Shown in pieces: positions 1-52,391 of a DNA stretch of 52,391 bases (positions are counted from its first letter, which is position 1; the number at the start of each line of letters is the position of its first letter). The translations under genes and the position numbers were made by a program. Source of the stretch: a virus. Lineage: Duplodnaviria; Caudoviricetes. The notes beneath the pieces are model-generated. The model did not search any database. It saw only the letters and a list, made by a program, of their open reading frames with translations, and had not been told where the DNA came from. The stretch lies in the IMG/VR virus record IMGVR_UViG_3300028559_000054, positions 1 to 52,391 of that record, one strand, 5' to 3'.

Positions 1-84
1 CCTAAACTCAAAGTGGGCTGTGTACTAATATCCATAGAACTTAATTTAAACGCTTTATTTTTAATTAAATATATATATTATATA

Positions 85-90
85 GTGTAA
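85..90 (+). promoter_or_regulatory. GTGTAA putative late-promoter motif
   Basis: TAGTGTAA 10 nt before the ATG at 101; the same hexamer precedes several other operon starts. Confidence 0.55.
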
Positions 91-100
91 TATCTATTAT

Positions 101-616
101 ATGACCACTAAAATTGTTGATATTGCAGATGAGATATATCGCGAATTAAACGAGCCAACTGACATTAGTATCTCTAGTATAGCTTTTTGGCTTAGAACCA
201 ATATTGGCGATCTCAATATTTTAATTAATAAAAAATTCTATATTGTTGAGAACACACTAGAGGTGGGTGTCGAAGAAAATAGCGGAGATAGCTTTGGAAA
301 CATAGAAAAAAGTATATTTAAAATGCTTTTTAGCATTCATTACTACGAAAGACTTTTTAGAAATGCTCTTGGCGCTGCAAGCACAGATAGCGTAATAAGC
401 GTAACAGACGATGGTAGTACAGTAGTTAAAATTAACAAAAATGAATTAGCAAAAAATTATGCATCTCTTAGAAAACAAATAAATGATGAATTAAATATGC
501 TAACTAAAAATTATAATCTTAATGAAGCAAAACCATTACAAGTGGCTGGAGATGATACAATTCCATCTCCGTATTATAGTCAAACTTATAATGTACCAAG
601 AACAATAAGCGAATAA
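101..616 (+). CDS. putative head-tail adaptor/neck protein
   Basis: 171 aa helical ORF, first of the genes before the tail tube; call rests on synteny. Confidence 0.45.
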   Translation: MTTKIVDIADEIYRELNEPTDISISSIAFWLRTNIGDLNILINKKFYIVENTLEVGVEENSGDSFGNIEKSIFKMLFSIHYYERLFRNALGAASTDSVISVTDDGSTVVKINKNELAKNYASLRKQINDELNMLTKNYNLNEAKPLQVAGDDTIPSPYYSQTYNVPRTISE

Positions 617-617
617 T

Positions 618-1067
618 ATGCCTAGTCTACTAACAGAAGTAGAAAAAAATAATTTAACTCCTTTACTTGAGGATTTATTTGATACTTTCGCTAGAGATAT
701 CATTGTTCATAAAGAACCAAAAAAAATTATAATAAACCCATCTACAAATTCTTTAATTGGCTACGACGATAATTCAAATGAAAATAACTTTACATATGTT
801 CCAGAAAAACAAACATTTAAAGCTAAAGTTAAATATGAGAATGCACAAGATATCGAAGCTTCAAAAACACTAGAAGGTTTTCCAAATTTATTAACTCAAG
901 GTTTAGTAAAAATTAAAGTTAGAAAAGACGCAAAAGATTATATTTCAGACGGCAAAGTGGAAAGAATAGAGATTGACGGAAGGTCATTTAATTTAATCAC
1001 AGAAGCAGCAGTAAAAAGATTTTTTAATGTTACGTTTTATGTTTATTTTCTAAAGGAAACAAAATAA
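618..1067 (+). CDS. putative head-closure (stopper) protein
   Basis: 149 aa, beta-rich, with RIEIDGRSFNL typical of head-closure barrels; synteny. Confidence 0.5.
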   Translation: MPSLLTEVEKNNLTPLLEDLFDTFARDIIVHKEPKKIIINPSTNSLIGYDDNSNENNFTYVPEKQTFKAKVKYENAQDIEASKTLEGFPNLLTQGLVKIKVRKDAKDYISDGKVERIEIDGRSFNLITEAAVKRFFNVTFYVYFLKETK

Positions 1068-1633
1068 TGGGTAAGGTAAATGTAAAATTTGATAGAATAC
1101 CTAGGAAAAGCAAGTCTTTTCAAAAGAAAAGTCACGACTTGGTAGTAAAAAAATATGAAGATAACAAAGATTTATTTTTTAAAGAAGTAGATGTTCATCC
1201 AATTACTCAAGAGATTGCTGGCGGACCAGACGCTAGTAATACATCTAATACTTTAGATGGCAAAGGAAATCTTTTTAGTTTTATTGGTTTTAATAAATCT
1301 GAATTTCCTATTGAAGATTTAATGAACGCTTTGGAAAAAAGTTTTTCTATAAAAAAACAAGAGAGAAAAGACAGAAATAGATATATAATTAATTTTGCTA
1401 CTTTGGATAAAATTAAAAATTTAACCAAGATGCCTTGGGAATCAGGCAATAGTTGGGTAGCCAGAATAGAAAAAGGAATATCTGGATTTAGCAATTATAT
1501 GTACAAAAAATTTGAAACTTCTAGATCTGGTTCTGCAATTCAATCTAAAAATAATGTAAGAGGTGGATCTTATAAGAAGACTAGTTATTTAACAGAAATA
1601 ATTAATCATTTTATATCTAACATGAAAAAATGA
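1067..1633 (+). CDS. putative neck/tail completion protein
   Basis: 188 aa basic ORF between the stopper-like and terminator-like genes; TAATG coupling. Confidence 0.4.
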   Translation: MGKVNVKFDRIPRKSKSFQKKSHDLVVKKYEDNKDLFFKEVDVHPITQEIAGGPDASNTSNTLDGKGNLFSFIGFNKSEFPIEDLMNALEKSFSIKKQERKDRNRYIINFATLDKIKNLTKMPWESGNSWVARIEKGISGFSNYMYKKFETSRSGSAIQSKNNVRGGSYKKTSYLTEIINHFISNMKK

Positions 1634-2475
1634 AAGCTCAATTAGATAACATTTTAATGTCTAGTATGATTTATTGGATGGACAATACCTTACTTCTAAA
1701 AGGTGAAGCTTTTACTAATTTTGCTGGTAAATTTTATGAAATTAAAAATCTCTATACTAATTTATATACATATGGATTGCCATTCAAACAAATTGTAGCA
1801 GATAATACTATAACTGGCGCTAATTTATTATCTGGAGTTTATATTAATAATACTTTTGTTACAGTCGGTCAAAGCGGTTTAAGTGGAATTAATCCAAATC
1901 AAGGCCAAGTATATTTTAGTACAGATCAATCATCTAATCAACTTAGCGGAAAATACGCTGTTAAAGATTTTAATTTATACTTAACATCAAAAGCCGAAGA
2001 GGAAATATTATTTGAAACGCAATATAAAATAAGACCAAAAACTACTCAAGACCTAACTGGTTTGGCTCCAAATTTTATAACTTGCCCAGCTATTTTTATT
2101 AAAAATAATGGTGGTGTAAATGAGCCATTTGGTTTTGGAGGAGAGGACAGAACTGAAATGGACATTAGAGCTATCATATTATCGGATACAATATACAATT
2201 TAGATGCTGTTATATCTATATTTAGAGACAAGGCCAGAACGTATATACCCTTAGTTAATATCTCTGAAAGCCCATATAATTCATTAAATTCAATAAATAA
2301 TGGATATTATAGCTATAATAGCTTTTGTACAGGCAAAATAGGCACAATTAATTCATTCTTTATAGATTCTGTATCAGTTAGCAAAATACCTAATTTTGAC
2401 AATAAATTGAATCCAGATATATTCGCTGGATTTATAGACTTTACAATAAGTAATATAAGATATCCAAGAGTATAA
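1630..2475 (+). CDS. putative tail terminator/completion protein
   Basis: 281 aa directly before the tube gene; CPAIFI...FGFGG...DIRAIIL...GFIDF pattern fits the terminator fold; ATGA overlap. Confidence 0.5.
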   Translation: MKAQLDNILMSSMIYWMDNTLLLKGEAFTNFAGKFYEIKNLYTNLYTYGLPFKQIVADNTITGANLLSGVYINNTFVTVGQSGLSGINPNQGQVYFSTDQSSNQLSGKYAVKDFNLYLTSKAEEEILFETQYKIRPKTTQDLTGLAPNFITCPAIFIKNNGGVNEPFGFGGEDRTEMDIRAIILSDTIYNLDAVISIFRDKARTYIPLVNISESPYNSLNSINNGYYSYNSFCTGKIGTINSFFIDSVSVSKIPNFDNKLNPDIFAGFIDFTISNIRYPRV

Positions 2476-2540
2476 AAAGTGTTCTCTTAACTATAATTTA
2501 GATGTAATCTTAAGAAAGATTTCTAAAGGAGAAAAACAAA

Positions 2541-3608
2541 ATGGCAAATAGAAAAAGAGTAATTTATCAAAGTGAAGCACTTTTCGTAGGTGCAACTGGA
2601 AATGCTAGTCCGAAGCAATTAAATCGTGTACAAAGTGCAAATTATAGTTTCGACATCACAAGACAAGATATTAATCAATATGGACAACTTGCAGCTATCG
2701 ACAGGATTATCCTAGAGCAACCAACAGTAAGTATTGATTTTACTTATTACGCAAATTCTGGAGAAAATGAAGCAAATCTAGGCTTTACTCTAGGCGCAAA
2801 TAAAAGTGCGTTAGCAGACATTTTATCTGGTAACAAAGATGTTAATAATTATTATATCTTGATCTCACCAGAAGGCACAGATGCAAATATTGATAAGGTA
2901 GAAGCAACTGGCAATGGAAAAGTCATTGGTATTGGCAATGCAGGATTAACATCTTATTCAATCGAAGCATCGGTAGGAGATCTTCCAACCGTATCAGTAA
3001 ATGCTGAAGGATTAAATATGAAATTCTATAGTGCTTCAACTGGTTTTTCTCCTCATGTTATACCAGGTGACGGTACTTCTAATAATACTCAATTATTCTC
3101 AATTCCACTGCCCTCAACTGGCGATGGATTTTCAGCTTTACGCCCAGGAGATATAGCATTCACGGTCACTGGCGTAGGTATATCTGTGAGTGATCTAAAA
3201 GTACAAAGTTTCAATATCTCAGCTGACATTGGCAGAGATCCAATTCAAAAATTAGGAAGTCGTTATGCATTTACTCGCGAAATCACATTCCCAGTAACAG
3301 TAACCGCTTCTGTTGAAGCAATTGTTGGTGATATCGCAGACGGAACAAGTAACTTGTTAGCTTTGAGCGATATTATATGTAGCGATACTGCTGATTATGA
3401 TCTAGCATTCACTTTAAATAAACCAGCTACAACATGCGGTGCTGCTCCTGTTCAAGCTGTTAAATATATATTAAAAGGTGCTAAACTTGATAGTCAACAA
3501 ATTAGCTCATCAATTGGAGATAACAAAAGTGTTAGTCTAACGTTCAGTACTCAAATCGGTGGACCAACAGATACTACAAAGGGATTGTTTATCGAAGGTC
3601 CTGCGTAA
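2541..3608 (+). CDS. major tail tube protein
   Basis: 355 aa, strong SD (AAGGAG), two tube-like beta repeats (RVQSANYSFDITRQDINQYG and KVQSFNISADIGRDPIQKLG), followed by a terminator, upstream of the TMP. Confidence 0.75.
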   Translation: MANRKRVIYQSEALFVGATGNASPKQLNRVQSANYSFDITRQDINQYGQLAAIDRIILEQPTVSIDFTYYANSGENEANLGFTLGANKSALADILSGNKDVNNYYILISPEGTDANIDKVEATGNGKVIGIGNAGLTSYSIEASVGDLPTVSVNAEGLNMKFYSASTGFSPHVIPGDGTSNNTQLFSIPLPSTGDGFSALRPGDIAFTVTGVGISVSDLKVQSFNISADIGRDPIQKLGSRYAFTREITFPVTVTASVEAIVGDIADGTSNLLALSDIICSDTADYDLAFTLNKPATTCGAAPVQAVKYILKGAKLDSQQISSSIGDNKSVSLTFSTQIGGPTDTTKGLFIEGPA

Positions 3609-3630
3609 TATATTAATAAAATATTATAAA

Positions 3631-3666
3631 ACTAGAAAACCCCACTTTATAGTGGGGTTTTTTAGT
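3631..3666 (+). terminator. Rho-independent terminator
   Basis: AAAACCCCACT-TTAT-AGTGGGGTTTT hairpin with T tract right after the tube gene. Confidence 0.85.
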
Positions 3667-3670
3667 GTAA
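3665..3670 (+). promoter_or_regulatory. GTGTAA putative late-promoter motif
   Basis: TTTAGTGTAA at the 3' edge of the terminator, 26 nt before ATG 3697. Confidence 0.55.
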
Positions 3671-3696
3671 AGACAGGTAAGGCAAAAGGTTGTATT

Positions 3697-3972
3697 ATGG
3701 AGAAAGATCCTAAATTAAAGGAATTTATTCTATTCCAAATAAATAGAAATATTATATTACTTTATAAAAGATATTTAAATCTTGTAGAAGATCTACAAGA
3801 AGAGCATGTTAATATGCTTAATAAGTTAAATAAGAAGGTAGATCTAGAGACATTAAAAAATGTTGATTATTTTGATGAAAATAGGTATAATTACTTAAGA
3901 AAAAAAGTATTAGATTTAGGAAATGAAACATTAAGAGAAATAGATAAAACATTAGATTTTTTAAAAGGATAA
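3697..3972 (+). CDS. hypothetical protein (91 aa; start revised from 3559)
   Basis: the longer ORF crosses the tube gene and terminator; ATG 3697 follows AAGG motifs. Confidence 0.65.
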   Translation: MEKDPKLKEFILFQINRNIILLYKRYLNLVEDLQEEHVNMLNKLNKKVDLETLKNVDYFDENRYNYLRKKVLDLGNETLREIDKTLDFLKG

Positions 3973-3973
3973 A

Positions 3974-4243
3974 ATGAGACTTAAGAAAATAGTACATAAT
4001 TTTAATACAGAGGATACGATTAAAATGAATCTTTGCACCCAAAGCGCACAGAAAGTCTTAAAAGACAAATTTGGGGTTTTTAACTATAATTTTGATACTA
4101 TATTTAGCAATAAGTATATCGTCAATTATCTTAAATGGGATAAAGAAAAACAAAAAGAGTTCATTATTACAATCGGTGGTAAAATTAATTTTAAAAAAAC
4201 TAAATTCTTAATTGAAAACAAACTAGGAGAAATTACTAAATGA
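3974..4243 (+). CDS. hypothetical protein
   Basis: 89 aa ORF tightly packed in the operon. Confidence 0.55.
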   Translation: MRLKKIVHNFNTEDTIKMNLCTQSAQKVLKDKFGVFNYNFDTIFSNKYIVNYLKWDKEKQKEFIITIGGKINFKKTKFLIENKLGEITK

Positions 4244-5037
4244 AAGCTGATAAATTTTTATATGAATTTAAAATGAATAAACCTTCTGAGGTAGAAGAGA
4301 CAGAGATTTCTAAGAACGAAAATGGAGAAGAGGTCAAAACCACTAAAAAAATAAAAAAAGAAATTCCAGTACATTTTAGAATAATCAAACCTAATAGGAA
4401 ACTCTTTGATGAAGCAGAATTATTTTATGGGGTTAAACTTTCTGAGGGAATTAAAGCTGGCCTACTAACGAAGTCTTTATTAGCTAAAAGGTATCAAAAT
4501 GACGGCGGGGCAATGAGCGATGTAGAAAAGCAAAAATATTCTACGCTATATTTAGATCTTTATAGGGTTCAAAGTGAACTTCAAAGATTAGAGTTAAATT
4601 TAGATAACTTAGCCAAAGAAGAACAAGATAAAAAGATCGAACAACTTGTAACTGAAATGTCTCAAACAAAAAGAGAATTACAAGAAATTGAAAATTATCA
4701 TTCTACATTATTTGATCAAACCGCAGAAAATAGAGCCAGAAATCAAACTATCATGTGGTGGGTTCTTAATTTAAGTTATTTATCAGAAGATAATAATGAT
4801 TACAAAGCGTTTTTTAGTGATGGAGATTATGCTAAAAAATTAGATGTGTATGATGCATTCGAGGAAATGGATGAAGACTTCAACAAGAAATCTATGATAA
4901 AATTAGCATACTTTATAAGTTTATGGTACATGGGTAGAGTTTCTACATTTGAAGACTTTAAAAATATGGATTCTGCTCTAGAAAAGCCTCAAGAAGTTGT
5001 TCAGAGCCCAGATCAACCAGTCGTAAAGAGTGAATGA
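4240..5037 (+). CDS. putative tail assembly chaperone (coiled-coil), paralog 1
   Basis: between tube and TMP; coiled-coil; shares motifs with the next ORF. Confidence 0.5.
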   Translation: MKADKFLYEFKMNKPSEVEETEISKNENGEEVKTTKKIKKEIPVHFRIIKPNRKLFDEAELFYGVKLSEGIKAGLLTKSLLAKRYQNDGGAMSDVEKQKYSTLYLDLYRVQSELQRLELNLDNLAKEEQDKKIEQLVTEMSQTKRELQEIENYHSTLFDQTAENRARNQTIMWWVLNLSYLSEDNNDYKAFFSDGDYAKKLDVYDAFEEMDEDFNKKSMIKLAYFISLWYMGRVSTFEDFKNMDSALEKPQEVVQSPDQPVVKSE

Positions 5038-6025
5038 TCTTTATCAAGAATTAAATTTTACTAGAAAATTATATCGAGATATTCTCGATGGTTTTACGAT
5101 TTTTGCATTAAGCGACAAAAAAGTTAAGATCAAGCATCTAAGCGAAAAAGAGCTTTGCGAAACAAACGAAGTCTATTTAAATTCTTATAATAGCGCCAAA
5201 AAATCAGGCCTATTAACTGAAAAAGATAAAATAAAAATTTTTTGTGATGACAAAGTCTGGTCTGAAGAAAAAGAAAATGAACTTAAATCTTTAAACTCTG
5301 ACTTATCCTTAAAAAAAACTACATTAAGTAAACTATTTATTCAATCTCAAATTAAAAGTTTAAAGAGTGAAATTAAAGTAATAGAAGATAAATTAAAACA
5401 AATTACCGAAGAAAGAGAAGACCTTCTTGAACTAACAGTAGAAAATTTTGCTTTTAAGAAATCAAATCAATATGTAATCTATTTGTCTCTGCATAAGGAT
5501 GATGAATCAAGACTATTTAATTCTATAGAAGAATTTGAAGATTTGGACGAGGCTAAATTAATTGGTTTTATATATATTTATAAAGATTTTATTCAAATGT
5601 TTAATCTAGAAAACATTAAAAAATTAACTGTATCACCATTTTTTATGAATACATTTTTTCTTTGTGAGGACAACATATTTTCATATTATGGCCAACCAAT
5701 AGTTAATTTAAGTAAAAACAAAATAGACCTATTCTCTATAGCTAAAAATTATAAACACTATTTAATTAAATCAGAAGGAAATCCTCCAGATAATTATGAA
5801 TCTTTAGAAGAATTAGTAGCTTGGTATGAGAATAGGCCAAGCCTAAACTCTTTAAAAGACAAAAATAAAGATAAACTGGGTCAAAGCTATATAGGAGCCA
5901 CAAGAGAAGAGTTAATGAATATCGCCTCAAACTCAAAAGAAGAAGTCTTAGATTTATCCGAAGAAGCTAAAAAAGCTGGAGGAGACTTGTCCTTTGAGGA
6001 AATATTAAAAATCCACGGAATATAA
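5030..6025 (+). CDS. putative tail assembly chaperone (coiled-coil), paralog 2
   Basis: immediately upstream of the TMP; GTG start overlaps the previous gene. Confidence 0.5.
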   Translation: MNDLYQELNFTRKLYRDILDGFTIFALSDKKVKIKHLSEKELCETNEVYLNSYNSAKKSGLLTEKDKIKIFCDDKVWSEEKENELKSLNSDLSLKKTTLSKLFIQSQIKSLKSEIKVIEDKLKQITEEREDLLELTVENFAFKKSNQYVIYLSLHKDDESRLFNSIEEFEDLDEAKLIGFIYIYKDFIQMFNLENIKKLTVSPFFMNTFFLCEDNIFSYYGQPIVNLSKNKIDLFSIAKNYKHYLIKSEGNPPDNYESLEELVAWYENRPSLNSLKDKNKDKLGQSYIGATREELMNIASNSKEEVLDLSEEAKKAGGDLSFEEILKIHGI

Positions 6026-6043
6026 TATATTAATATCTTTTTC

Positions 6044-6049
6044 GTGTAA
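6044..6049 (+). promoter_or_regulatory. GTGTAA putative late-promoter motif
   Basis: intergenic, 19 nt before the TMP ATG. Confidence 0.55.
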
Positions 6050-6068
6050 TATTGTAAGAGGATAGTAT

Positions 6069-9000
6069 ATGGCACAAGGCGGAGATAATATCATTATTGA
6101 TGTACTGGGCAACACAAAGCCCTTAGAGAAGGATATCGCTCGGGTAGCTAATCAAGCATTAACATTAAATACCAAAGGGTTTTCTCAACCATTAGGTAAA
6201 ATAACTGGTCAATTAGGTGAATTTGAAAAATCATTAGCTGCTTCAAATGCTCGTGTTATTGCCTTCGGAGCTTCTGCAGGAGCAATTTTTGCTGTCCAAA
6301 AAGCATTTAGTGAGACGATAAAAAGCGTTATACAAGTAGAAAAAGCTTTAACAGATATCAATGTTATTTTAAATGTCAGTGAAAAAAGCTTAAGTCAATT
6401 TGGAAGTAAATTATTTGATATTGCAAAAAATACAGGTTTATCTTTTTCAGAAGTAGCAAAATCAGCCGCAGAATTTTCTAGGCAAGGTTTATCCTTAGAA
6501 GATACGCTAAAAAGAACAAGTGATGCCTTAATTTTGACAAGATTAAGTGGTTTAGATACTGTTAGTAGCGTGGAAGCTTTAACAGCGGCAATTAATTCTT
6601 TCAGCAGTTCAGCACTTAATTCTACAGAAATTGTAAATAAATTAGCTGCAGTTGACGCATCTTTTGCAGTAAGTTCTGCTGATCTTGCGGAATCAATTAA
6701 AAGAGTCGGTAGTTCTGCTTCTGATGTAGGAGTTTCATTTGATCAATTAATTGCATTAGTGACTTCAGCGCAACAAGTAACTTCTAGAGGAGGAAGTGTT
6801 ATTGGAAACAGTTTTAAAACTATTTTTACTAGATTGCAAAGACCTTCTACATTAGACGCTTTAGAGCAAATTGGAGTAGCTACAAAGGATCAAGAAGGAA
6901 ATATATTACCATTAATACAAATTTTAAATCAATTAGCGAAACAATATGATACATTAGGTTCAGTACAAAAAGCTCAGATTGCAGAAACGGTTGGTGGCGT
7001 ATTTCAAATTAACATTTTAAAAGCAACATTAGGTGATTTATCTAAAGAATATTCTATTTACTCAAGAGCATTGGGTATATCTGGTGGAGCAACAGACGAA
7101 GCCAATAGAAGAAATGAAGCATTAAATCAAACCTTATCTGCTACATTAAATAAAACTTTAGTTAATTTGCAAAGCACTTCAACTGAAATTGGAAATTTAG
7201 CTTTTGCCCCAGCATTAGAAAAAGCTCTTGGAGGATTAAATGCTATATTAGAAAATTTTGGTACAAAAGATTCAGAAAATATAGGTGCTAAAATTGGACA
7301 AGGATTATCTACTGGTTTAGGCAATTTTTTAAGTGGTCCAGGTTTATTGTTAGGAGCCGCTTCTTTAATAAAAATTTTTGAAAGATTAACGGTTTTTACA
7401 GCAGATGCTTTTAAACAAATTACTGGATTAAATACTCAAAGTGTTGAACAAAAAACTTTACAAACTCAAATTTTAAATCTAATTGGTAGCAATCCTCAAA
7501 TCATCGAACAAATAAATAAAGGAAATTTAAATACAACATCTCTCCATCAGCAAATATTAAGTTTGATTGAACAAGAAACTATAGCTATGCAAAAACAATT
7601 AGCTGTTGCAAGTTCATTAAGTCAAACTTTAATGGCTTCTGGAGTAAGAGTACCAGCTACTGGACCAATGAAAGGTGCAGCAGTAAAAACGAAAGCTTTT
7701 GGATTTATACCAAATTTAAGTAATAATCAAGAGGTAATGGGAGCAATATTAGGAGGATATGATCCTGGAGATGTTAGAAAGAAATCTATACCAGATTATG
7801 GCACAGTAACTTATAATAGTGCAGAAAAAATTAAAAAATTCCCAGGCATGAAACAACCAGCAATTATGCCCCCAGCATCTAGCTCTGCTGGTGAAATGTA
7901 TAAAAGAAATTTTGAAGCAGCACATGGATTTAATCCATATGCAAATAGTGGATTTGTTCCAAATTTTAAATCAAAAGTTGAGCAACAATATGGTTTTAGA
8001 AACTTATTAAAAGATGATTATATACAATTAGCTGGAGCAGAAGCTAAAATTGCAAAATTAGAAAGAAATAAAAGTCTTCAAAATGATCGTACTATTGTCG
8101 AGCAGAGAGGAGAAGTATTTATCAAAAAAGATAAAAAAAATATTATTACTTCTCAACTCAGAACAACAGAAAGAGATGCAGCAGAAAAAAGAGGTAAAAA
8201 AGAAGGTGGAATGACCAGAAGCAAAAGCGTATTGGTTTATCCAGATCTAGAAGGTGGAAAAGGTTTTCAAGGTGGAGGAAGAGCTAAAGATGGAACATTT
8301 TATAAATTTCCAATTTTTCCATTTCCTGGTGGTAATGAGCAAATACCAGATTTATTATATGATAATGTTTCAACATCTTTAGTCGGTGTAGCAAAAGATT
8401 ATATATCTGGAATTACAAGCCGACCAAATCTTGTAAAGAGCGATCTTTTCGAAAGTTATGTTAGATCAAATTTAAGTCGTAGTGCTGTAGAAGCTTCAAC
8501 TGGTCAAGTTTTTGAATCTGCGATTAAAGCTTCAATCAACAGAGTCAATACGAGTGAAATTGATAATATGGATTTAGATGGTCCTGAAATTAAAGCAATA
8601 GCTTCTAGATTTAAAGGTGCAAAAGGTTTAAGTAGTTTTCAAGATGGAGATTTTAAAAATAGTTTATCTAAAGGTAATTTAGATAGTTTTGCAGATAAAT
8701 TATTATATAAAGATAATAAAAGAAAAACTTCAAAATTTAATGGGTTTATTCCTAACTTCTCTCCAGTTAGTAAAGCTCTAAAAACAGAAAATAAAATGGG
8801 AGGAAAAGGAGTTTTAGATTTTGAACCAGGCCTTGGACTTTATGTTAGAGATCAAAAGACTCAACCAAATTTTAATGCAGTCAAAAAAGACCATCCAGAA
8901 GGAATAGCTTCTGCGGTTAGTAATTCTTTCGCTCTTCAAAAAGGAGCATCGGCTTTAGGATTTGTTCCAAATTTCTCTTCTAATCCATTCTCTGCAACTA

Positions 9001-12000
9001 CAGGCACTTATATGAATTCTCAAGAATCTATTGGTATGACCAATGTAATGAAAATATTAAGTCGAAGCATGCGAACCACAGATATCCAAATGAAAGACCT
9101 AACTACATCTGCAAGTAGCTCAAGTAAAGAAATAAAAAGTATTGGAGAGCCAGCAAAAAATATGAAAAGTGCTTTAGAAGGTTTTAGAGAAAAATCTGTA
9201 TATGCTTCTTTTGCAATATCATTAATTGGAGGTTTTGCCAATCAATTAGTCGGAGATAATAAAGCTTTGTCAAATAATATAAATGAATTAAGTCAAGGCA
9301 TGGGGACAGCATTAACTGCTGTTGGATTAATTCCTGGACCAATTGGGTTAGTCGCTGGCGGCGCCGCAGCTTTATATTCTGCTACAGCATTTTTAGCTAA
9401 GACTTTTAGAGATAACGGAGAACAAATAGGTAAAAATTTAGAAAAAATTAAAGAAGAAACGGCTAAATTTGCTTCTAGTACTCAAAAATATACAGACACA
9501 TTACAAAAATTAAACGAAGCATATTCTGATCCAAAATCTTCACTGGATACAATAGTTAAATTAAACAAAGAACTATATTCTTCAGCAAAAGATTTGCCAA
9601 ATGAATATAGAGCATATTTATTATCAATTACTGATGGTAAAAAATTACAAGAAGAAATAAATAGAATCCAAGCAGAAAAAAATAAAAAAGAAAGAGTCAC
9701 AGATTTTGCAAATAAAGCAAATGAATTACTTGGGGCTGGAACATTTGGGTATGGTGATATCTTTAAATCTGGAGGATTTAGCCCGGGGACAGCAGCTAAA
9801 GAATTTTTAAATTCATTAGAAGATGCAGATAAAGCTATTGAAAAAATAAATGTATCTTTATTAGATGTAAAGAAGCCAGAATTAATATCTTACTTAAAAG
9901 ATTTGGGCCTTAAAAATGAAGATTTGATGTCGATCTATAACAGAATGGGAGACCAAAATGTAAGTAAATTTGTCACAGCTTTATTCTTATCCGCGAACGA
10001 AGCCAAGAATACAGCTAAACAAATAGAAGCAATCTCTCCAGTTAGAGATGCGGAAATGAAAAAAATATTAGAAACAGAAAAAGCTGCATCTAGAGCAAGG
10101 GTAGCTTTAGATGGTTTGAATAATAATTTAGAAAATTTAATTGATAACGCTATAAAATCTGAAACATTCAGACAAAATTTTAAAGATCAAAATTCCGCAA
10201 ATACTAGAGACACTAAATTAAATCGAGCTGACAATTTAGTAGGACTTTATGAAAATTCTGCTTCGGGAGAGTCCTTAAATCAAGTTAGATCGCAAATATC
10301 TAAATTACAAAGAAATGAAGATTTATATAAAAACGTAAGAAATATACAAGCTTCATCAAAACAATCAATGTTTGAAGATGTAAGATCTTTTGCTAAAGAA
10401 TTAAATCAATCAAAAGAAGGCGATAATCAAGCATTAAGTAATGAACAATTAAAAAGTTTTAATGACAGATTATTAGAAATTTCTAGACAAAACTTAACGC
10501 CTAGCGAAACTCAAGGAGCTTTATCAAAAGAAATTGGTAATTTAGGAGGATCCTCAGATAAAACTTTACAAATACAGCAAAAATTAGCAGATTCAACAAG
10601 GTCTCAAAACCAACAAATTGGTACATTATCTGAAGAAGCCAAAAAAGCTAATATCATTGCTGCGGATAATTTAAATATTCAACAAAGAATACTCCAAATT
10701 AGAAGAGATACATCAACCGCAGGTGGTATTCAAGGATTTTTAGATCAAGGATCTTTTCAAAAAAGTAAAGAGTCATTTGACCAATATTCTAATATGTATA
10801 AATCTCCAGGCAAAGTATCCAGTGGGCGAGGTGCAGCTGGATTATTATCTGAAATAGTTCAATTTGCTGGAGGAAGTGTTAACGAAAAATTATTAGGAAG
10901 TCTTGGGCCATTAAAAGAACGAGCTATAAGCGGCAGATCACAAGACATAAAAAACCAAGCTAATTATTTTGCTAGAAAAAGTCCTGGATCTGGTAAGGTT
11001 TATAGAGACATTGCATCAAGGTCAAGAGAAATTGCTACAACTCAAATAGAGTCCTTGATTAAAGACCAAAATATTGGACAAAATGTAGATGAAATCACTA
11101 CTATATTGAAAGATATACAAAAAGAGCAAGCAACATTTACAACCGATTTAAATAATACTATAAACAGCGCAATTCAATCTATTGGGGATACTCTTGCCAG
11201 TAGCATAGACTCTTTGAAATCAATCATAGAAGGCGCTAGTGCTAAAAGCATTTTAGCTCAAGAACAAGTTGATGCGCAAAAAAATAAATCACAAGCTATA
11301 ATTTCTCAAGCTGGTGCAAAAAATGGTGTTAAAACGGCCAATGAACAAATAGGATTATTAGCGCCAAAAATACAAGAAAAAATTGATCCAATGATGGATT
11401 TTAAAAACAAAGGAATATTTGAAAGTCCAAGAGCTTTTGAACAACGCCGCGCAGGTTTACAAGACATATTAAAATCAATATCTGGCTCAAAACCAGTTTC
11501 TAATGAAAGTCTAAAAAGAGCAAATATTCAAGGCTCAGACCCAGTAAAACAATTAATAGATCAATATAATGAACAAGTTACGACCTTAGAAGTTTCTAAA
11601 TCAGCTATTGAGAACGCAACAAGTTCAATAAAAATTTTTGAATCTCAACTTCAATCTTTAAATGGGAAAATAACAGAAGTAAATAAAAATTTAGATAACA
11701 AAGCAAATACCAATGGATATAAACCTTTGCCTGCTAATGTCGCTGCTGCTCAAGCTAAACTTTTTAATAGTACTCCAGAGAAAATAGAGGCTGAAAGAAA
11801 AAGATATTACACACCTGCAATTGACCAAACCATGCAGCAAGACCCAGCTCAAAGACAAAAACTTTTAGAGTATTGGAAGAATTATAATCCACAAAATAAA
11901 AACAATAGTCTGAATAAGGTCGATGTTGGAGGAAAAGTGCAAATAGAAAAACCAGAAACACCTTTGGATCTAACAGTCAACGGCTCAATTTCTATAAATG

Positions 12001-12185
12001 AACCAACTTTTACAGTTAAAATAGATCCTAATTCAGATTTAAGTTCTGCAGTCACTCCAGTTATAGAACAATGGCTATCTCAAACTCAAGGCACATTAAA
12101 TGAAAAATTTAATAATGATATTAGAAAATTACAAGAAGATATTACTTCATTAGGAGGACAAAGAAAAGCTCCTGCTTTATTTTAA
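6069..12185 (+). CDS. tail tape measure protein
   Basis: 2038 aa; N-terminal TP901-type core (AEFSRQG, GNSFKTIFTRL), Ala/Ser/Lys-rich helical composition, hydrophobic segments, position after the tube gene. Confidence 0.93.
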   Translation: MAQGGDNIIIDVLGNTKPLEKDIARVANQALTLNTKGFSQPLGKITGQLGEFEKSLAASNARVIAFGASAGAIFAVQKAFSETIKSVIQVEKALTDINVILNVSEKSLSQFGSKLFDIAKNTGLSFSEVAKSAAEFSRQGLSLEDTLKRTSDALILTRLSGLDTVSSVEALTAAINSFSSSALNSTEIVNKLAAVDASFAVSSADLAESIKRVGSSASDVGVSFDQLIALVTSAQQVTSRGGSVIGNSFKTIFTRLQRPSTLDALEQIGVATKDQEGNILPLIQILNQLAKQYDTLGSVQKAQIAETVGGVFQINILKATLGDLSKEYSIYSRALGISGGATDEANRRNEALNQTLSATLNKTLVNLQSTSTEIGNLAFAPALEKALGGLNAILENFGTKDSENIGAKIGQGLSTGLGNFLSGPGLLLGAASLIKIFERLTVFTADAFKQITGLNTQSVEQKTLQTQILNLIGSNPQIIEQINKGNLNTTSLHQQILSLIEQETIAMQKQLAVASSLSQTLMASGVRVPATGPMKGAAVKTKAFGFIPNLSNNQEVMGAILGGYDPGDVRKKSIPDYGTVTYNSAEKIKKFPGMKQPAIMPPASSSAGEMYKRNFEAAHGFNPYANSGFVPNFKSKVEQQYGFRNLLKDDYIQLAGAEAKIAKLERNKSLQNDRTIVEQRGEVFIKKDKKNIITSQLRTTERDAAEKRGKKEGGMTRSKSVLVYPDLEGGKGFQGGGRAKDGTFYKFPIFPFPGGNEQIPDLLYDNVSTSLVGVAKDYISGITSRPNLVKSDLFESYVRSNLSRSAVEASTGQVFESAIKASINRVNTSEIDNMDLDGPEIKAIASRFKGAKGLSSFQDGDFKNSLSKGNLDSFADKLLYKDNKRKTSKFNGFIPNFSPVSKALKTENKMGGKGVLDFEPGLGLYVRDQKTQPNFNAVKKDHPEGIASAVSNSFALQKGASALGFVPNFSSNPFSATTGTYMNSQESIGMTNVMKILSRSMRTTDIQMKDLTTSASSSSKEIKSIGEPAKNMKSALEGFREKSVYASFAISLIGGFANQLVGDNKALSNNINELSQGMGTALTAVGLIPGPIGLVAGGAAALYSATAFLAKTFRDNGEQIGKNLEKIKEETAKFASSTQKYTDTLQKLNEAYSDPKSSLDTIVKLNKELYSSAKDLPNEYRAYLLSITDGKKLQEEINRIQAEKNKKERVTDFANKANELLGAGTFGYGDIFKSGGFSPGTAAKEFLNSLEDADKAIEKINVSLLDVKKPELISYLKDLGLKNEDLMSIYNRMGDQNVSKFVTALFLSANEAKNTAKQIEAISPVRDAEMKKILETEKAASRARVALDGLNNNLENLIDNAIKSETFRQNFKDQNSANTRDTKLNRADNLVGLYENSASGESLNQVRSQISKLQRNEDLYKNVRNIQASSKQSMFEDVRSFAKELNQSKEGDNQALSNEQLKSFNDRLLEISRQNLTPSETQGALSKEIGNLGGSSDKTLQIQQKLADSTRSQNQQIGTLSEEAKKANIIAADNLNIQQRILQIRRDTSTAGGIQGFLDQGSFQKSKESFDQYSNMYKSPGKVSSGRGAAGLLSEIVQFAGGSVNEKLLGSLGPLKERAISGRSQDIKNQANYFARKSPGSGKVYRDIASRSREIATTQIESLIKDQNIGQNVDEITTILKDIQKEQATFTTDLNNTINSAIQSIGDTLASSIDSLKSIIEGASAKSILAQEQVDAQKNKSQAIISQAGAKNGVKTANEQIGLLAPKIQEKIDPMMDFKNKGIFESPRAFEQRRAGLQDILKSISGSKPVSNESLKRANIQGSDPVKQLIDQYNEQVTTLEVSKSAIENATSSIKIFESQLQSLNGKITEVNKNLDNKANTNGYKPLPANVAAAQAKLFNSTPEKIEAERKRYYTPAIDQTMQQDPAQRQKLLEYWKNYNPQNKNNSLNKVDVGGKVQIEKPETPLDLTVNGSISINEPTFTVKIDPNSDLSSAVTPVIEQWLSQTQGTLNEKFNNDIRKLQEDITSLGGQRKAPALF

Positions 12186-12196
12186 AGAAATAATTT

Positions 12197-13834
12197 ATGG
12201 CTTATACATTTTCAGACGCGACTCTATTAACTTATGAGATGGCCAATAATTTTTTAGGAGAGGGATTATTTTCTTTAAATAGTAAAAAAAATATATCTAT
12301 TCGTGGCATCTTAGACAATAGATACAGTAATTTAGACTCAGATGGGATAAAAGAATCTATTGATAAGATAAAAACTATAACTGATAGTACGTTCGGAGTC
12401 TATGATGATATTGTTGTAAATGGAATTAATTTAGGAAAAGGTAATATAATAAATGTATCTTTTCCAAAAAATAACCCAATTAGAATAGGCGAATACGTTT
12501 ATACGATAGAAGTAACGAATAATTCAGATTTCTCTAATTCTCCAACAGGCTCTATTTATGGAAATTATATAACTGGCGTAACGGGCGTTATTTCTAATTT
12601 TGATGAAAACTTTAGATTTCAATATGAAAATGATGGTAGATACAATTATAGCCATGAAGTAAATTTAAGATTTTTTGATGATAATTCAGATGTAATTACA
12701 AAGTCTAAAAGTTTAGCAGAGAATCTTTTTAATGATAACATTTCTATTGGATTAATAGGTCCTTATTCTGGGATTTATAAAGATTTAAGAAATAAGAATA
12801 ACTATTTTAGAGAAACCTACAACCTAATAGATAAATCTTGTTCTTTTTCTAAAAATATTACAATAGACACAAAAAATAATAATAACTATACAAATCAAGT
12901 TTCACATAATATAACATTTGATACAAATGGAAAAATTACAGTAAAAGAAGATGGGTTGATAACTGCTTTAGATAATACTTTGAATTTCACTGCAGAAAAT
13001 TATTTCAATGATGCTGTATCTAATTCATATAATAGGTGCCAAAATTTATTAAATACCTATAGCCAAAAATATAGTTTAGGTACATCAGATAATTTATATG
13101 CAAAACCATTTGATTTAGGCAAAACTATTAATATTTTCGATAACTCTTTGAGCTACAATATATCTTACGTAAACGATATGGCTTTTGAAGGCAATTTAAT
13201 AAATCAATATAGCATAAATATTTCTCAAGATAACCGTGGTTTTCAAACCTATACGGAGAATGGTGAAATTACAAAAGCTGGTCAACTTGGTACGATATCA
13301 AATTTAAGTGATATTAAGACCAAATATCAAGAAGCCCAAAGCAGAGCATCTTCAGCTTATCCGACTTTTAAATATACTAATAACTCATTAAGTTTTGATT
13401 TAGTTAATAACTATTATGATAATGTTTTTAATTATTCTTTAGAAAAAACAAACGATAATTCAATTTTAGAAAACGACCCATATTATAAAAGCTTAGAAGT
13501 AAAAATAGAAGATCAATTGCCTTTTGATACAACGAAAGAATATATTATCCCAAATAAAATTCCAAAAAATATCTTATTTTTATATGGAAATAACGTAGAA
13601 ATTGGTGAGAGAAATATCACAATAAATGGGGTATTAAATAGACCAAATTCTAATATATGGAATTCTCCAGCATCTTTTCCAGTTGAAAATTTAAAAAGTT
13701 TAGCAATTGAAAGAGGCTTAAATTCAGTAAGCACAGAGTCTTTTATAGATAATATAAATTATAATTATGGTTCTGATTATAATTTTACATTTAATGTTGG
13801 TATTAAATATTTAAAAGCGAGTGGGAGTGCCTAA
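12197..13834 (+). CDS. tail tip/distal tail-like protein
   Basis: 545 aa beta-rich ORF directly after the TMP. Confidence 0.5.
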   Translation: MAYTFSDATLLTYEMANNFLGEGLFSLNSKKNISIRGILDNRYSNLDSDGIKESIDKIKTITDSTFGVYDDIVVNGINLGKGNIINVSFPKNNPIRIGEYVYTIEVTNNSDFSNSPTGSIYGNYITGVTGVISNFDENFRFQYENDGRYNYSHEVNLRFFDDNSDVITKSKSLAENLFNDNISIGLIGPYSGIYKDLRNKNNYFRETYNLIDKSCSFSKNITIDTKNNNNYTNQVSHNITFDTNGKITVKEDGLITALDNTLNFTAENYFNDAVSNSYNRCQNLLNTYSQKYSLGTSDNLYAKPFDLGKTINIFDNSLSYNISYVNDMAFEGNLINQYSINISQDNRGFQTYTENGEITKAGQLGTISNLSDIKTKYQEAQSRASSAYPTFKYTNNSLSFDLVNNYYDNVFNYSLEKTNDNSILENDPYYKSLEVKIEDQLPFDTTKEYIIPNKIPKNILFLYGNNVEIGERNITINGVLNRPNSNIWNSPASFPVENLKSLAIERGLNSVSTESFIDNINYNYGSDYNFTFNVGIKYLKASGSA

Positions 13835-15894
13835 TGAATATCATAAGATATAATAATCAAAATATTCCGTACCCAACTCCATTTGTTACATTAAATCAAG
13901 GAAATACATCTTTCAATAGGAATTGGGGAAAAGATACAACTATAAATCTAGAAGGTAAATTAACTGGAGATTATGAAAATATAAGAAAATCTCAAAGCGG
14001 ATTGTTGGATATATTTAATCAAAATTTTGGCAATTTTGAAATATATGAAGCAACAGGTAGTACTGGATTTAGTTTTGATTTCACATCTGTTCGCACATTC
14101 TCAACAACGGGATATTATAGTGGTCTAAGTGGAGTATATATGCCTAAAAATTCTAATTTAATACTTCGAATAGATGGAAACTATGCAGGATTTCCAATGC
14201 TTTGGCAAAGATCTAAAGATAAAATAAATTGGACAAATTTTACTTTATATAAAACTAATTATTATTCAGGTTTTGCTATTCCTTATATTCCTTTTGATTC
14301 AATTCGCTTATATCCTCAATCTTCTCCATATATAAATTATCCAGTAAATAGCTTGACATACCATACCGAGTTGGGAGACCAAAATAATCCAAATATAAAT
14401 CGTCGAGGAATTTATACTGGAAATATTGATGACAATAATTACATTAGATTAATGATAACTGGACCAGGTGGAGCAGATGCAACTCAGCCACGAGCTAATT
14501 TAATTGCAAGTGGCTTTGATGCAGAAAAAATTTATGAAAAAAGTGGAATTATAATTAAATCTATAAATTTTAATGAATCTCCATACTTTGGAGTATTAGA
14601 TTATAATATTGAATTAAATTCATTAGAGTTTAGTGGTAATGTCACAGATCCTAAAAATGAATTTTCTTTTACTGAAAATAAAGATAAAAGCGTAACATTA
14701 AATCACTCTATTTCAGCAAGGGGATTGAACACAAATACAAATTCTTATAAATCAAACGCTTTACAAAACGCTATAGATTTCGTTAAAACTTATACAGGTT
14801 TAAATAATATACCCACGCTTAAATTTATTTCTGGAGTAAATTCAAGAAATTTTTATTTACAAAATTTTTCTGAATCTATTGATCGTTTAAATGGAACATA
14901 TTCTATTGAAGAAGAATACCAAGCTTCTCTTTTAAATACAGGGCTATCTGGTAATTTAAGTTATACAATTAATATCGATTCTGGCGTAAGTTCAAATTTT
15001 TTACAGATAAATATAAGAGGAGGTTATAAAGGTGCTCATAATGGAGACATCAATCAACTTAGAAATTCTTTAAATATTACAAGTTTAATAACTGGTAGTT
15101 ATAGCGGTTATTTTAACCCTACCCCTTTGCAATATAACATATCTGAAAATACTGGAGAAAATTCAATAAGCTTCGATTATTCTTTTGATAATATTGATTT
15201 ACCAAATCCATATTTTAAATATTCTACTTCTGTTTCAAGAAATGCTCTAGAGCAGGTTTGTAATGTCCAAGTCCAAGGCGAAATGATCGCCAGAGGGAAT
15301 CTCAAATATAGATCTTCATTAATAAATTCTAATATATCTAATTTAACTAATTCATTCTTATCTATAGCCACTGGCGCTTTGAGTGGGTTTAAAGATCTTA
15401 ATAATTTGACTATAAATAGTCCTTTAAGATTCAAAAATATGACTATAAATAAGAATATAAATGAAGGTAAACTAACTGCTACTGCAGATTATGATGATAA
15501 ATACATGCCAGCTGGATATTTTCTTGATAGCGCATATTCTGTGTCTATTGAAGCTCCTTATTGGTATATGAACAATGTTCCTACCTGTAATGTATATGGC
15601 CGTCATATAATTAATGATTTTGATATTACAACTTTACCCAAATTAAATATGAATGTTAATGCAAAAATGAATATAGACTCTGCGGTTAGCGAAACAACTG
15701 CAAAGATTGATATTAAAAATATAACTAAAAATATTATACCCACGGTTTATGATTTCAATGTAAAATTGAAAGAAAATGAAAATGTAACAAAAAAATATTA
15801 TAATCTAAATAGCGTTTCCGAGATATCATACAACTTGAACAAAGTAGCTACAAAGAATGAAAATGGCTTATTGCCAAAATTTAATTCCCTATAA
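13834..15894 (+). CDS. tail tip protein, probable paralog of the preceding gene
   Basis: 686 aa, beta-rich, motif order shared with 12197-13834. Confidence 0.5.
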   Translation: MNIIRYNNQNIPYPTPFVTLNQGNTSFNRNWGKDTTINLEGKLTGDYENIRKSQSGLLDIFNQNFGNFEIYEATGSTGFSFDFTSVRTFSTTGYYSGLSGVYMPKNSNLILRIDGNYAGFPMLWQRSKDKINWTNFTLYKTNYYSGFAIPYIPFDSIRLYPQSSPYINYPVNSLTYHTELGDQNNPNINRRGIYTGNIDDNNYIRLMITGPGGADATQPRANLIASGFDAEKIYEKSGIIIKSINFNESPYFGVLDYNIELNSLEFSGNVTDPKNEFSFTENKDKSVTLNHSISARGLNTNTNSYKSNALQNAIDFVKTYTGLNNIPTLKFISGVNSRNFYLQNFSESIDRLNGTYSIEEEYQASLLNTGLSGNLSYTINIDSGVSSNFLQINIRGGYKGAHNGDINQLRNSLNITSLITGSYSGYFNPTPLQYNISENTGENSISFDYSFDNIDLPNPYFKYSTSVSRNALEQVCNVQVQGEMIARGNLKYRSSLINSNISNLTNSFLSIATGALSGFKDLNNLTINSPLRFKNMTINKNINEGKLTATADYDDKYMPAGYFLDSAYSVSIEAPYWYMNNVPTCNVYGRHIINDFDITTLPKLNMNVNAKMNIDSAVSETTAKIDIKNITKNIIPTVYDFNVKLKENENVTKKYYNLNSVSEISYNLNKVATKNENGLLPKFNSL

Positions 15895-15896
15895 TT

Positions 15897-17705
15897 ATGA
15901 AAAAAGATTTTATTTTTAATTATTTAGCTGAAAGTTATAAGGATACTGGTATATTAAGTATATATTATGATTTTAGTGGTGCTTCTGGGTTATTTGTTCC
16001 AAATAATTTATATCCAATCAATACCCAGTTTGGTAAGATTAATTCTAATTATTTTATCAACAGTGAAAATTCTCCAGGAGTATTTATTTCTTGCTACAAC
16101 CAGCAGTCTTATACTGGCTCTGGTATATTTCAAGGCCAAAATAATTTAAAAGTATTAAATAATTTAAGTGGAAGCAACATGACTTTATTTTATAATTTTG
16201 GAAATATATCTTGCGACAAAAATTTTACTATAAGTTCTCAACAGTACCAAATTCCAACTGGTTATACTCAAGTTTTAAGTTATTTAGAGTCAAAACCAAA
16301 TTCTTCTAATCCATTTGAAATAACTCTTGGTTTAAATGATTTAAATAAATTAATTTTAGAGTTTTCTGGTGGAAAAGAATCTTATAGATCTATTAATTTT
16401 GTTGAGCTTGGTTTTCAAAATATAGTTTCTATGAGATTAAATGATAATTATATTGAATATACGTACTTTGATGTGATAGAAGACGAAATAAATAACAAAT
16501 CAATTTCATTTACGGGTGATTATTTTAAACAAGAAAAAAATATTTATATTGGTAATTTGCCTACAGAAAAATATAAAAATGGTTATACTGGGTATTTTGG
16601 CCTTGTAGATGGGTTTACTGCTTATAATCAATATATTGATGAATCTTCATGTTCTGAATTAGCTAGATTATTTTTAAAAACTGGTGATCAATTTCAACAA
16701 ATAAATCTGACTGGAATAACATACAATATAATTCAAAGTGGATTTCTAAATCCTACTGGTGTTTTAGGTACTGGAATTACTGGTTATCAATTAATTCCGT
16801 CCAATGAAATTATAAATGCCGCTTGTGGTGATAATTGTATTGTTTACTTAAGATCTGGTATTACTGGAATAATTACTGGAGAAAAGATTGAATATAAAAT
16901 CATAAGCCAACAGCAGCAATCTAATAATCAAAGTACGATTAAATATAACCTTTATGATCAAGAATATGCTGGTAGATTTACAAAAAATAATATTGTATTT
17001 AATACAAAATTAGATTCTGATGACATTTTTGAAATTCAATTATATAAAGATGTAGATACAAAAATTGAAACTCCAAATTATGCAAATGCTTCAAATATTT
17101 ATATTACAAATGATATGCTCGCAGATAGAAATTTATTAATATTTTTTAATGGTCAAAATATAAACTCTGGACATTATGAATTGCTTAATAACAATACTAA
17201 TTTTCGTATATACCAATCTAGTGATAATATCAATGATGTAGTTTTATATACTATCTCAAATTTTTCTGAGATTGATACTTTTATATTTAATAATACTGGT
17301 GAGAATCCAAATTCCAATTCCCTCAAGTACGTTGGTAAATTAAATAACAATTTATATGATGTATTTTTAAATGGTCAAAAATTGATAAGTGGGCTTAATT
17401 ATACTGTATCTGGACTAAATTCAAATACTGGGTTATATTTAAGAGAGAATTTACCTTCTGGAGAAGTATATGCTATAAAAGATAATTTCTTTTATAAAGC
17501 TACTGGAAATAATTTAAAATATTATTCACCATATGGAATAAACTATAATAATGAAAGAATATGGGTTAATGGGCTTTATCAAAATAAAAATGAAAATTAT
17601 CTATTGACTTCATGCTTTAATAAGTCGCTTTTAACTAATGAAGAGCTAAAAACTAAGAATAATTCGATATTCTCAGGAGATAATTATCGGTTTAATTTAG
17701 TGTAA
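15897..17705 (+). CDS. tail/baseplate structural protein
   Basis: 602 aa; LamG-like segment (IYIG...GYFGLVDGFTAYN) and repeated [FW][FLV]NG motifs common in virion proteins. Confidence 0.5.
   Translation: MKKDFIFNYLAESYKDTGILSIYYDFSGASGLFVPNNLYPINTQFGKINSNYFINSENSPGVFISCYNQQSYTGSGIFQGQNNLKVLNNLSGSNMTLFYNFGNISCDKNFTISSQQYQIPTGYTQVLSYLESKPNSSNPFEITLGLNDLNKLILEFSGGKESYRSINFVELGFQNIVSMRLNDNYIEYTYFDVIEDEINNKSISFTGDYFKQEKNIYIGNLPTEKYKNGYTGYFGLVDGFTAYNQYIDESSCSELARLFLKTGDQFQQINLTGITYNIIQSGFLNPTGVLGTGITGYQLIPSNEIINAACGDNCIVYLRSGITGIITGEKIEYKIISQQQQSNNQSTIKYNLYDQEYAGRFTKNNIVFNTKLDSDDIFEIQLYKDVDTKIETPNYANASNIYITNDMLADRNLLIFFNGQNINSGHYELLNNNTNFRIYQSSDNINDVVLYTISNFSEIDTFIFNNTGENPNSNSLKYVGKLNNNLYDVFLNGQKLISGLNYTVSGLNSNTGLYLRENLPSGEVYAIKDNFFYKATGNNLKYYSPYGINYNNERIWVNGLYQNKNENYLLTSCFNKSLLTNEELKTKNNSIFSGDNYRFNLV
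17700..17705 (+). promoter_or_regulatory. GTGTAA putative late-promoter motif
   Basis: formed by the last codons (GTG TAA) of the upstream gene, 20 nt before ATG 17726. Confidence 0.45.
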
Positions 17706-17725
17706 ATATACTCAAGGAATAAGGT

Positions 17726-19990
17726 ATGCCCGTTAAATCTATTAATAAGATTAAAATTGGAAATTATCCGCAAGGTCAATTTGCTGGCGGATACATTTAT
17801 TCTTTTCAAGTGAGTCAAGGTTTTGCTGAGTCTGTTAATGAATTAAAAATAGACATTGTGTATGATAAAAATTTTCCAATTAATATGCCAGAAAAAAACT
17901 TAACTAATTCATATAGAATTGAAATTGGCAATATAATCATTCCTTACGCATATTTAATTAAATTTTCTAAAAGTATTTCTGCCACAGAAAATATTATATC
18001 ATGTACTTTTATTGATAATTCATTTATTTTAGATAGATATTACATAGGCTTAACTAATAGGCATAAAGCAGTAGCTCGTACTCCTGTAAATTTTCCTGTA
18101 AATGTTTATTGTCAAACGACTGATTTAGTTGGAAATGTTAATATAAATCCAACTCAAGGGTCAGTTAAGAGATTTGCAGCTTCTTCTCCTTTGACTGGTG
18201 GAGATGGAACAGGTGGACTAATTATTTTAGGAAAAGAAAAATTTACAGAACAAGCTTGCGATGTTCCTGATGTAGAATATTTATTTTCTGATTTATGGAC
18301 TGTACTTAATAATATAAAATTAAATGGCAAAGCGGTACTTGATTCATCATCTGATCATCCAGATTCAACAGATCCAAATACATATACTGGAACTTTAAGA
18401 GAAGTTTTATCCAGTTGGGGAAGTGATTTAGGTTTTTCTTTCTATTGGGATTTTTTACTAAATACATTAGTTGTTATTGATTTAAGATCTGCAATAGATA
18501 TCTCTCCAGTACAAAATTTTATTGAAAGTAATTTTAATTCAAGCTCAAATTTAAATATAACAAATTATTCTCAAGAAGAATCTTTAGAGGGTACTTATTT
18601 TCAAGCTGGAGTGAATTATGCTTTAAAACCTTCTAGATCAAAAGACAAGCCTATAAAAGAGTTTTTGCCAATGGATTATTCTTGTGTCACATTACAACAA
18701 GCAAATATTACAGCAAATACTATAACTTCTGTTTTAGCTAAGTACAATCGACAAGCTTGGTCATTGTATAATCTACAAGTAGGAAATTTTTCAAGAGTAG
18801 GATTTTTTAAAAAATATAATGGCATTCCATCATATTTATTAGAGACCTGTTTTAGTAATGTTAATGAATTTTTAACTAGTGAAGGTGGAAGCGCTAGTTT
18901 ATGGTTTGGTTATTATGATGAAAATATTGGAAATGCGAATGCTGATCTTGAAGCTAGAAATTGCGATGATATTGGAAGATATTATATAAATGGTACAATT
19001 TATAATTTAAAAGAGCTAACATGCAAAGACAACTATATATTTCAATATGTTACAAGTTTTGAACCTCAACCAATTTGGTCTAGACCTTTTGCTTCTGCTG
19101 GTGGTAATTACATACCTCCTTTGCCAAATAAAACTTGGTATATAGAACGTAATCCAGCTTGGAATGAGCAAGGCGAAGTGGATCTTCAAAATTTAGGACC
19201 AATTATTACTCTGATTGATGGTGATCTTGCAGACCAAGTAAGAGATACGATTATATTAAATGATCCTAATAACATAAATCCAGATAGATATAGAGGATTA
19301 ACGATGCTTTGCTGGAAGCCTTATTTAAGTGTGGGCGGTGGTTCGGCGTATAATGAAGCAGAAGAGGAATGGATTCCAGCTCAATTTAGTCAAGAAGACC
19401 AAGCATGTAAAACTCAATGTGATAGAAATTTAGTAGAAGAAGTGTGTGCTAAAGTAAATGGGGGACGGACTTTAAATACTCCAGCACATGGATTAGTTTC
19501 AAAACTTGCAGGTATTGTTACTATGACAAATTTAATAAATCGCACATCAAAAACTGTTAATTTACCGTCTCAACAACCATATATGGGATATCTAATTAAT
19601 GAAGGAAGTTTCCAATGGGTAGAAGAAGGCTCTGTATCGGTCGAGGGTGGCGCTCCTCCTCCTAATAATGTAATGTCTTACAATGTTGCAGCAAACGACG
19701 TAACAGAACCAATACCTTCTGCTGGACAAGTTGTAGCTAAAAATCCAGATCCAGCTTTAACTGTCTCTCAAACTAATGAGAAAAAACAAATATCTCTAAA
19801 AGTTATTGGAGCAGAATATGGTGAATTAGGGAATTTCTTAAGTCCAGATTATGGATTAACAAATTTTAATATTTATATCAATGATAATGGTATATTTACA
19901 GATTTAACTTTTGAAAATCGACCAGATCGGCCCAAAGGTAATGGAACAATGCGTACAGTAGGTCCACATAAAATGAAATTTACATACTAA
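17726..19990 (+). CDS. putative baseplate hub/tail tip protein
   Basis: 754 aa; YTGTLREVLSSWGSDLGFSFYWD resembles hub (Tal/gp27-like) proteins. Confidence 0.5.
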   Translation: MPVKSINKIKIGNYPQGQFAGGYIYSFQVSQGFAESVNELKIDIVYDKNFPINMPEKNLTNSYRIEIGNIIIPYAYLIKFSKSISATENIISCTFIDNSFILDRYYIGLTNRHKAVARTPVNFPVNVYCQTTDLVGNVNINPTQGSVKRFAASSPLTGGDGTGGLIILGKEKFTEQACDVPDVEYLFSDLWTVLNNIKLNGKAVLDSSSDHPDSTDPNTYTGTLREVLSSWGSDLGFSFYWDFLLNTLVVIDLRSAIDISPVQNFIESNFNSSSNLNITNYSQEESLEGTYFQAGVNYALKPSRSKDKPIKEFLPMDYSCVTLQQANITANTITSVLAKYNRQAWSLYNLQVGNFSRVGFFKKYNGIPSYLLETCFSNVNEFLTSEGGSASLWFGYYDENIGNANADLEARNCDDIGRYYINGTIYNLKELTCKDNYIFQYVTSFEPQPIWSRPFASAGGNYIPPLPNKTWYIERNPAWNEQGEVDLQNLGPIITLIDGDLADQVRDTIILNDPNNINPDRYRGLTMLCWKPYLSVGGGSAYNEAEEEWIPAQFSQEDQACKTQCDRNLVEEVCAKVNGGRTLNTPAHGLVSKLAGIVTMTNLINRTSKTVNLPSQQPYMGYLINEGSFQWVEEGSVSVEGGAPPPNNVMSYNVAANDVTEPIPSAGQVVAKNPDPALTVSQTNEKKQISLKVIGAEYGELGNFLSPDYGLTNFNIYINDNGIFTDLTFENRPDRPKGNGTMRTVGPHKMKFTY

Positions 19991-19991
19991 A

Positions 19992-22700
19992 ATGAAAATC
20001 AGTGGAAATAATTTTTTATCTATCAATACCCAAACTGGAATTAGTTTTAATTTAGATTTATCTATAGATAATTTAATTGGAAATTGTAATTTTGGATTTA
20101 CTGGTACAAATGAAAATTTAACATTTAAGTTAAATAAAGGAAATATAATTGATCCAAACAATAGAAATGTATATCTCTATAACTCTAATGAGCAAATAAA
20201 TATATCTGGAAATATAAATGAAAATTTATATTCATACTATATTAATAATAAACCATGCGTTTTAAATGGGCCAGCAAATTTATACGATATAAGTGGTTTT
20301 TATTTAAATACAAATAGCTGCTCTGCTGACTTTAATTTAAGCTTATATGGTGATCTTCCAAATTATGGAGTAGATTTTAATAATACTTTTTATATTACTG
20401 GAGATAATCCATTGATTGGAATTATTTCTAATTCTGGAAATTCTACTTTTAAAATTTTTAGCGGGGTTATCACCGCACCTACAGGATTTTCTATTAACAA
20501 ATTTATCTTAAATGGTACTCCAGAGAATAATTCTGTAGAAATAAACAATACTACATTTGGGCAAATAAGTATAAGCCATTTTAATCAAACATTTTATCAG
20601 GTTGAGAATAGCAAGTTATATAATATTCAATTAGATTTATATACTAATTTTGGTAAGATATCAAAAACAATTCCAATTACAGGAGTTTTTTCTGGTTACA
20701 TAACTGTAAATTTAAACGCTTTTGATATAATTTATCCAACTCCTGGAAGCTTAATAGGAAATGAAGATGAAACTAATATTCTATTGAATACTAAAATTGT
20801 AACAGGAGATAAATTTAGTGAAGTCGAACTAGATAAAATTGTAAATATAAAATTAGAATATTCTGGAGGTAAAACTGGCGCATTTTATGCTAACATCCCA
20901 GGAAGCGGTTATAAATCTATAAATGTTACTGGATTCTTAAATGGAAGTGGATATTTAGGCGAAACAGATTTAAGATTAACAGGGTATAATTTACAATCTG
21001 GTATTCAAATAACTGGTTATATGACTGGTGTGCCAAGTGAGCAATTTTTTATTACTGGATTTATCTCTAATAATGTTAATATTCTAAGCACTGGGTATTT
21101 TTTTGATATACCATTTGTAGAAAATAAAAATTATAATATAACAGGCTTTGCTAATAATGGTCTAATAAATTATAATAATTATTTAAATTCATCTTTTATT
21201 CAAAAAAAGCAAACAATAGAAAATTATACATCTCCTACAAGTCAATTTGGTGTCAAAATAAAATCAAATGAATCTGGGTCAATAGTTCTTGTAAACGCTC
21301 AAAATGAAGTTAATGCAAATTTTTCTACTGGAAGAGTTTATCTTTATACTGGAAATCAAGGAAATTTAACTTTAGCAAAAACTTATTCTGGGTTAGCGGG
21401 AGATATAAATTTTGGAGGTGATATTTATATAAATAAAACTGGTAATTGTTTTCTTATATCTTGTAATAGATTTGGAAATCAAGGATATAGTGGAAGAGTT
21501 TATCTTTTTGAAAACTATAATCAAAATATAAACACTGCAAGAATAATTCAAGAATCTGGATTATATTTTGCAAGATCTATAGCAATTAATACTGGAAATA
21601 TTATTTTTATAAATAATTTTAATGGAATAAATGATACTGGGGTTATTAATATATACGAAAATAATGGACCATCTTTTGTTAAAAGACAAATGTTAAGTGG
21701 CTACTCTAAAATTAATTATTTTGGATACGATTTAGATACAATTGACGATGGGCAATTACTAATCGTATCTGATGTTTTAGCTAGTAATGCTTCTGGAGAA
21801 ACATATGTTTTTACAGGTAATAATTATAATTATTCTTTACTCAACAAATTAGATAAAAGTGAAATATCAAATATTCGTTTCTTTGGAAATTCTTTAAGTC
21901 TAAATAAAAATGGAAATATTCTAGTGGTTGGAGCTCCACAATCTAATTTTGGTAGTGGAGCTTTTTTTATATATACTGGAGATCGTAACAATAACTTTAA
22001 ACAAGTATTTGCTTCTGGATTTCGTGGACCAGGTGACGCTCAATTGGGGAGTCATTTAAAATTAAATGACGAAGGAAATACTTTAATTGCTGGTCTACCT
22101 CTCAAAGATTCTGCAACTGGTGAGATTCGTATAATAACTGGATCCAATAATATTTGGGATACTACTAATATTATTAATCAAAATACATTAAATACAGCTG
22201 TTGCGATTTTAGGTTTGACAGTTAATCTATCGACTTTAAGTGGAAAAAATACATACTATGCTGGAAATTTTATTTATCAAAGACTTCATACATTTAGTGA
22301 TATTAATTTCTCTGGATATGCTAATTATTTTCCTGCAACAGGTTTGATAAATAAAACTTCTAATTATCTAATAACTGGATTAATTACAGGCAATAAATAC
22401 AATAAAACTTTCTTAAATACTTTTAATATATTAACTGGTTATTATTTGCCTTCTAGTGGGGTATATACTGGATTTATTGATTTCAAACAAGCAGACTATA
22501 CAGCTTTTGACCCTAGTTTATATTCAAATCTTGGCAACATATTGATAAAAACTGGTATTAATAATTTATATTTAAAAGTAAAAACAAAAAATTACTATGA
22601 TGATGAACCTATGACAGGCAAACTAACAATAACTGTCTCAACTATTAATGGTTCAAATTCAGGTGTAGTTAACTATTATATAACAGGAAAAAAGGTATAA
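19992..22700 (+). CDS. tail protein with FG-GAP-like beta-propeller
   Basis: 902 aa; repeated FG...G.VY[LI][YF] blades (e.g. FFGNSLSLNKNGNILVVGAP) at about 21240-22290. Confidence 0.65.
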   Translation: MKISGNNFLSINTQTGISFNLDLSIDNLIGNCNFGFTGTNENLTFKLNKGNIIDPNNRNVYLYNSNEQINISGNINENLYSYYINNKPCVLNGPANLYDISGFYLNTNSCSADFNLSLYGDLPNYGVDFNNTFYITGDNPLIGIISNSGNSTFKIFSGVITAPTGFSINKFILNGTPENNSVEINNTTFGQISISHFNQTFYQVENSKLYNIQLDLYTNFGKISKTIPITGVFSGYITVNLNAFDIIYPTPGSLIGNEDETNILLNTKIVTGDKFSEVELDKIVNIKLEYSGGKTGAFYANIPGSGYKSINVTGFLNGSGYLGETDLRLTGYNLQSGIQITGYMTGVPSEQFFITGFISNNVNILSTGYFFDIPFVENKNYNITGFANNGLINYNNYLNSSFIQKKQTIENYTSPTSQFGVKIKSNESGSIVLVNAQNEVNANFSTGRVYLYTGNQGNLTLAKTYSGLAGDINFGGDIYINKTGNCFLISCNRFGNQGYSGRVYLFENYNQNINTARIIQESGLYFARSIAINTGNIIFINNFNGINDTGVINIYENNGPSFVKRQMLSGYSKINYFGYDLDTIDDGQLLIVSDVLASNASGETYVFTGNNYNYSLLNKLDKSEISNIRFFGNSLSLNKNGNILVVGAPQSNFGSGAFFIYTGDRNNNFKQVFASGFRGPGDAQLGSHLKLNDEGNTLIAGLPLKDSATGEIRIITGSNNIWDTTNIINQNTLNTAVAILGLTVNLSTLSGKNTYYAGNFIYQRLHTFSDINFSGYANYFPATGLINKTSNYLITGLITGNKYNKTFLNTFNILTGYYLPSSGVYTGFIDFKQADYTAFDPSLYSNLGNILIKTGINNLYLKVKTKNYYDDEPMTGKLTITVSTINGSNSGVVNYYITGKKV

Positions 22701-22704
22701 ATTT

Positions 22705-25700
22705 ATGGGCGATATTAGACCTCCAGTTGGTGATCCTTTGTTAAAAGCTGGATGCATAAATCCATACAATAGGCAGTTAGCATTTGGTACGTCTCCTTAC
22801 TATCGACTATATTGTCCAAACGCTATAGGGGTAAATTCATTCCTTAATCAAACTAATACTTCTCCATATTTTGTATCCTATATGGACAATACTAGTATGA
22901 ATTACTATCCAATAGCTTATCCTGATTATATGGCTAGTTTTAAATACTATGCAGATAGTATGAGTTTATATGTTAATAGTTATCAACATAGAATTGATTT
23001 AAGTTCTAATGACGCTTATTCATATATTTCTACTAGCAGAAAATATAGTAATATATCTGCAGAATTGGCTTCAGATGCTTATGGTGGTCAACTTTATATA
23101 CAATCATCTAATTCAAATACACATATTGCTTTAGATACAAATTCTACTAATGTTAACATGGAATTAAGTAACGGTAATTATTCTATTCAAAATATTATAT
23201 CTAATAGTAACGCTTATAGTTATATGACCAATGGATCAAATAAAGGTGTCTCCATAAATCTTGCAGATCTTGGCAGCGATTCAAATGATATAAAATTTAG
23301 AAATTGTGGTACTGCTGGTAGTCCATTATGGATTTTAACTAATAAAACTTTTGCTACGGGTGCTGGAGGTAATGTTTGCTGGGGAACATATGGTGGAACG
23401 ACATTACAGATAGGAAATAATGATTGTCCAGTTCAAGTAGTGCAAATGCTTGGAACAGAAAATGGCGCAGAAGGAATATTTCTTGAGAAAACTAATACTG
23501 CTGGTAGCATTAAGATTGGTGATAACACTAGTGCAGTAGTTCAAACTTTTTGCCAAACGAATTCTAATATTCAAGCAAACCTTACTAACACATCAGCTAC
23601 CGCAAAATTTGAAGCTAGTACAGCAGCTGATAAATATGCTTTAGGCTCAGCAAATTCTAATGGTGGATACTTTGAAGCTCTTGCTGGATCAAAACAAATT
23701 CTTTTGAGCGCAAATACTTTAAGCGCAAATCAAGCATTAACGCTAAAAAATTGGGATCCTAATCGAGTTGGCGGATTGTATGTTGCTTCAACTGAAGTAA
23801 TCGATTTATCAACTGTAACTGGTAAAAATTGTTGGAGTACTTATGCTGGATCAACATTAACTTTAGGAAATGCTACTTGTCCAGTGCAAACTGTGCAAAT
23901 GCTTGGAACAGAAAATGGCGCAGAAGGAATATTTCTTGAGAAAACTAATACTGCTGGTAGCATTAAGATTGGTGATAACACTAGTGCAGTAGTTCAAACT
24001 TTTTGCCAAACGAATTCTAATATTCAAGCAAACCTTACTAACACATCAGCTACCGCAAAATTTGAAGCTAGTACAGCAGCTGATAAATATGCTTTAGGCT
24101 CAGCAAATTCTAATGGTGGATACTTTGAAGCTCTTGCTGGATCAAAACAAATTCTTTTGAGCGCAAATACTTTAAGCGCAAATCAAGCATTAACGCTAAA
24201 AAATTGGGATCCTAATCGAGTTGGCGGATTGTATGTTGCTTCAACTGAAGTAATCGATTTATCAACTGTAACTGGTAAAAATTGTTGGAGTACTTATGCT
24301 GGATCAACATTAACTTTAGGAAATGCTACTTGTCCAGTGCAAACTGTGCAAATGCTTGGAACAGAAAATGGCGCAGAAGGAATATTTCTTGAGAAAACTA
24401 ATAGCGCTTCTACAATAAAACTTTTGGATAGTACATTCTCATCTTTGGAAGCTATATCAAATTTAAATAATGTTGTTAAAGCTGGTATATATAACAATAC
24501 AACAAGTGCATTCATAAAAACTCAAGGTACAACTACTAATCTATTTTCTCAAATGTATACTGATAGTTCCTCCGCTCTTGTATACGCTCAAGGGGCAGCT
24601 GCAGTATTATCAAGATTAGGCGCAACTAGCACAACTTCTGATTTACAAGTTTACAACAGTTTTGGTGGAGCTTATGGTGCTGCTAATGTAGCAAATGCTT
24701 ATCTTAGAGTACAAAATGCTGCTGATACAAGATCTAACGAAATGGTTGTAAACGCTACAACAGCCTATTCTAAAGTTATTGGTGGCACAAGTACAATATT
24801 TTCTCAAATGTATACTGATAGTTCCTCCGCTCTTGTATACGCTCAAGGGGCAGCTGCAGTATTATCAAGATTAGGCGCAACTAGCACAACTTCTGATTTA
24901 CAAGTTTACAATGCTTTTGGTGGAATTTATGCTGCTACTGAAGCATCAAACGCTTACCTTACAGTTCAAAATGCTTCTGCTACAAAATATGTAAGTTTAA
25001 GTCTTGGTGATATTTCGACTGCAAGTTATGATATTCGTTTTCGTAATTGGGGAACTACTCTTGCACCAATCTGGGCTTTATCAAATTCTGCAACTTTGCC
25101 ATTTGCTCCTTGGGCAATATATAATGATACTACTGATTTTCTAACGATTGGTAATACAAATTATCCTGTTCTTACAATGTGGCAATCATATGATGGAACA
25201 TCAAACAATGGCACATATCTTACAACTCAACAAGATCGTTCAGAAGTTTATGTGCTTAAAAATGATACTTATGGATGTACTATACGAGCTGAACCAGCAC
25301 TTGCCTTCATAAAAACTCAAGGTGCAACTGATACTAGATTTTCTCAAATGTATACTGATAGTTCCTCCGCTCTTGTATACGCTCAAGGGGCAGCTGCAGT
25401 ATTATCAAGATTAGGCGCAACTAGCACAACTTCTGATTTACAAGTTTACAACAGTTTTGGTGGAGCTTATGGTGCTGCTAATGTAGCAAATGCTTATCTT
25501 AGAGTACAAAATGCTGCTGATACAAGATCTAACGAAATGGTTGTAAACGCTACAACAGCCTATTCTAAAGTTATTGGTGGCACAAGTACAATATTTTCTC
25601 AAATGTATACTGATAGTTCCTCCGCTCTTGTATACGCTCAAGGGGCAGCTGCAGTATTATCAAGATTAGGCGCAACTAGCACAACTTCTGATTTACAAGT

Positions 25701-25911
25701 TTACAATGCTTTTGGTGGAATTTATGCTGCTACTGAAGCATCAAACGCTTACCTTAGAGTCCAAAAAGTTGATAATTCAAAAGCAATTAGCTTGAGTATA
25801 ACTGATTTTGGAACAACAGCAGCAACGACAGTACGATTAAGAGAATTTTCTATTTGTGTAAATGGAGAAACTAAAAAATGTTTGATACTCGCAAGTGAGT
25901 ATTATACTTAA
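22705..25911 (+). CDS. tail fibre/receptor-binding protein with internal repeats
   Basis: 1068 aa, A/S/T/N-rich beta repeats, last gene of the tail module, exact internal duplications. Confidence 0.7.
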   Translation: MGDIRPPVGDPLLKAGCINPYNRQLAFGTSPYYRLYCPNAIGVNSFLNQTNTSPYFVSYMDNTSMNYYPIAYPDYMASFKYYADSMSLYVNSYQHRIDLSSNDAYSYISTSRKYSNISAELASDAYGGQLYIQSSNSNTHIALDTNSTNVNMELSNGNYSIQNIISNSNAYSYMTNGSNKGVSINLADLGSDSNDIKFRNCGTAGSPLWILTNKTFATGAGGNVCWGTYGGTTLQIGNNDCPVQVVQMLGTENGAEGIFLEKTNTAGSIKIGDNTSAVVQTFCQTNSNIQANLTNTSATAKFEASTAADKYALGSANSNGGYFEALAGSKQILLSANTLSANQALTLKNWDPNRVGGLYVASTEVIDLSTVTGKNCWSTYAGSTLTLGNATCPVQTVQMLGTENGAEGIFLEKTNTAGSIKIGDNTSAVVQTFCQTNSNIQANLTNTSATAKFEASTAADKYALGSANSNGGYFEALAGSKQILLSANTLSANQALTLKNWDPNRVGGLYVASTEVIDLSTVTGKNCWSTYAGSTLTLGNATCPVQTVQMLGTENGAEGIFLEKTNSASTIKLLDSTFSSLEAISNLNNVVKAGIYNNTTSAFIKTQGTTTNLFSQMYTDSSSALVYAQGAAAVLSRLGATSTTSDLQVYNSFGGAYGAANVANAYLRVQNAADTRSNEMVVNATTAYSKVIGGTSTIFSQMYTDSSSALVYAQGAAAVLSRLGATSTTSDLQVYNAFGGIYAATEASNAYLTVQNASATKYVSLSLGDISTASYDIRFRNWGTTLAPIWALSNSATLPFAPWAIYNDTTDFLTIGNTNYPVLTMWQSYDGTSNNGTYLTTQQDRSEVYVLKNDTYGCTIRAEPALAFIKTQGATDTRFSQMYTDSSSALVYAQGAAAVLSRLGATSTTSDLQVYNSFGGAYGAANVANAYLRVQNAADTRSNEMVVNATTAYSKVIGGTSTIFSQMYTDSSSALVYAQGAAAVLSRLGATSTTSDLQVYNAFGGIYAATEASNAYLRVQKVDNSKAISLSITDFGTTAATTVRLREFSICVNGETKKCLILASEYYT
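23440..24403 (+). repeat. tandem repeat, 453-bp period (about 2.1 copies)
   Basis: GTGCAAATGCTTGGAACAGAA starts at 23440, 23893 and 24346; copies look identical. Confidence 0.95.
24543..25756 (+). repeat. 419-bp direct repeat (24543-24961 = 25338-25756), each copy with two ~110-bp subrepeats 255 bp apart
   Basis: TTTTCTCAAATGTATACTGATAG starts at 24544, 24799, 25339 and 25594. Confidence 0.95.
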
Positions 25912-26102
25912 TTAGCTTTTTTTAGATTTTGAGGCAAAAAAACATTAATTAATTTATTAAATTCTGGAACTTCTTGTCCTTTTAAATCTACCCTAGATAT
26001 AAATTTATAAAATGCATTAACGTCTTCTTTTGTTACTAGCACTTGAAACTTGTCCTCATTTACATTCAATATCGGTTGTTGATTATTATTTTCTTCACTC
26101 AT
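25908..26102 (-). CDS. hypothetical protein
   Basis: 64 aa; overlaps the upstream stop (ATGAGTGA); last gene of the minus-strand module. Confidence 0.65.
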   Translation of the reverse strand: MSEENNNQQPILNVNEDKFQVLVTKEDVNAFYKFISRVDLKGQEVPEFNKLINVFLPQNLKKAN

Positions 26103-26877
26103 TTTTAACTTTTATCCTTTCTATAAGTTCAAATATTTTACTTTTTGGTATATCTAATATACTATTGAAGTTTTCAGAATTTTCTAATTTTTCTTTAACT
26201 AATTTCTTTTTTAATTGATCAAAAGATATATTTTTGTCTTTCATTACTTTAGATAGTAAAGCTTGGGGTGATGTAGGACTTTCTTGAGGAACTGAATAAT
26301 CAACTAATTTTGCATCTCCAAGTTCTTCTTGGCCTACAATATTAATTTTTAAAAAATTCCTAACACATCTTACAAAGGCTCTATTTTCTGCAATTGCAGC
26401 TAAAAAGAATTTAGCAAAACTTTTTGTATTATTTGAGGTAGCATCTGCAAGAGATTCGAATACGATTTCTTTGCCTCCAGTTTCATAATTTGGAACCCAT
26501 GTAATTCTACAAGATGTTGCAAAATATGTTTCATTTGCAGCTACAACTTTATATTCTACTTTTGAATAACCTCTAATTTGAGCTAATTCTTTAATGCCGC
26601 CAAGTAGGATAAGAAGGTCTTTATCTTCTAGCTTTGATGTATCGGTTTCTTGAGTCTTTTGTCGATTTGGTACTAGATATTGTGTTTTGACCATACCACG
26701 CCAATTAATTGTGCCATCTTCATTATAAATATAATTGATAATCTCATCTTCGATTAAACCATATTGGTTTCTATTAAATAGTTTAGGTGGTTTATTTTTT
26801 GGTTCTACAATAGAAGCTTCCTCAAGGAATTTAATATTAGGTTGGACAACTGTAGATTGCGTTAATTCTTTTTGCAT
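26095..26877 (-). CDS. putative ssDNA-annealing protein (Rad52/Sak-like)
   Basis: AENRAFVRCVRNFLKI...EEL helix motif after beta strands, as in Rad52-like SSAPs. Confidence 0.55.
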   Translation of the reverse strand: MQKELTQSTVVQPNIKFLEEASIVEPKNKPPKLFNRNQYGLIEDEIINYIYNEDGTINWRGMVKTQYLVPNRQKTQETDTSKLEDKDLLILLGGIKELAQIRGYSKVEYKVVAANETYFATSCRITWVPNYETGGKEIVFESLADATSNNTKSFAKFFLAAIAENRAFVRCVRNFLKINIVGQEELGDAKLVDYSVPQESPTSPQALLSKVMKDKNISFDQLKKKLVKEKLENSENFNSILDIPKSKIFELIERIKVKNE

Positions 26878-26883
26878 ATAACA

Positions 26884-26912
26884 ATCTTAGTCTATTTTAG
26901 ATATTTAGTCAA
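26884..26912 (-). promoter_or_regulatory. sigma70-type promoter
   Basis: TTGACT-17-TAAGAT, 6 nt before the ATG. Confidence 0.7.
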
Positions 26913-28050
26913 TAGAAAAAATATAGAAATTATCTATTTCTTTCCAGAATTCTATATTATCTACTACTTTATTTTTATTTTTATTTATCCAATCAAATTT
27001 AGAGGTAAATTGTCCTTCTGAAGATATTATGATTTTAGATGATTTATAATAAAGATCAGTTGGGAGGTCTTTTAATTTTATTAAATCTTTAGTTGTGTTT
27101 TTCTTTATGTGAATTAGTCCGTAATCCATATATCCTAATTTATATTTATTTAACTGCTCTTCTTCTAGGAAAGATATTAAAGTAAATTGAATACCATTAT
27201 TCTTCAAAAACTTAACAAATTCTGGGTTGTTATTATCATCAATAAAGTATATTACTTGGGCTATATTGGACCTAAATTGTGTTATAAGGTTTGGATCAAT
27301 CTCCTTATCTGTGAATATAATGCATTTTTTAAATTGCAAGTAAAGGGCTAAAACTTGTTCATTAAAGAAATAGTCCATTCTAATAATGGGGTTATCAATT
27401 GGAATTGATTTTGGATCTATTGGTTTATCTGGAATGATTTCTAGAGTCCTACTATTATAGTCTAGGCCAAAATATATTGTTTTTTGATTAATGCTATGCT
27501 TTATATTTAATAAATTTAATATTGATATAGCTATTTCTTCTGGTTTGATATTATTGATGTTCTTAGGATTTTCTCCTAGAGAATAAGAAGGTCTTAATGT
27601 ATTGTAGATTGGTTTAATTAAAGTTACATCTTTTTCATCTGACCAATAGGGTTTTACGTTATCTATGTTATTATTGCTATATAATGCTACAATTTTTTTA
27701 TTAAATCCAGACGCAATATGTACAGCAAAGCTATCTGCTCCAAAATGTAATATTGATTTTTTAATTAAATATGCCGCTTGGGATATGGTAGTTTGACCGT
27801 TAGTACAAATAGTACCATTGATTTGTTTATCATCTTTAGATCCAATTTGTACAATATCTATATCGTTTTGTTTTAAATATGGTAGTACGAGGTCTAAAAC
27901 TTCTTGCCAATAATCATAATTTTTTGCAGGTTTGCTGAATGGTTGAAATGTTATAAACTTTTCTGATGTAATTGGAAAATATGAATCATAAATATATGGT
28001 TTTCCAATTTTAACTCCACATGATGTAGCGTATCTTTCTAGTAAATGCAT
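26905..28050 (-). CDS. glycosyltransferase GT9-like C-terminal half plus extra domain
   Basis: KNYDYW...IVQIG...HFGADSFAVHIA...IVALY, the GT9 nucleotide-binding domain. Confidence 0.7.
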   Translation of the reverse strand: MHLLERYATSCGVKIGKPYIYDSYFPITSEKFITFQPFSKPAKNYDYWQEVLDLVLPYLKQNDIDIVQIGSKDDKQINGTICTNGQTTISQAAYLIKKSILHFGADSFAVHIASGFNKKIVALYSNNNIDNVKPYWSDEKDVTLIKPIYNTLRPSYSLGENPKNINNIKPEEIAISILNLLNIKHSINQKTIYFGLDYNSRTLEIIPDKPIDPKSIPIDNPIIRMDYFFNEQVLALYLQFKKCIIFTDKEIDPNLITQFRSNIAQVIYFIDDNNNPEFVKFLKNNGIQFTLISFLEEEQLNKYKLGYMDYGLIHIKKNTTKDLIKLKDLPTDLYYKSSKIIISSEGQFTSKFDWINKNKNKVVDNIEFWKEIDNFYIFSID

Positions 28051-28053
28051 AAA

Positions 28054-29979
28054 TTATCCTTTTAAATCAAATTGAATTTTCGTTTTACCGTTATGAATAT
28101 AATCTAATATTCTTTGGGTTCCAATAAATGGTAAAAATGCAATCTCGAAATATCCTTTGTGATCTCCCATTCCTTCTAGCCATAGTAATTCATCCATTTG
28201 AGGTATGTATTGAATAATTTTATGAATTGATGGATGACCTTTTAGTATATCAAAATATTCTTGTTTTACTGCCACATATAAATTATAGTCTGGATATTGT
28301 TTTTTGATATTATCAAAAAGCGCACTAGACATATATATGTCTCCTATAGATTCAGGAATAACATATAATATTCTTTTACCTTCGTCATCTTTGTCTAATA
28401 AATCACTAAAATCTATTTTTTTACTCTTCTCATTTTCTTGAGCAGCAATTTTTCTAAAATAATTTTCAATATCTTGGCGTTTTGCGCCTTTTGATATTTC
28501 TTGCATCCAGTATTTATGACCATCATCTTGATTATTTATTTGTTTCATTTTCAAAATATTATGATACATATATATAAGCCATTCTGAATCATCTTTTATG
28601 TCTGGTATTTGTGCAAAAGAATCTTTTTCTTCTCCGCCCATAGGAAAACTATAATCTGCAAAATCTGCTGAATCTATAAACTCTTCTATTTTTTTACCAA
28701 TATTTTCTACTGAAAAATTTTCTATTGTCCATTCTCTAGCTTTCTTACCCATATCTCTTCTTTTTTGCATTGGCATGTTGTATACTTTATTTAATTGTTT
28801 TGCTATAGAGTTAGGCTTCGTTGAGGCTTTAATAAATTCTGTGCCATGCTCTCTATACTCTGCCCATTCAAGTGGGAAACTATAAGCCTCGTCTTTACAC
28901 ATTTCTTCTCCACAACTATAATTTGTTACAAGAGTAATCAATTCTGTTAGTTTAGCTTCTTGTATAGGAATTTCCTGACCTCCACTTGTAAATGGGTGGC
29001 AATAAACGTCCATAAAATTATAAACTTCATTTAATTGTTTTTCTGAAACGCCAAGACCAACACTTGTTGTTGTTTGGCATTTTTCTCCACCGCAAAATCT
29101 ACAATTTACATCTTGCCCATGAAATGGTTTGATTTCGTAATTATGACAATTTTTACAAATATATGTAGTCAATATTTCTTTTAAATCTATATTGTATTCT
29201 TGAGCTAATTTATGTATGTTCCACCCCTCACTCCAATAAGTATGTAAAAGTAAAAATGTATTTTTAATTTGTGGATTTGATTTTTTCCATAGAGCATATC
29301 CTTCTAATAAATTTGGAACACTTTTTCTTAATTGATTTCTAAATACAAACCCAGTAATAAATGCATCTTGTGGAATATTAAATGCCGCTCTTAGCTTTGC
29401 TCTCTCTCCATTTTCTAGTCTAAAAAAACTAGAAGCCTCTAATGGCCCATGCATGGTTTTTACATGATCATGCCCAAGTCTATGCAATTCTTGAGTAGCA
29501 AAATCACTCCATATCCAATAATTTTTAATCTTAGGAGCTTTTTCTACAGCGCTTGGAAGGATAGGTAAAGAGTCTAGAGTAGTCCAAATTACAGAACTTA
29601 TTTTATCAAACCAATTTTTATCAATAGCAAAGTCTATACCCCAAATATCTTGAACAGCAATATAAACATCTGGTTTTTCTTGTTCTATAAATTTATCTAA
29701 ATTATACGCGCCATAACTTGCTAATCTAGCTAAATTTGGGTCTCGATTTAATTTCTCTATTTCTCTTGGATCGTCTGGTAGAGTTCCAATTGATTTCCAT
29801 GGTGTCTTTTTTAATTCTGGGTTTGAATATTGAATCCCACAGCAATAATTAACTATATCATATTTGCCAGTCTTATGTAAATAGGACAAAAGAGCTCTTG
29901 TAGCTCTGCCAAAACCTGTTTTGGCCAAACTATAATCCGACTGATAGAATAATTTCTTTTTCCTAGACACAATTACCAA
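28054..29979 (-). CDS. multidomain glycosyltransferase (GT4-like + Zn ribbon + DUF4214-like + GT9 N-domain)
   Basis: TGFG, RNQLRK and SGGQEIPIQEA GT-B motifs; CKNC/CRFC; C-terminal ILYVIPESIGD. Confidence 0.75.
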   Translation of the reverse strand: MVIVSRKKKLFYQSDYSLAKTGFGRATRALLSYLHKTGKYDIVNYCCGIQYSNPELKKTPWKSIGTLPDDPREIEKLNRDPNLARLASYGAYNLDKFIEQEKPDVYIAVQDIWGIDFAIDKNWFDKISSVIWTTLDSLPILPSAVEKAPKIKNYWIWSDFATQELHRLGHDHVKTMHGPLEASSFFRLENGERAKLRAAFNIPQDAFITGFVFRNQLRKSVPNLLEGYALWKKSNPQIKNTFLLLHTYWSEGWNIHKLAQEYNIDLKEILTTYICKNCHNYEIKPFHGQDVNCRFCGGEKCQTTTSVGLGVSEKQLNEVYNFMDVYCHPFTSGGQEIPIQEAKLTELITLVTNYSCGEEMCKDEAYSFPLEWAEYREHGTEFIKASTKPNSIAKQLNKVYNMPMQKRRDMGKKAREWTIENFSVENIGKKIEEFIDSADFADYSFPMGGEEKDSFAQIPDIKDDSEWLIYMYHNILKMKQINNQDDGHKYWMQEISKGAKRQDIENYFRKIAAQENEKSKKIDFSDLLDKDDEGKRILYVIPESIGDIYMSSALFDNIKKQYPDYNLYVAVKQEYFDILKGHPSIHKIIQYIPQMDELLWLEGMGDHKGYFEIAFLPFIGTQRILDYIHNGKTKIQFDLKG

Positions 29980-30515
29980 AGTTCGCCATCGTCATTGTCT
30001 TCTGATGGTTTCTCATTTTGCGCTGGTTTTGAATTTTTAATCTTTTTAATGTTTTCGATTCTTTGACAATCAAAAACTGTACTAAGAGAGTACGATAAAA
30101 ATTCTCTCAAAAGTCTTGCTTCGTTACTATAGAACCCAATCAAGTAGGATTGTTTATTTTCTATATTATCTTTACTCTCTTTATTTACAGAGTATGAAAA
30201 TCCAACTTGCTTGCCGTCTTTAATATAAGGCCCAAATTTAATTTTTGTAATTTGTTTATCTGAAGAATGATATGCTGAAAATTCAACATTCTTATCTAAG
30301 GATTCTAGTAATGCTGCTACTTCTGTTAATGAATACTTAATTCTAGCACTTTTTTGTGGATCATCTTTATTATCTATAAATGAACCTGTTTTTGTTCCTT
30401 CGTTCCAAGAACTTTGTTTGATTAACGAACTCCATATCGAACTATCTTTTGGATTTACACTGAAACTACAAGCTGTTCCACTACTTTTACTATTTGGTTT
30501 ATAAAATGATATCAT
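29973..30515 (-). CDS. putative single-stranded DNA-binding protein, Whirly/PC4-like
   Basis: two beta-sheet+helix repeats, acidic aromatic tail EDNDDGELW, next to the polymerase. Confidence 0.55.
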   Translation of the reverse strand: MISFYKPNSKSSGTACSFSVNPKDSSIWSSLIKQSSWNEGTKTGSFIDNKDDPQKSARIKYSLTEVAALLESLDKNVEFSAYHSSDKQITKIKFGPYIKDGKQVGFSYSVNKESKDNIENKQSYLIGFYSNEARLLREFLSYSLSTVFDCQRIENIKKIKNSKPAQNEKPSEDNDDGELW

Positions 30516-30522
30516 ATCTCTA

Positions 30523-30551
30523 ATGATATTAGTTATTTATTATAATGTCAA
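30523..30551 (-). promoter_or_regulatory. sigma70-type promoter
   Basis: TTGACA-17-TATCAT, 7 nt before the ATG. Confidence 0.8.
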
Positions 30552-33136
30552 GTATTTTTATCTATCTTTTTTAAATCATTTAATTTCATGTATATCTCAT
30601 GGTCTTGAACGGCTATTAGGTCACCAAATATACAATCATCTCTTTTAGAACCCTTGACTATAACAATGTTTCCTTCTTCAAAATTTCTATTATTTAATAA
30701 TTTATTTGTCTCAATATTATCATTGAATATTAATACGCTAATTGTATTAGTTTCATCTGATACTTTTAGTCTGACATATCTTGTCTTTTTTGCATTTTTA
30801 GATATCCCAGAAAATACTTCTTCTATCTGACCGACTAAAACTACTTTGGAATTTACTGGCTCATCTAATACATCTGATACATATTTAAGATTCTCTCTCT
30901 TTTCAGCAAAGATGTCTTTAAGACTTTTATTATAAGTATACCCTAAGAGTTTCTTTTCGTAATACCAATTAGCAAAGCTTTCGCTTTTGTTGTTTTGTTC
31001 ATATATACTTAAATATGGCGTATACTTTTCTTTAATAGTTTCTAATCTATTGTCTTTAATTACTGCTTTATTTTTCTCATCTGTGAATTTATTAAGATGT
31101 TTAATGATTTTAATTAGATCATAGTCAAATTTATCTGCAAATGATATAGCGTATTTTTTCTCTTTAGAGGTCAGCATGTTCCATAGTTGGACTTCTAATA
31201 CTATTTTGCTTCTTGATTGATTAAAACCACTGAGGGCTCCAGCTTGAATTAATGCAGATAATGCTCCAATATTTAATCCAGCTTCTTCTGCGGCTTCAAA
31301 TATTTCAAATTTATTAGAATATTTATTTCTGAAACTATTTAGTTTTTCTATTGATTTATCGCTAATCCCTTTGATTGATAATAAGCCAAATCTAATATCC
31401 TTATCCTCGATTGAGAAATCCATTTCTGATTTAATAATGTGCGGAGGAAGAAGCTTGATACCAAAATTATGCATTTCTTTTTGGATCTTAGATATTTCTC
31501 CAATTGGATCTGGTTCATTCCTACTCATCTTTAATAATGATAAAAAGAATTGTTGAGGATAATTGAACTTAAGATAAATTGTAATTGCTGCTAATCCAGC
31601 ATAAGCGATAGAATGTGATTTATTAAAGGAGTAATTAGCGGAGTCTTCAAGAATCTTCCATAGAATTTCACTAACTTCTTTTGGAATTTTATTCTGTTTA
31701 CATTTTTGATCAATCTTTTGTTGCCAAGCTTTAATCTCTTCAGTTTTCTTTTTACCTACAATTCTTCTTAAGATTTCTGCTTCATCTAAAGTAAAGCCAA
31801 TCTTATTCGCCATTTTCATTAATTGCTCTTGATACAAAGCAACTCCGCCAGTTTCTTTTAAAATTTCATCAAAGAACGGATGAATACTTTCTGATTGTTG
31901 ATAATTTGTATGAGCTGCATATTTATCTACGAATTGAAGTGCTCCAGGTCTAGCTAAAGCAAGAACACCACTAAGTTCTTCTAGATTTTTTGGTTTAACT
32001 TTTTGACATACTCTAAAATTAGTTTCTGCTTCAATTTGAAATAAACCATGTGGTGATTTTAAATCTTGTAAATTTCTATAAATAGATTCATGATTTAAAT
32101 CAATATCTTCTATTTTTATCTTAATGCTCTTGCAAACATTATCTACTACAGAAACACTTCTTAACCCAAGGATGTCTAGCTTTATATTAAAAACACTTGC
32201 CCAATTCATATCAAAACTAGATACTACTTCTTTATCTGAAGAAAATTCTGTTGGACATATAGTTTCTAGATCATAATAAGAAAGTAATACACCAGAAGGA
32301 TGAACTCCTTTATTCTTAATTAAGTCTCTTAATTTAAGAGCGATTTGATATGCTTCTTTATTTTGATCACACCAATCTTTAAATTGCTCAACTTCTTGAT
32401 AAGCTTCTGAAATATCCTTAACTTGACCATAAGTCTTAGGAATCAAAGAAGAGATCATTGTCATTTCTTGCTCTGGTTTTTCGGCAACAATTTTACCACA
32501 TTCTTTAATAAGCAATTTTCCACTTAAACTATTAAAGGTTAATATTTTACTAGTTTTGCCTTTGAACTTGTTTTCTAAATATTGCAGGACTTTTTGACGA
32601 TTATAATAACAAATATCTAAATCTACGTCACACATCAAACTACCATCTAGATAAGTCACCCCATCAACAACCTGCTTTTTAGCGCGAATCTTGGATATAA
32701 ATCTTTCAAAATAGAGGTCATATTTGACTGGATCGATCCTAGTAACGCCTACCAAGTATAATATCAAAGACCCAGCCGCTGAACCTCTACCTAAACCTAT
32801 TGGAATATCACTAGTTTTACAAAAATCAATAACATCCCATACTAATAATATATAATCAATAAAACCCAATTCTTTTAAAGTATCTAATTCATGTTTTGCT
32901 CTATCAACATACTTCTTATAATTTTTATCAGATTTATTAATATTTAAAGTTTTAAACCCATTTAATGCTAAAGCTCTTAAAAAATCATAATTCGATGAAT
33001 CTTCGCTTATCCCTAAATGTCTTTTAGAGGCCAAATCAATTTCAAACTCTGGTAATCTAACTCCATGAATATCTAACTCTGCACCCTCAAATTTATCCGA
33101 AAAATCTTTTATATCAGAGTAATTATCAGTCTTCAT
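30548..33136 (-). CDS. dnaE: DNA polymerase III alpha core (family C) lacking the PHP domain
   Basis: GRGSAAGS, FERF, DVDLD, HPSGV, KLDILG, YQEQ, YSFNKSH motifs and C-terminal OB fold. Confidence 0.95.
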   Translation of the reverse strand: MKTDNYSDIKDFSDKFEGAELDIHGVRLPEFEIDLASKRHLGISEDSSNYDFLRALALNGFKTLNINKSDKNYKKYVDRAKHELDTLKELGFIDYILLVWDVIDFCKTSDIPIGLGRGSAAGSLILYLVGVTRIDPVKYDLYFERFISKIRAKKQVVDGVTYLDGSLMCDVDLDICYYNRQKVLQYLENKFKGKTSKILTFNSLSGKLLIKECGKIVAEKPEQEMTMISSLIPKTYGQVKDISEAYQEVEQFKDWCDQNKEAYQIALKLRDLIKNKGVHPSGVLLSYYDLETICPTEFSSDKEVVSSFDMNWASVFNIKLDILGLRSVSVVDNVCKSIKIKIEDIDLNHESIYRNLQDLKSPHGLFQIEAETNFRVCQKVKPKNLEELSGVLALARPGALQFVDKYAAHTNYQQSESIHPFFDEILKETGGVALYQEQLMKMANKIGFTLDEAEILRRIVGKKKTEEIKAWQQKIDQKCKQNKIPKEVSEILWKILEDSANYSFNKSHSIAYAGLAAITIYLKFNYPQQFFLSLLKMSRNEPDPIGEISKIQKEMHNFGIKLLPPHIIKSEMDFSIEDKDIRFGLLSIKGISDKSIEKLNSFRNKYSNKFEIFEAAEEAGLNIGALSALIQAGALSGFNQSRSKIVLEVQLWNMLTSKEKKYAISFADKFDYDLIKIIKHLNKFTDEKNKAVIKDNRLETIKEKYTPYLSIYEQNNKSESFANWYYEKKLLGYTYNKSLKDIFAEKRENLKYVSDVLDEPVNSKVVLVGQIEEVFSGISKNAKKTRYVRLKVSDETNTISVLIFNDNIETNKLLNNRNFEEGNIVIVKGSKRDDCIFGDLIAVQDHEIYMKLNDLKKIDKNT

Positions 33137-33353
33137 TTTCGTCTTCCTCTTGCTCTTTTGAAATTTTATCTATTTCTTCGTTAAAAACATGTAAGCCTTT
33201 TGCCAATATTTTCATGGAGGCTTTGTCTTTTAAACTGTAAAATACATCGGCTTTACCTTGTTTCTTGCCTTTCTCTACGGTTATAAGAAGATATTCTATA
33301 TCATAGTCTTCTAACTTTTGTATAGTATCATAAATATTGTCTAATGAGCCCAT
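33126..33353 (-). CDS. small acidic hypothetical protein
   Basis: 75 aa, between the exonuclease and polymerase genes. Confidence 0.65.
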   Translation of the reverse strand: MGSLDNIYDTIQKLEDYDIEYLLITVEKGKKQGKADVFYSLKDKASMKILAKGLHVFNEEIDKISKEQEEDENED

Positions 33354-33354
33354 T

Positions 33355-33993
33355 TTATATCTCTACCTGCCATTTTAATTTATTCCATACTTTTAAATTT
33401 AAATCAAGATCATTTATTGCATCGTGAAGACTTTCATAATCGTGCTCTATGCCATTTTCTTTACCCAGAAAAGTTAAAGAGCTTTTAACGTTCTTCTTTC
33501 TAGTATTAAGAATTTTATATTGATACTCAAGTAAATCATCTTTAGGAGTATAAATAGAATTATATTTTATGCCCCTAGCTACAGCATTAGTGTCTATGAT
33601 TTTATTCATTAATCCTTTCCAAGTCGATCCCATAGCTTTATAATATTCTTTTATAAGATAAATGTCAAATCCTAAAATATTGTGTCCAATTATATAATCT
33701 GCATGACCGAGCCAATCTTTTATGGTAGGAAATACCTCTTTTGGATCAAAGCCTTCTTTTTGCACTTTTCTATGATCGTATCTTGTGATTCTCGCAGCAT
33801 CTTCACTTATCTTTAAGTCTGTATCCCATTTTAAATAAAAATTCTTCTGGTCTATCTTCTTATCGCCTTTGACTTTTATCATTGCTATCTGCCAAGGAAT
33901 ATTATGACAAAAATTAAGACAAAGATTAAATGTTTCGCAATCTATAAAAACTATAGTTTTATCTTTATCGTATCTTAATAGATGCTCGTCCAT
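33355..33993 (-). CDS. DEDDh 3'-5' exonuclease (DnaQ-like)
   Basis: ExoI DCET, ExoII GHNILGFD, ExoIII HDAIND. Confidence 0.9.
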   Translation of the reverse strand: MDEHLLRYDKDKTIVFIDCETFNLCLNFCHNIPWQIAMIKVKGDKKIDQKNFYLKWDTDLKISEDAARITRYDHRKVQKEGFDPKEVFPTIKDWLGHADYIIGHNILGFDIYLIKEYYKAMGSTWKGLMNKIIDTNAVARGIKYNSIYTPKDDLLEYQYKILNTRKKNVKSSLTFLGKENGIEHDYESLHDAINDLDLNLKVWNKLKWQVEI

Positions 33994-34740
33994 TTAGCTC
34001 CTTTTATTAATACTCTCAAAACAAAATTCATTGCTTGACATATGATCTAAATTAGGCTTAGATAAAATACTTCTATTGTTAATACACCTAAAGGTTAGAT
34101 AAGCTTTAAAATCTTCTCTTAAATTATAGAAAATGCTTTGAGCTTTATATATTTTGAGGCCATTCTTTTCTGCAAAAGATACAGCCTTTTCTTTTACTAG
34201 TGAATCAAATGGTAAATCATTATCTTCTATAAAGAAGATGGGTTTCGTAAAATCAAATTGCGGAATACAAAGACTATTTTTAAGAGTGTTATTGAATATA
34301 AAAGAATCATAAAAAGGTATACATAAAATTAAATCATCAGTCCAATTTTTAGAAATTGTCTCGTAGTCTAATCTCGGTTCATAATAAAACCCTTCTTTCG
34401 CTGCTATACTATAAAGCTTTGTTAATTGCTGGTATCCTTTTTTGTTTTTAAAGAATAAAATTATCTTTGAGGACTTGGTCTTAGATTCTTCAGATTTATC
34501 ACTCATTGATTCTGTAACAGATATTCTTAACCCGTAATTCAATTTGATTTTATTTTTACGACAATTAGAGTAAGCTTCAAGAAATGAAGACATATTATCC
34601 TCTACTAGATAAAGTTCTTTCATTTTGTTTTGTTTGCAAATTTGGATGATAGAATCTGGATAATCATCTTTTTCATCTTTATCTTCAAGAGTCAAAATAG
34701 ATCTTCCCAAAGAGTAGTGAGATTTGAATAACGGTATCAT
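33994..34740 (-). CDS. stand-alone PHP domain of Pol III alpha
   Basis: PLFKSHYS start, KLNYGLRI, LFFKNKKGYQQLTKLYS and GFYYEPRLD match the DnaE N-terminus. Confidence 0.85.
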   Translation of the reverse strand: MIPLFKSHYSLGRSILTLEDKDEKDDYPDSIIQICKQNKMKELYLVEDNMSSFLEAYSNCRKNKIKLNYGLRISVTESMSDKSEESKTKSSKIILFFKNKKGYQQLTKLYSIAAKEGFYYEPRLDYETISKNWTDDLILCIPFYDSFIFNNTLKNSLCIPQFDFTKPIFFIEDNDLPFDSLVKEKAVSFAEKNGLKIYKAQSIFYNLREDFKAYLTFRCINNRSILSKPNLDHMSSNEFCFESINKRS

Positions 34741-34747
34741 TTATACT

Positions 34748-34776
34748 AAGTTAACACCAATTTTATAAAAAATCAA
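34748..34776 (-). promoter_or_regulatory. sigma70-type promoter
   Basis: TTGATT-17-TAACTT, 7 nt before the ATG. Confidence 0.6.
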
Positions 34777-34831
34777 TCTAAAAACTATCTTTCTTTGTGT
34801 TCTTTTGTTTATTGTTGAATTTTGGGTATCC
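34771..34831 (-). pseudogene. relic 3' end of the PD-(D/E)xK nuclease gene
   Basis: reads GYPKFNNKQKNTKKDSF*, versus the live C-terminus GCPKFKNQVKKKDDFLE*. Confidence 0.7.
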
Positions 34832-34841
34832 TTAATATTTT

Positions 34842-35510
34842 TTACTGTAAGGGCGTCTCTGCACTAGTAGTTATATTCAAACTAGAAATCTTTTTAATAA
34901 AATCTTCTGGGACTTTATTTTCTTCGTATTGCCTAAACCATTTTGTTAGTATATATTTTTTTCCACTTAACACTGGTCTTCCAGCATGTAAAGCTAAACG
35001 ATTTCCTGTTCCGTCTTCATTAAGGTTCTTCCATATTACTGCCATTCCAGTTTTCGGTTTAAATTTAATATTTAATGTTTTAAACTCTGTTTCCCCGCCC
35101 TCTAAATCGTCATTCAAATAGACCATAAAAGTATGACTTCTGTTTCCTTGTTTTTCGACGTATGTTTTTGCGTTTGTTTCAAACCAATCGAAATGATCTT
35201 TGAACTCTTGCCCTACTTCATACCTTTGTCCTTGTAGAACTTCGGTTTTTGTTTTAGGTATATTTAAAACTTCTGACATCTTATTGTTAATTTGGATGAT
35301 CAATGAATGTCTATTTTCTTGCAAAAAACTAGTATAGGAAGTCCTATTTTCTTCTACTCTAGAAAATTCTCTTGGGTTCTCGGATGCCGTTGCAGATCTC
35401 ACAGCGTCCTTATCTATTAATTCGATTAACACTTTACATTCATCTTTATTTAGGAAGTTGTCTATAGTAAACATCTCTATACCACTTTTTTGAATTATTT
35501 TTGCTATCAT
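34842..35510 (-). CDS. 2OG-Fe(II) oxygenase, prolyl 4-hydroxylase-like
   Basis: RTS, YEVGQEFKDHFD, TFMVYLND...GGET, LHAG...K motifs. Confidence 0.9.
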   Translation of the reverse strand: MIAKIIQKSGIEMFTIDNFLNKDECKVLIELIDKDAVRSATASENPREFSRVEENRTSYTSFLQENRHSLIIQINNKMSEVLNIPKTKTEVLQGQRYEVGQEFKDHFDWFETNAKTYVEKQGNRSHTFMVYLNDDLEGGETEFKTLNIKFKPKTGMAVIWKNLNEDGTGNRLALHAGRPVLSGKKYILTKWFRQYEENKVPEDFIKKISSLNITTSAETPLQ

Positions 35511-35517
35511 ATAATAT

Positions 35518-35546
35518 ATTATATAAAAAACTTAATTTATTCTAAA
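35518..35546 (-). promoter_or_regulatory. sigma70-type promoter with weak -35
   Basis: TTTAGA-17-TATAAT, 7 nt before the ATG. Confidence 0.5.
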
Positions 35547-36481
35547 AAATCATCCTTTTTTTTAACTTGATTTTTGAATTTTGGGCAACCATCATAACTT
35601 CTAGTCTCTATCTTAAATCCTTTAATATCTTTGAAATTGTTTTCAAGACTTGTTTCAACTATTTCATTTTTTTCATTCAATTTAACATAATATTCATATG
35701 AATCTTTGTATGGGCATTTCCAACCACCTATTTGACACATCCATTTATTTTTATCATTATCTACTGCGAAATTAGCTTTAGCCGATTCTTCATTAAATTT
35801 ATTAATATAATCATTAATATGCTCAAGATAATGCTCAAATCCTTTAATTTGTTCGTCCGTGAATACTAATTCTTGAATTGGCTGTTTTGGAAATCTTAAA
35901 AATAAGAATTTAACAATAGGCTTTAATTTTGGCCATAGCTTCTTACTGGCTAAACTATACATCATAGCTTGAATATTAGCTTCAAGGTCATCACCCCTAA
36001 ACTTGTATTTGGAGCTTTTGTAGTCGATTATATGCATTTCTTTTTTGATTTTAATGGGCTTATCTATAAAACCCTTGATATGATATTTAGGTTCTTCATT
36101 TGCAATATCAAAATCATACTCTGGCTTAACTATTTCTCCACCTTCTCCAAAGAAATCATTCTTAAGACCAACCAAAATCATATCATTTAATAGTTTATAA
36201 TTACTTTCATCTAGTTTAACTTTTGCTGATAGTTTTTTAACTAGCTTATCTACTCCTTTATCTCCATCAATAGCATTCTTTTTTATTATTCTTTTATAAT
36301 TTTTAAGATGTCTTTTATTTAATAATAATTCAAAAATGGTGTGGCAAATGGTACCACGATCACTTCCATCATTAGATCTTTGTGGAACTTTAGTATGATA
36401 GTTATTCCAGTAAACCCAAGAACAAGTTTCAAGAGTTTTAATTCTAGATGCCGATAATGTTTTTAGAGATTGTTTTTCCAT
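35537..36481 (-). CDS. PD-(D/E)xK exonuclease (RecB/Cas4-like)
   Basis: LSASRI...C, GTICH, GFID, IIDYKS, Q...Y and C-terminal cysteines. Confidence 0.85.
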   Translation of the reverse strand: MEKQSLKTLSASRIKTLETCSWVYWNNYHTKVPQRSNDGSDRGTICHTIFELLLNKRHLKNYKRIIKKNAIDGDKGVDKLVKKLSAKVKLDESNYKLLNDMILVGLKNDFFGEGGEIVKPEYDFDIANEEPKYHIKGFIDKPIKIKKEMHIIDYKSSKYKFRGDDLEANIQAMMYSLASKKLWPKLKPIVKFLFLRFPKQPIQELVFTDEQIKGFEHYLEHINDYINKFNEESAKANFAVDNDKNKWMCQIGGWKCPYKDSYEYYVKLNEKNEIVETSLENNFKDIKGFKIETRSYDGCPKFKNQVKKKDDFLE

Positions 36482-37362
36482 TGTAATATTTCTTCTTTAT
36501 TCATCTCTCCAAAATCTTTTTTTGTTGGTAGGGCTATTAGTAATTGTTTTTTATCAAAATATCTTGTTAATTTACTATAGATCTTTTCTGCCCCAATATT
36601 ACCAGCATTATTTTTATTTGAATCATTGTTGAGACTAATATAAATATTCTTAACGTCAATCTTTAAAAGATAATTTAAAATACCTAAACTAAGATTTACC
36701 CCAAATGTAACTAGAATATTTTTAACTCCAGATTGATATAGGCTTAACATGTCACCGATACTTTCAACAAGAATTACTTCTCTTTGAGCTTCTATTGTCT
36801 CTGCGTTTAAAAATAATGGATAAACAAAATCATTCTTTTCTCCTAAATGTTTCCATTTAATTTTTGATAAATTTGTGACATCTCTACCAGAAAATCCTAC
36901 TAAGTCTTTTTTGTAATTAAAAATTGGAAAAACATATCTATTTTTCATTTTGCCAGTTTTAGCTAAACCACCTTTAAATTCTTCAAGAATATTTTGGCTT
37001 ACCCCTCTGTTAAGCCAATAATTTTGATTATTTTCTAATTTAGAAAGAATTTCTATGTCAAATTTTTTTGTGGCTTTTAATAATGGTTTTTCTATGTCGT
37101 TAGACTTATGAATAATAAAATTTTTAAGCCATTCTTTAGCTTTTTCTGGATTATCTAATTTTAAAGTCATGCCAACTAGTAAACTAAAGTCTCCACTTAT
37201 ATTTTCTTTGAAATCAAACCAATGACCCGTATCTTTATAAATTTTTAAAACAGTGTCATTATCACTATCTCTATAAAGAGGTCTAGTTCTATATTCTTTA
37301 CCGAAATCTTTTAATTTATATCCTAAATCTGTTAGGACTTGATAAACATTTACTTGATCCAT
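36463..37362 (-). CDS. dnaG: DNA primase (DnaG-like, TOPRIM)
   Basis: RYVFPI...GFSGR, KW, LVESIGD, KDFGE motifs. Confidence 0.88.
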   Translation of the reverse strand: MDQVNVYQVLTDLGYKLKDFGKEYRTRPLYRDSDNDTVLKIYKDTGHWFDFKENISGDFSLLVGMTLKLDNPEKAKEWLKNFIIHKSNDIEKPLLKATKKFDIEILSKLENNQNYWLNRGVSQNILEEFKGGLAKTGKMKNRYVFPIFNYKKDLVGFSGRDVTNLSKIKWKHLGEKNDFVYPLFLNAETIEAQREVILVESIGDMLSLYQSGVKNILVTFGVNLSLGILNYLLKIDVKNIYISLNNDSNKNNAGNIGAEKIYSKLTRYFDKKQLLIALPTKKDFGEMNKEEILQWKNNL

Positions 37363-38006
37363 TCTAATGCCTCGCTTATTACAGGGAACTCTTTAATAAA
37401 AATCTTCTTACATTTTTCTGCAATAAGTCTATGTTCTTTTTGAGTATTTTGCTCTGTTCTTAATTCGATGTAATGAATCCAGCTTCTAAGTGAGCCTTTC
37501 ATGTACATTGTAGTTTGAGTTGTTAAAGGTAAAATCATTCTTGCTACTTCTTTGGCGATTCCATTTTCTATCATTGTATCGTAACAATGCTGCGAAAGCG
37601 ATAAAGACTCCACGAGAACCTCACTAACTTTATCGTATGCATCTGTATTAGTTGGCATAAGATTTTCACCTACTTGCCTATTCTTGTCTCCTTGTAAGCG
37701 AAGCTCGATATCTTCAAACTCATTTGCAAGACTATATCTTTGACTAAACTCTTGAAAACTAAATGATCTATGCCTTAAAATTTGAGCAGCGATTCCACGA
37801 CTAGTTTTAATTTCAACACACATATCAACAAGTTCAAATGGACTCCAATGCTTGTGTTTAATTAAGAATTTTAAAAGTTTTGGAGCGGTTTCAACATTCA
37901 TTTGATTTGACGGGTTGCTAACTCTGGCGCAAAATGCTACCAAATCTTCCGCATTTTTAATTCCTTTAATTTCTGGTTTTGTAGTTGATATTAAATCTAC
38001 ATTCAT
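37350..38006 (-). CDS. thyX: flavin-dependent thymidylate synthase
   Basis: HWSPFE and RHRSFSFQEFSQRY signature. Confidence 0.97.
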   Translation of the reverse strand: MNVDLISTTKPEIKGIKNAEDLVAFCARVSNPSNQMNVETAPKLLKFLIKHKHWSPFELVDMCVEIKTSRGIAAQILRHRSFSFQEFSQRYSLANEFEDIELRLQGDKNRQVGENLMPTNTDAYDKVSEVLVESLSLSQHCYDTMIENGIAKEVARMILPLTTQTTMYMKGSLRSWIHYIELRTEQNTQKEHRLIAEKCKKIFIKEFPVISEALEWIK

Positions 38007-39487
38007 AATAATTCTCCATCATTTGGATTTGCATCGTTTAATTGATGCTGTTCTCTTTGATGTTGGGCTACATCTACAAGAGATCCTCTTTCTTCTATAT
38101 TGAAATTCGCAACTTGATAATTTAAATAATTTTGAGCCCAAGTTTCTTTGCCAGTTGAATCTAATCTGCGAACTAGATCTTGATGCCCAGCTGCATCTTT
38201 ACCTTGGAATCTAGTTTTTGTAGGGATTAATTTATGAGTTCCAAAAGATTGACCATCTAAAGTAATTTCATCTAAAGTTTTTCTTCTAAAGATTGCGACA
38301 AAAGAAGCGAACCATTGTAATCTATCGGAAAGAGAGATTACTGAGCTATCATCCACTACCTCTGAACCTTTTCTATTAAAACTTTCGCCAGTTCTATTTA
38401 ATTGCATGGCAGTAACAATTGGACAATGAATTTCTTCAGAAATTCTTTTAAGCTTATCAATTTTATCTCCAATAGCTTGATGCTCTGCCCAATTTTGACC
38501 AACTTTTTCTCCAGTTAATTTTATATAATCATAAGCAATCATAGCTTGATTTCCTCTACCGACTTTTGAAAGATACCATCTACGGATGATAGAGCAAATT
38601 TGATCTATATTTTTATTACCAACATGATAATGAAAATATTCATATTTTTTTACATTACCCCAAGCTTCTCTTACTTTTTTTGTCATTTCTTCATTTTTTC
38701 GCCAGTTGCCAGTTTCAAGATACCAAACTGGTACTCCGCTCAAAGAGGCAACCATTCTTAATTGAATATCTATAGTTTGCATCTCAGTATCTAGAATCAA
38801 GGTCTTCGTTTTGTTCCTTGGGTTAATTGCGGTTTTAAAGCAGATGTCATTGAGCCAAGTTGTTTTTCCTTGGCCAGGTCTACTAGCGATAGCATAAATA
38901 TTGCCATTTTTTAAACCACCATACATTCTATTAAATTCTGAATATGGCGTAACAAGTCCAGTTTCATCTTTGGGTGAGTTGCCTCTTTCTTCGATAAGAT
39001 CTTCTACGCCTTCAAAGATATTAATTGGTATATCGTTTTCAGAATAAGATGATATTTTTTTATTATATATCCCATCTATCTTGCCGATAATCTCATCTAA
39101 TGAATCTTCTGCATTTTTAGTGACATATTCCTTAAGGTTATCTGCTGTTTGGCAAAGCTCTCTTCTGACCCTAAATTTAATTAACTCTTTACAAGCAGTC
39201 ATCGTAGCTTCTTCTGTTATCTGAGAAAAAGTTAAATTGTCTATATAATCAAAAATATTAATTTCGTCTTTAAAAGATATGCCCAAATTCTTTATCTTTT
39301 CTGCTAATAAAACTTTATCTACATTTTCGCCCTTATATTTAATATTCTTAAATACAGAATAAATAGTAGAATGAACGTCATTAAAGAAGTCATTTTCTGA
39401 TAAAAATACATCAATATCCGCAAACAAATCTTGATATTTTAATAAACCGCTAAGGACATGTCGCTCTACTTGTAGGGAGTAAATCAT
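38003..39487 (-). CDS. dnaB: replicative DNA helicase
   Basis: SRPGQGKT Walker A, DTEM, DYIK, QLNR, KTR. Confidence 0.95.
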   Translation of the reverse strand: MIYSLQVERHVLSGLLKYQDLFADIDVFLSENDFFNDVHSTIYSVFKNIKYKGENVDKVLLAEKIKNLGISFKDEINIFDYIDNLTFSQITEEATMTACKELIKFRVRRELCQTADNLKEYVTKNAEDSLDEIIGKIDGIYNKKISSYSENDIPINIFEGVEDLIEERGNSPKDETGLVTPYSEFNRMYGGLKNGNIYAIASRPGQGKTTWLNDICFKTAINPRNKTKTLILDTEMQTIDIQLRMVASLSGVPVWYLETGNWRKNEEMTKKVREAWGNVKKYEYFHYHVGNKNIDQICSIIRRWYLSKVGRGNQAMIAYDYIKLTGEKVGQNWAEHQAIGDKIDKLKRISEEIHCPIVTAMQLNRTGESFNRKGSEVVDDSSVISLSDRLQWFASFVAIFRRKTLDEITLDGQSFGTHKLIPTKTRFQGKDAAGHQDLVRRLDSTGKETWAQNYLNYQVANFNIEERGSLVDVAQHQREQHQLNDANPNDGELL

Positions 39488-39494
39488 TCAATAC

Positions 39495-39523
39495 ATGATA
39501 CCAAACTAAAAATTAAAAGTCAA
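39495..39523 (-). promoter_or_regulatory. sigma70-type promoter with extended -10
   Basis: TTGACT-17-TATCAT with TGG before the -10, 7 nt before the ATG. Confidence 0.8.
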
Positions 39524-39526
39524 GTT

Positions 39527-39799
39527 TTAACTATCCTCGTCATTATCTTCTTCGTCTTGTTTTTCATTATTTCTATTAATTAAATCTGTAGTAGCTTCAA
39601 AATTTAATTGATCAACACTTTGACCCCATGTATTTAAATAATATAAAAGAGCCATAGCATTTATTTGATTATCAAATTTTGTATATACTTGAGGATCGCC
39701 TTTAGCGGAGAAATTAAATAAAATATACCCACCATAACTGCACTCGTCAATCTGTTTTAACAAAGACTCTGGAAAATTAAATTTTTTCTTATTAGTCAC
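39527..39799 (-). CDS. small acidic hypothetical protein
   Basis: 90 aa, GTG start, acidic tail. Confidence 0.65.
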   Translation of the reverse strand: MTNKKKFNFPESLLKQIDECSYGGYILFNFSAKGDPQVYTKFDNQINAMALLYYLNTWGQSVDQLNFEATTDLINRNNEKQDEEDNDEDS

Positions 39800-39808
39800 T
39801 ATAAACTT

Positions 39809-39814
39809 TTACAC
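39809..39814 (-). promoter_or_regulatory. GTGTAA motif
   Basis: TAAGTGTAA 9 nt before the GTG start at 39799. Confidence 0.5.
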
Positions 39815-40234
39815 TTAAATAATGAGTACTCCACACTTTTTTTCTATATATTGTGGTGATAAATTTTTTAAGTCGCTTTCGTATACTTCTAAGAATTTAA
39901 AATTATTCAATTTAATCCATTTTTCTTTTTTAACGTCTCTTTTTATACTTTCAAGATACTTTAATCTAGAATGATCATGAAAAAATTCATTAAATGATTC
40001 GTGTTGATTGCCTTGAATCTCTACCGCTATCTTTTTTGTTGCATTTAATATATCAATTTTAAGCATACTCCCATATACTGGAAACTCTTCATAAACAATA
40101 TGATTTTTCCAATATGGGTAAAAAAATTGTTTAAATTTAAATTGTAACTTACTTCTGCTTTTACCTTGCCAATTGATTAAGTATTTTCTTACATTTTTAT
40201 TAACGAGTTTCTCGTTAACATTTAATAGTCTCAT
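39815..40234 (-). CDS. Vsr/DUF559-like endonuclease
   Basis: EFPV...ID...IAVEIQGNQH...RD..K pattern. Confidence 0.8.
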   Translation of the reverse strand: MRLLNVNEKLVNKNVRKYLINWQGKSRSKLQFKFKQFFYPYWKNHIVYEEFPVYGSMLKIDILNATKKIAVEIQGNQHESFNEFFHDHSRLKYLESIKRDVKKEKWIKLNNFKFLEVYESDLKNLSPQYIEKKCGVLII

Positions 40235-41376
40235 GACGTGAGAGTATTAGTGAATTTATTATAAAAATAATCTACAATTGGTTTATTTTCTTCTAGATAA
40301 GTTCTTAGGTTGTCAATACCTTGATGCTGTTTCTTCAGTTCTAAATTAGCATTTTTAAGTTCTTCTACAGCCTCATCTGAGAAAGTGACCCAAGCACCTT
40401 TTGCAGTTGCAAATTCCCAACAAAGAATTTGATCAATAACCTCATATTCTCTCCATACGGAAGAACCATCTTTCCTGCCATATTTAATTGGGTATTGAAC
40501 CTTTGAATTTGTAGTTTCATTGGTAGATTTTTTAATAGTAATCTTAACGTTATGACCAATGATTTTATTTTTGATTTGGTCATATCTTTCATTTGGTTTT
40601 TCCAATATAAGATCCTTACCAAATTTTGGTTCAAATTCGAGAATCCAATTAGCAAAATGTAAAAGTGCATTGCCGCCAGTTGCTGTAGTTTGCCTGATAT
40701 CTTTATTAGCAGCGTATGGATCTAATTTAATATCAGAACGTACTTGACTTATAAATATAGCCATATGTCCACGTTTGGAAAGAGCTAATGATATTCTTTT
40801 CATAAGCATCGAAGAGATAACTGCACCGCCTGCAACTTTTGTTGCTTCTGTCATGCTTTTAAGACTGTCTCCTTTGGTCATCAAACCGTCAACAGAGTCC
40901 AGTACGAACATATACTTTTTAGCCTCGTCATTATTTTGAATTAGATCTTTCATAAGTTCAGAAACTGTTTCAAAAATATTGCATTCAAAAACAAAACATG
41001 TGCCATCTTCCCATTCCTCTGCAGAAGTTACAAACTTTATTCCAGATCTCTCTTTGATCTCTTTGCTTAATCTTCCTTCGGCTTTAAATAATAATGCTTT
41101 GGAATCTTTTACAGTGTTAAGAAAATTTTTCATTACCTCTAATGCTTCTGAGGTTTTGCCACCCTCATTCATTCCAATAAACCTATGTAATCCTGGGCAT
41201 AGTCCTCCGCTGGTTGCGATATCTAAATTCAGACTACCAGTAGATACTTTATAGTAAACCTCTTCTTCATAATTATAATGATCGTCTTTATTCTCTTTTA
41301 AAAAAGAAGATAATCTATTTTTTGCGCTAGGCCCAGTATCTTGTACTGGTTCTTGTTCTTTAGGTTTTCTTCCCAT
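40231..41376 (-). CDS. recA: RecA/UvsX-like recombinase
   Basis: STGSLNLD, GMNEGGKT, VLDSV, ISQVR, GGNAL. Confidence 0.93.
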   Translation of the reverse strand: MGRKPKEQEPVQDTGPSAKNRLSSFLKENKDDHYNYEEEVYYKVSTGSLNLDIATSGGLCPGLHRFIGMNEGGKTSEALEVMKNFLNTVKDSKALLFKAEGRLSKEIKERSGIKFVTSAEEWEDGTCFVFECNIFETVSELMKDLIQNNDEAKKYMFVLDSVDGLMTKGDSLKSMTEATKVAGGAVISSMLMKRISLALSKRGHMAIFISQVRSDIKLDPYAANKDIRQTTATGGNALLHFANWILEFEPKFGKDLILEKPNERYDQIKNKIIGHNVKITIKKSTNETTNSKVQYPIKYGRKDGSSVWREYEVIDQILCWEFATAKGAWVTFSDEAVEELKNANLELKKQHQGIDNLRTYLEENKPIVDYFYNKFTNTLTS

Positions 41377-41701
41377 ATCTTATAAAGTCTAACAGGGTTT
41401 TAGGTTTTTTGCAAACCTTTTTATCTTCTTCTACTTTGTTTTCTTCTAAAACTATAGTCTCTTTATTTAAATTTAAATTAAAACTTTCATATTCTTTTAA
41501 TATAAAAGCTTTACCTTCTGATTTTAGAAACCAAGCTAATGAAGGCGGTGGGCTTCCTAACTCTTTAAGGTTATCCCAAAAACTAAAGCTATTAAATCTT
41601 TTAACTAATTTTTGTGCTATTTTAATCTCTCTTGGCCAATTTACTTGACCTTTAATATATTTTTTTATAATTAATTGACACAGTTTATGGCTCGTCATCA
41701 T
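41360..41701 (-). CDS. hypothetical protein (start may be 41698)
   Basis: 113 aa basic ORF after a promoter, overlapping the recA start. Confidence 0.65.
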   Translation of the reverse strand: MMTSHKLCQLIIKKYIKGQVNWPREIKIAQKLVKRFNSFSFWDNLKELGSPPPSLAWFLKSEGKAFILKEYESFNLNLNKETIVLEENKVEEDKKVCKKPKTLLDFIRYGKKT

Positions 41702-41704
41702 ATT

Positions 41705-41733
41705 ATGATATCTAAATAATATGTTTTAGTCAA
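41705..41733 (-). promoter_or_regulatory. sigma70-type promoter
   Basis: TTGACT-17-TATCAT, 6 nt before ATG 41698. Confidence 0.8.
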
Positions 41734-42810
41734 TGCTTTTCGCTTTATTAATTGCAGATCCAATAATTTGATGCATGTCATAATACTTGTATTCAGCTAA
41801 TCTACCCCCAAAAATTAAATTACTAGAAGTATCAAGCTTTTTATATTTTTTAAATATTTCATTATTTTTATCATTATTAATTGGATAGTACGGAATTTTA
41901 TTTTTATCCCAAACGTCTGGATATTCTTTAGTTATATAAGTATAATCTTGCTCTCCAAATTCAAAATGCTTGTGCTCTATAATCCTAGTGAATGGAGTAT
42001 TTTCATCTGTAAAATTCATTTGGGCTATTCCTTGATAATCTTTTTTATTATGCTTTTCAATTTCAAACCTCAGAGATCTATATTCTAATTCTCCATATTT
42101 ATAATCATAGAATTCATCAATTTTACCAGTAAAAACTAAAGTCTTGGCTTTATTATTCCAATAGTCTCTTCTTTTGAAATAATCTTCGTTTGTTAATACG
42201 TCTATGCCTTCAATCATATTTTCTATCATTTGTGTATATCCACCAATAGGTATGCCTTGGTATTTGTCAAAATAATAATTATCATCGTAATTTAATCTGA
42301 TAGGTAATCTTTTTATAATAAAGGTTGGCAAATTTTTTGGTTCTGTTCCCCATTGTTTCTTTGTATATCCATATATAAAAGTATAATATATTTCTTCTCC
42401 AACTTGAGATAAAATCCATTCTTCTAGATTTTTAGGATTTTGTATTTTAACTTTAACTTGATTAAGTTTAGTTTCTGCTTCTATAGGAGAATTGACCCCC
42501 CAGAGTTGATACATCGTGAGAAGGTTAATGGGGAATGAATAGATCCTATTTTTAAAATTTACTTTAGGCCGATTTATAAAAGTATTAAATTTAGCGAATT
42601 TATTTACATAGTTCCAAATTTCTTCATTATTCGTATGAAAAATATGAGGCCCATATTTATGGACGTTTATATTTTCTTTATTTTCTGTATAACAATTTCC
42701 AGCAATATGGTCTCTGGAGTCTATGATTAAACATTTTTTATTTTTTTTTTTGCTTGATTGGCGAATGTTGCGCCAAAAAGACCGCAACCAACAATTAAAT
42801 AATCATACAT
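41726..42810 (-). CDS. glf: UDP-galactopyranose mutase, frameshifted at an A11 tract
   Basis: HIAGNCY, HKYGPHIFHT, YQGIP, GRLAEYKYYDMH; the FAD-binding start MYDYLIVGCGLFG is in another frame from 42810. Confidence 0.93.
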
Positions 42811-43942
42811 TTTTTATATCATTCTTAACCATTTTTTCAACTAATTTATCAAATGAAATTTTTGGTTTCCATCCTAATTCTTCTCTAGCTTTTGTAGAGT
42901 CTCCAAGCAATAATTCTACTTCTGCTGGTCTATAAAATTTTGGGTTAATTTGAACTAAAATTTTGTCATCATTTGATATATACATTAAGTGTTTATTTTC
43001 ACCAACCCAATTACCTTTAATTCCAGCTATATTAAAAGATTTTTCTACGAACTCTTTAATTGCATGAGTTTCATCTGATGAAAACACATATTCTTTCGGT
43101 GTTCCATCGTAATTTTTATTATAAATATCTTGATTGAGCATCATCCAAACTCCTTCTATAAAGTCTTCTGAATCACTCCAATCTCTTTTAGCTTCCATAT
43201 TTCCTAATTCCAAAGGAACAAATTCTTCATTATTTTTTAATGCATAATAAATTCTAGCGACATTTTTAGTAATTTTTCTTGTTACAAATTCTTCACCTCG
43301 TCTTGTTCCTTCGTGGTTAAATAACCATCCTTGAATTGCATAAAGATTATAAGAATCGCGATAAACTTTAATAAGTTGCCTTGATGCGGCTTTACTTGCA
43401 CCATAAGGACTTCTTGGCCTTAACGGATGTTTTTCATCTTGGGGAGCATAAAGAACATTACCGAACTCTTCGCTGGATCCAGCTTGATATAATCTACAAT
43501 TTGGTTTATATAGTCTAATTGCTTCTAAAATATCTAATACCGAGGTAGAATTTGTCGCCCAAGTTTGCCTAGCGAAATCCCAACTGCTTGCTACAAAACT
43601 TTGTGCAGCAAAATTAATAAAATAATCTGGTTGAAGTTTTTCTACTGTTCTAGCTATTGCATGAGAATCAGTTAAATCAAAATTAATTAAATGGAACCTA
43701 TCAGAATTAATATGCTTAATGTTCTTATGATTATATACACTAAGTCTTCTTACTCCACCAAATATTAAAAGATCACTATTTTTTAATAAGAAATCAGCCA
43801 TATGGCTTCCATCTTGACCAGTAACACCAGTAATAATTACAGTTTTTCTTCTTTTTATTATCTTTGCTGCATCTTCAATATTTAAAATATTAGCGGTATC
43901 TATCTTTTTGCCGTAATATGTTTCTTTGAAATTCTGATTCAT
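42803..43942 (-). CDS. gmd: GDP-mannose 4,6-dehydratase
   Basis: ITGVTGQDGS, AAQSFV, YQAGSSEEFG, SPYGASK, FNHE, FVTRKI, RPAEV. Confidence 0.95.
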   Translation of the reverse strand: MNQNFKETYYGKKIDTANILNIEDAAKIIKRRKTVIITGVTGQDGSHMADFLLKNSDLLIFGGVRRLSVYNHKNIKHINSDRFHLINFDLTDSHAIARTVEKLQPDYFINFAAQSFVASSWDFARQTWATNSTSVLDILEAIRLYKPNCRLYQAGSSEEFGNVLYAPQDEKHPLRPRSPYGASKAASRQLIKVYRDSYNLYAIQGWLFNHEGTRRGEEFVTRKITKNVARIYYALKNNEEFVPLELGNMEAKRDWSDSEDFIEGVWMMLNQDIYNKNYDGTPKEYVFSSDETHAIKEFVEKSFNIAGIKGNWVGENKHLMYISNDDKILVQINPKFYRPAEVELLLGDSTKAREELGWKPKISFDKLVEKMVKNDIKNV

Positions 43943-43947
43943 TCTAT

Positions 43948-43976
43948 ATGATATATGATCTAAAGGTAGAATTCAA
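43948..43976 (-). promoter_or_regulatory. sigma70-type promoter
   Basis: TTGAAT-17-TATCAT, 5 nt before the ATG. Confidence 0.65.
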
Positions 43977-43988
43977 TTATTTTAAAAT

Positions 43989-44984
43989 TTATTTTTTCCA
44001 AAAACTATACATATTTTTATTTATTTCATAAATCATATTATCGACAGTTCTTGGCCTTAATGTTAGATAAAATTTAAACATTTCTTTTATTAAAACTTCT
44101 AAATTCGTATTATCTTCAAACTTTAACAAATCTTTCGCTTTATCATGATTACAATAAGCATGAACAACTTCTTTTCTTTTTTCTAAAAAAATTATTTTAG
44201 ATTTATTAAATCCAAATTCTTCGCCAACTTTTAAAACTAATTCTGCAGCATCTTTAATTTTTACTGTATCATCAGAACCAATATTGAATATCTCATTATC
44301 AAAATTATACAATAATTTTTCTATTGGTTCGCATAAAAATTTACAATCCGAGAAAGCTCTTGTTTGTAAACCGTCTCCAAAAATTGTAATGTCTTCGCCT
44401 TGAGAGCATTGCCTAATCCATATAGCAATTGCATTTCTATATTTATCCCAATAGTTTTGATATTTAGACACTACATTATGTGGAAGTATGATTGAATATT
44501 TTAAAGCAAAATGTTCACTAGCTTCCTTCAAGTCCATTTCTACGGCTAATTTAGCGATACCATATGGATCTTTTGGATTTCTTAAATCAATTTCTTTAAA
44601 GGGGGGGTTACCTTCTCCATAAGTCGCAAAACTAGAAAAGTTAATTATTTTTTTAATATTATAATTAATACAAGCGTTTATTATATTTATTGATCCAATT
44701 AAATTATTCTGATAGTTGTAATTTCTTATGAATGGACTTAGTATTTCCGCTGCATAAGCAGCGCAATGTATAACAAAGTCTGGTTTTTCTATTTCAAAAA
44801 TTTTATTTATTTCTTGCAGATTACAAATATCATTTACATAAAGCTTCATGTCTTTTGATACATTTTCTACAAAACCTCCAGATAAATTATCAATTCCAAT
44901 TACTTGATACCCTTTTTCTAAAAAATATCTTGAAAGAACGCTCCCTATCATTCCTGCTGCGCCAGTTATTATTATTTTTTTCAT
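43989..44984 (-). CDS. NAD-dependent sugar epimerase/dehydratase
   Basis: TGAAGMIG, YGIAK (YxxxK), GDGLQTRAF. Confidence 0.92.
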   Translation of the reverse strand: MKKIIITGAAGMIGSVLSRYFLEKGYQVIGIDNLSGGFVENVSKDMKLYVNDICNLQEINKIFEIEKPDFVIHCAAYAAEILSPFIRNYNYQNNLIGSINIINACINYNIKKIINFSSFATYGEGNPPFKEIDLRNPKDPYGIAKLAVEMDLKEASEHFALKYSIILPHNVVSKYQNYWDKYRNAIAIWIRQCSQGEDITIFGDGLQTRAFSDCKFLCEPIEKLLYNFDNEIFNIGSDDTVKIKDAAELVLKVGEEFGFNKSKIIFLEKRKEVVHAYCNHDKAKDLLKFEDNTNLEVLIKEMFKFYLTLRPRTVDNMIYEINKNMYSFWKK

Positions 44985-45520
44985 TTAGCTATTATTGCCA
45001 ATACGTCATCAGATCTTCCTTTTTGATTTCTTAAATCGTATATTTGAAGATTTGGATTCAAATTAGAAAATATAAATTTAGTTTTATCGATATCTACTAT
45101 GTCTTCTATAAAATAAATGCCTTGCTCTTTTAATCTTGGAAAAAGAATATTAAATGAAACAATTTGGTGTTCTAATAAATGAGAGCCGTCATCTATTATA
45201 AAATCAAACTTTTCATCTTTTAAAATGTTATCTAGTTTAGTTTTATTCGTAGCGTCTGTTTGATAAACTTGAAATCCGTCTGGTTTAAATATAAGATTTG
45301 AAATATTTATATCTAAACCAATAATCTTAGAGTTGATAAAAAAATCTTTCCATAGCATAAGAGAATATCCTTTAGAAACCCCTATCTCTAATAAGCTTAT
45401 ATTTTCTCTTCGAGAATTAAAAACTTTTTCGTATATTTCTAGATACGAGTGAGCCGTGCCCTTATCCCCATCTCCATCTGGAGTTTTATAATTTTGATAT
45501 ATTTCTTTGAGCGTTTTCAC
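44981..45520 (-). CDS. class I SAM-dependent methyltransferase (sugar O-methyltransferase-like)
   Basis: LLEIGV..G.SL..W, IIGLD, FIIDDGSH, YFIED. Confidence 0.85.
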   Translation of the reverse strand: MKTLKEIYQNYKTPDGDGDKGTAHSYLEIYEKVFNSRRENISLLEIGVSKGYSLMLWKDFFINSKIIGLDINISNLIFKPDGFQVYQTDATNKTKLDNILKDEKFDFIIDDGSHLLEHQIVSFNILFPRLKEQGIYFIEDIVDIDKTKFIFSNLNPNLQIYDLRNQKGRSDDVLAIIAK

Positions 45521-45532
45521 TTTGTTTTATTA

Positions 45533-46228
45533 TTAATTAAATCCATGAAACCCAAATGTTTTAGAGGTATCTTTATATGGATTAAATTCATTATGTTCTT
45601 CAACAGAAAATTGTGCAGCAAGTTCTACTGGAGCAATTTTTAATCCATTAATATTGAGATTATGTTTTTCATATAAAGAAATTATACAATCTTCTGGTCT
45701 CTCTGGATATTTATCAGAAAATTGTTGAGTAAAATTGCAAAGTTTTTTACTGCGGAAAGAAAAACCACCATTTCCTACTCTATAATTATGAATATCATAA
45801 TTTTCTAATTTAGGCACGTTTGTTTTAAATGGCAAACCAAAAAAATCTTTATTTCTAGATAAATTGTTTAAGAGGTTATTAACTAAATGTAACGGCCATG
45901 GCGCACCAATATAATCATATTTAAAAAATTCATCTGACCATTTATTTGGATTAGAAACAAATCCATCATCTTGAGTTAATAAAACGTATTCTGTATCAAA
46001 GTAATTTGTTAAATCTTTTAAAATAAATTCATTATAATCGTTCCATGACATTTGATTTATATAATTAATGTTAATATTTTTTGTTGATTTAGCTTTTGAA
46101 TCTGCAGTAATAAATACTACTTTTGCGTATTCAATATTATTCATAGAAGCTTCAATAGATTTAAAAGATGCCTCACTTTGACCTCTCCCGTCTACGCATA
46201 TTAAAGTAGTATTTTTTAATCTTATCAT
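45533..46228 (-). CDS. DUF5672-like glycosyltransferase-related protein
   Basis: QDDGF...YDYIGAPW...VGNGGFSFRS...PED...FGFH. Confidence 0.8.
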   Translation of the reverse strand: MIRLKNTTLICVDGRGQSEASFKSIEASMNNIEYAKVVFITADSKAKSTKNININYINQMSWNDYNEFILKDLTNYFDTEYVLLTQDDGFVSNPNKWSDEFFKYDYIGAPWPLHLVNNLLNNLSRNKDFFGLPFKTNVPKLENYDIHNYRVGNGGFSFRSKKLCNFTQQFSDKYPERPEDCIISLYEKHNLNINGLKIAPVELAAQFSVEEHNEFNPYKDTSKTFGFHGFN

Positions 46229-46242
46229 GTCTTTTGTTTTTA

Positions 46243-47007
46243 TTAGTCTTTGTTAATAATGGGCAAGGGTATATTAAATATATTATAATAATTATTTATA
46301 TTTAATTCAAGTTTTTTATTTTTTTCATCCCAAATATATGAACATATCCCGTTATATCTTAGTAATTGATATTTCACTTTATTCTTGAGAAATTCTTCAT
46401 TTCCGTTCCATGAGTAATGTTTAATATGAGCAATTTCTCGTGGTATTTGCAAATGAGCCAAGGTTTTGTAGTCTATTTCTTTATTATCTTTATCATTATA
46501 CACTATGTCATTTTCAAAATAGAATTTGTTTAATTTTAAGTTATTAAAATTTGTTTTAAATATCCTTGGTGGGCAAAATCCGTCTATCCAATGGTTTTCA
46601 TCATTAAAATAATTTTTGAAATTTATCTTAAAATAAGGTATAAATTCTTCTGATTGTATAAATTTTATTATATTATTAATTTGTTCTTCTGTATAAAACT
46701 CATCTTCATCTAAAAGCCAAATATAATCTACGTTTTGTTTTAATAAATATTCTAATGGGTAGTTTCTTACAGTAGAGTCATTCGATACTTTTGAATCATA
46801 TACATATGAAATAATATCTTTATATTGAGTCTTTAGTCTAAACGCTGTTTCGGTATCTTCTTTTAAGTAATTTATATTTAAATATTGATCGAACTTACAT
46901 GAAGATGCGGCGAAAATACATGTGCTACTAAACTTTCTCCAGTGTTCTAAAACACGATCAAGATATTGAGGGAAACCATAAAAGTTACATAATACTCCGA
47001 TTTTCAT
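46243..47007 (-). CDS. GT-A (GT2-like) glycosyltransferase
   Basis: DYIWLLDEDEFY DxD motif, PRIF, KHYSW. Confidence 0.7.
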   Translation of the reverse strand: MKIGVLCNFYGFPQYLDRVLEHWRKFSSTCIFAASSCKFDQYLNINYLKEDTETAFRLKTQYKDIISYVYDSKVSNDSTVRNYPLEYLLKQNVDYIWLLDEDEFYTEEQINNIIKFIQSEEFIPYFKINFKNYFNDENHWIDGFCPPRIFKTNFNNLKLNKFYFENDIVYNDKDNKEIDYKTLAHLQIPREIAHIKHYSWNGNEEFLKNKVKYQLLRYNGICSYIWDEKNKKLELNINNYYNIFNIPLPIINKD

Positions 47008-47771
47008 TTATTCATCCACCAATTTAAAATATAGTCCTCTCTTTGAGCAAGGTTAGGATAATCAAATCCTTGTAATGGATATGCTCTTTGCTCTATTTCA
47101 TTAACTGAAAAATCATTTCTTAGAAATGTTATCTCTAGTGTGTCTGGAAAATCTCCATAAATTGGACCATGATTATTTGCATGTAAGTGTACTATTTTAT
47201 AATATTTATTTATAGTTTGAAAAAAAGATATTTTTATGTCTATATTTTTTCTAATATATAATGGAAAAGCGTCTATTCCCCATCCGTTTGGTAATTCCTC
47301 TATAAGGGAGTGTGCTTCCATACTAATTTGATTAAAATGTTTACTAACTAAATCTATATTTTTTTCAAGTACTTCATATTCGTGACATTCTATATCCATT
47401 TTAAGCGCCATATTAAATTCTTCTTGATGATTATTCTCTCTTATGTGTTCGATAAAGTTATCTTTATTTAAGTATTGTTTTTTAAAAATAAAATTATCAT
47501 GCTCAATTGGAAGTTTTTCTACTGAACCATCATACATATATATTTTTTTGCCATTGCTTGCACATTCTAAATCAAAAGCCATAGAAGCTGGAATATGGCC
47601 AACTCCATAAGAATAAATATTTTTTGAATCTTCCATTAATTCTTTTAAAAAAACATAACTACTGTCTCCAATACCTCCATATCTTTTTTTCGTAAATGAA
47701 CAAGCGTGTGGGATGATTAATTCTTTTAATTTTTTATATTTGTTCGGATTGCTTGGATTAAATAAGTTCAT
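47004..47771 (-). CDS. FkbM/Methyltransf_22-like methyltransferase
   Basis: YSYGV, LKMDIE..E, HLHANN, PDTLEITF. Confidence 0.75.
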   Translation of the reverse strand: MNLFNPSNPNKYKKLKELIIPHACSFTKKRYGGIGDSSYVFLKELMEDSKNIYSYGVGHIPASMAFDLECASNGKKIYMYDGSVEKLPIEHDNFIFKKQYLNKDNFIEHIRENNHQEEFNMALKMDIECHEYEVLEKNIDLVSKHFNQISMEAHSLIEELPNGWGIDAFPLYIRKNIDIKISFFQTINKYYKIVHLHANNHGPIYGDFPDTLEITFLRNDFSVNEIEQRAYPLQGFDYPNLAQREDYILNWWMNK

Positions 47772-48370
47772 GTCTTAATTTTGCAAGACCATACGCATTT
47801 TTCGAATTGATCTTGCATAAAGGGTTGAAGGTTATATATCTTCGCTGTGCTTGTTAAATCTGACTCCTTGCTTTCTAACCAACTCCATCTTGTATTTTTA
47901 TATTTTTCATATTCTTCTTCGCTTTTATAGTAATCATGCGTAAGAACTAAATCTCCAGATTTTAAATATTTTGCAAATGTATTAAATTCTTTTACTTTAT
48001 TTCCCCCGTCACAAAATAAAATAGTTTTACCGTCCCTGTTAATTAAATCTTTTACAAAAGACTCTATCTTAAAAATATCATTAATATACCATTTAATTTT
48101 TGTATTTTTTAAATTTTGATCAAAGCCTCGGTCTACTATATCAAAGCAGTATATATCTGCTTGTTCAGAAATTTTTGAGTCATTTAATATAAGAGAAAAT
48201 CCTCCATGATTCATGCCAATTTCTATTATTGTTTTTGGTAATTCATTAGTCTTTTTTAATTCTAAATATAAACTTTCTAACACATCTATGACTTCTACTC
48301 TTTGCTCTAATCGAATGTCTTTATAAAAAAACATCATATTGTTTGTGTCCATTTTTACGAATTCTTTCAT
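47768..48370 (-). CDS. class I SAM-dependent methyltransferase
   Basis: IIEIG...GG, FCDGG, L..GD...HDY. Confidence 0.75.
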   Translation of the reverse strand: MKEFVKMDTNNMMFFYKDIRLEQRVEVIDVLESLYLELKKTNELPKTIIEIGMNHGGFSLILNDSKISEQADIYCFDIVDRGFDQNLKNTKIKWYINDIFKIESFVKDLINRDGKTILFCDGGNKVKEFNTFAKYLKSGDLVLTHDYYKSEEEYEKYKNTRWSWLESKESDLTSTAKIYNLQPFMQDQFEKCVWSCKIKT

Positions 48371-48375
48371 ATATT

Positions 48376-48720
48376 TTATTTGTATCCTATTTTTATTTCT
48401 TTTAAAGAGGCAGAGAAGAATTTTTCTTGCAAGCTTTTTTTGGCTAAGTATCTTTGATAATTACATGAATCTACATAACTTGCTTTTACCTTGTCTACTT
48501 TTGCTTCATCTACCGCTTTGAAAGTTTTTTGATTAGCTTTTAATAGGTCCTTGTATTCTTTAGACTTAATGATTATATTAAATTTATTTGGAATTTGATC
48601 TTTAATATAATTTTTACATTCGTTCCAAGCTTTAAGAGTTAAATCGCTATTATTTCTTTTAATATAAAATATGCTTAAAAAGTCAAAAGCATAGGCTTCG
48701 TCTACTAATAAATTAATCAT
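48376..48720 (-). CDS. hypothetical helical protein (DUF6165-like)
   Basis: 114 aa; D.LSI..IK...AN...N..R..K pattern. Confidence 0.5.
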   Translation of the reverse strand: MINLLVDEAYAFDFLSIFYIKRNNSDLTLKAWNECKNYIKDQIPNKFNIIIKSKEYKDLLKANQKTFKAVDEAKVDKVKASYVDSCNYQRYLAKKSLQEKFFSASLKEIKIGYK

Positions 48721-49556
48721 ATCTTTGTGTAGGAGTATGTTACTCCAATATCGTCCTTAGTTATATTATAATATAAACAGGCAAAGTCTAACCAGTTTTC
48801 ATGTGATACATGTGGCAATTTACCATAATGCTTTTGTGGTATAAATTCATTATTCAAGAAGCTTTCATAATTTGTTCTAAACTTAGGATAATCATTATTT
48901 CCTTCTGTTAGTATTACTTTTCTAAATATGTTTGGATAACAATTAGCTATATTCATTGGTCCAGAATTAACCCCAATGAATAAAAATGAGTTCTTTATTA
49001 TACTAATCATTTCTTCTAATGAAGACCCTCTTTTGTCTGTAACATTAATATTCTTATCGTGAGTTGAGCCAATTTGGATTAATTCAAAATCTTTATATTT
49101 TTCTTTGATTATATCTATGATATGATCTGGTATTTCTCCTGCTGTTGATTTTCCTGGACCAGAATGTATGGATATTTTTTTATAATTAATATTTTGATCA
49201 TTTTGATCGTATAAATTGAAATGCCTAAGATAACATTTTATTCCCAAAATATTGCAGTGTTTTGAGGCTCTCGAAAAATATTGAGTTCCATAAATTGTTT
49301 CGTGTTGCTCGATAGGAAGATCAAAAAGTTTATCTAATACGATAAGCATGTTTGGTTTTGTATCTCTTACTATATAAGGATTTTTATCAAAAACCCAATA
49401 TTTAAATGGATCATATAATTTTACTCCAAAATTTTTATATATATTTTCTGGCAAATGAGTATATTGAATTTTATCTCCTATTCCAACGCCTTCGATAACT
49501 ATCCCTAATTTATTTTGATTCAATAAATTTTTAAACTCTTCTTGGATTTGTGTCAT
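48717..49556 (-). CDS. GT9-like glycosyltransferase
   Basis: GIGD, LIQIG, FIGVNSGPMNIA. Confidence 0.75.
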   Translation of the reverse strand: MTQIQEEFKNLLNQNKLGIVIEGVGIGDKIQYTHLPENIYKNFGVKLYDPFKYWVFDKNPYIVRDTKPNMLIVLDKLFDLPIEQHETIYGTQYFSRASKHCNILGIKCYLRHFNLYDQNDQNINYKKISIHSGPGKSTAGEIPDHIIDIIKEKYKDFELIQIGSTHDKNINVTDKRGSSLEEMISIIKNSFLFIGVNSGPMNIANCYPNIFRKVILTEGNNDYPKFRTNYESFLNNEFIPQKHYGKLPHVSHENWLDFACLYYNITKDDIGVTYSYTKI

Positions 49557-49557
49557 A

Positions 49558-50319
49558 TTAGTCTATGTCCAATAAGTGGTCTTGCGTTTCACAATTAAAA
49601 TCTTCTTCTTTTGTGGGGTTTGCATTTTTTTGAAATCCACCAGAAGAAATTTCCCAATGTTTGTTCCAAAAATTCTCTTGCCTCAATATCCTATCTTTGA
49701 CTGAAAGATACCCAACGTGTACTACAAATGGCGCCTGTTTGCTTCTTAAAATTTTTATATCACATGGAGCTAATCTATATTTTGTTAAAGTATGATCTGA
49801 ATAAATTAATTCACATCCGTCACTTTTTTCTATGTCTAAGAATCCATTTTTTAAGCCAAAATGAACTGCTCCTCTCATTAATCCTGATTTATGCAAGTAC
49901 CATTTAGGATTTATTGATGCATATTTTTCTTTACTTTTATAAAGATTCACAGAGGGTATCATGTAGCAATCTACTTCATCGTCTTGAAGTAATTGTTGGG
50001 CTAAATTATCCCATATATTTTTTTGCCATAAGGGAATATATTCATCCATATCTAAACTAATTTTTATTGGTAAGGACGTATTCTGTAATGCTATATTTTT
50101 AATCTTACCATCTAAAAGAGGATCGCTGTAATCTATATTGGTCTCTATAATTTTTAAATTATCAAACTTTAAATCATGAAGTTTTTTAAGCGTATTGTCC
50201 TCAGATTTATTGACAGCAATTACAACTTCTTGAGCAAAAGAGCAGAATTTATTAATTGCATTTAAATAATCAAAATTATTTTTAATTAAATTAAAAGCTG
50301 AAGAATATATACTAAACAT
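49558..50319 (-). CDS. GT-A (GT2-like) glycosyltransferase (start revised to 50319)
   Basis: SEDNT, KNIALQ, LDMDE; TAATG coupling to the upstream gene. Confidence 0.7.
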   Translation of the reverse strand: MFSIYSSAFNLIKNNFDYLNAINKFCSFAQEVVIAVNKSEDNTLKKLHDLKFDNLKIIETNIDYSDPLLDGKIKNIALQNTSLPIKISLDMDEYIPLWQKNIWDNLAQQLLQDDEVDCYMIPSVNLYKSKEKYASINPKWYLHKSGLMRGAVHFGLKNGFLDIEKSDGCELIYSDHTLTKYRLAPCDIKILRSKQAPFVVHVGYLSVKDRILRQENFWNKHWEISSGGFQKNANPTKEEDFNCETQDHLLDID

Positions 50320-51158
50320 TACCCTTCTCCCCAAGTTTTTACAATAGAGTCTATTGGTTCATTTTTGATAAAAGATAAATAATATCTTTGTAGAATTGGT
50401 TCTTTATTGAACATTTCTAAAAATATAGAATCACTACTCCATTGGCCTGAATAAAGAAGTTGGTAAAGACTTTCTATTGTGAAATTAGTTTTATATTTAA
50501 TTCTACAATATTCTCTAAAATTTATTCTATTTGCTTCGAGTTGTTGGTATTCTTGTATTTTGTTTTCTCTCCCAAGGAGTAAATGATTAGATCTACCATA
50601 AACCCAATAATACTTAAGATGATGTTTGAACCAGTCTTTTCTTGATCTAACATCTACTCTATTATTCCACGTTATTTCTTTTGTATCATTGTTATGATTA
50701 AAGTGTTTGGCTAAATCAACTCCTTGTTGGCGCGTATTCATTAATCCCCAATGAGGGCTTCCTTGAAAAAACATATCATCATAATATTTAAAAAGAAATC
50801 CTTTTCCTTCCCACCAACAAGATGATATTCTTGAGTTTTCTAAATTATTAATAAATGGTTTTATTTCTAGTGTGAATTTTGGATTTAATCTTTCCTCTGT
50901 GTCTCTTATAATAAACCAATCTCCATTAATCATTGGACCTTGCCTTAAGATTTCATTCATCTGAAAATCGTGATCATTTGTCCATTTTCTTTTTATTATT
51001 GCCCCTTCTCTTTTTCTTGATTCTAGTAGTTCCAATGTTCCATCTGTTGAGCCTCCATCTACAAAAATTAACCCATCAAAATGTTGATAAACATCTTTTG
51101 TAAGATCGTTGATTTCTTCTTTTTTATTTTGAGTAATTCCGCAGAAGTATATTTTCAT
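50319..51158 (-). CDS. GT2-like glycosyltransferase
   Basis: FVDGGSTDGT, WFIIRDTEE. Confidence 0.75.
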   Translation of the reverse strand: MKIYFCGITQNKKEEINDLTKDVYQHFDGLIFVDGGSTDGTLELLESRKREGAIIKRKWTNDHDFQMNEILRQGPMINGDWFIIRDTEERLNPKFTLEIKPFINNLENSRISSCWWEGKGFLFKYYDDMFFQGSPHWGLMNTRQQGVDLAKHFNHNNDTKEITWNNRVDVRSRKDWFKHHLKYYWVYGRSNHLLLGRENKIQEYQQLEANRINFREYCRIKYKTNFTIESLYQLLYSGQWSSDSIFLEMFNKEPILQRYYLSFIKNEPIDSIVKTWGEG

Positions 51159-52147
51159 TTATTAAATTGTTTCATTATAAGGTCGTGTTCATTCCTACAA
51201 TGAAATTTATTTTTATAAAAGTCATGTATTTCTTTTCTGTTTAATCCGATAGCTTTATTTTTAATATTATTAAAGTTATCAAAATTTTTTAATGTTAAAT
51301 CGAAGAATTTAGCATTATTTGTTACCCCGCCTTGATCTTCATCTAAAGTTATTACTGGTGTCCCTCTAGAGTAAGACTCTAATGTTGTAATATTACAAGA
51401 CTCAATTAATCTTGTGAACTGGCATAAGGCTATGGCATTTGACATCACATTATTTTTATCTTCATCTTCTAAGCCTAAATAAAATTCTAAGTTTGGCATA
51501 TTTAATCGTTTTAAGAACTTCTCAAGCTCTGCACTATTCCATGGCGCTCCATAGATTTTAAATCGATCCTTTGCATTTAATTCTGCTAACTTAATGAATA
51601 GGTCAAGCCCTTTAGCTTGTAGTCCCCAACCTAAGCTACCACACCATAAAAAGTACTCTCTTTTTTGTTCATTTTCATTATAATAGAACTCGTCTTCAGA
51701 TAGACCATGAGGTATAATGCATGTTTGATCTTCATTAAAAAATCCACTATATGATAGTTTTTGATTCAATGATAAAAACCTATTAGTAATAAATTCTGAA
51801 GAAAATATAAATAATGCTGGGATACCACCTTTAGCCATGCCACCACAATTAGCATTAATTGCCTTAATTCTTTTATTGTGTATTAATTTACAACTTTCAT
51901 TTGTTAGATTATAGGCTATAACTTTACCTTCTTGTGGTAAATTTATTATAGCTTTACTTACGAAGTCTTCTTGCGATTCGGCTTGTATATAAATATAGTC
52001 TTTTGAATTAATTTTTTGAGAAGAAATGATTTGTAATGGTATATTATTAGATGAGCAAAACTTTATAAAAGCTTCTATTCTTTTTTCTATACCACCAGAT
52101 ATGGGCGATGGAAATATTTGATGAGTATTTAAAAGTATAAAATTCAA
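51155..52147 (-). CDS. GT4 (GT-B) glycosyltransferase
   Basis: GGIE, IPHG, KGLD, ESCNITTLE...GTPVI (EX7E); TTG start. Confidence 0.8.
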   Translation of the reverse strand: MNFILLNTHQIFPSPISGGIEKRIEAFIKFCSSNNIPLQIISSQKINSKDYIYIQAESQEDFVSKAIINLPQEGKVIAYNLTNESCKLIHNKRIKAINANCGGMAKGGIPALFIFSSEFITNRFLSLNQKLSYSGFFNEDQTCIIPHGLSEDEFYYNENEQKREYFLWCGSLGWGLQAKGLDLFIKLAELNAKDRFKIYGAPWNSAELEKFLKRLNMPNLEFYLGLEDEDKNNVMSNAIALCQFTRLIESCNITTLESYSRGTPVITLDEDQGGVTNNAKFFDLTLKNFDNFNNIKNKAIGLNRKEIHDFYKNKFHCRNEHDLIMKQFNK

Positions 52148-52156
52148 CTTATACTC

Positions 52157-52185
52157 ATAATATTATAATTAATAATATAAGTCAA
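52157..52185 (-). promoter_or_regulatory. sigma70-type promoter of the glycan island
   Basis: TTGACT-17-TATTAT, 9 nt before the TTG start. Confidence 0.65.
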
Positions 52186-52214
52186 GTAAAATTATTATAT
52201 TAAACCAATCTTGG

Positions 52215-52220
52215 GTGTAA
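52215..52220 (+). promoter_or_regulatory. GTGTAA motif
   Basis: 8 nt before ATG 52229. Confidence 0.45.
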
Positions 52221-52228
52221 CATCGTAT

Positions 52229-52303
52229 ATGACCCTATCTACTACTTTAATTTGTTTTGCTGTGTTAATTTATATATTTTATCTTATTGAAAGATTAAAA
52301 TAA
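52229..52303 (+). CDS. 24-aa single-transmembrane microprotein
   Basis: MTLSTTLICFAVLIYIFYLIERLK*, preceded by GTGTAA, in an intergenic gap. Confidence 0.5.
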   Translation: MTLSTTLICFAVLIYIFYLIERLK

Positions 52304-52318
52304 TTAATTATTGCAATT

Positions 52319-52390
52319 TTAATTAAATAATAACTTATTGTCTATAATATATTGATCTAATTCTTCTTTTGTGTCTGATATAACCATTGT
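52319..52390 (-). CDS. 3' end of a gene running off the window
   Basis: open frame TMVISDTKEELDQYIIDNKLLFN* reaching the window edge. Confidence 0.5.
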   Translation of the reverse strand, partial: TMVISDTKEELDQYIIDNKLLFN

Positions 52391-52391
52391 C

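Follow-up and report, generated by a model that had tools for sequence, protein, structure and literature searches.

The question raised by this locus is why a single phage tape measure protein (TMP) carries the same short peptide, GF[IV]PN[FL], four times, and what kind of sequence these copies delimit, given that the globular parts of TMPs in the narrow tail tube, and their role once they are ejected, are poorly understood. Our window, that is, the whole stretch of 52,391 nucleotides that was analysed, makes up approximately 35% of the genome of an uncultured phage. Its TMP gene (P0001) is a single ORF on the plus strand (6069..12185) that encodes 2038 aa. We identified the product as a TP901-type tape measure protein by its match to the Pfam profile PF10145 (PhageMin_Tail) above the gathering score: the domain spans aa 118-310 (6420..6998, plus strand), with an E-value of 3.4e-33 and 115.6 bits against a cut-off of 33.2 (121.8 bits in another run). 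Twelve PHROG tape-measure families match the N-terminal part of the protein only, the furthest of them extending to aa 868.

Two overlapping ORFs (4240-5037 and 5030-6025) are located 5' of the TMP gene and six ORFs of 545-1068 aa are located 3' of it. The order alone would fit a tail module in which the TMP gene, the longest, follows a chaperone pair and precedes distal tail or baseplate genes, but none of these neighbours matches a PHROG family or reaches the cut-off of a Pfam profile. When 18 ORFs of the tail region were scanned with both libraries, none was recognised as belonging to a protease, tube, chaperone or baseplate family. The same phage also carries a heptosyltransferase-like gene. 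Based on Kyte-Doolittle 19-residue windows scoring 1.3 or more, the TMP has one hydrophobic stretch at aa 416-445 (7314..7403, plus strand), 100 aa ahead of the first copy of the peptide, and others at aa 1044-1062 and 1077-1110 (9198..9398, plus strand; peak 1.72), beginning 75 aa past the fourth copy; consequently, the four copies and the segments between them form a cassette that lies between two hydrophobic regions. The preliminary description had located the motifs just before the hydrophobic segments, which is only roughly correct.

The copies were found by pattern matching, all on the plus strand, at the positions and with the start-to-start spacings (83, 264 and 72 aa) that had been described: GFIPNL at aa 545-550 (7701..7718), GFVPNF at aa 628-633 (7950..7967), GFIPNF at aa 892-897 (8742..8759) and GFVPNF at aa 964-969 (8958..8975). 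Beyond these four, translation of the window in all six frames gives no match to the pattern. The composition of the TMP itself predicts 0.0002 matches per protein by chance, and just 4 of 20,000 shuffles of its sequence produced at least one. Their 18-nt codings differ pairwise at 1 to 6 positions, copies 2 and 4 being separated by one base, and the flanking DNA is unrelated. Codons do vary among the copies, as had been remarked, and the homologs considered below establish that conservation is at the protein level.

We modelled the region with AlphaFold2, as monomers, using aa 520-1010 and the central segment on its own. The three segments between the motifs are predicted to be globular alpha/beta domains, as had been suspected. 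Module A (aa 551-627; 7719..7949, plus strand) is a small alpha/beta domain modelled at pLDDT 71-89 and belongs to a cluster of 235 segments; module B (aa 634-891; 7968..8741, plus strand) is an alpha/beta domain of about 260 aa with a cluster of 201 segments, whose pLDDT is mostly above 90 in the longer model and 87.6, with a pTM of 0.81, when B is modelled alone; and module C (aa 898-963; 8760..8957, plus strand) is a small helix/beta-hairpin/helix domain at pLDDT 75-84, with a cluster of 112 segments and a related variant, C' (96 segments; hhalign probability 45%). Module A is also found at other positions in giant TMPs. The invariant residues are E555, N583 and A598 in A, and E907 and G945 in C; in B they are G812, F815, E816, F848, K863 and K877, with D861 present in at least 90%. 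The description of the segments as rich in proline and glycine applies to A (P 9.1%, G 10.4%) and C (P 6.1%, G 10.6%) but not to B. All four motifs lie in, or overlap, linkers between the folded domains that are modelled at pLDDT below 50 (model residues 18-30, 111-115, 368-379 and 442-465 for copies 1 to 4, with copy 2 overlapping its stretch), against values of 71-96 in the domains. For three of the four motifs, a helix begins at the motif itself or at most three residues after it.

The modules showed no recognisable fold and no known enzyme family in the searches that were run. With the aa 520-1010 model, Foldseek returned nothing at E <= 0.001 against PDB and BFVD, and the best Z in the wide VIA-align search was just 3.5; with the B-only model, the best Z was 3.8 and Foldseek returned nothing from PDB at E <= 0.001. 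Sequence searches against solved structures gave no match at E <= 1 for the whole TMP and only ORC3, at an E-value of 0.5, for the B profile. In the ESM Atlas the best scores were 0.76 for A and 0.83 for B, below the value of 0.9 above which a match is more than a lead. Module B was also compared with the PD-(D/E)xK nucleases, which have conserved acidic residues and a (D/E)xK motif on a central sheet. E816 and K863 are invariant in B, and D861 (D-F-K) is nearly so; restriction and cap-snatching endonucleases were matched in fold only weakly (1knv, Z 3.0; 1cfr, 3.0; 5ize, 2.9; 3bm3, 2.8), all tied with unrelated rows.

The motif is the hallmark of a large family of metagenomic TMPs, represented in our study by 521 matches and 449 cluster representatives with 0 to 12 copies each. 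Among the matches listed, 93 of 120 relatives have exactly four copies, with spacings of approximately 83, 220-345 and 72 aa, and in all 84 viral loci the motif is confined to the long TMP ORF. Neither Pfam nor PHROG contains the A-B-C cassette and its flanking motif, and no profile match is specific to aa 520-1010; among the matches listed from 50,697 annotated phage records, all end by aa 420 of the TMP. A literature search with the strings GFIPNF, GFVPNF, FIPNF and FVPNF retrieved no phage-related occurrence.

Across the family the motif usually takes the form [AK][SA]xG[FYH][IV]PN[FY][AS], with an invariant core of glycine, a hydrophobic residue, isoleucine or valine, and proline. Residue conservation was read from alignments, and not from a regular expression, at the two sites that flank 292 A modules. 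Glycine is kept in 292 of the 292 at site 1 and in 288 at site 2, proline in 292 and 290, and isoleucine or valine before the proline in 285 at each site. Asparagine is kept in 283 modules at site 2 and in 228 at site 1, where the remaining 64 have E, Q, S, A, K, T or a gap. A logo built from 898 strict instances in 258 proteins shows F, Y or H two residues before the proline in every instance, the instances being defined by the regular expression (261 of 292 at the aligned sites), isoleucine or valine one before it in a fraction of 0.99 of the same regex-defined set, and a variable residue ahead of the glycine (S 0.14, G 0.13, K 0.11, Q 0.10, L 0.09). Leucine occupies position 1 of site 2 in 7 of the 21 modules that have leucine at site 1, against 6 of the 205 with phenylalanine there; such a concerted change would fit one shared partner or gene conversion, although the rows are related.

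The preliminary description had proposed that the motif is a module junction, and the relatives uphold this part of it: the motifs are in interdomain linkers, the domains are not homologous once the motifs are removed, blocks of homology begin and end at the motifs, and the content of the slots varies. The boundaries of the alignments between relatives (HSPs) are especially precise. Of 352 HSP ends, 84 are exactly at aa 633, the last residue of motif 2, and 22 of 109 starts are exactly at aa 892, the first residue of motif 3; in total, 285 of 461 boundaries fall within 6 aa of a motif, compared with 11.6% of positions, all of these counts being drawn from related, non-independent sequences. 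The motif-bounded segments of 342 TMPs form 111 sequence clusters, a set that is likewise non-independent and includes locus ORFs that may duplicate database proteins. The order A-B-C or A-B-C' is found in 136 of the 342. The slot after A is occupied by B in 162 of 235 cases, by nothing in 32 and by one of 19 other types in 41; the modules are thus exchangeable, as had been supposed, but only in a minority. In P0076 the sequence is 81% identical up to aa 633, continues with an unrelated segment, and becomes similar again from aa 890. Unrelated sequence likewise replaces B in P0077 and P0080, and most of B has been lost in P0079 and P0098. Judging by these alignments, the motif marks the places where domains appear to have been swapped among related phages.

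It could be argued that motif and segments together make up one structural repeat domain in which the motif is an integral strand and nothing is modular, and the hhalign comparison of A with C, when the motifs are included, does give a probability of 97.7% and an E-value of 2e-12. This value is due to the motifs alone, and A and C as one repeat can be ruled out, with the probability falling to 0.2% once the motifs are removed. The low pLDDT of the motifs relative to the domains, the different orders of secondary structure in A, B and C, and the filling of the same slot by unrelated segments also contradict this idea, which we regard as barely credible.

The modular theory of phage evolution recognises conserved linker sequences at the module boundaries of mosaic phage genes, and the motif resembles them in being a short conserved sequence at the exact boundaries of exchanged, unrelated segments. 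It differs in that the boundary falls within a single protein and in its protein-level conservation among relatives that are 30-50% identical; therefore, selection on the peptide must act beyond DNA homology. We consider two ways, besides the one that we favour, in which a peptide of this type could be used.

The preliminary description read the motif as a protease site that would turn the TMP into a polyprotein delivering effectors, and our results lend no support to this part of its interpretation. In this scheme a phage or host protease, or self-cleavage at the asparagine, would cut the motif and release A, B and C during tail maturation or after ejection. The layout is suggestive, with the same short motif on both sides of every inserted domain and in exposed, disordered linkers, and there are precedents for the cleavage of TMPs: according to passages of PMC10038345, T5 pb2 is cut after R1127, between a hydrophobic stretch and a peptidase domain, and processing also takes place in the lambda TMP. 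T5 pb2 and lambda gpH, TMPs with embedded enzyme domains, are similar to our protein in having globular, non-coiled-coil parts beside hydrophobic stretches, from which a cut separates a part. As those passages present them, they have one cut near the C-terminus after an arginine, which our motif does not resemble, whereas in this family as many as 12 identical motifs flank domains that match no known enzyme family. Moreover, no TMP gene in the 84 viral loci is naturally split at a motif: each of the 84 has all its motifs in one uninterrupted ORF. Among five matches shorter than 600 aa that were looked up, four are probably fragments, since their contigs have only 1.5-4.0 kb, and the fifth, P0240, has 268 aa and comes from a contig of 10 kb. 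The fold searches described above gave no enzyme-like fold for any of the three modules, and the enzyme domains that can be recognised in relatives (PF01832 and PF03734, glucosaminidase and YkuD, near aa 2100-2260) have no flanking motif. The 18 ORFs scanned in the tail region include no recognisable protease gene, although the window covers only part of the genome and a host protease would be possible. Literature searches on TMP polyproteins and processing, in which supplementary proteomics tables fell outside the search, returned only RNA-virus work and a review on frameshifting. Altogether, we consider cleavage at the motif unlikely.

More specific cleavage or signal classes were also compared with the motif. 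Self-cleavage by cyclisation of an asparagine, as in inteins and in the coat proteins of nodaviruses and tetraviruses, involves an invariant asparagine at the scissile bond. Because 64 of the 292 A modules lack this asparagine at site 1, while the glycine and the proline there never change, asparagine-dependent chemistry is disfavoured at that site, and we discarded this candidate. Also discarded were the prepilin-peptidase site (G|F-T-L-I-E), for which positions +2 and +5 do not fit, and the beta-signal of outer membrane proteins (OMPs), GxxΦxΦ, which needs a hydrophobic residue where the motif has proline.

The other possibility is that the motif mimics the peptide signature of periplasmic chaperones of the prolyl-isomerase type (the P1 domain of SurA, or an FkpA-like protein), in which case a host chaperone would grip each boundary of the unfolded TMP as it exits, ratchet it out and aid its refolding. 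The phage-display peptide WEYIPNV binds SurA P1 with a Kd of 1-14 uM, and a preference for Ar-X-Ar-X-Pro is reported (PMC11401910, which cites PDB 2PV1). The peptide has in common with the motif an aromatic-[IV]-Pro-Asn core, identical in the GYIPN variants of the family (GYIPNF, 38 instances, and GYIPNY, 10, among the strict matches in 258 proteins), and the context is also alike, in that an unfolded chain would be met in the periplasm of a diderm host. According to a study cited in PMC5099701 and PMC7229145, genome injection by HK97 needs the periplasmic chaperone FkpA, which the title of that study links to the TMP. The heptosyltransferase-like gene and the 12 of 12 genome-collection loci that fall in metagenome-assembled genomes (MAGs) labelled as diderm lineages agree with such a host, but the binning of phage contigs into MAGs, on which the assignment leans, is unreliable. 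The motif does have an aromatic residue two before the proline and a nonpolar one immediately before it; the first aromatic residue of the signature, four before the proline, is missing, as the position before the glycine is variable (S, G, K, Q or L). The likeness concerns four to five residues of one selected peptide, picked out among many known motifs, and may be due to chance. A complex prediction with residues 165-290 of E. coli SurA, a mere stand-in for the chaperone of the host, and TMP aa 874-915 (motif 3) scored 0.02 against a mark of 0.32, without controls, and speaks neither for nor against binding. We consider mimicry of the peptide signature improbable, and the complete scenario, in which OMP chaperone signals would be imitated and a SurA- or FkpA-like chaperone would ratchet the TMP out without ATP and refold its domains in the periplasm, slightly more doubtful still. 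If it were true, it would provide a general, sequence-readable reason for the dependence of some phages on periplasmic chaperones when their DNA enters the cell.

The motif, then, is specific to the TMP, lies in linkers outside the folds, flanks heterogeneous domains and bounds the blocks of homology among relatives. Our preferred explanation, a tentative one to which we give slightly less than an even chance, is that the four hexapeptides are a family-wide linker motif that acts as an uncleaved docking or register linker. According to this proposal, the motif would punctuate a cassette of three domains that are unrelated and fold independently, inserted between the two hydrophobic regions of a TP901-type TMP; it would remain uncut and present an exposed hydrophobic-proline docking patch, used in the same way at every domain boundary by one common partner, most likely one with a role in the virion or during tail assembly. 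In the tube lumen, TMPs form trimers (PMC10038345), and the candidate partners would include the two remaining TMP chains, the lumen itself and the tail assembly chaperone. Docking could preserve the register of the three chains over inserts that are unable to form a coiled coil, and could let each domain be stored and then refolded separately after ejection. A side effect would be the micro-homology offered by the near-identical 18-nt codings, and recombination between them could swap, duplicate or delete domains. If the partner were encoded by the phage, some drift of the motif would be expected; its near-constancy across relatives with approximately 50% identical N-termini fits a role that is intrinsic, or directed at the host, no less well.

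Compared with other TP901-1-type TMPs, the members of this family share the N-terminal PF10145 domain, the PHROG matches in the N-terminal part, the great length and the hydrophobic stretches, and differ from them by the A-B-C cassette and its motif, which the Pfam and PHROG profiles do not include. The motif family represents a grammar of alternating motifs and domains, starting and ending with a motif, that can be read from sequence and that hundreds of uncultured aquatic phages share. Its three common domain types have no Pfam match and, in our fold searches, no clear fold relative, and more than 100 rarer segment types fill the same slots. It provides a simple annotation marker for these TMPs and for their domain boundaries, as well as precise points for experiments. 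If the motif were a cleavage site or a docking site for a host chaperone, it would reveal a new principle of phage genome delivery.

The open reading frame at 6069..12185 (+) encodes P0001, a protein of 2038 aa whose residues 118-310 match Pfam PF10145 (PhageMin_Tail, E 3.4e-33) and whose N-terminal part alone, at the furthest to aa 868, is matched by 12 PHROG tape-measure families; on the basis of these profile matches, P0001 is classified as a TP901-type tape measure protein (TMP). Its four copies of the hexapeptide GF[IV]PN[FL] lie exactly where the preliminary description placed them, at aa 545, 628, 892 and 964 (nt 7701, 7950, 8742 and 8958). Six-frame translation of the window yields no further copy, and the composition of P0001 predicts 0.0002 matches by chance, with at least one match in 4 of 20,000 shuffles. 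The motifs separate modules A (aa 551-627), B (aa 634-891) and C (aa 898-963), and this cassette is bracketed by hydrophobic stretches, upstream at aa 416-445 and downstream at aa 1044-1110.

The record itself is linear (52,391 bases, uncultured virus, completeness estimate 35%), has a G+C content of about 26-36%, and no tRNA genes were found along its 52,391 bases. The coding strand turns from + to - near nt 26,000, where the sign of the GC skew also flips. On the - strand lie a DNA polymerase gene (30548-33136; phrog_405, E 2.3e-155) and two glycosyltransferase-like genes (26905-28050 and 28054-29979), with matches to the GT9 heptosyltransferase-like PF01075 (E 4.4e-7) and to the GT1 family PF00534 (E 5.9e-8; phrog_2170), which suggest that the lipopolysaccharide of a diderm host is modified. 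The slot directly 5' of a TMP gene is usually occupied by a tail assembly chaperone pair, often joined by a programmed frameshift; here it holds ORFs 4240-5037 and 5030-6025 (+), of 265 and 331 aa, overlapping by 8 nt. Neither matches a PHROG family, and their sole Pfam row (YgaB, E 0.0075) is under the cut-off. Of the further 15 large ORFs in what is presumed to be the tail module (101-25911, +), none has a PHROG match or a Pfam match at the cut-off. The virion module of this phage lineage is essentially unannotatable with profile libraries.

Using aa 520-1010 as a query, we retrieved 521 proteins at E <= 1e-3 from 7,999 scored candidates. Among the 120 of these matches listed, which are 1155-3540 aa long, all but one carry PF10145, and the loosely defined motif occurs four times in 93 of them (five times in 9, three in 8, two in 5, six in 4 and seven in 1), with spacings near 83, about 220-345 and about 72 aa. 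When 1.84 billion cluster representatives were scanned exhaustively with HMMER, 449 matched at E <= 1e-3; the distant matches cover module A or C only, often as 2-4 stretches, and the proteins concerned are up to 5198 aa long. In 138 additional proteins the strict motif count ranges from 0 (15 proteins) to 12 (one protein), and copy-to-copy distances peak at 70-89 aa (312 gaps) and 260-279 aa (101 gaps). The generality of the motif goes far beyond what the reading of a single sequence could show. Strict copies are confined to the single long TMP ORF in 84/84 viral loci (a few contigs being counted twice), with none in other ORFs of at least 60 aa up to 10 kb on each side, and the literature searched, supplementary files aside, contains no mention of the motif in a phage context. 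Five relatives (P0139, P0141, P0143, P0153 and P0164) have a second, diverged module A far downstream within their TMP (e.g. aa 1337-1420, 2574-2654); it has degenerate G-N-[IV]-P motifs on its flanks, and a conserved AVGGPS[IM][AG]N[IVL]DP stretch comes after it.

The logo of 898 instances reads [AK][SA]xG[FYH][IV]PN[FY][AS]. Conservation was taken from alignments rather than from regular expressions, at the motif positions before (site 1) and after (site 2) 292 distinct A modules. Gly is kept in 292/292 and 288/292 of them, Pro in 292/292 and 290/292, I or V in 285/292 at both sites, and Asn in only 228/292 at site 1 versus 283/292 at site 2. These counts, together with the forms seen in divergent members (GLIPQ, GLIPE, GHIPD, GLVPNF, GLIPSF, GMIPKF and similar), place the invariant core, at the sequence level, at G-hydrophobic-[IV]-P. 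Leu follows the Gly of site 2 in 7/21 modules with Leu at site 1 versus 6/205 with Phe, a comparison that ignores the kinship of these related modules; such concerted change could reflect either gene conversion or a partner shared by the two sites.

Given 51 aligned sequences, AlphaFold2 modelled aa 520-1010 (mean pLDDT 76.1) with three folded parts: module A at model residues 33-100 (four strands between two helices), module B at 112-365 (mostly pLDDT >90) and module C at 381-441 (helix, hairpin, two helices). The four motifs fall within or overlap stretches of pLDDT <50, at model residues 18-30, 111-115, 368-379 and 442-465; modelled alone, module B reaches pLDDT 87.6 and pTM 0.81. With the motifs included, hhalign matches A to C at 97.7%, and with the cores only at 0.2%, as it does A to B. 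A single structural repeat, which the preliminary description had set against its own proposal, was rejected on these core-only values. Since the A/C match vanishes without the motifs, the motif is an element in its own right, on either side of unrelated domains. C and its common variant C' (45%, E 2e-4) are probably related.

No match specific to aa 520-1010 was found in Pfam, PHROGs or the sequences of solved structures, and Foldseek returned nothing at E <= 0.001 (the aa 520-1010 model against PDB and BFVD; the B-only model against PDB). The best VIA-align Z scores over 48,161 chains were 3.5 and 3.8 for these two models. In module B (7968-8741), G812, F815, E816, F848, K863 and K877 are invariant across 54 sequences and D861 is kept in at least 90%. 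The pattern E816 ... D861-x-K863 recalls PD-(D/E)xK nucleases, four of which appear among the weak VIA-align rows for B (Z 2.8-3.0, tied with unrelated proteins); as a lead only, B may be a nuclease-like domain within the TMP. Relatives carry recognisable cell-wall enzyme domains, PF01832 in P0036 (aa 2102-2235) and PF03734 in P0056 (aa 2101-2259), which sit >1100 aa past the last motif and have no flanking motifs.

The proposal that the motif is a module junction is supported by where homology breaks. The relative P0076 is 81% identical to P0001 through aa 633, where motif 2 ends, continues with unrelated sequence, and becomes similar again at aa 890, two residues ahead of motif 3; P0077, P0080 and P0098 show the same pattern. 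When P0001 was compared with 341 other TMPs over aa 480-1100, 84/352 HSP ends fell exactly at aa 633, 22/109 HSP starts exactly at aa 892, and 285/461 boundaries within 6 aa of a motif, versus 11.6% of positions; since the TMP sequences are related, these boundaries are not independent events. We took 824 segments of 30-450 aa, each bounded by motifs, from 342 TMPs (including locus-derived ORFs, possible duplicates of database proteins) and sorted them into 111 clusters; the largest hold A (235), B (201), C (112) and C' (96), and 77 are singletons. Module A is followed by B in 162/235 cases, by no segment in 32, and by 19 other clusters in 41, and the architectures seen most often are A-B-C' (70) and A-B-C (66). 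The canonical cassette thus predominates, and the exchange of segments anticipated in the preliminary description concerns a minority.

That description had also taken the motif for a possible protease site, making the TMP a polyprotein that delivers effectors. Such putative cleavage has precedents, as T5 pb2 is reported to be cut after R1127, between a hydrophobic stretch and the peptidase domain, and lambda TMP is also processed (PMC10038345). Here the motif-domain-motif layout is the sole feature in its favour, no result lends positive support to a polyprotein with delivered effectors, and we consider cleavage improbable: no TMP gene split at a motif was found in the 84 viral loci, the five matches <600 aa looked up lie on contigs of 1.5-4.0 kb (four, probably fragments) or 10 kb (P0240), and profile scans of 18 tail-region ORFs in this window, about one third of the genome, revealed no protease. 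The dispensability of Asn at site 1 weighs against Asn-driven self-cleavage. Another lead, drawn from sequence likeness, is that the motif is a candidate ligand of a host periplasmic chaperone of the SurA P1 type. It resembles the phage-display peptide WEYIPNV, with which GYIPN variants have five residues in common and which is reported to bind the SurA P1 prolyl-isomerase domain with a Kd of 1-14 uM, in line with the domain's reported Ar-X-Ar-X-Pro preference (PMC11401910); however, the first aromatic residue of this signature is missing from the motif, and a likeness to one peptide among many known motifs may be chance. HK97 genome injection requires the periplasmic chaperone FkpA and PtsG, and the HK97 FkpA study by Cumby et al. 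(2015) mentions the TMP in its title (both as cited in PMC5099701 and PMC7229145). The 12/12 genome-collection relatives, moreover, occur in MAGs labelled Proteobacteria, Flavobacteriales/Flavobacterium, Halobacteriovorax, Neomarinimicrobiota or Cellvibrionales.

The explanation we tentatively prefer, at somewhat less than even confidence, takes the motif for a docking or register linker that stays uncleaved. The TMP is reported to be a trimer (PMC10038345), and the linker would serve each boundary of a non-coiled-coil insert in this trimer without cleavage. Near-identical codings of the motif would recombine with one another, and the shuffling of modules among these tape measure proteins may be a consequence of this recombination.

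Follow-up and report, generated by a model that had tools for sequence, protein, structure and literature searches.

Three outer tail proteins encoded in the window (the whole 52,391-nt stretch of phage DNA analysed here) carry an excess of Ser or Thr directly before Gly, and this [S/T]G excess is a real, conserved oddity. What maintains it? We read it as mainly an inherited structural habit of modular all-β outer tail proteins, to which we assign a probability of roughly 45%. This is favoured only slightly over a second explanation, in which the Gly is structural and the preceding Ser/Thr is kept as the O-glycosylation acceptor for a phage enzyme, a serious possibility that nevertheless probably does not hold.

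Each of 42 ORFs was compared with its own composition by shuffling. Ser/Thr precedes Gly at 23 of 46 glycines in the 686-aa tail or baseplate protein (13834..15894, plus strand; expected 7.9, z 6.2), at 27 of 46 in the 602-aa tail protein (15897..17705, plus strand; expected 6.8, z 8.4) and at 53 of 94 in the 902-aa all-β tail protein (19992..22700, plus strand; expected 15.4, z 10.9). This recount is identical to the hand counts behind the original prediction, which had taken [S/T]G for a glycosylation sequon. Also confirmed are its statements that the 754-aa protein has about three such sites and that tape measure and fibre lack the bias. The 754-aa putative 'hub' (17726..19990, plus strand), an unbiased internal control, has [S/T]G at 3 of 57 Gly (z −2.0) and the tape measure protein (TMP; 6069..12185, plus strand; PF10145, E 3.4e-33; phrog_4211, E 4.5e-50) at 19 of 155 (z −1.3). 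In the repeat-built, fibre-like 1068-aa protein (22705..25911, plus strand) the count is 3 of 84, with no Ser-Gly (z −4.2, a value inflated by the long internal repeats of this gene, which comprise three families of direct DNA repeats). The remaining 35 of the 42 ORFs range from z −1.2 to +2.9, and the 28 minus-strand ORFs together hold 48 [S/T]G pairs against about 44 expected (summed from the per-ORF table).

Summed over the three biased proteins, the motif residues are 57 Thr and 46 Ser, flanked loosely as hydrophobic-[S/T]-G-hydrophobic. At least 12 different codon pairs encode the motif in each protein; the effect therefore lies at the protein level rather than in a DNA word or in base composition, and, with shuffle z values of 6 to 11, the earlier dismissal of base composition is upheld. 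Asn accounts for 14–15% of residues in these proteins, and their [N/D]G pairs are depleted about two-fold (4 against 8.8 expected, 5 against 8.7 and 9 against 17.4). No such depletion is seen in the 754-aa protein (8 against 8.3) or the fibre (10 against 10.6).

The three biased proteins have no detectable similarity to one another. Pfam and PHROG profile searches returned no match for the 686-aa protein, nor any family for the 754-aa protein. The N-terminal two thirds of the 686-aa protein are conserved and its C-terminal domains are swapped among relatives (precomputed Pfam domains: FG-GAP_2, PA14, GLEYA and P_proprotein); the median [S/T]G share of 56 homologues is 0.48. The 602-aa protein is predicted to adopt a jelly-roll β-sandwich fold with LamG/ConA-like domains. 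Foldseek matched its AlphaFold2 model (pLDDT 79, pTM 0.74) to laminin LG, a PilC lectin module and GH43 domain 4, a carbohydrate-binding module, in the PDB (E 9e-8 to 3e-6, TM by target up to 0.66), and to ConA-like/LamG phage virion proteins in BFVD. Atlas features indicate Laminin_G_3 at 0.94; neither this nor any other Pfam family appeared at E ≤ 0.01, and the protein family comprises 530 representatives at E ≤ 0.001. The mid-part of the 902-aa protein (model pLDDT 79.5, propeller blocks mostly 77–94) probably forms an FG-GAP/integrin-α multi-bladed β-propeller, since the family profile (A1) matched integrin alpha-M chains at positions 462–707 (E 4.7e-12) and Foldseek matched the propeller to integrin headpieces (E 5.6e-12). 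PF14312 (FG-GAP) is precomputed on many homologues; the protein alone gave no Pfam match at E ≤ 0.01. Its layout comprises an N-terminal β domain, a β-meander (283–395), the propeller (about 440–745) and a C-terminal β domain, with [S/T]G at 12/24, 12/17, 17/38 and 12/15 Gly, respectively.

Metagenomic relatives as distant as about 23% identity keep the bias at the same positions. Across 29 aligned sequences of the 902 family (mean identity to the query 44%), the pair is retained in 74% of cells and the motif Gly in 87%, compared with 59% for other Gly. Where the motif Gly is retained, Ser/Thr occupies 89% of the preceding cells, Ile, Val, Asn and Asp seldom appear, and Ala is found chiefly where propeller blade strands start; this hydroxyl specificity counts against a structural habit and favours an acceptor. 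Where the motif Gly is lost, the pair is mostly NN, NS, SN or SS. These are further turn-forming pairs, Gly-to-Asn exchange being the mark of a positive-phi position, and such replacements support the structural habit. So does the choice between Ser and Thr, which is fixed in 56% of conserved motif columns and 54% of other conserved S/T columns, an equality that speaks against an acceptor.

Loops do not account for most motif sites in the predicted structures. DSSP assignments for the AlphaFold2 models place 18 of 53 acceptor residues of the 902-aa protein and 12 of 27 of the 602-aa protein in loops, and Gly falls mid-strand in 14 of 53 motif cases compared with 3 of 41 others. Sites in predicted strands are the best conserved (mean 0.95, 12 of 14 at ≥ 0.9; loop sites 0.63), and in six of six pattern-found propeller blades the motif recurs at the same strand start, in four of them also at the strand end. 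Fixed sites, well-conserved strand positions, few loop acceptors, mid-strand Gly and blade-start recurrence all support the structural habit; that most sites lie outside loops, with those in strands best conserved, weighs against glycosylation.

With the excess, its positional conservation, its predicted secondary-structure placement and its substitution pattern established, a structural explanation could run as follows. In proteins predicted to be built of LamG jelly rolls, an FG-GAP propeller and β-meanders, Gly would be placed where the backbone wants no side chain, that is, at strand ends, at kinks in long strands and in blade turns, and the preceding Ser/Thr would give a short hydroxyl side chain suited to a β-strand. 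The motif may have been fixed early in the phage clade and then maintained by local packing, with selection acting on the hydroxyl, we infer, via hydrogen bonding and packing rather than modification.

Relatives without the bias complicate this picture. Ten of 130 distant full-length homologues fall below z 3 (one, P0250, has [S/T]G at 2 of 41 Gly) and show pairs such as KE, EE, YK and QV at the same alignment positions. In one syntenic relative, L074, all three orthologues are unbiased; at the other loci analysed the three are biased together. The existence of L074 and of the unbiased homologues means that the fold does not demand [S/T]G, and three dissimilar proteins varying in concert suggests a shared outside cause. 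Both points favour an acceptor and count against a structural habit; the four domain types affected within one protein and the lack of a comparable bias in 20 structural proteins of T4 also count against a structural habit. Orthologues of the 754-aa protein range from z −3 to +2, and relatives swap C-terminal FG-GAP, RCC1, LRR, PA14 and GLEYA domains. Unbiased homologues of the 602-aa protein cut both ways: seven of its 27 sites carry mostly hydrophobic residues there and look buried, which supports the structural habit against an acceptor, and another seven are occupied mainly by charged or amide residues, hinting at exposure on the surface and favouring an acceptor.

Which enzyme might act on such acceptors? 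The likeliest would be the clade's 641-aa glycosyltransferase together with its GT9-like 381-aa neighbour. The former, a clade core gene and a candidate modifying enzyme only (28054..29979, minus strand), matches PF00534 (32.9 bits, cut-off 26.4) and, at residues 10–437, phrog_2170 (E 3e-13). Its residues 536–590 show a likeness, below cut-off, to positions 1–55 of heptosyltransferase II, and its CxxC-x14-CxxC motif (C275, C278, C293, C296) is retained in eight of nine aligned sequences. The latter (26905..28050, minus strand) is similar to GT9 heptosyltransferases over their C-terminal half (PF01075, 29.9 bits, cut-off 22, profile positions 104–227 only; TIGR02195 positions 219–337, below cut-off); a PDB sequence search gave a weak match to heptosyltransferase II (E 0.06). 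In relatives' loci, 381-like orthologues adjoin the 641-like gene, which closes the tail module and whose product is 42–79% identical, far above the conservation of the tail genes, a further point for the acceptor.

Sugars, in turn, would come from the minus-strand island. UDP-galactopyranose mutase (Glf), GDP-mannose 4,6-dehydratase (Gmd) and a GalE-like epimerase/reductase (41726..44984; PF03275, E 3.7e-76; PF16363, E 1.5e-101; PF01370, E 8.6e-47; TIGR00031 above cut-off) are firm, as originally predicted. In the rest of the island (44981..52147, minus strand) lie methyltransferases, a 279-aa GT2-like and a 330-aa GT1 protein, a DUF5672 protein and several ORFs with no assignment (phrog_21658, E 6.1e-23; PF18922, E 4.5e-21; phrog_13126, E 2.1e-9; PF00534, E 2.2e-7). 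Here the earlier tally stands in part: one of three methyltransferases is firm and two are weak, and of about eight glycosyltransferase-like proteins four have family evidence (381, 641, 279 and 330 aa), with a faint hint for the DUF5672 protein. Gmd, Glf and the methyltransferases might equip the outermost tail proteins with a sugar coat. In its fullest and distinctly tentative form, this proposal has a new phage system for O-glycosylation use [S/T]-Gly, at the strand ends and turns of outer tail proteins, as its acceptor code; in it, a putative Cys4-finger glycosyltransferase and a GT9-like half-enzyme would place a methylated deoxyhexose/galactofuranose glycan on the baseplate of a large uncultured aquatic phage clade of 100–200 kb.

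Does the motif, as had been proposed, track with the sugar genes? Enzymes do accompany it in nearly all records: a Gmd-type dehydratase is present in 4/4, 9/9 and 1/1 relatives' records (14/14 searched), in favour of an acceptor, and a 623–676-aa frame matching PF00534 is present in nine of ten, the miss being a 33%-complete fragment. Among the records searched, no relative turned up without these genes, and the co-occurrence is therefore a single clade-level event, which weakens the case. The L074 record stops 1.3 kb past its 902-like gene, before the region expected for a 641-like gene. Tracking is imperfect in G015, which carries a 641-like glycosyltransferase (61% identity) and Gmd, yet in which the counterpart of the 686-aa protein shows no bias (z 0.2) and that of the 602-aa protein only a weak one (z 2.2). 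An unrelated cyanophage, DSL-LC02, has an island of Gmd, fucose-synthase, methyltransferase and glycosyltransferase genes, yet no [S/T]G bias; it and G015 support the structural habit, and G015 argues against an acceptor. With tracking thus mixed and confounded in the relatives searched, the sequon idea stands neither proven nor disproven. That the motif is avoided in the 754-aa protein (z −2.0) and in the fibre (z −4.2), and that [N/D]G is depleted in the biased proteins, would fit an acceptor; the 28 minus-strand ORFs, however, show no such avoidance.

Another shared cause acting on the hydroxyl-Gly pair, be it a different modification, a common assembly chaperone or the replacement of Asn-Gly/Asp-Gly turns, appears improbable. 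Asn-Gly is prone to deamidation, and in the last variant labile Asn-Gly/Asp-Gly would give way to stable Ser/Thr-Gly in long-lived virion parts. Concerted variation of three unrelated proteins and [N/D]G depletion despite 14–15% Asn are compatible with such a cause, but [N/D]G occurs about as often as expected in two further virion parts, the fibre and the 754-aa protein, and the analysis turned up neither a candidate chaperone nor another modifying enzyme. Finally, although some TG-rich ORFs of relatives are trivial (one encodes a collagen-like (G-A-T)n protein, another resembles a wrong-frame or antisense reading of a (G-A-T)n-type repeat), we reject a chance or compositional artefact of low G+C, repeats or collagen-like triplets as next to impossible, given the shuffle z values of 6 to 11, the variety of codon pairs, the absence of triplet periodicity from the three proteins and the conservation of sites across alignments.

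Should the motif prove only structural, it would be a dipeptide preference of unusual strength that runs through a whole clade in folds already known; it could mark this uncultured phage clade and would warn against inferring sequons from composition. As a glycan acceptor, it would represent the first sequon-like virion glycosylation code in tailed phages beyond mycobacteriophages and would provide a function for the large sugar-gene islands of aquatic phages, with consequences for host recognition and for evasion of grazers or defences.

How does this compare with known systems? LamG/ConA-like and FG-GAP tail or receptor-binding proteins of phages share the predicted folds of the 602-aa (jelly roll) and 902-aa (integrin-type propeller) proteins, but an [S/T]G excess is not a general property of these folds, as the unbiased homologues and the T4 tail proteins illustrate. 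Eukaryotic Ser-Gly or (S/T)-G acceptors, as in glycosaminoglycan xylosylation and EGF-domain O-GlcNAc, likewise have a small residue after the hydroxyl; their enzymes are unrelated and belong to the secretory pathway.

A bacterial precedent for the acceptor is the TibC/AAH system acting on TibA/AIDA-I, in which a GT9-fold enzyme O-glycosylates many Ser of a β-rich surface protein. TibC, which carries a four-Cys finger, heptosylates TibA at Ser-313 within an N-S-G-G stretch of the β-rich passenger domain and modifies Ser and not Thr (PMC4358343). The window may resemble it, having a GT9-like protein and a glycosyltransferase with a conserved CxxC-x14-CxxC beside the tail genes. It differs in that Thr is as common as Ser (57 to 46), against Ser only in that account (PMC4358343), which tells against an acceptor; in that LamG, FG-GAP and β-meander proteins, rather than a β-helix passenger, would be the substrates; and in that the GT9 likeness is weak and split over two genes (381 and 641 aa). 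Heptose-pathway (ADP-heptose) families were absent from the Pfam scan of the window's 28 minus-strand ORFs; the donor could come from the host. Phage glycosyltransferases are also reported to decorate virion proteins of mycobacteriophages (Freeman et al. 2023), where, according to PMC12619734, the glycans are attached C-terminally on capsid and tail tube subunits. In the window, by contrast, the TMP is unbiased and candidate sites occur throughout baseplate-type proteins.

How large is the excess of glycine preceded by serine or threonine ([S/T]G), and where does it reside? Hand counts in the original prediction had placed the motif at 23 of 46 glycines in the 686-aa protein (13834–15894), 27 of 46 in the 602-aa protein (15897–17705) and 53 of 94 in the 902-aa protein (19992–22700), all encoded on the plus strand, and these counts are exact. 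Relative to shuffles of each protein's own residues, a comparison made for 42 open reading frames (ORFs), they correspond to z-scores of 6.2, 8.4 and 10.9, respectively. The neighbouring 754-aa "hub" protein (17726–19990) had been described as nearly motif-free and the tape measure and fibre as showing no such bias, and so we find them: the hub has 3 motifs among 57 glycines (z −2.0), the tape measure 19 among 155, and the 1068-aa fibre (22705–25911) 3 among 84, with a z of −4.2 that exaggerates the depletion owing to the long internal repeats of its gene. The remaining 35 of the 42 ORFs range from z −1.2 to +2.9. Shuffling within each protein rules out base or amino-acid composition as the cause, as had been argued for base composition from the hub, tape measure and fibre. 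A DNA word or codon pair is ruled out as well: each protein spells the motif with 12 or more hexamers, making the signal a protein-level one. Paralogy was likewise rejected, with BLASTP among the three biased proteins returning nothing below E 0.6 and hence no detectable similarity; collagen-like triplets, seen in other genes of relatives, are absent from all three. The residues flanking the motif are loosely hydrophobic on both sides, and [N/D]G occurs in the three proteins at roughly half the expected frequency. The excess is genuine, strong and unusual, and our full-text literature search turned up no publication that describes an [S/T]G motif or sequon for the tail proteins of phages.

The window is the entire record for this genome (52,391 bases, ~29% G+C). 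Its plus-strand tail module comprises the tape measure gene (6069–12185; PF10145 and PHROG tape-measure families) and, downstream of it, genes for proteins of 545, 686, 602, 754, 902 and 1068 aa, in this order. Pfam and PHROG searches gave no match for any tail protein downstream of the tape measure, and a tblastn search for cultured relatives with the 902-aa protein gave none in 50,697 deposited phage records. The fibre-like gene contains long direct repeats, namely a 300-nt unit in four copies (71–100% identity to the reference copy) and two further repeat families. The minus strand carries the replication genes—DnaE in pieces, DnaB, primase, a RecA-like protein and ThyX—as well as a sugar island with Glf, Gmd, a GalE-like epimerase, methyltransferases and glycosyltransferases. 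The DnaE-type polymerase is split into a PHP-domain gene (33994–34740), an RNase T-like exonuclease (33355–33993) and the polymerase core (30548–33136), and a 2OG-Fe(II) oxygenase (PF13640, phrog_61; 34842–35510, minus strand) lies among the replication genes.

Judged from homologous sequences, the bias is a family trait rather than a quirk of one phage. In each of 38 homologues of the 902-aa protein, 44–68% of the glycines belong to the motif (z 7 to 15), the median share is 55% across 59 homologues of the 602-aa protein and 48% across 56 homologues of the 686-aa protein, and the bias persists at 23–31% identity. Motif sites also keep their positions: in the 902-aa family, the pair is retained in 74% of alignment cells and the motif glycine in 87%, as compared to 59% for other glycines. 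The tail module is syntenic in two sets, of 11 and 36 loci, on viral contigs belonging to a clade of 100–200 kb phages with 29–48% G+C; the bias falls on the same genes and spares the hub and the tape measure throughout. Of the 122 ORFs of a complete 172-kb relative, just 7 lie above z 3.5: besides the three orthologues, these are two other large structural proteins, a tiny ORF, and an ORF that seems to read a collagen-like repeat in the wrong frame or antisense. This same relative (G002) encodes an 1870-aa fibre (154762–160374) with a ~30-residue repeat unit containing several S-G and T-G pairs, and with a BNR-like propeller stretch. At three other loci (L006, 15239–16588; also L007 and L008), the gene for a collagen-like tail protein with extended (Gly-Ala-Thr)n stretches precedes one for another glycine-rich protein; as in BclA of Bacillus, Thr-rich collagen repeats of this kind could bear glycans in their own right.

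AlphaFold2 on family alignments yielded usable models of the 902-aa (pLDDT 79.5) and 602-aa (pLDDT 79.0) proteins. The former is all-beta, and its central part is an FG-GAP propeller of the integrin type; the latter contains LamG/ConA-like jelly rolls, as in many phage virion proteins, with the motif-dense residues 270–345 modelled poorly. The 602- and 686-aa families combine a conserved N-terminal part with exchanged C-terminal modules (FG-GAP_2, RCC1, LRR_5, PA14, GLEYA and P_proprotein), which looks like the swapping of receptor-binding modules. Taken from these folds, the three biased proteins are probably peripheral, sugar-binding components of the tail tip.

Our leading explanation, to which we assign a probability of roughly 0.45, is that the excess reflects a structural habit of these proteins. 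The glycine of the motif is structural. DSSP places the acceptor residue of the 902-aa model at 18 loop, 16 strand-edge and 19 mid-strand sites, so that in the model the motif is not chiefly a loop feature, and glycine itself is mid-strand in 14 of the 53 motifs versus 3 of the 41 other cases. The best-conserved sites are those within strands (0.95 versus 0.63 at loop sites), and in the propeller the motif stands at the start of all six blade strands found and at the end of four of the six. Where the glycine is lost, the pair mostly becomes NN, NS, SN or SS; in turn statistics, such replacement is the behaviour of a position with unusual backbone angles. The choice between Ser and Thr is fixed in 56% of motif columns, as compared to 54% of ordinary conserved Ser/Thr columns.

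Is the fold alone sufficient? A general trait of beta-rich tail proteins is ruled out by 20 structural proteins of T4, whose motif shares of 10–28% (z −1.7 to +2.0) indicate that such proteins lack the bias as a rule. Searching 1.84 billion representatives with a profile of the 602-aa family gave 530 members, and 130 of the best 150 are newly found ones with a length of 300 aa or more. Their median motif share is 0.51, with 10 members at z < 3, 9 with a share below 0.30 and one with just 2 of 41. The unbiased members are full-length homologues from one subclade. At the 27 motif sites of the 602-aa protein they have ordinary pairs such as KE, EE, YK or QV, the acceptor position being mostly charged or amide at 7 sites, mostly hydrophobic at 7 and mixed at 13, in alignments that at ~25% identity are only approximate. 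On one metagenome contig, L074, which contains the entire syntenic module, none of the three orthologues is biased (z 0.9, 0.7 and 1.2). That three unrelated proteins have or lack the motif in concert points to a shared outside cause. Scans for a longer contig of the unbiased lineage, with two distant homologues (P0250 and P0234), the L074 hub, and the hub and subclade alignments, plus one genome scan, found none. The hydroxyl is specific: in the 2,548 cells that retain the glycine, the preceding residue is Ser or Thr in 89%, Ala being the main alternative, mostly at the starts of propeller blade strands.

Alternatively, [S/T]G may be the acceptor site of an O-linked glycan, a reading that we hold only somewhat less probable than the structural habit. 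On the strand opposite the tail module, and adjoining it, are genes for a 641-aa glycosyltransferase (28054–29979; PF00534, phrog_2170) and a 381-aa protein (26905–28050), over which a GT9-type heptosyltransferase likeness is split (26905–29979, minus strand): residues 536–590 of the former resemble the first 55 profile positions, and the latter corresponds to the C-terminal half. In relatives, the two genes again neighbour the tail genes with their split arrangement conserved, the 641-aa protein being 42–79% identical, far above the tail proteins. Its CxxC-x14-CxxC element (residues 275–296), conserved in 8 of the 9 sequences aligned, may bind a metal; PDB sequence searches with both proteins gave no useful direct relative. 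Sugar genes co-occur with the bias in relatives, which fits the original prediction but amounts to one clade-level event: Gmd-type genes are present in 4/4, 9/9 and 1/1 records, and 9 of 10 records have a PF00534 match in a reading frame of the corresponding size (623–676 aa). No relative without glycosyltransferases was found among those searched, and the L074 contig ends before the expected place of the gene pair. Speaking against a glycan acceptor, one record (G015) has both the glycosyltransferase and Gmd, yet of its three orthologues just the 902-like one is strongly biased, the 602-like one being weakly biased and the 686-like one unbiased. This 88.8-kb record is a provirus according to IMG/VR, the other clade records being linear or having terminal repeats. 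The bias as a general companion of phage sugar islands is ruled out for one case, cyanophage DSL-LC02, where Gmd, fucose synthase, a methyltransferase and a glycosyltransferase are adjacent and the maximum z over 112 ORFs is 3.7, so a sugar island alone does not bring the bias. That some other shared cause acts on the hydroxyl–Gly pair would agree with the concerted pattern but appears improbable.

How does this compare with known systems? Virion glycosylation is known in mycobacteriophages, according to one report (PMC12619734). As described in another (PMC4358343), TibC/AAH is a GT9-fold enzyme with a four-Cys finger that attaches heptose to TibA serines, including one within an N-S-G-G stretch, and that modifies Ser, not Thr. 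By comparison, the phage proteins differ in three respects: Thr is as common as Ser in their motif, their folds are unlike those of the TibC substrates, and no heptose genes were seen in the window. With these differences, TibC/AAH is the nearest working analogy.
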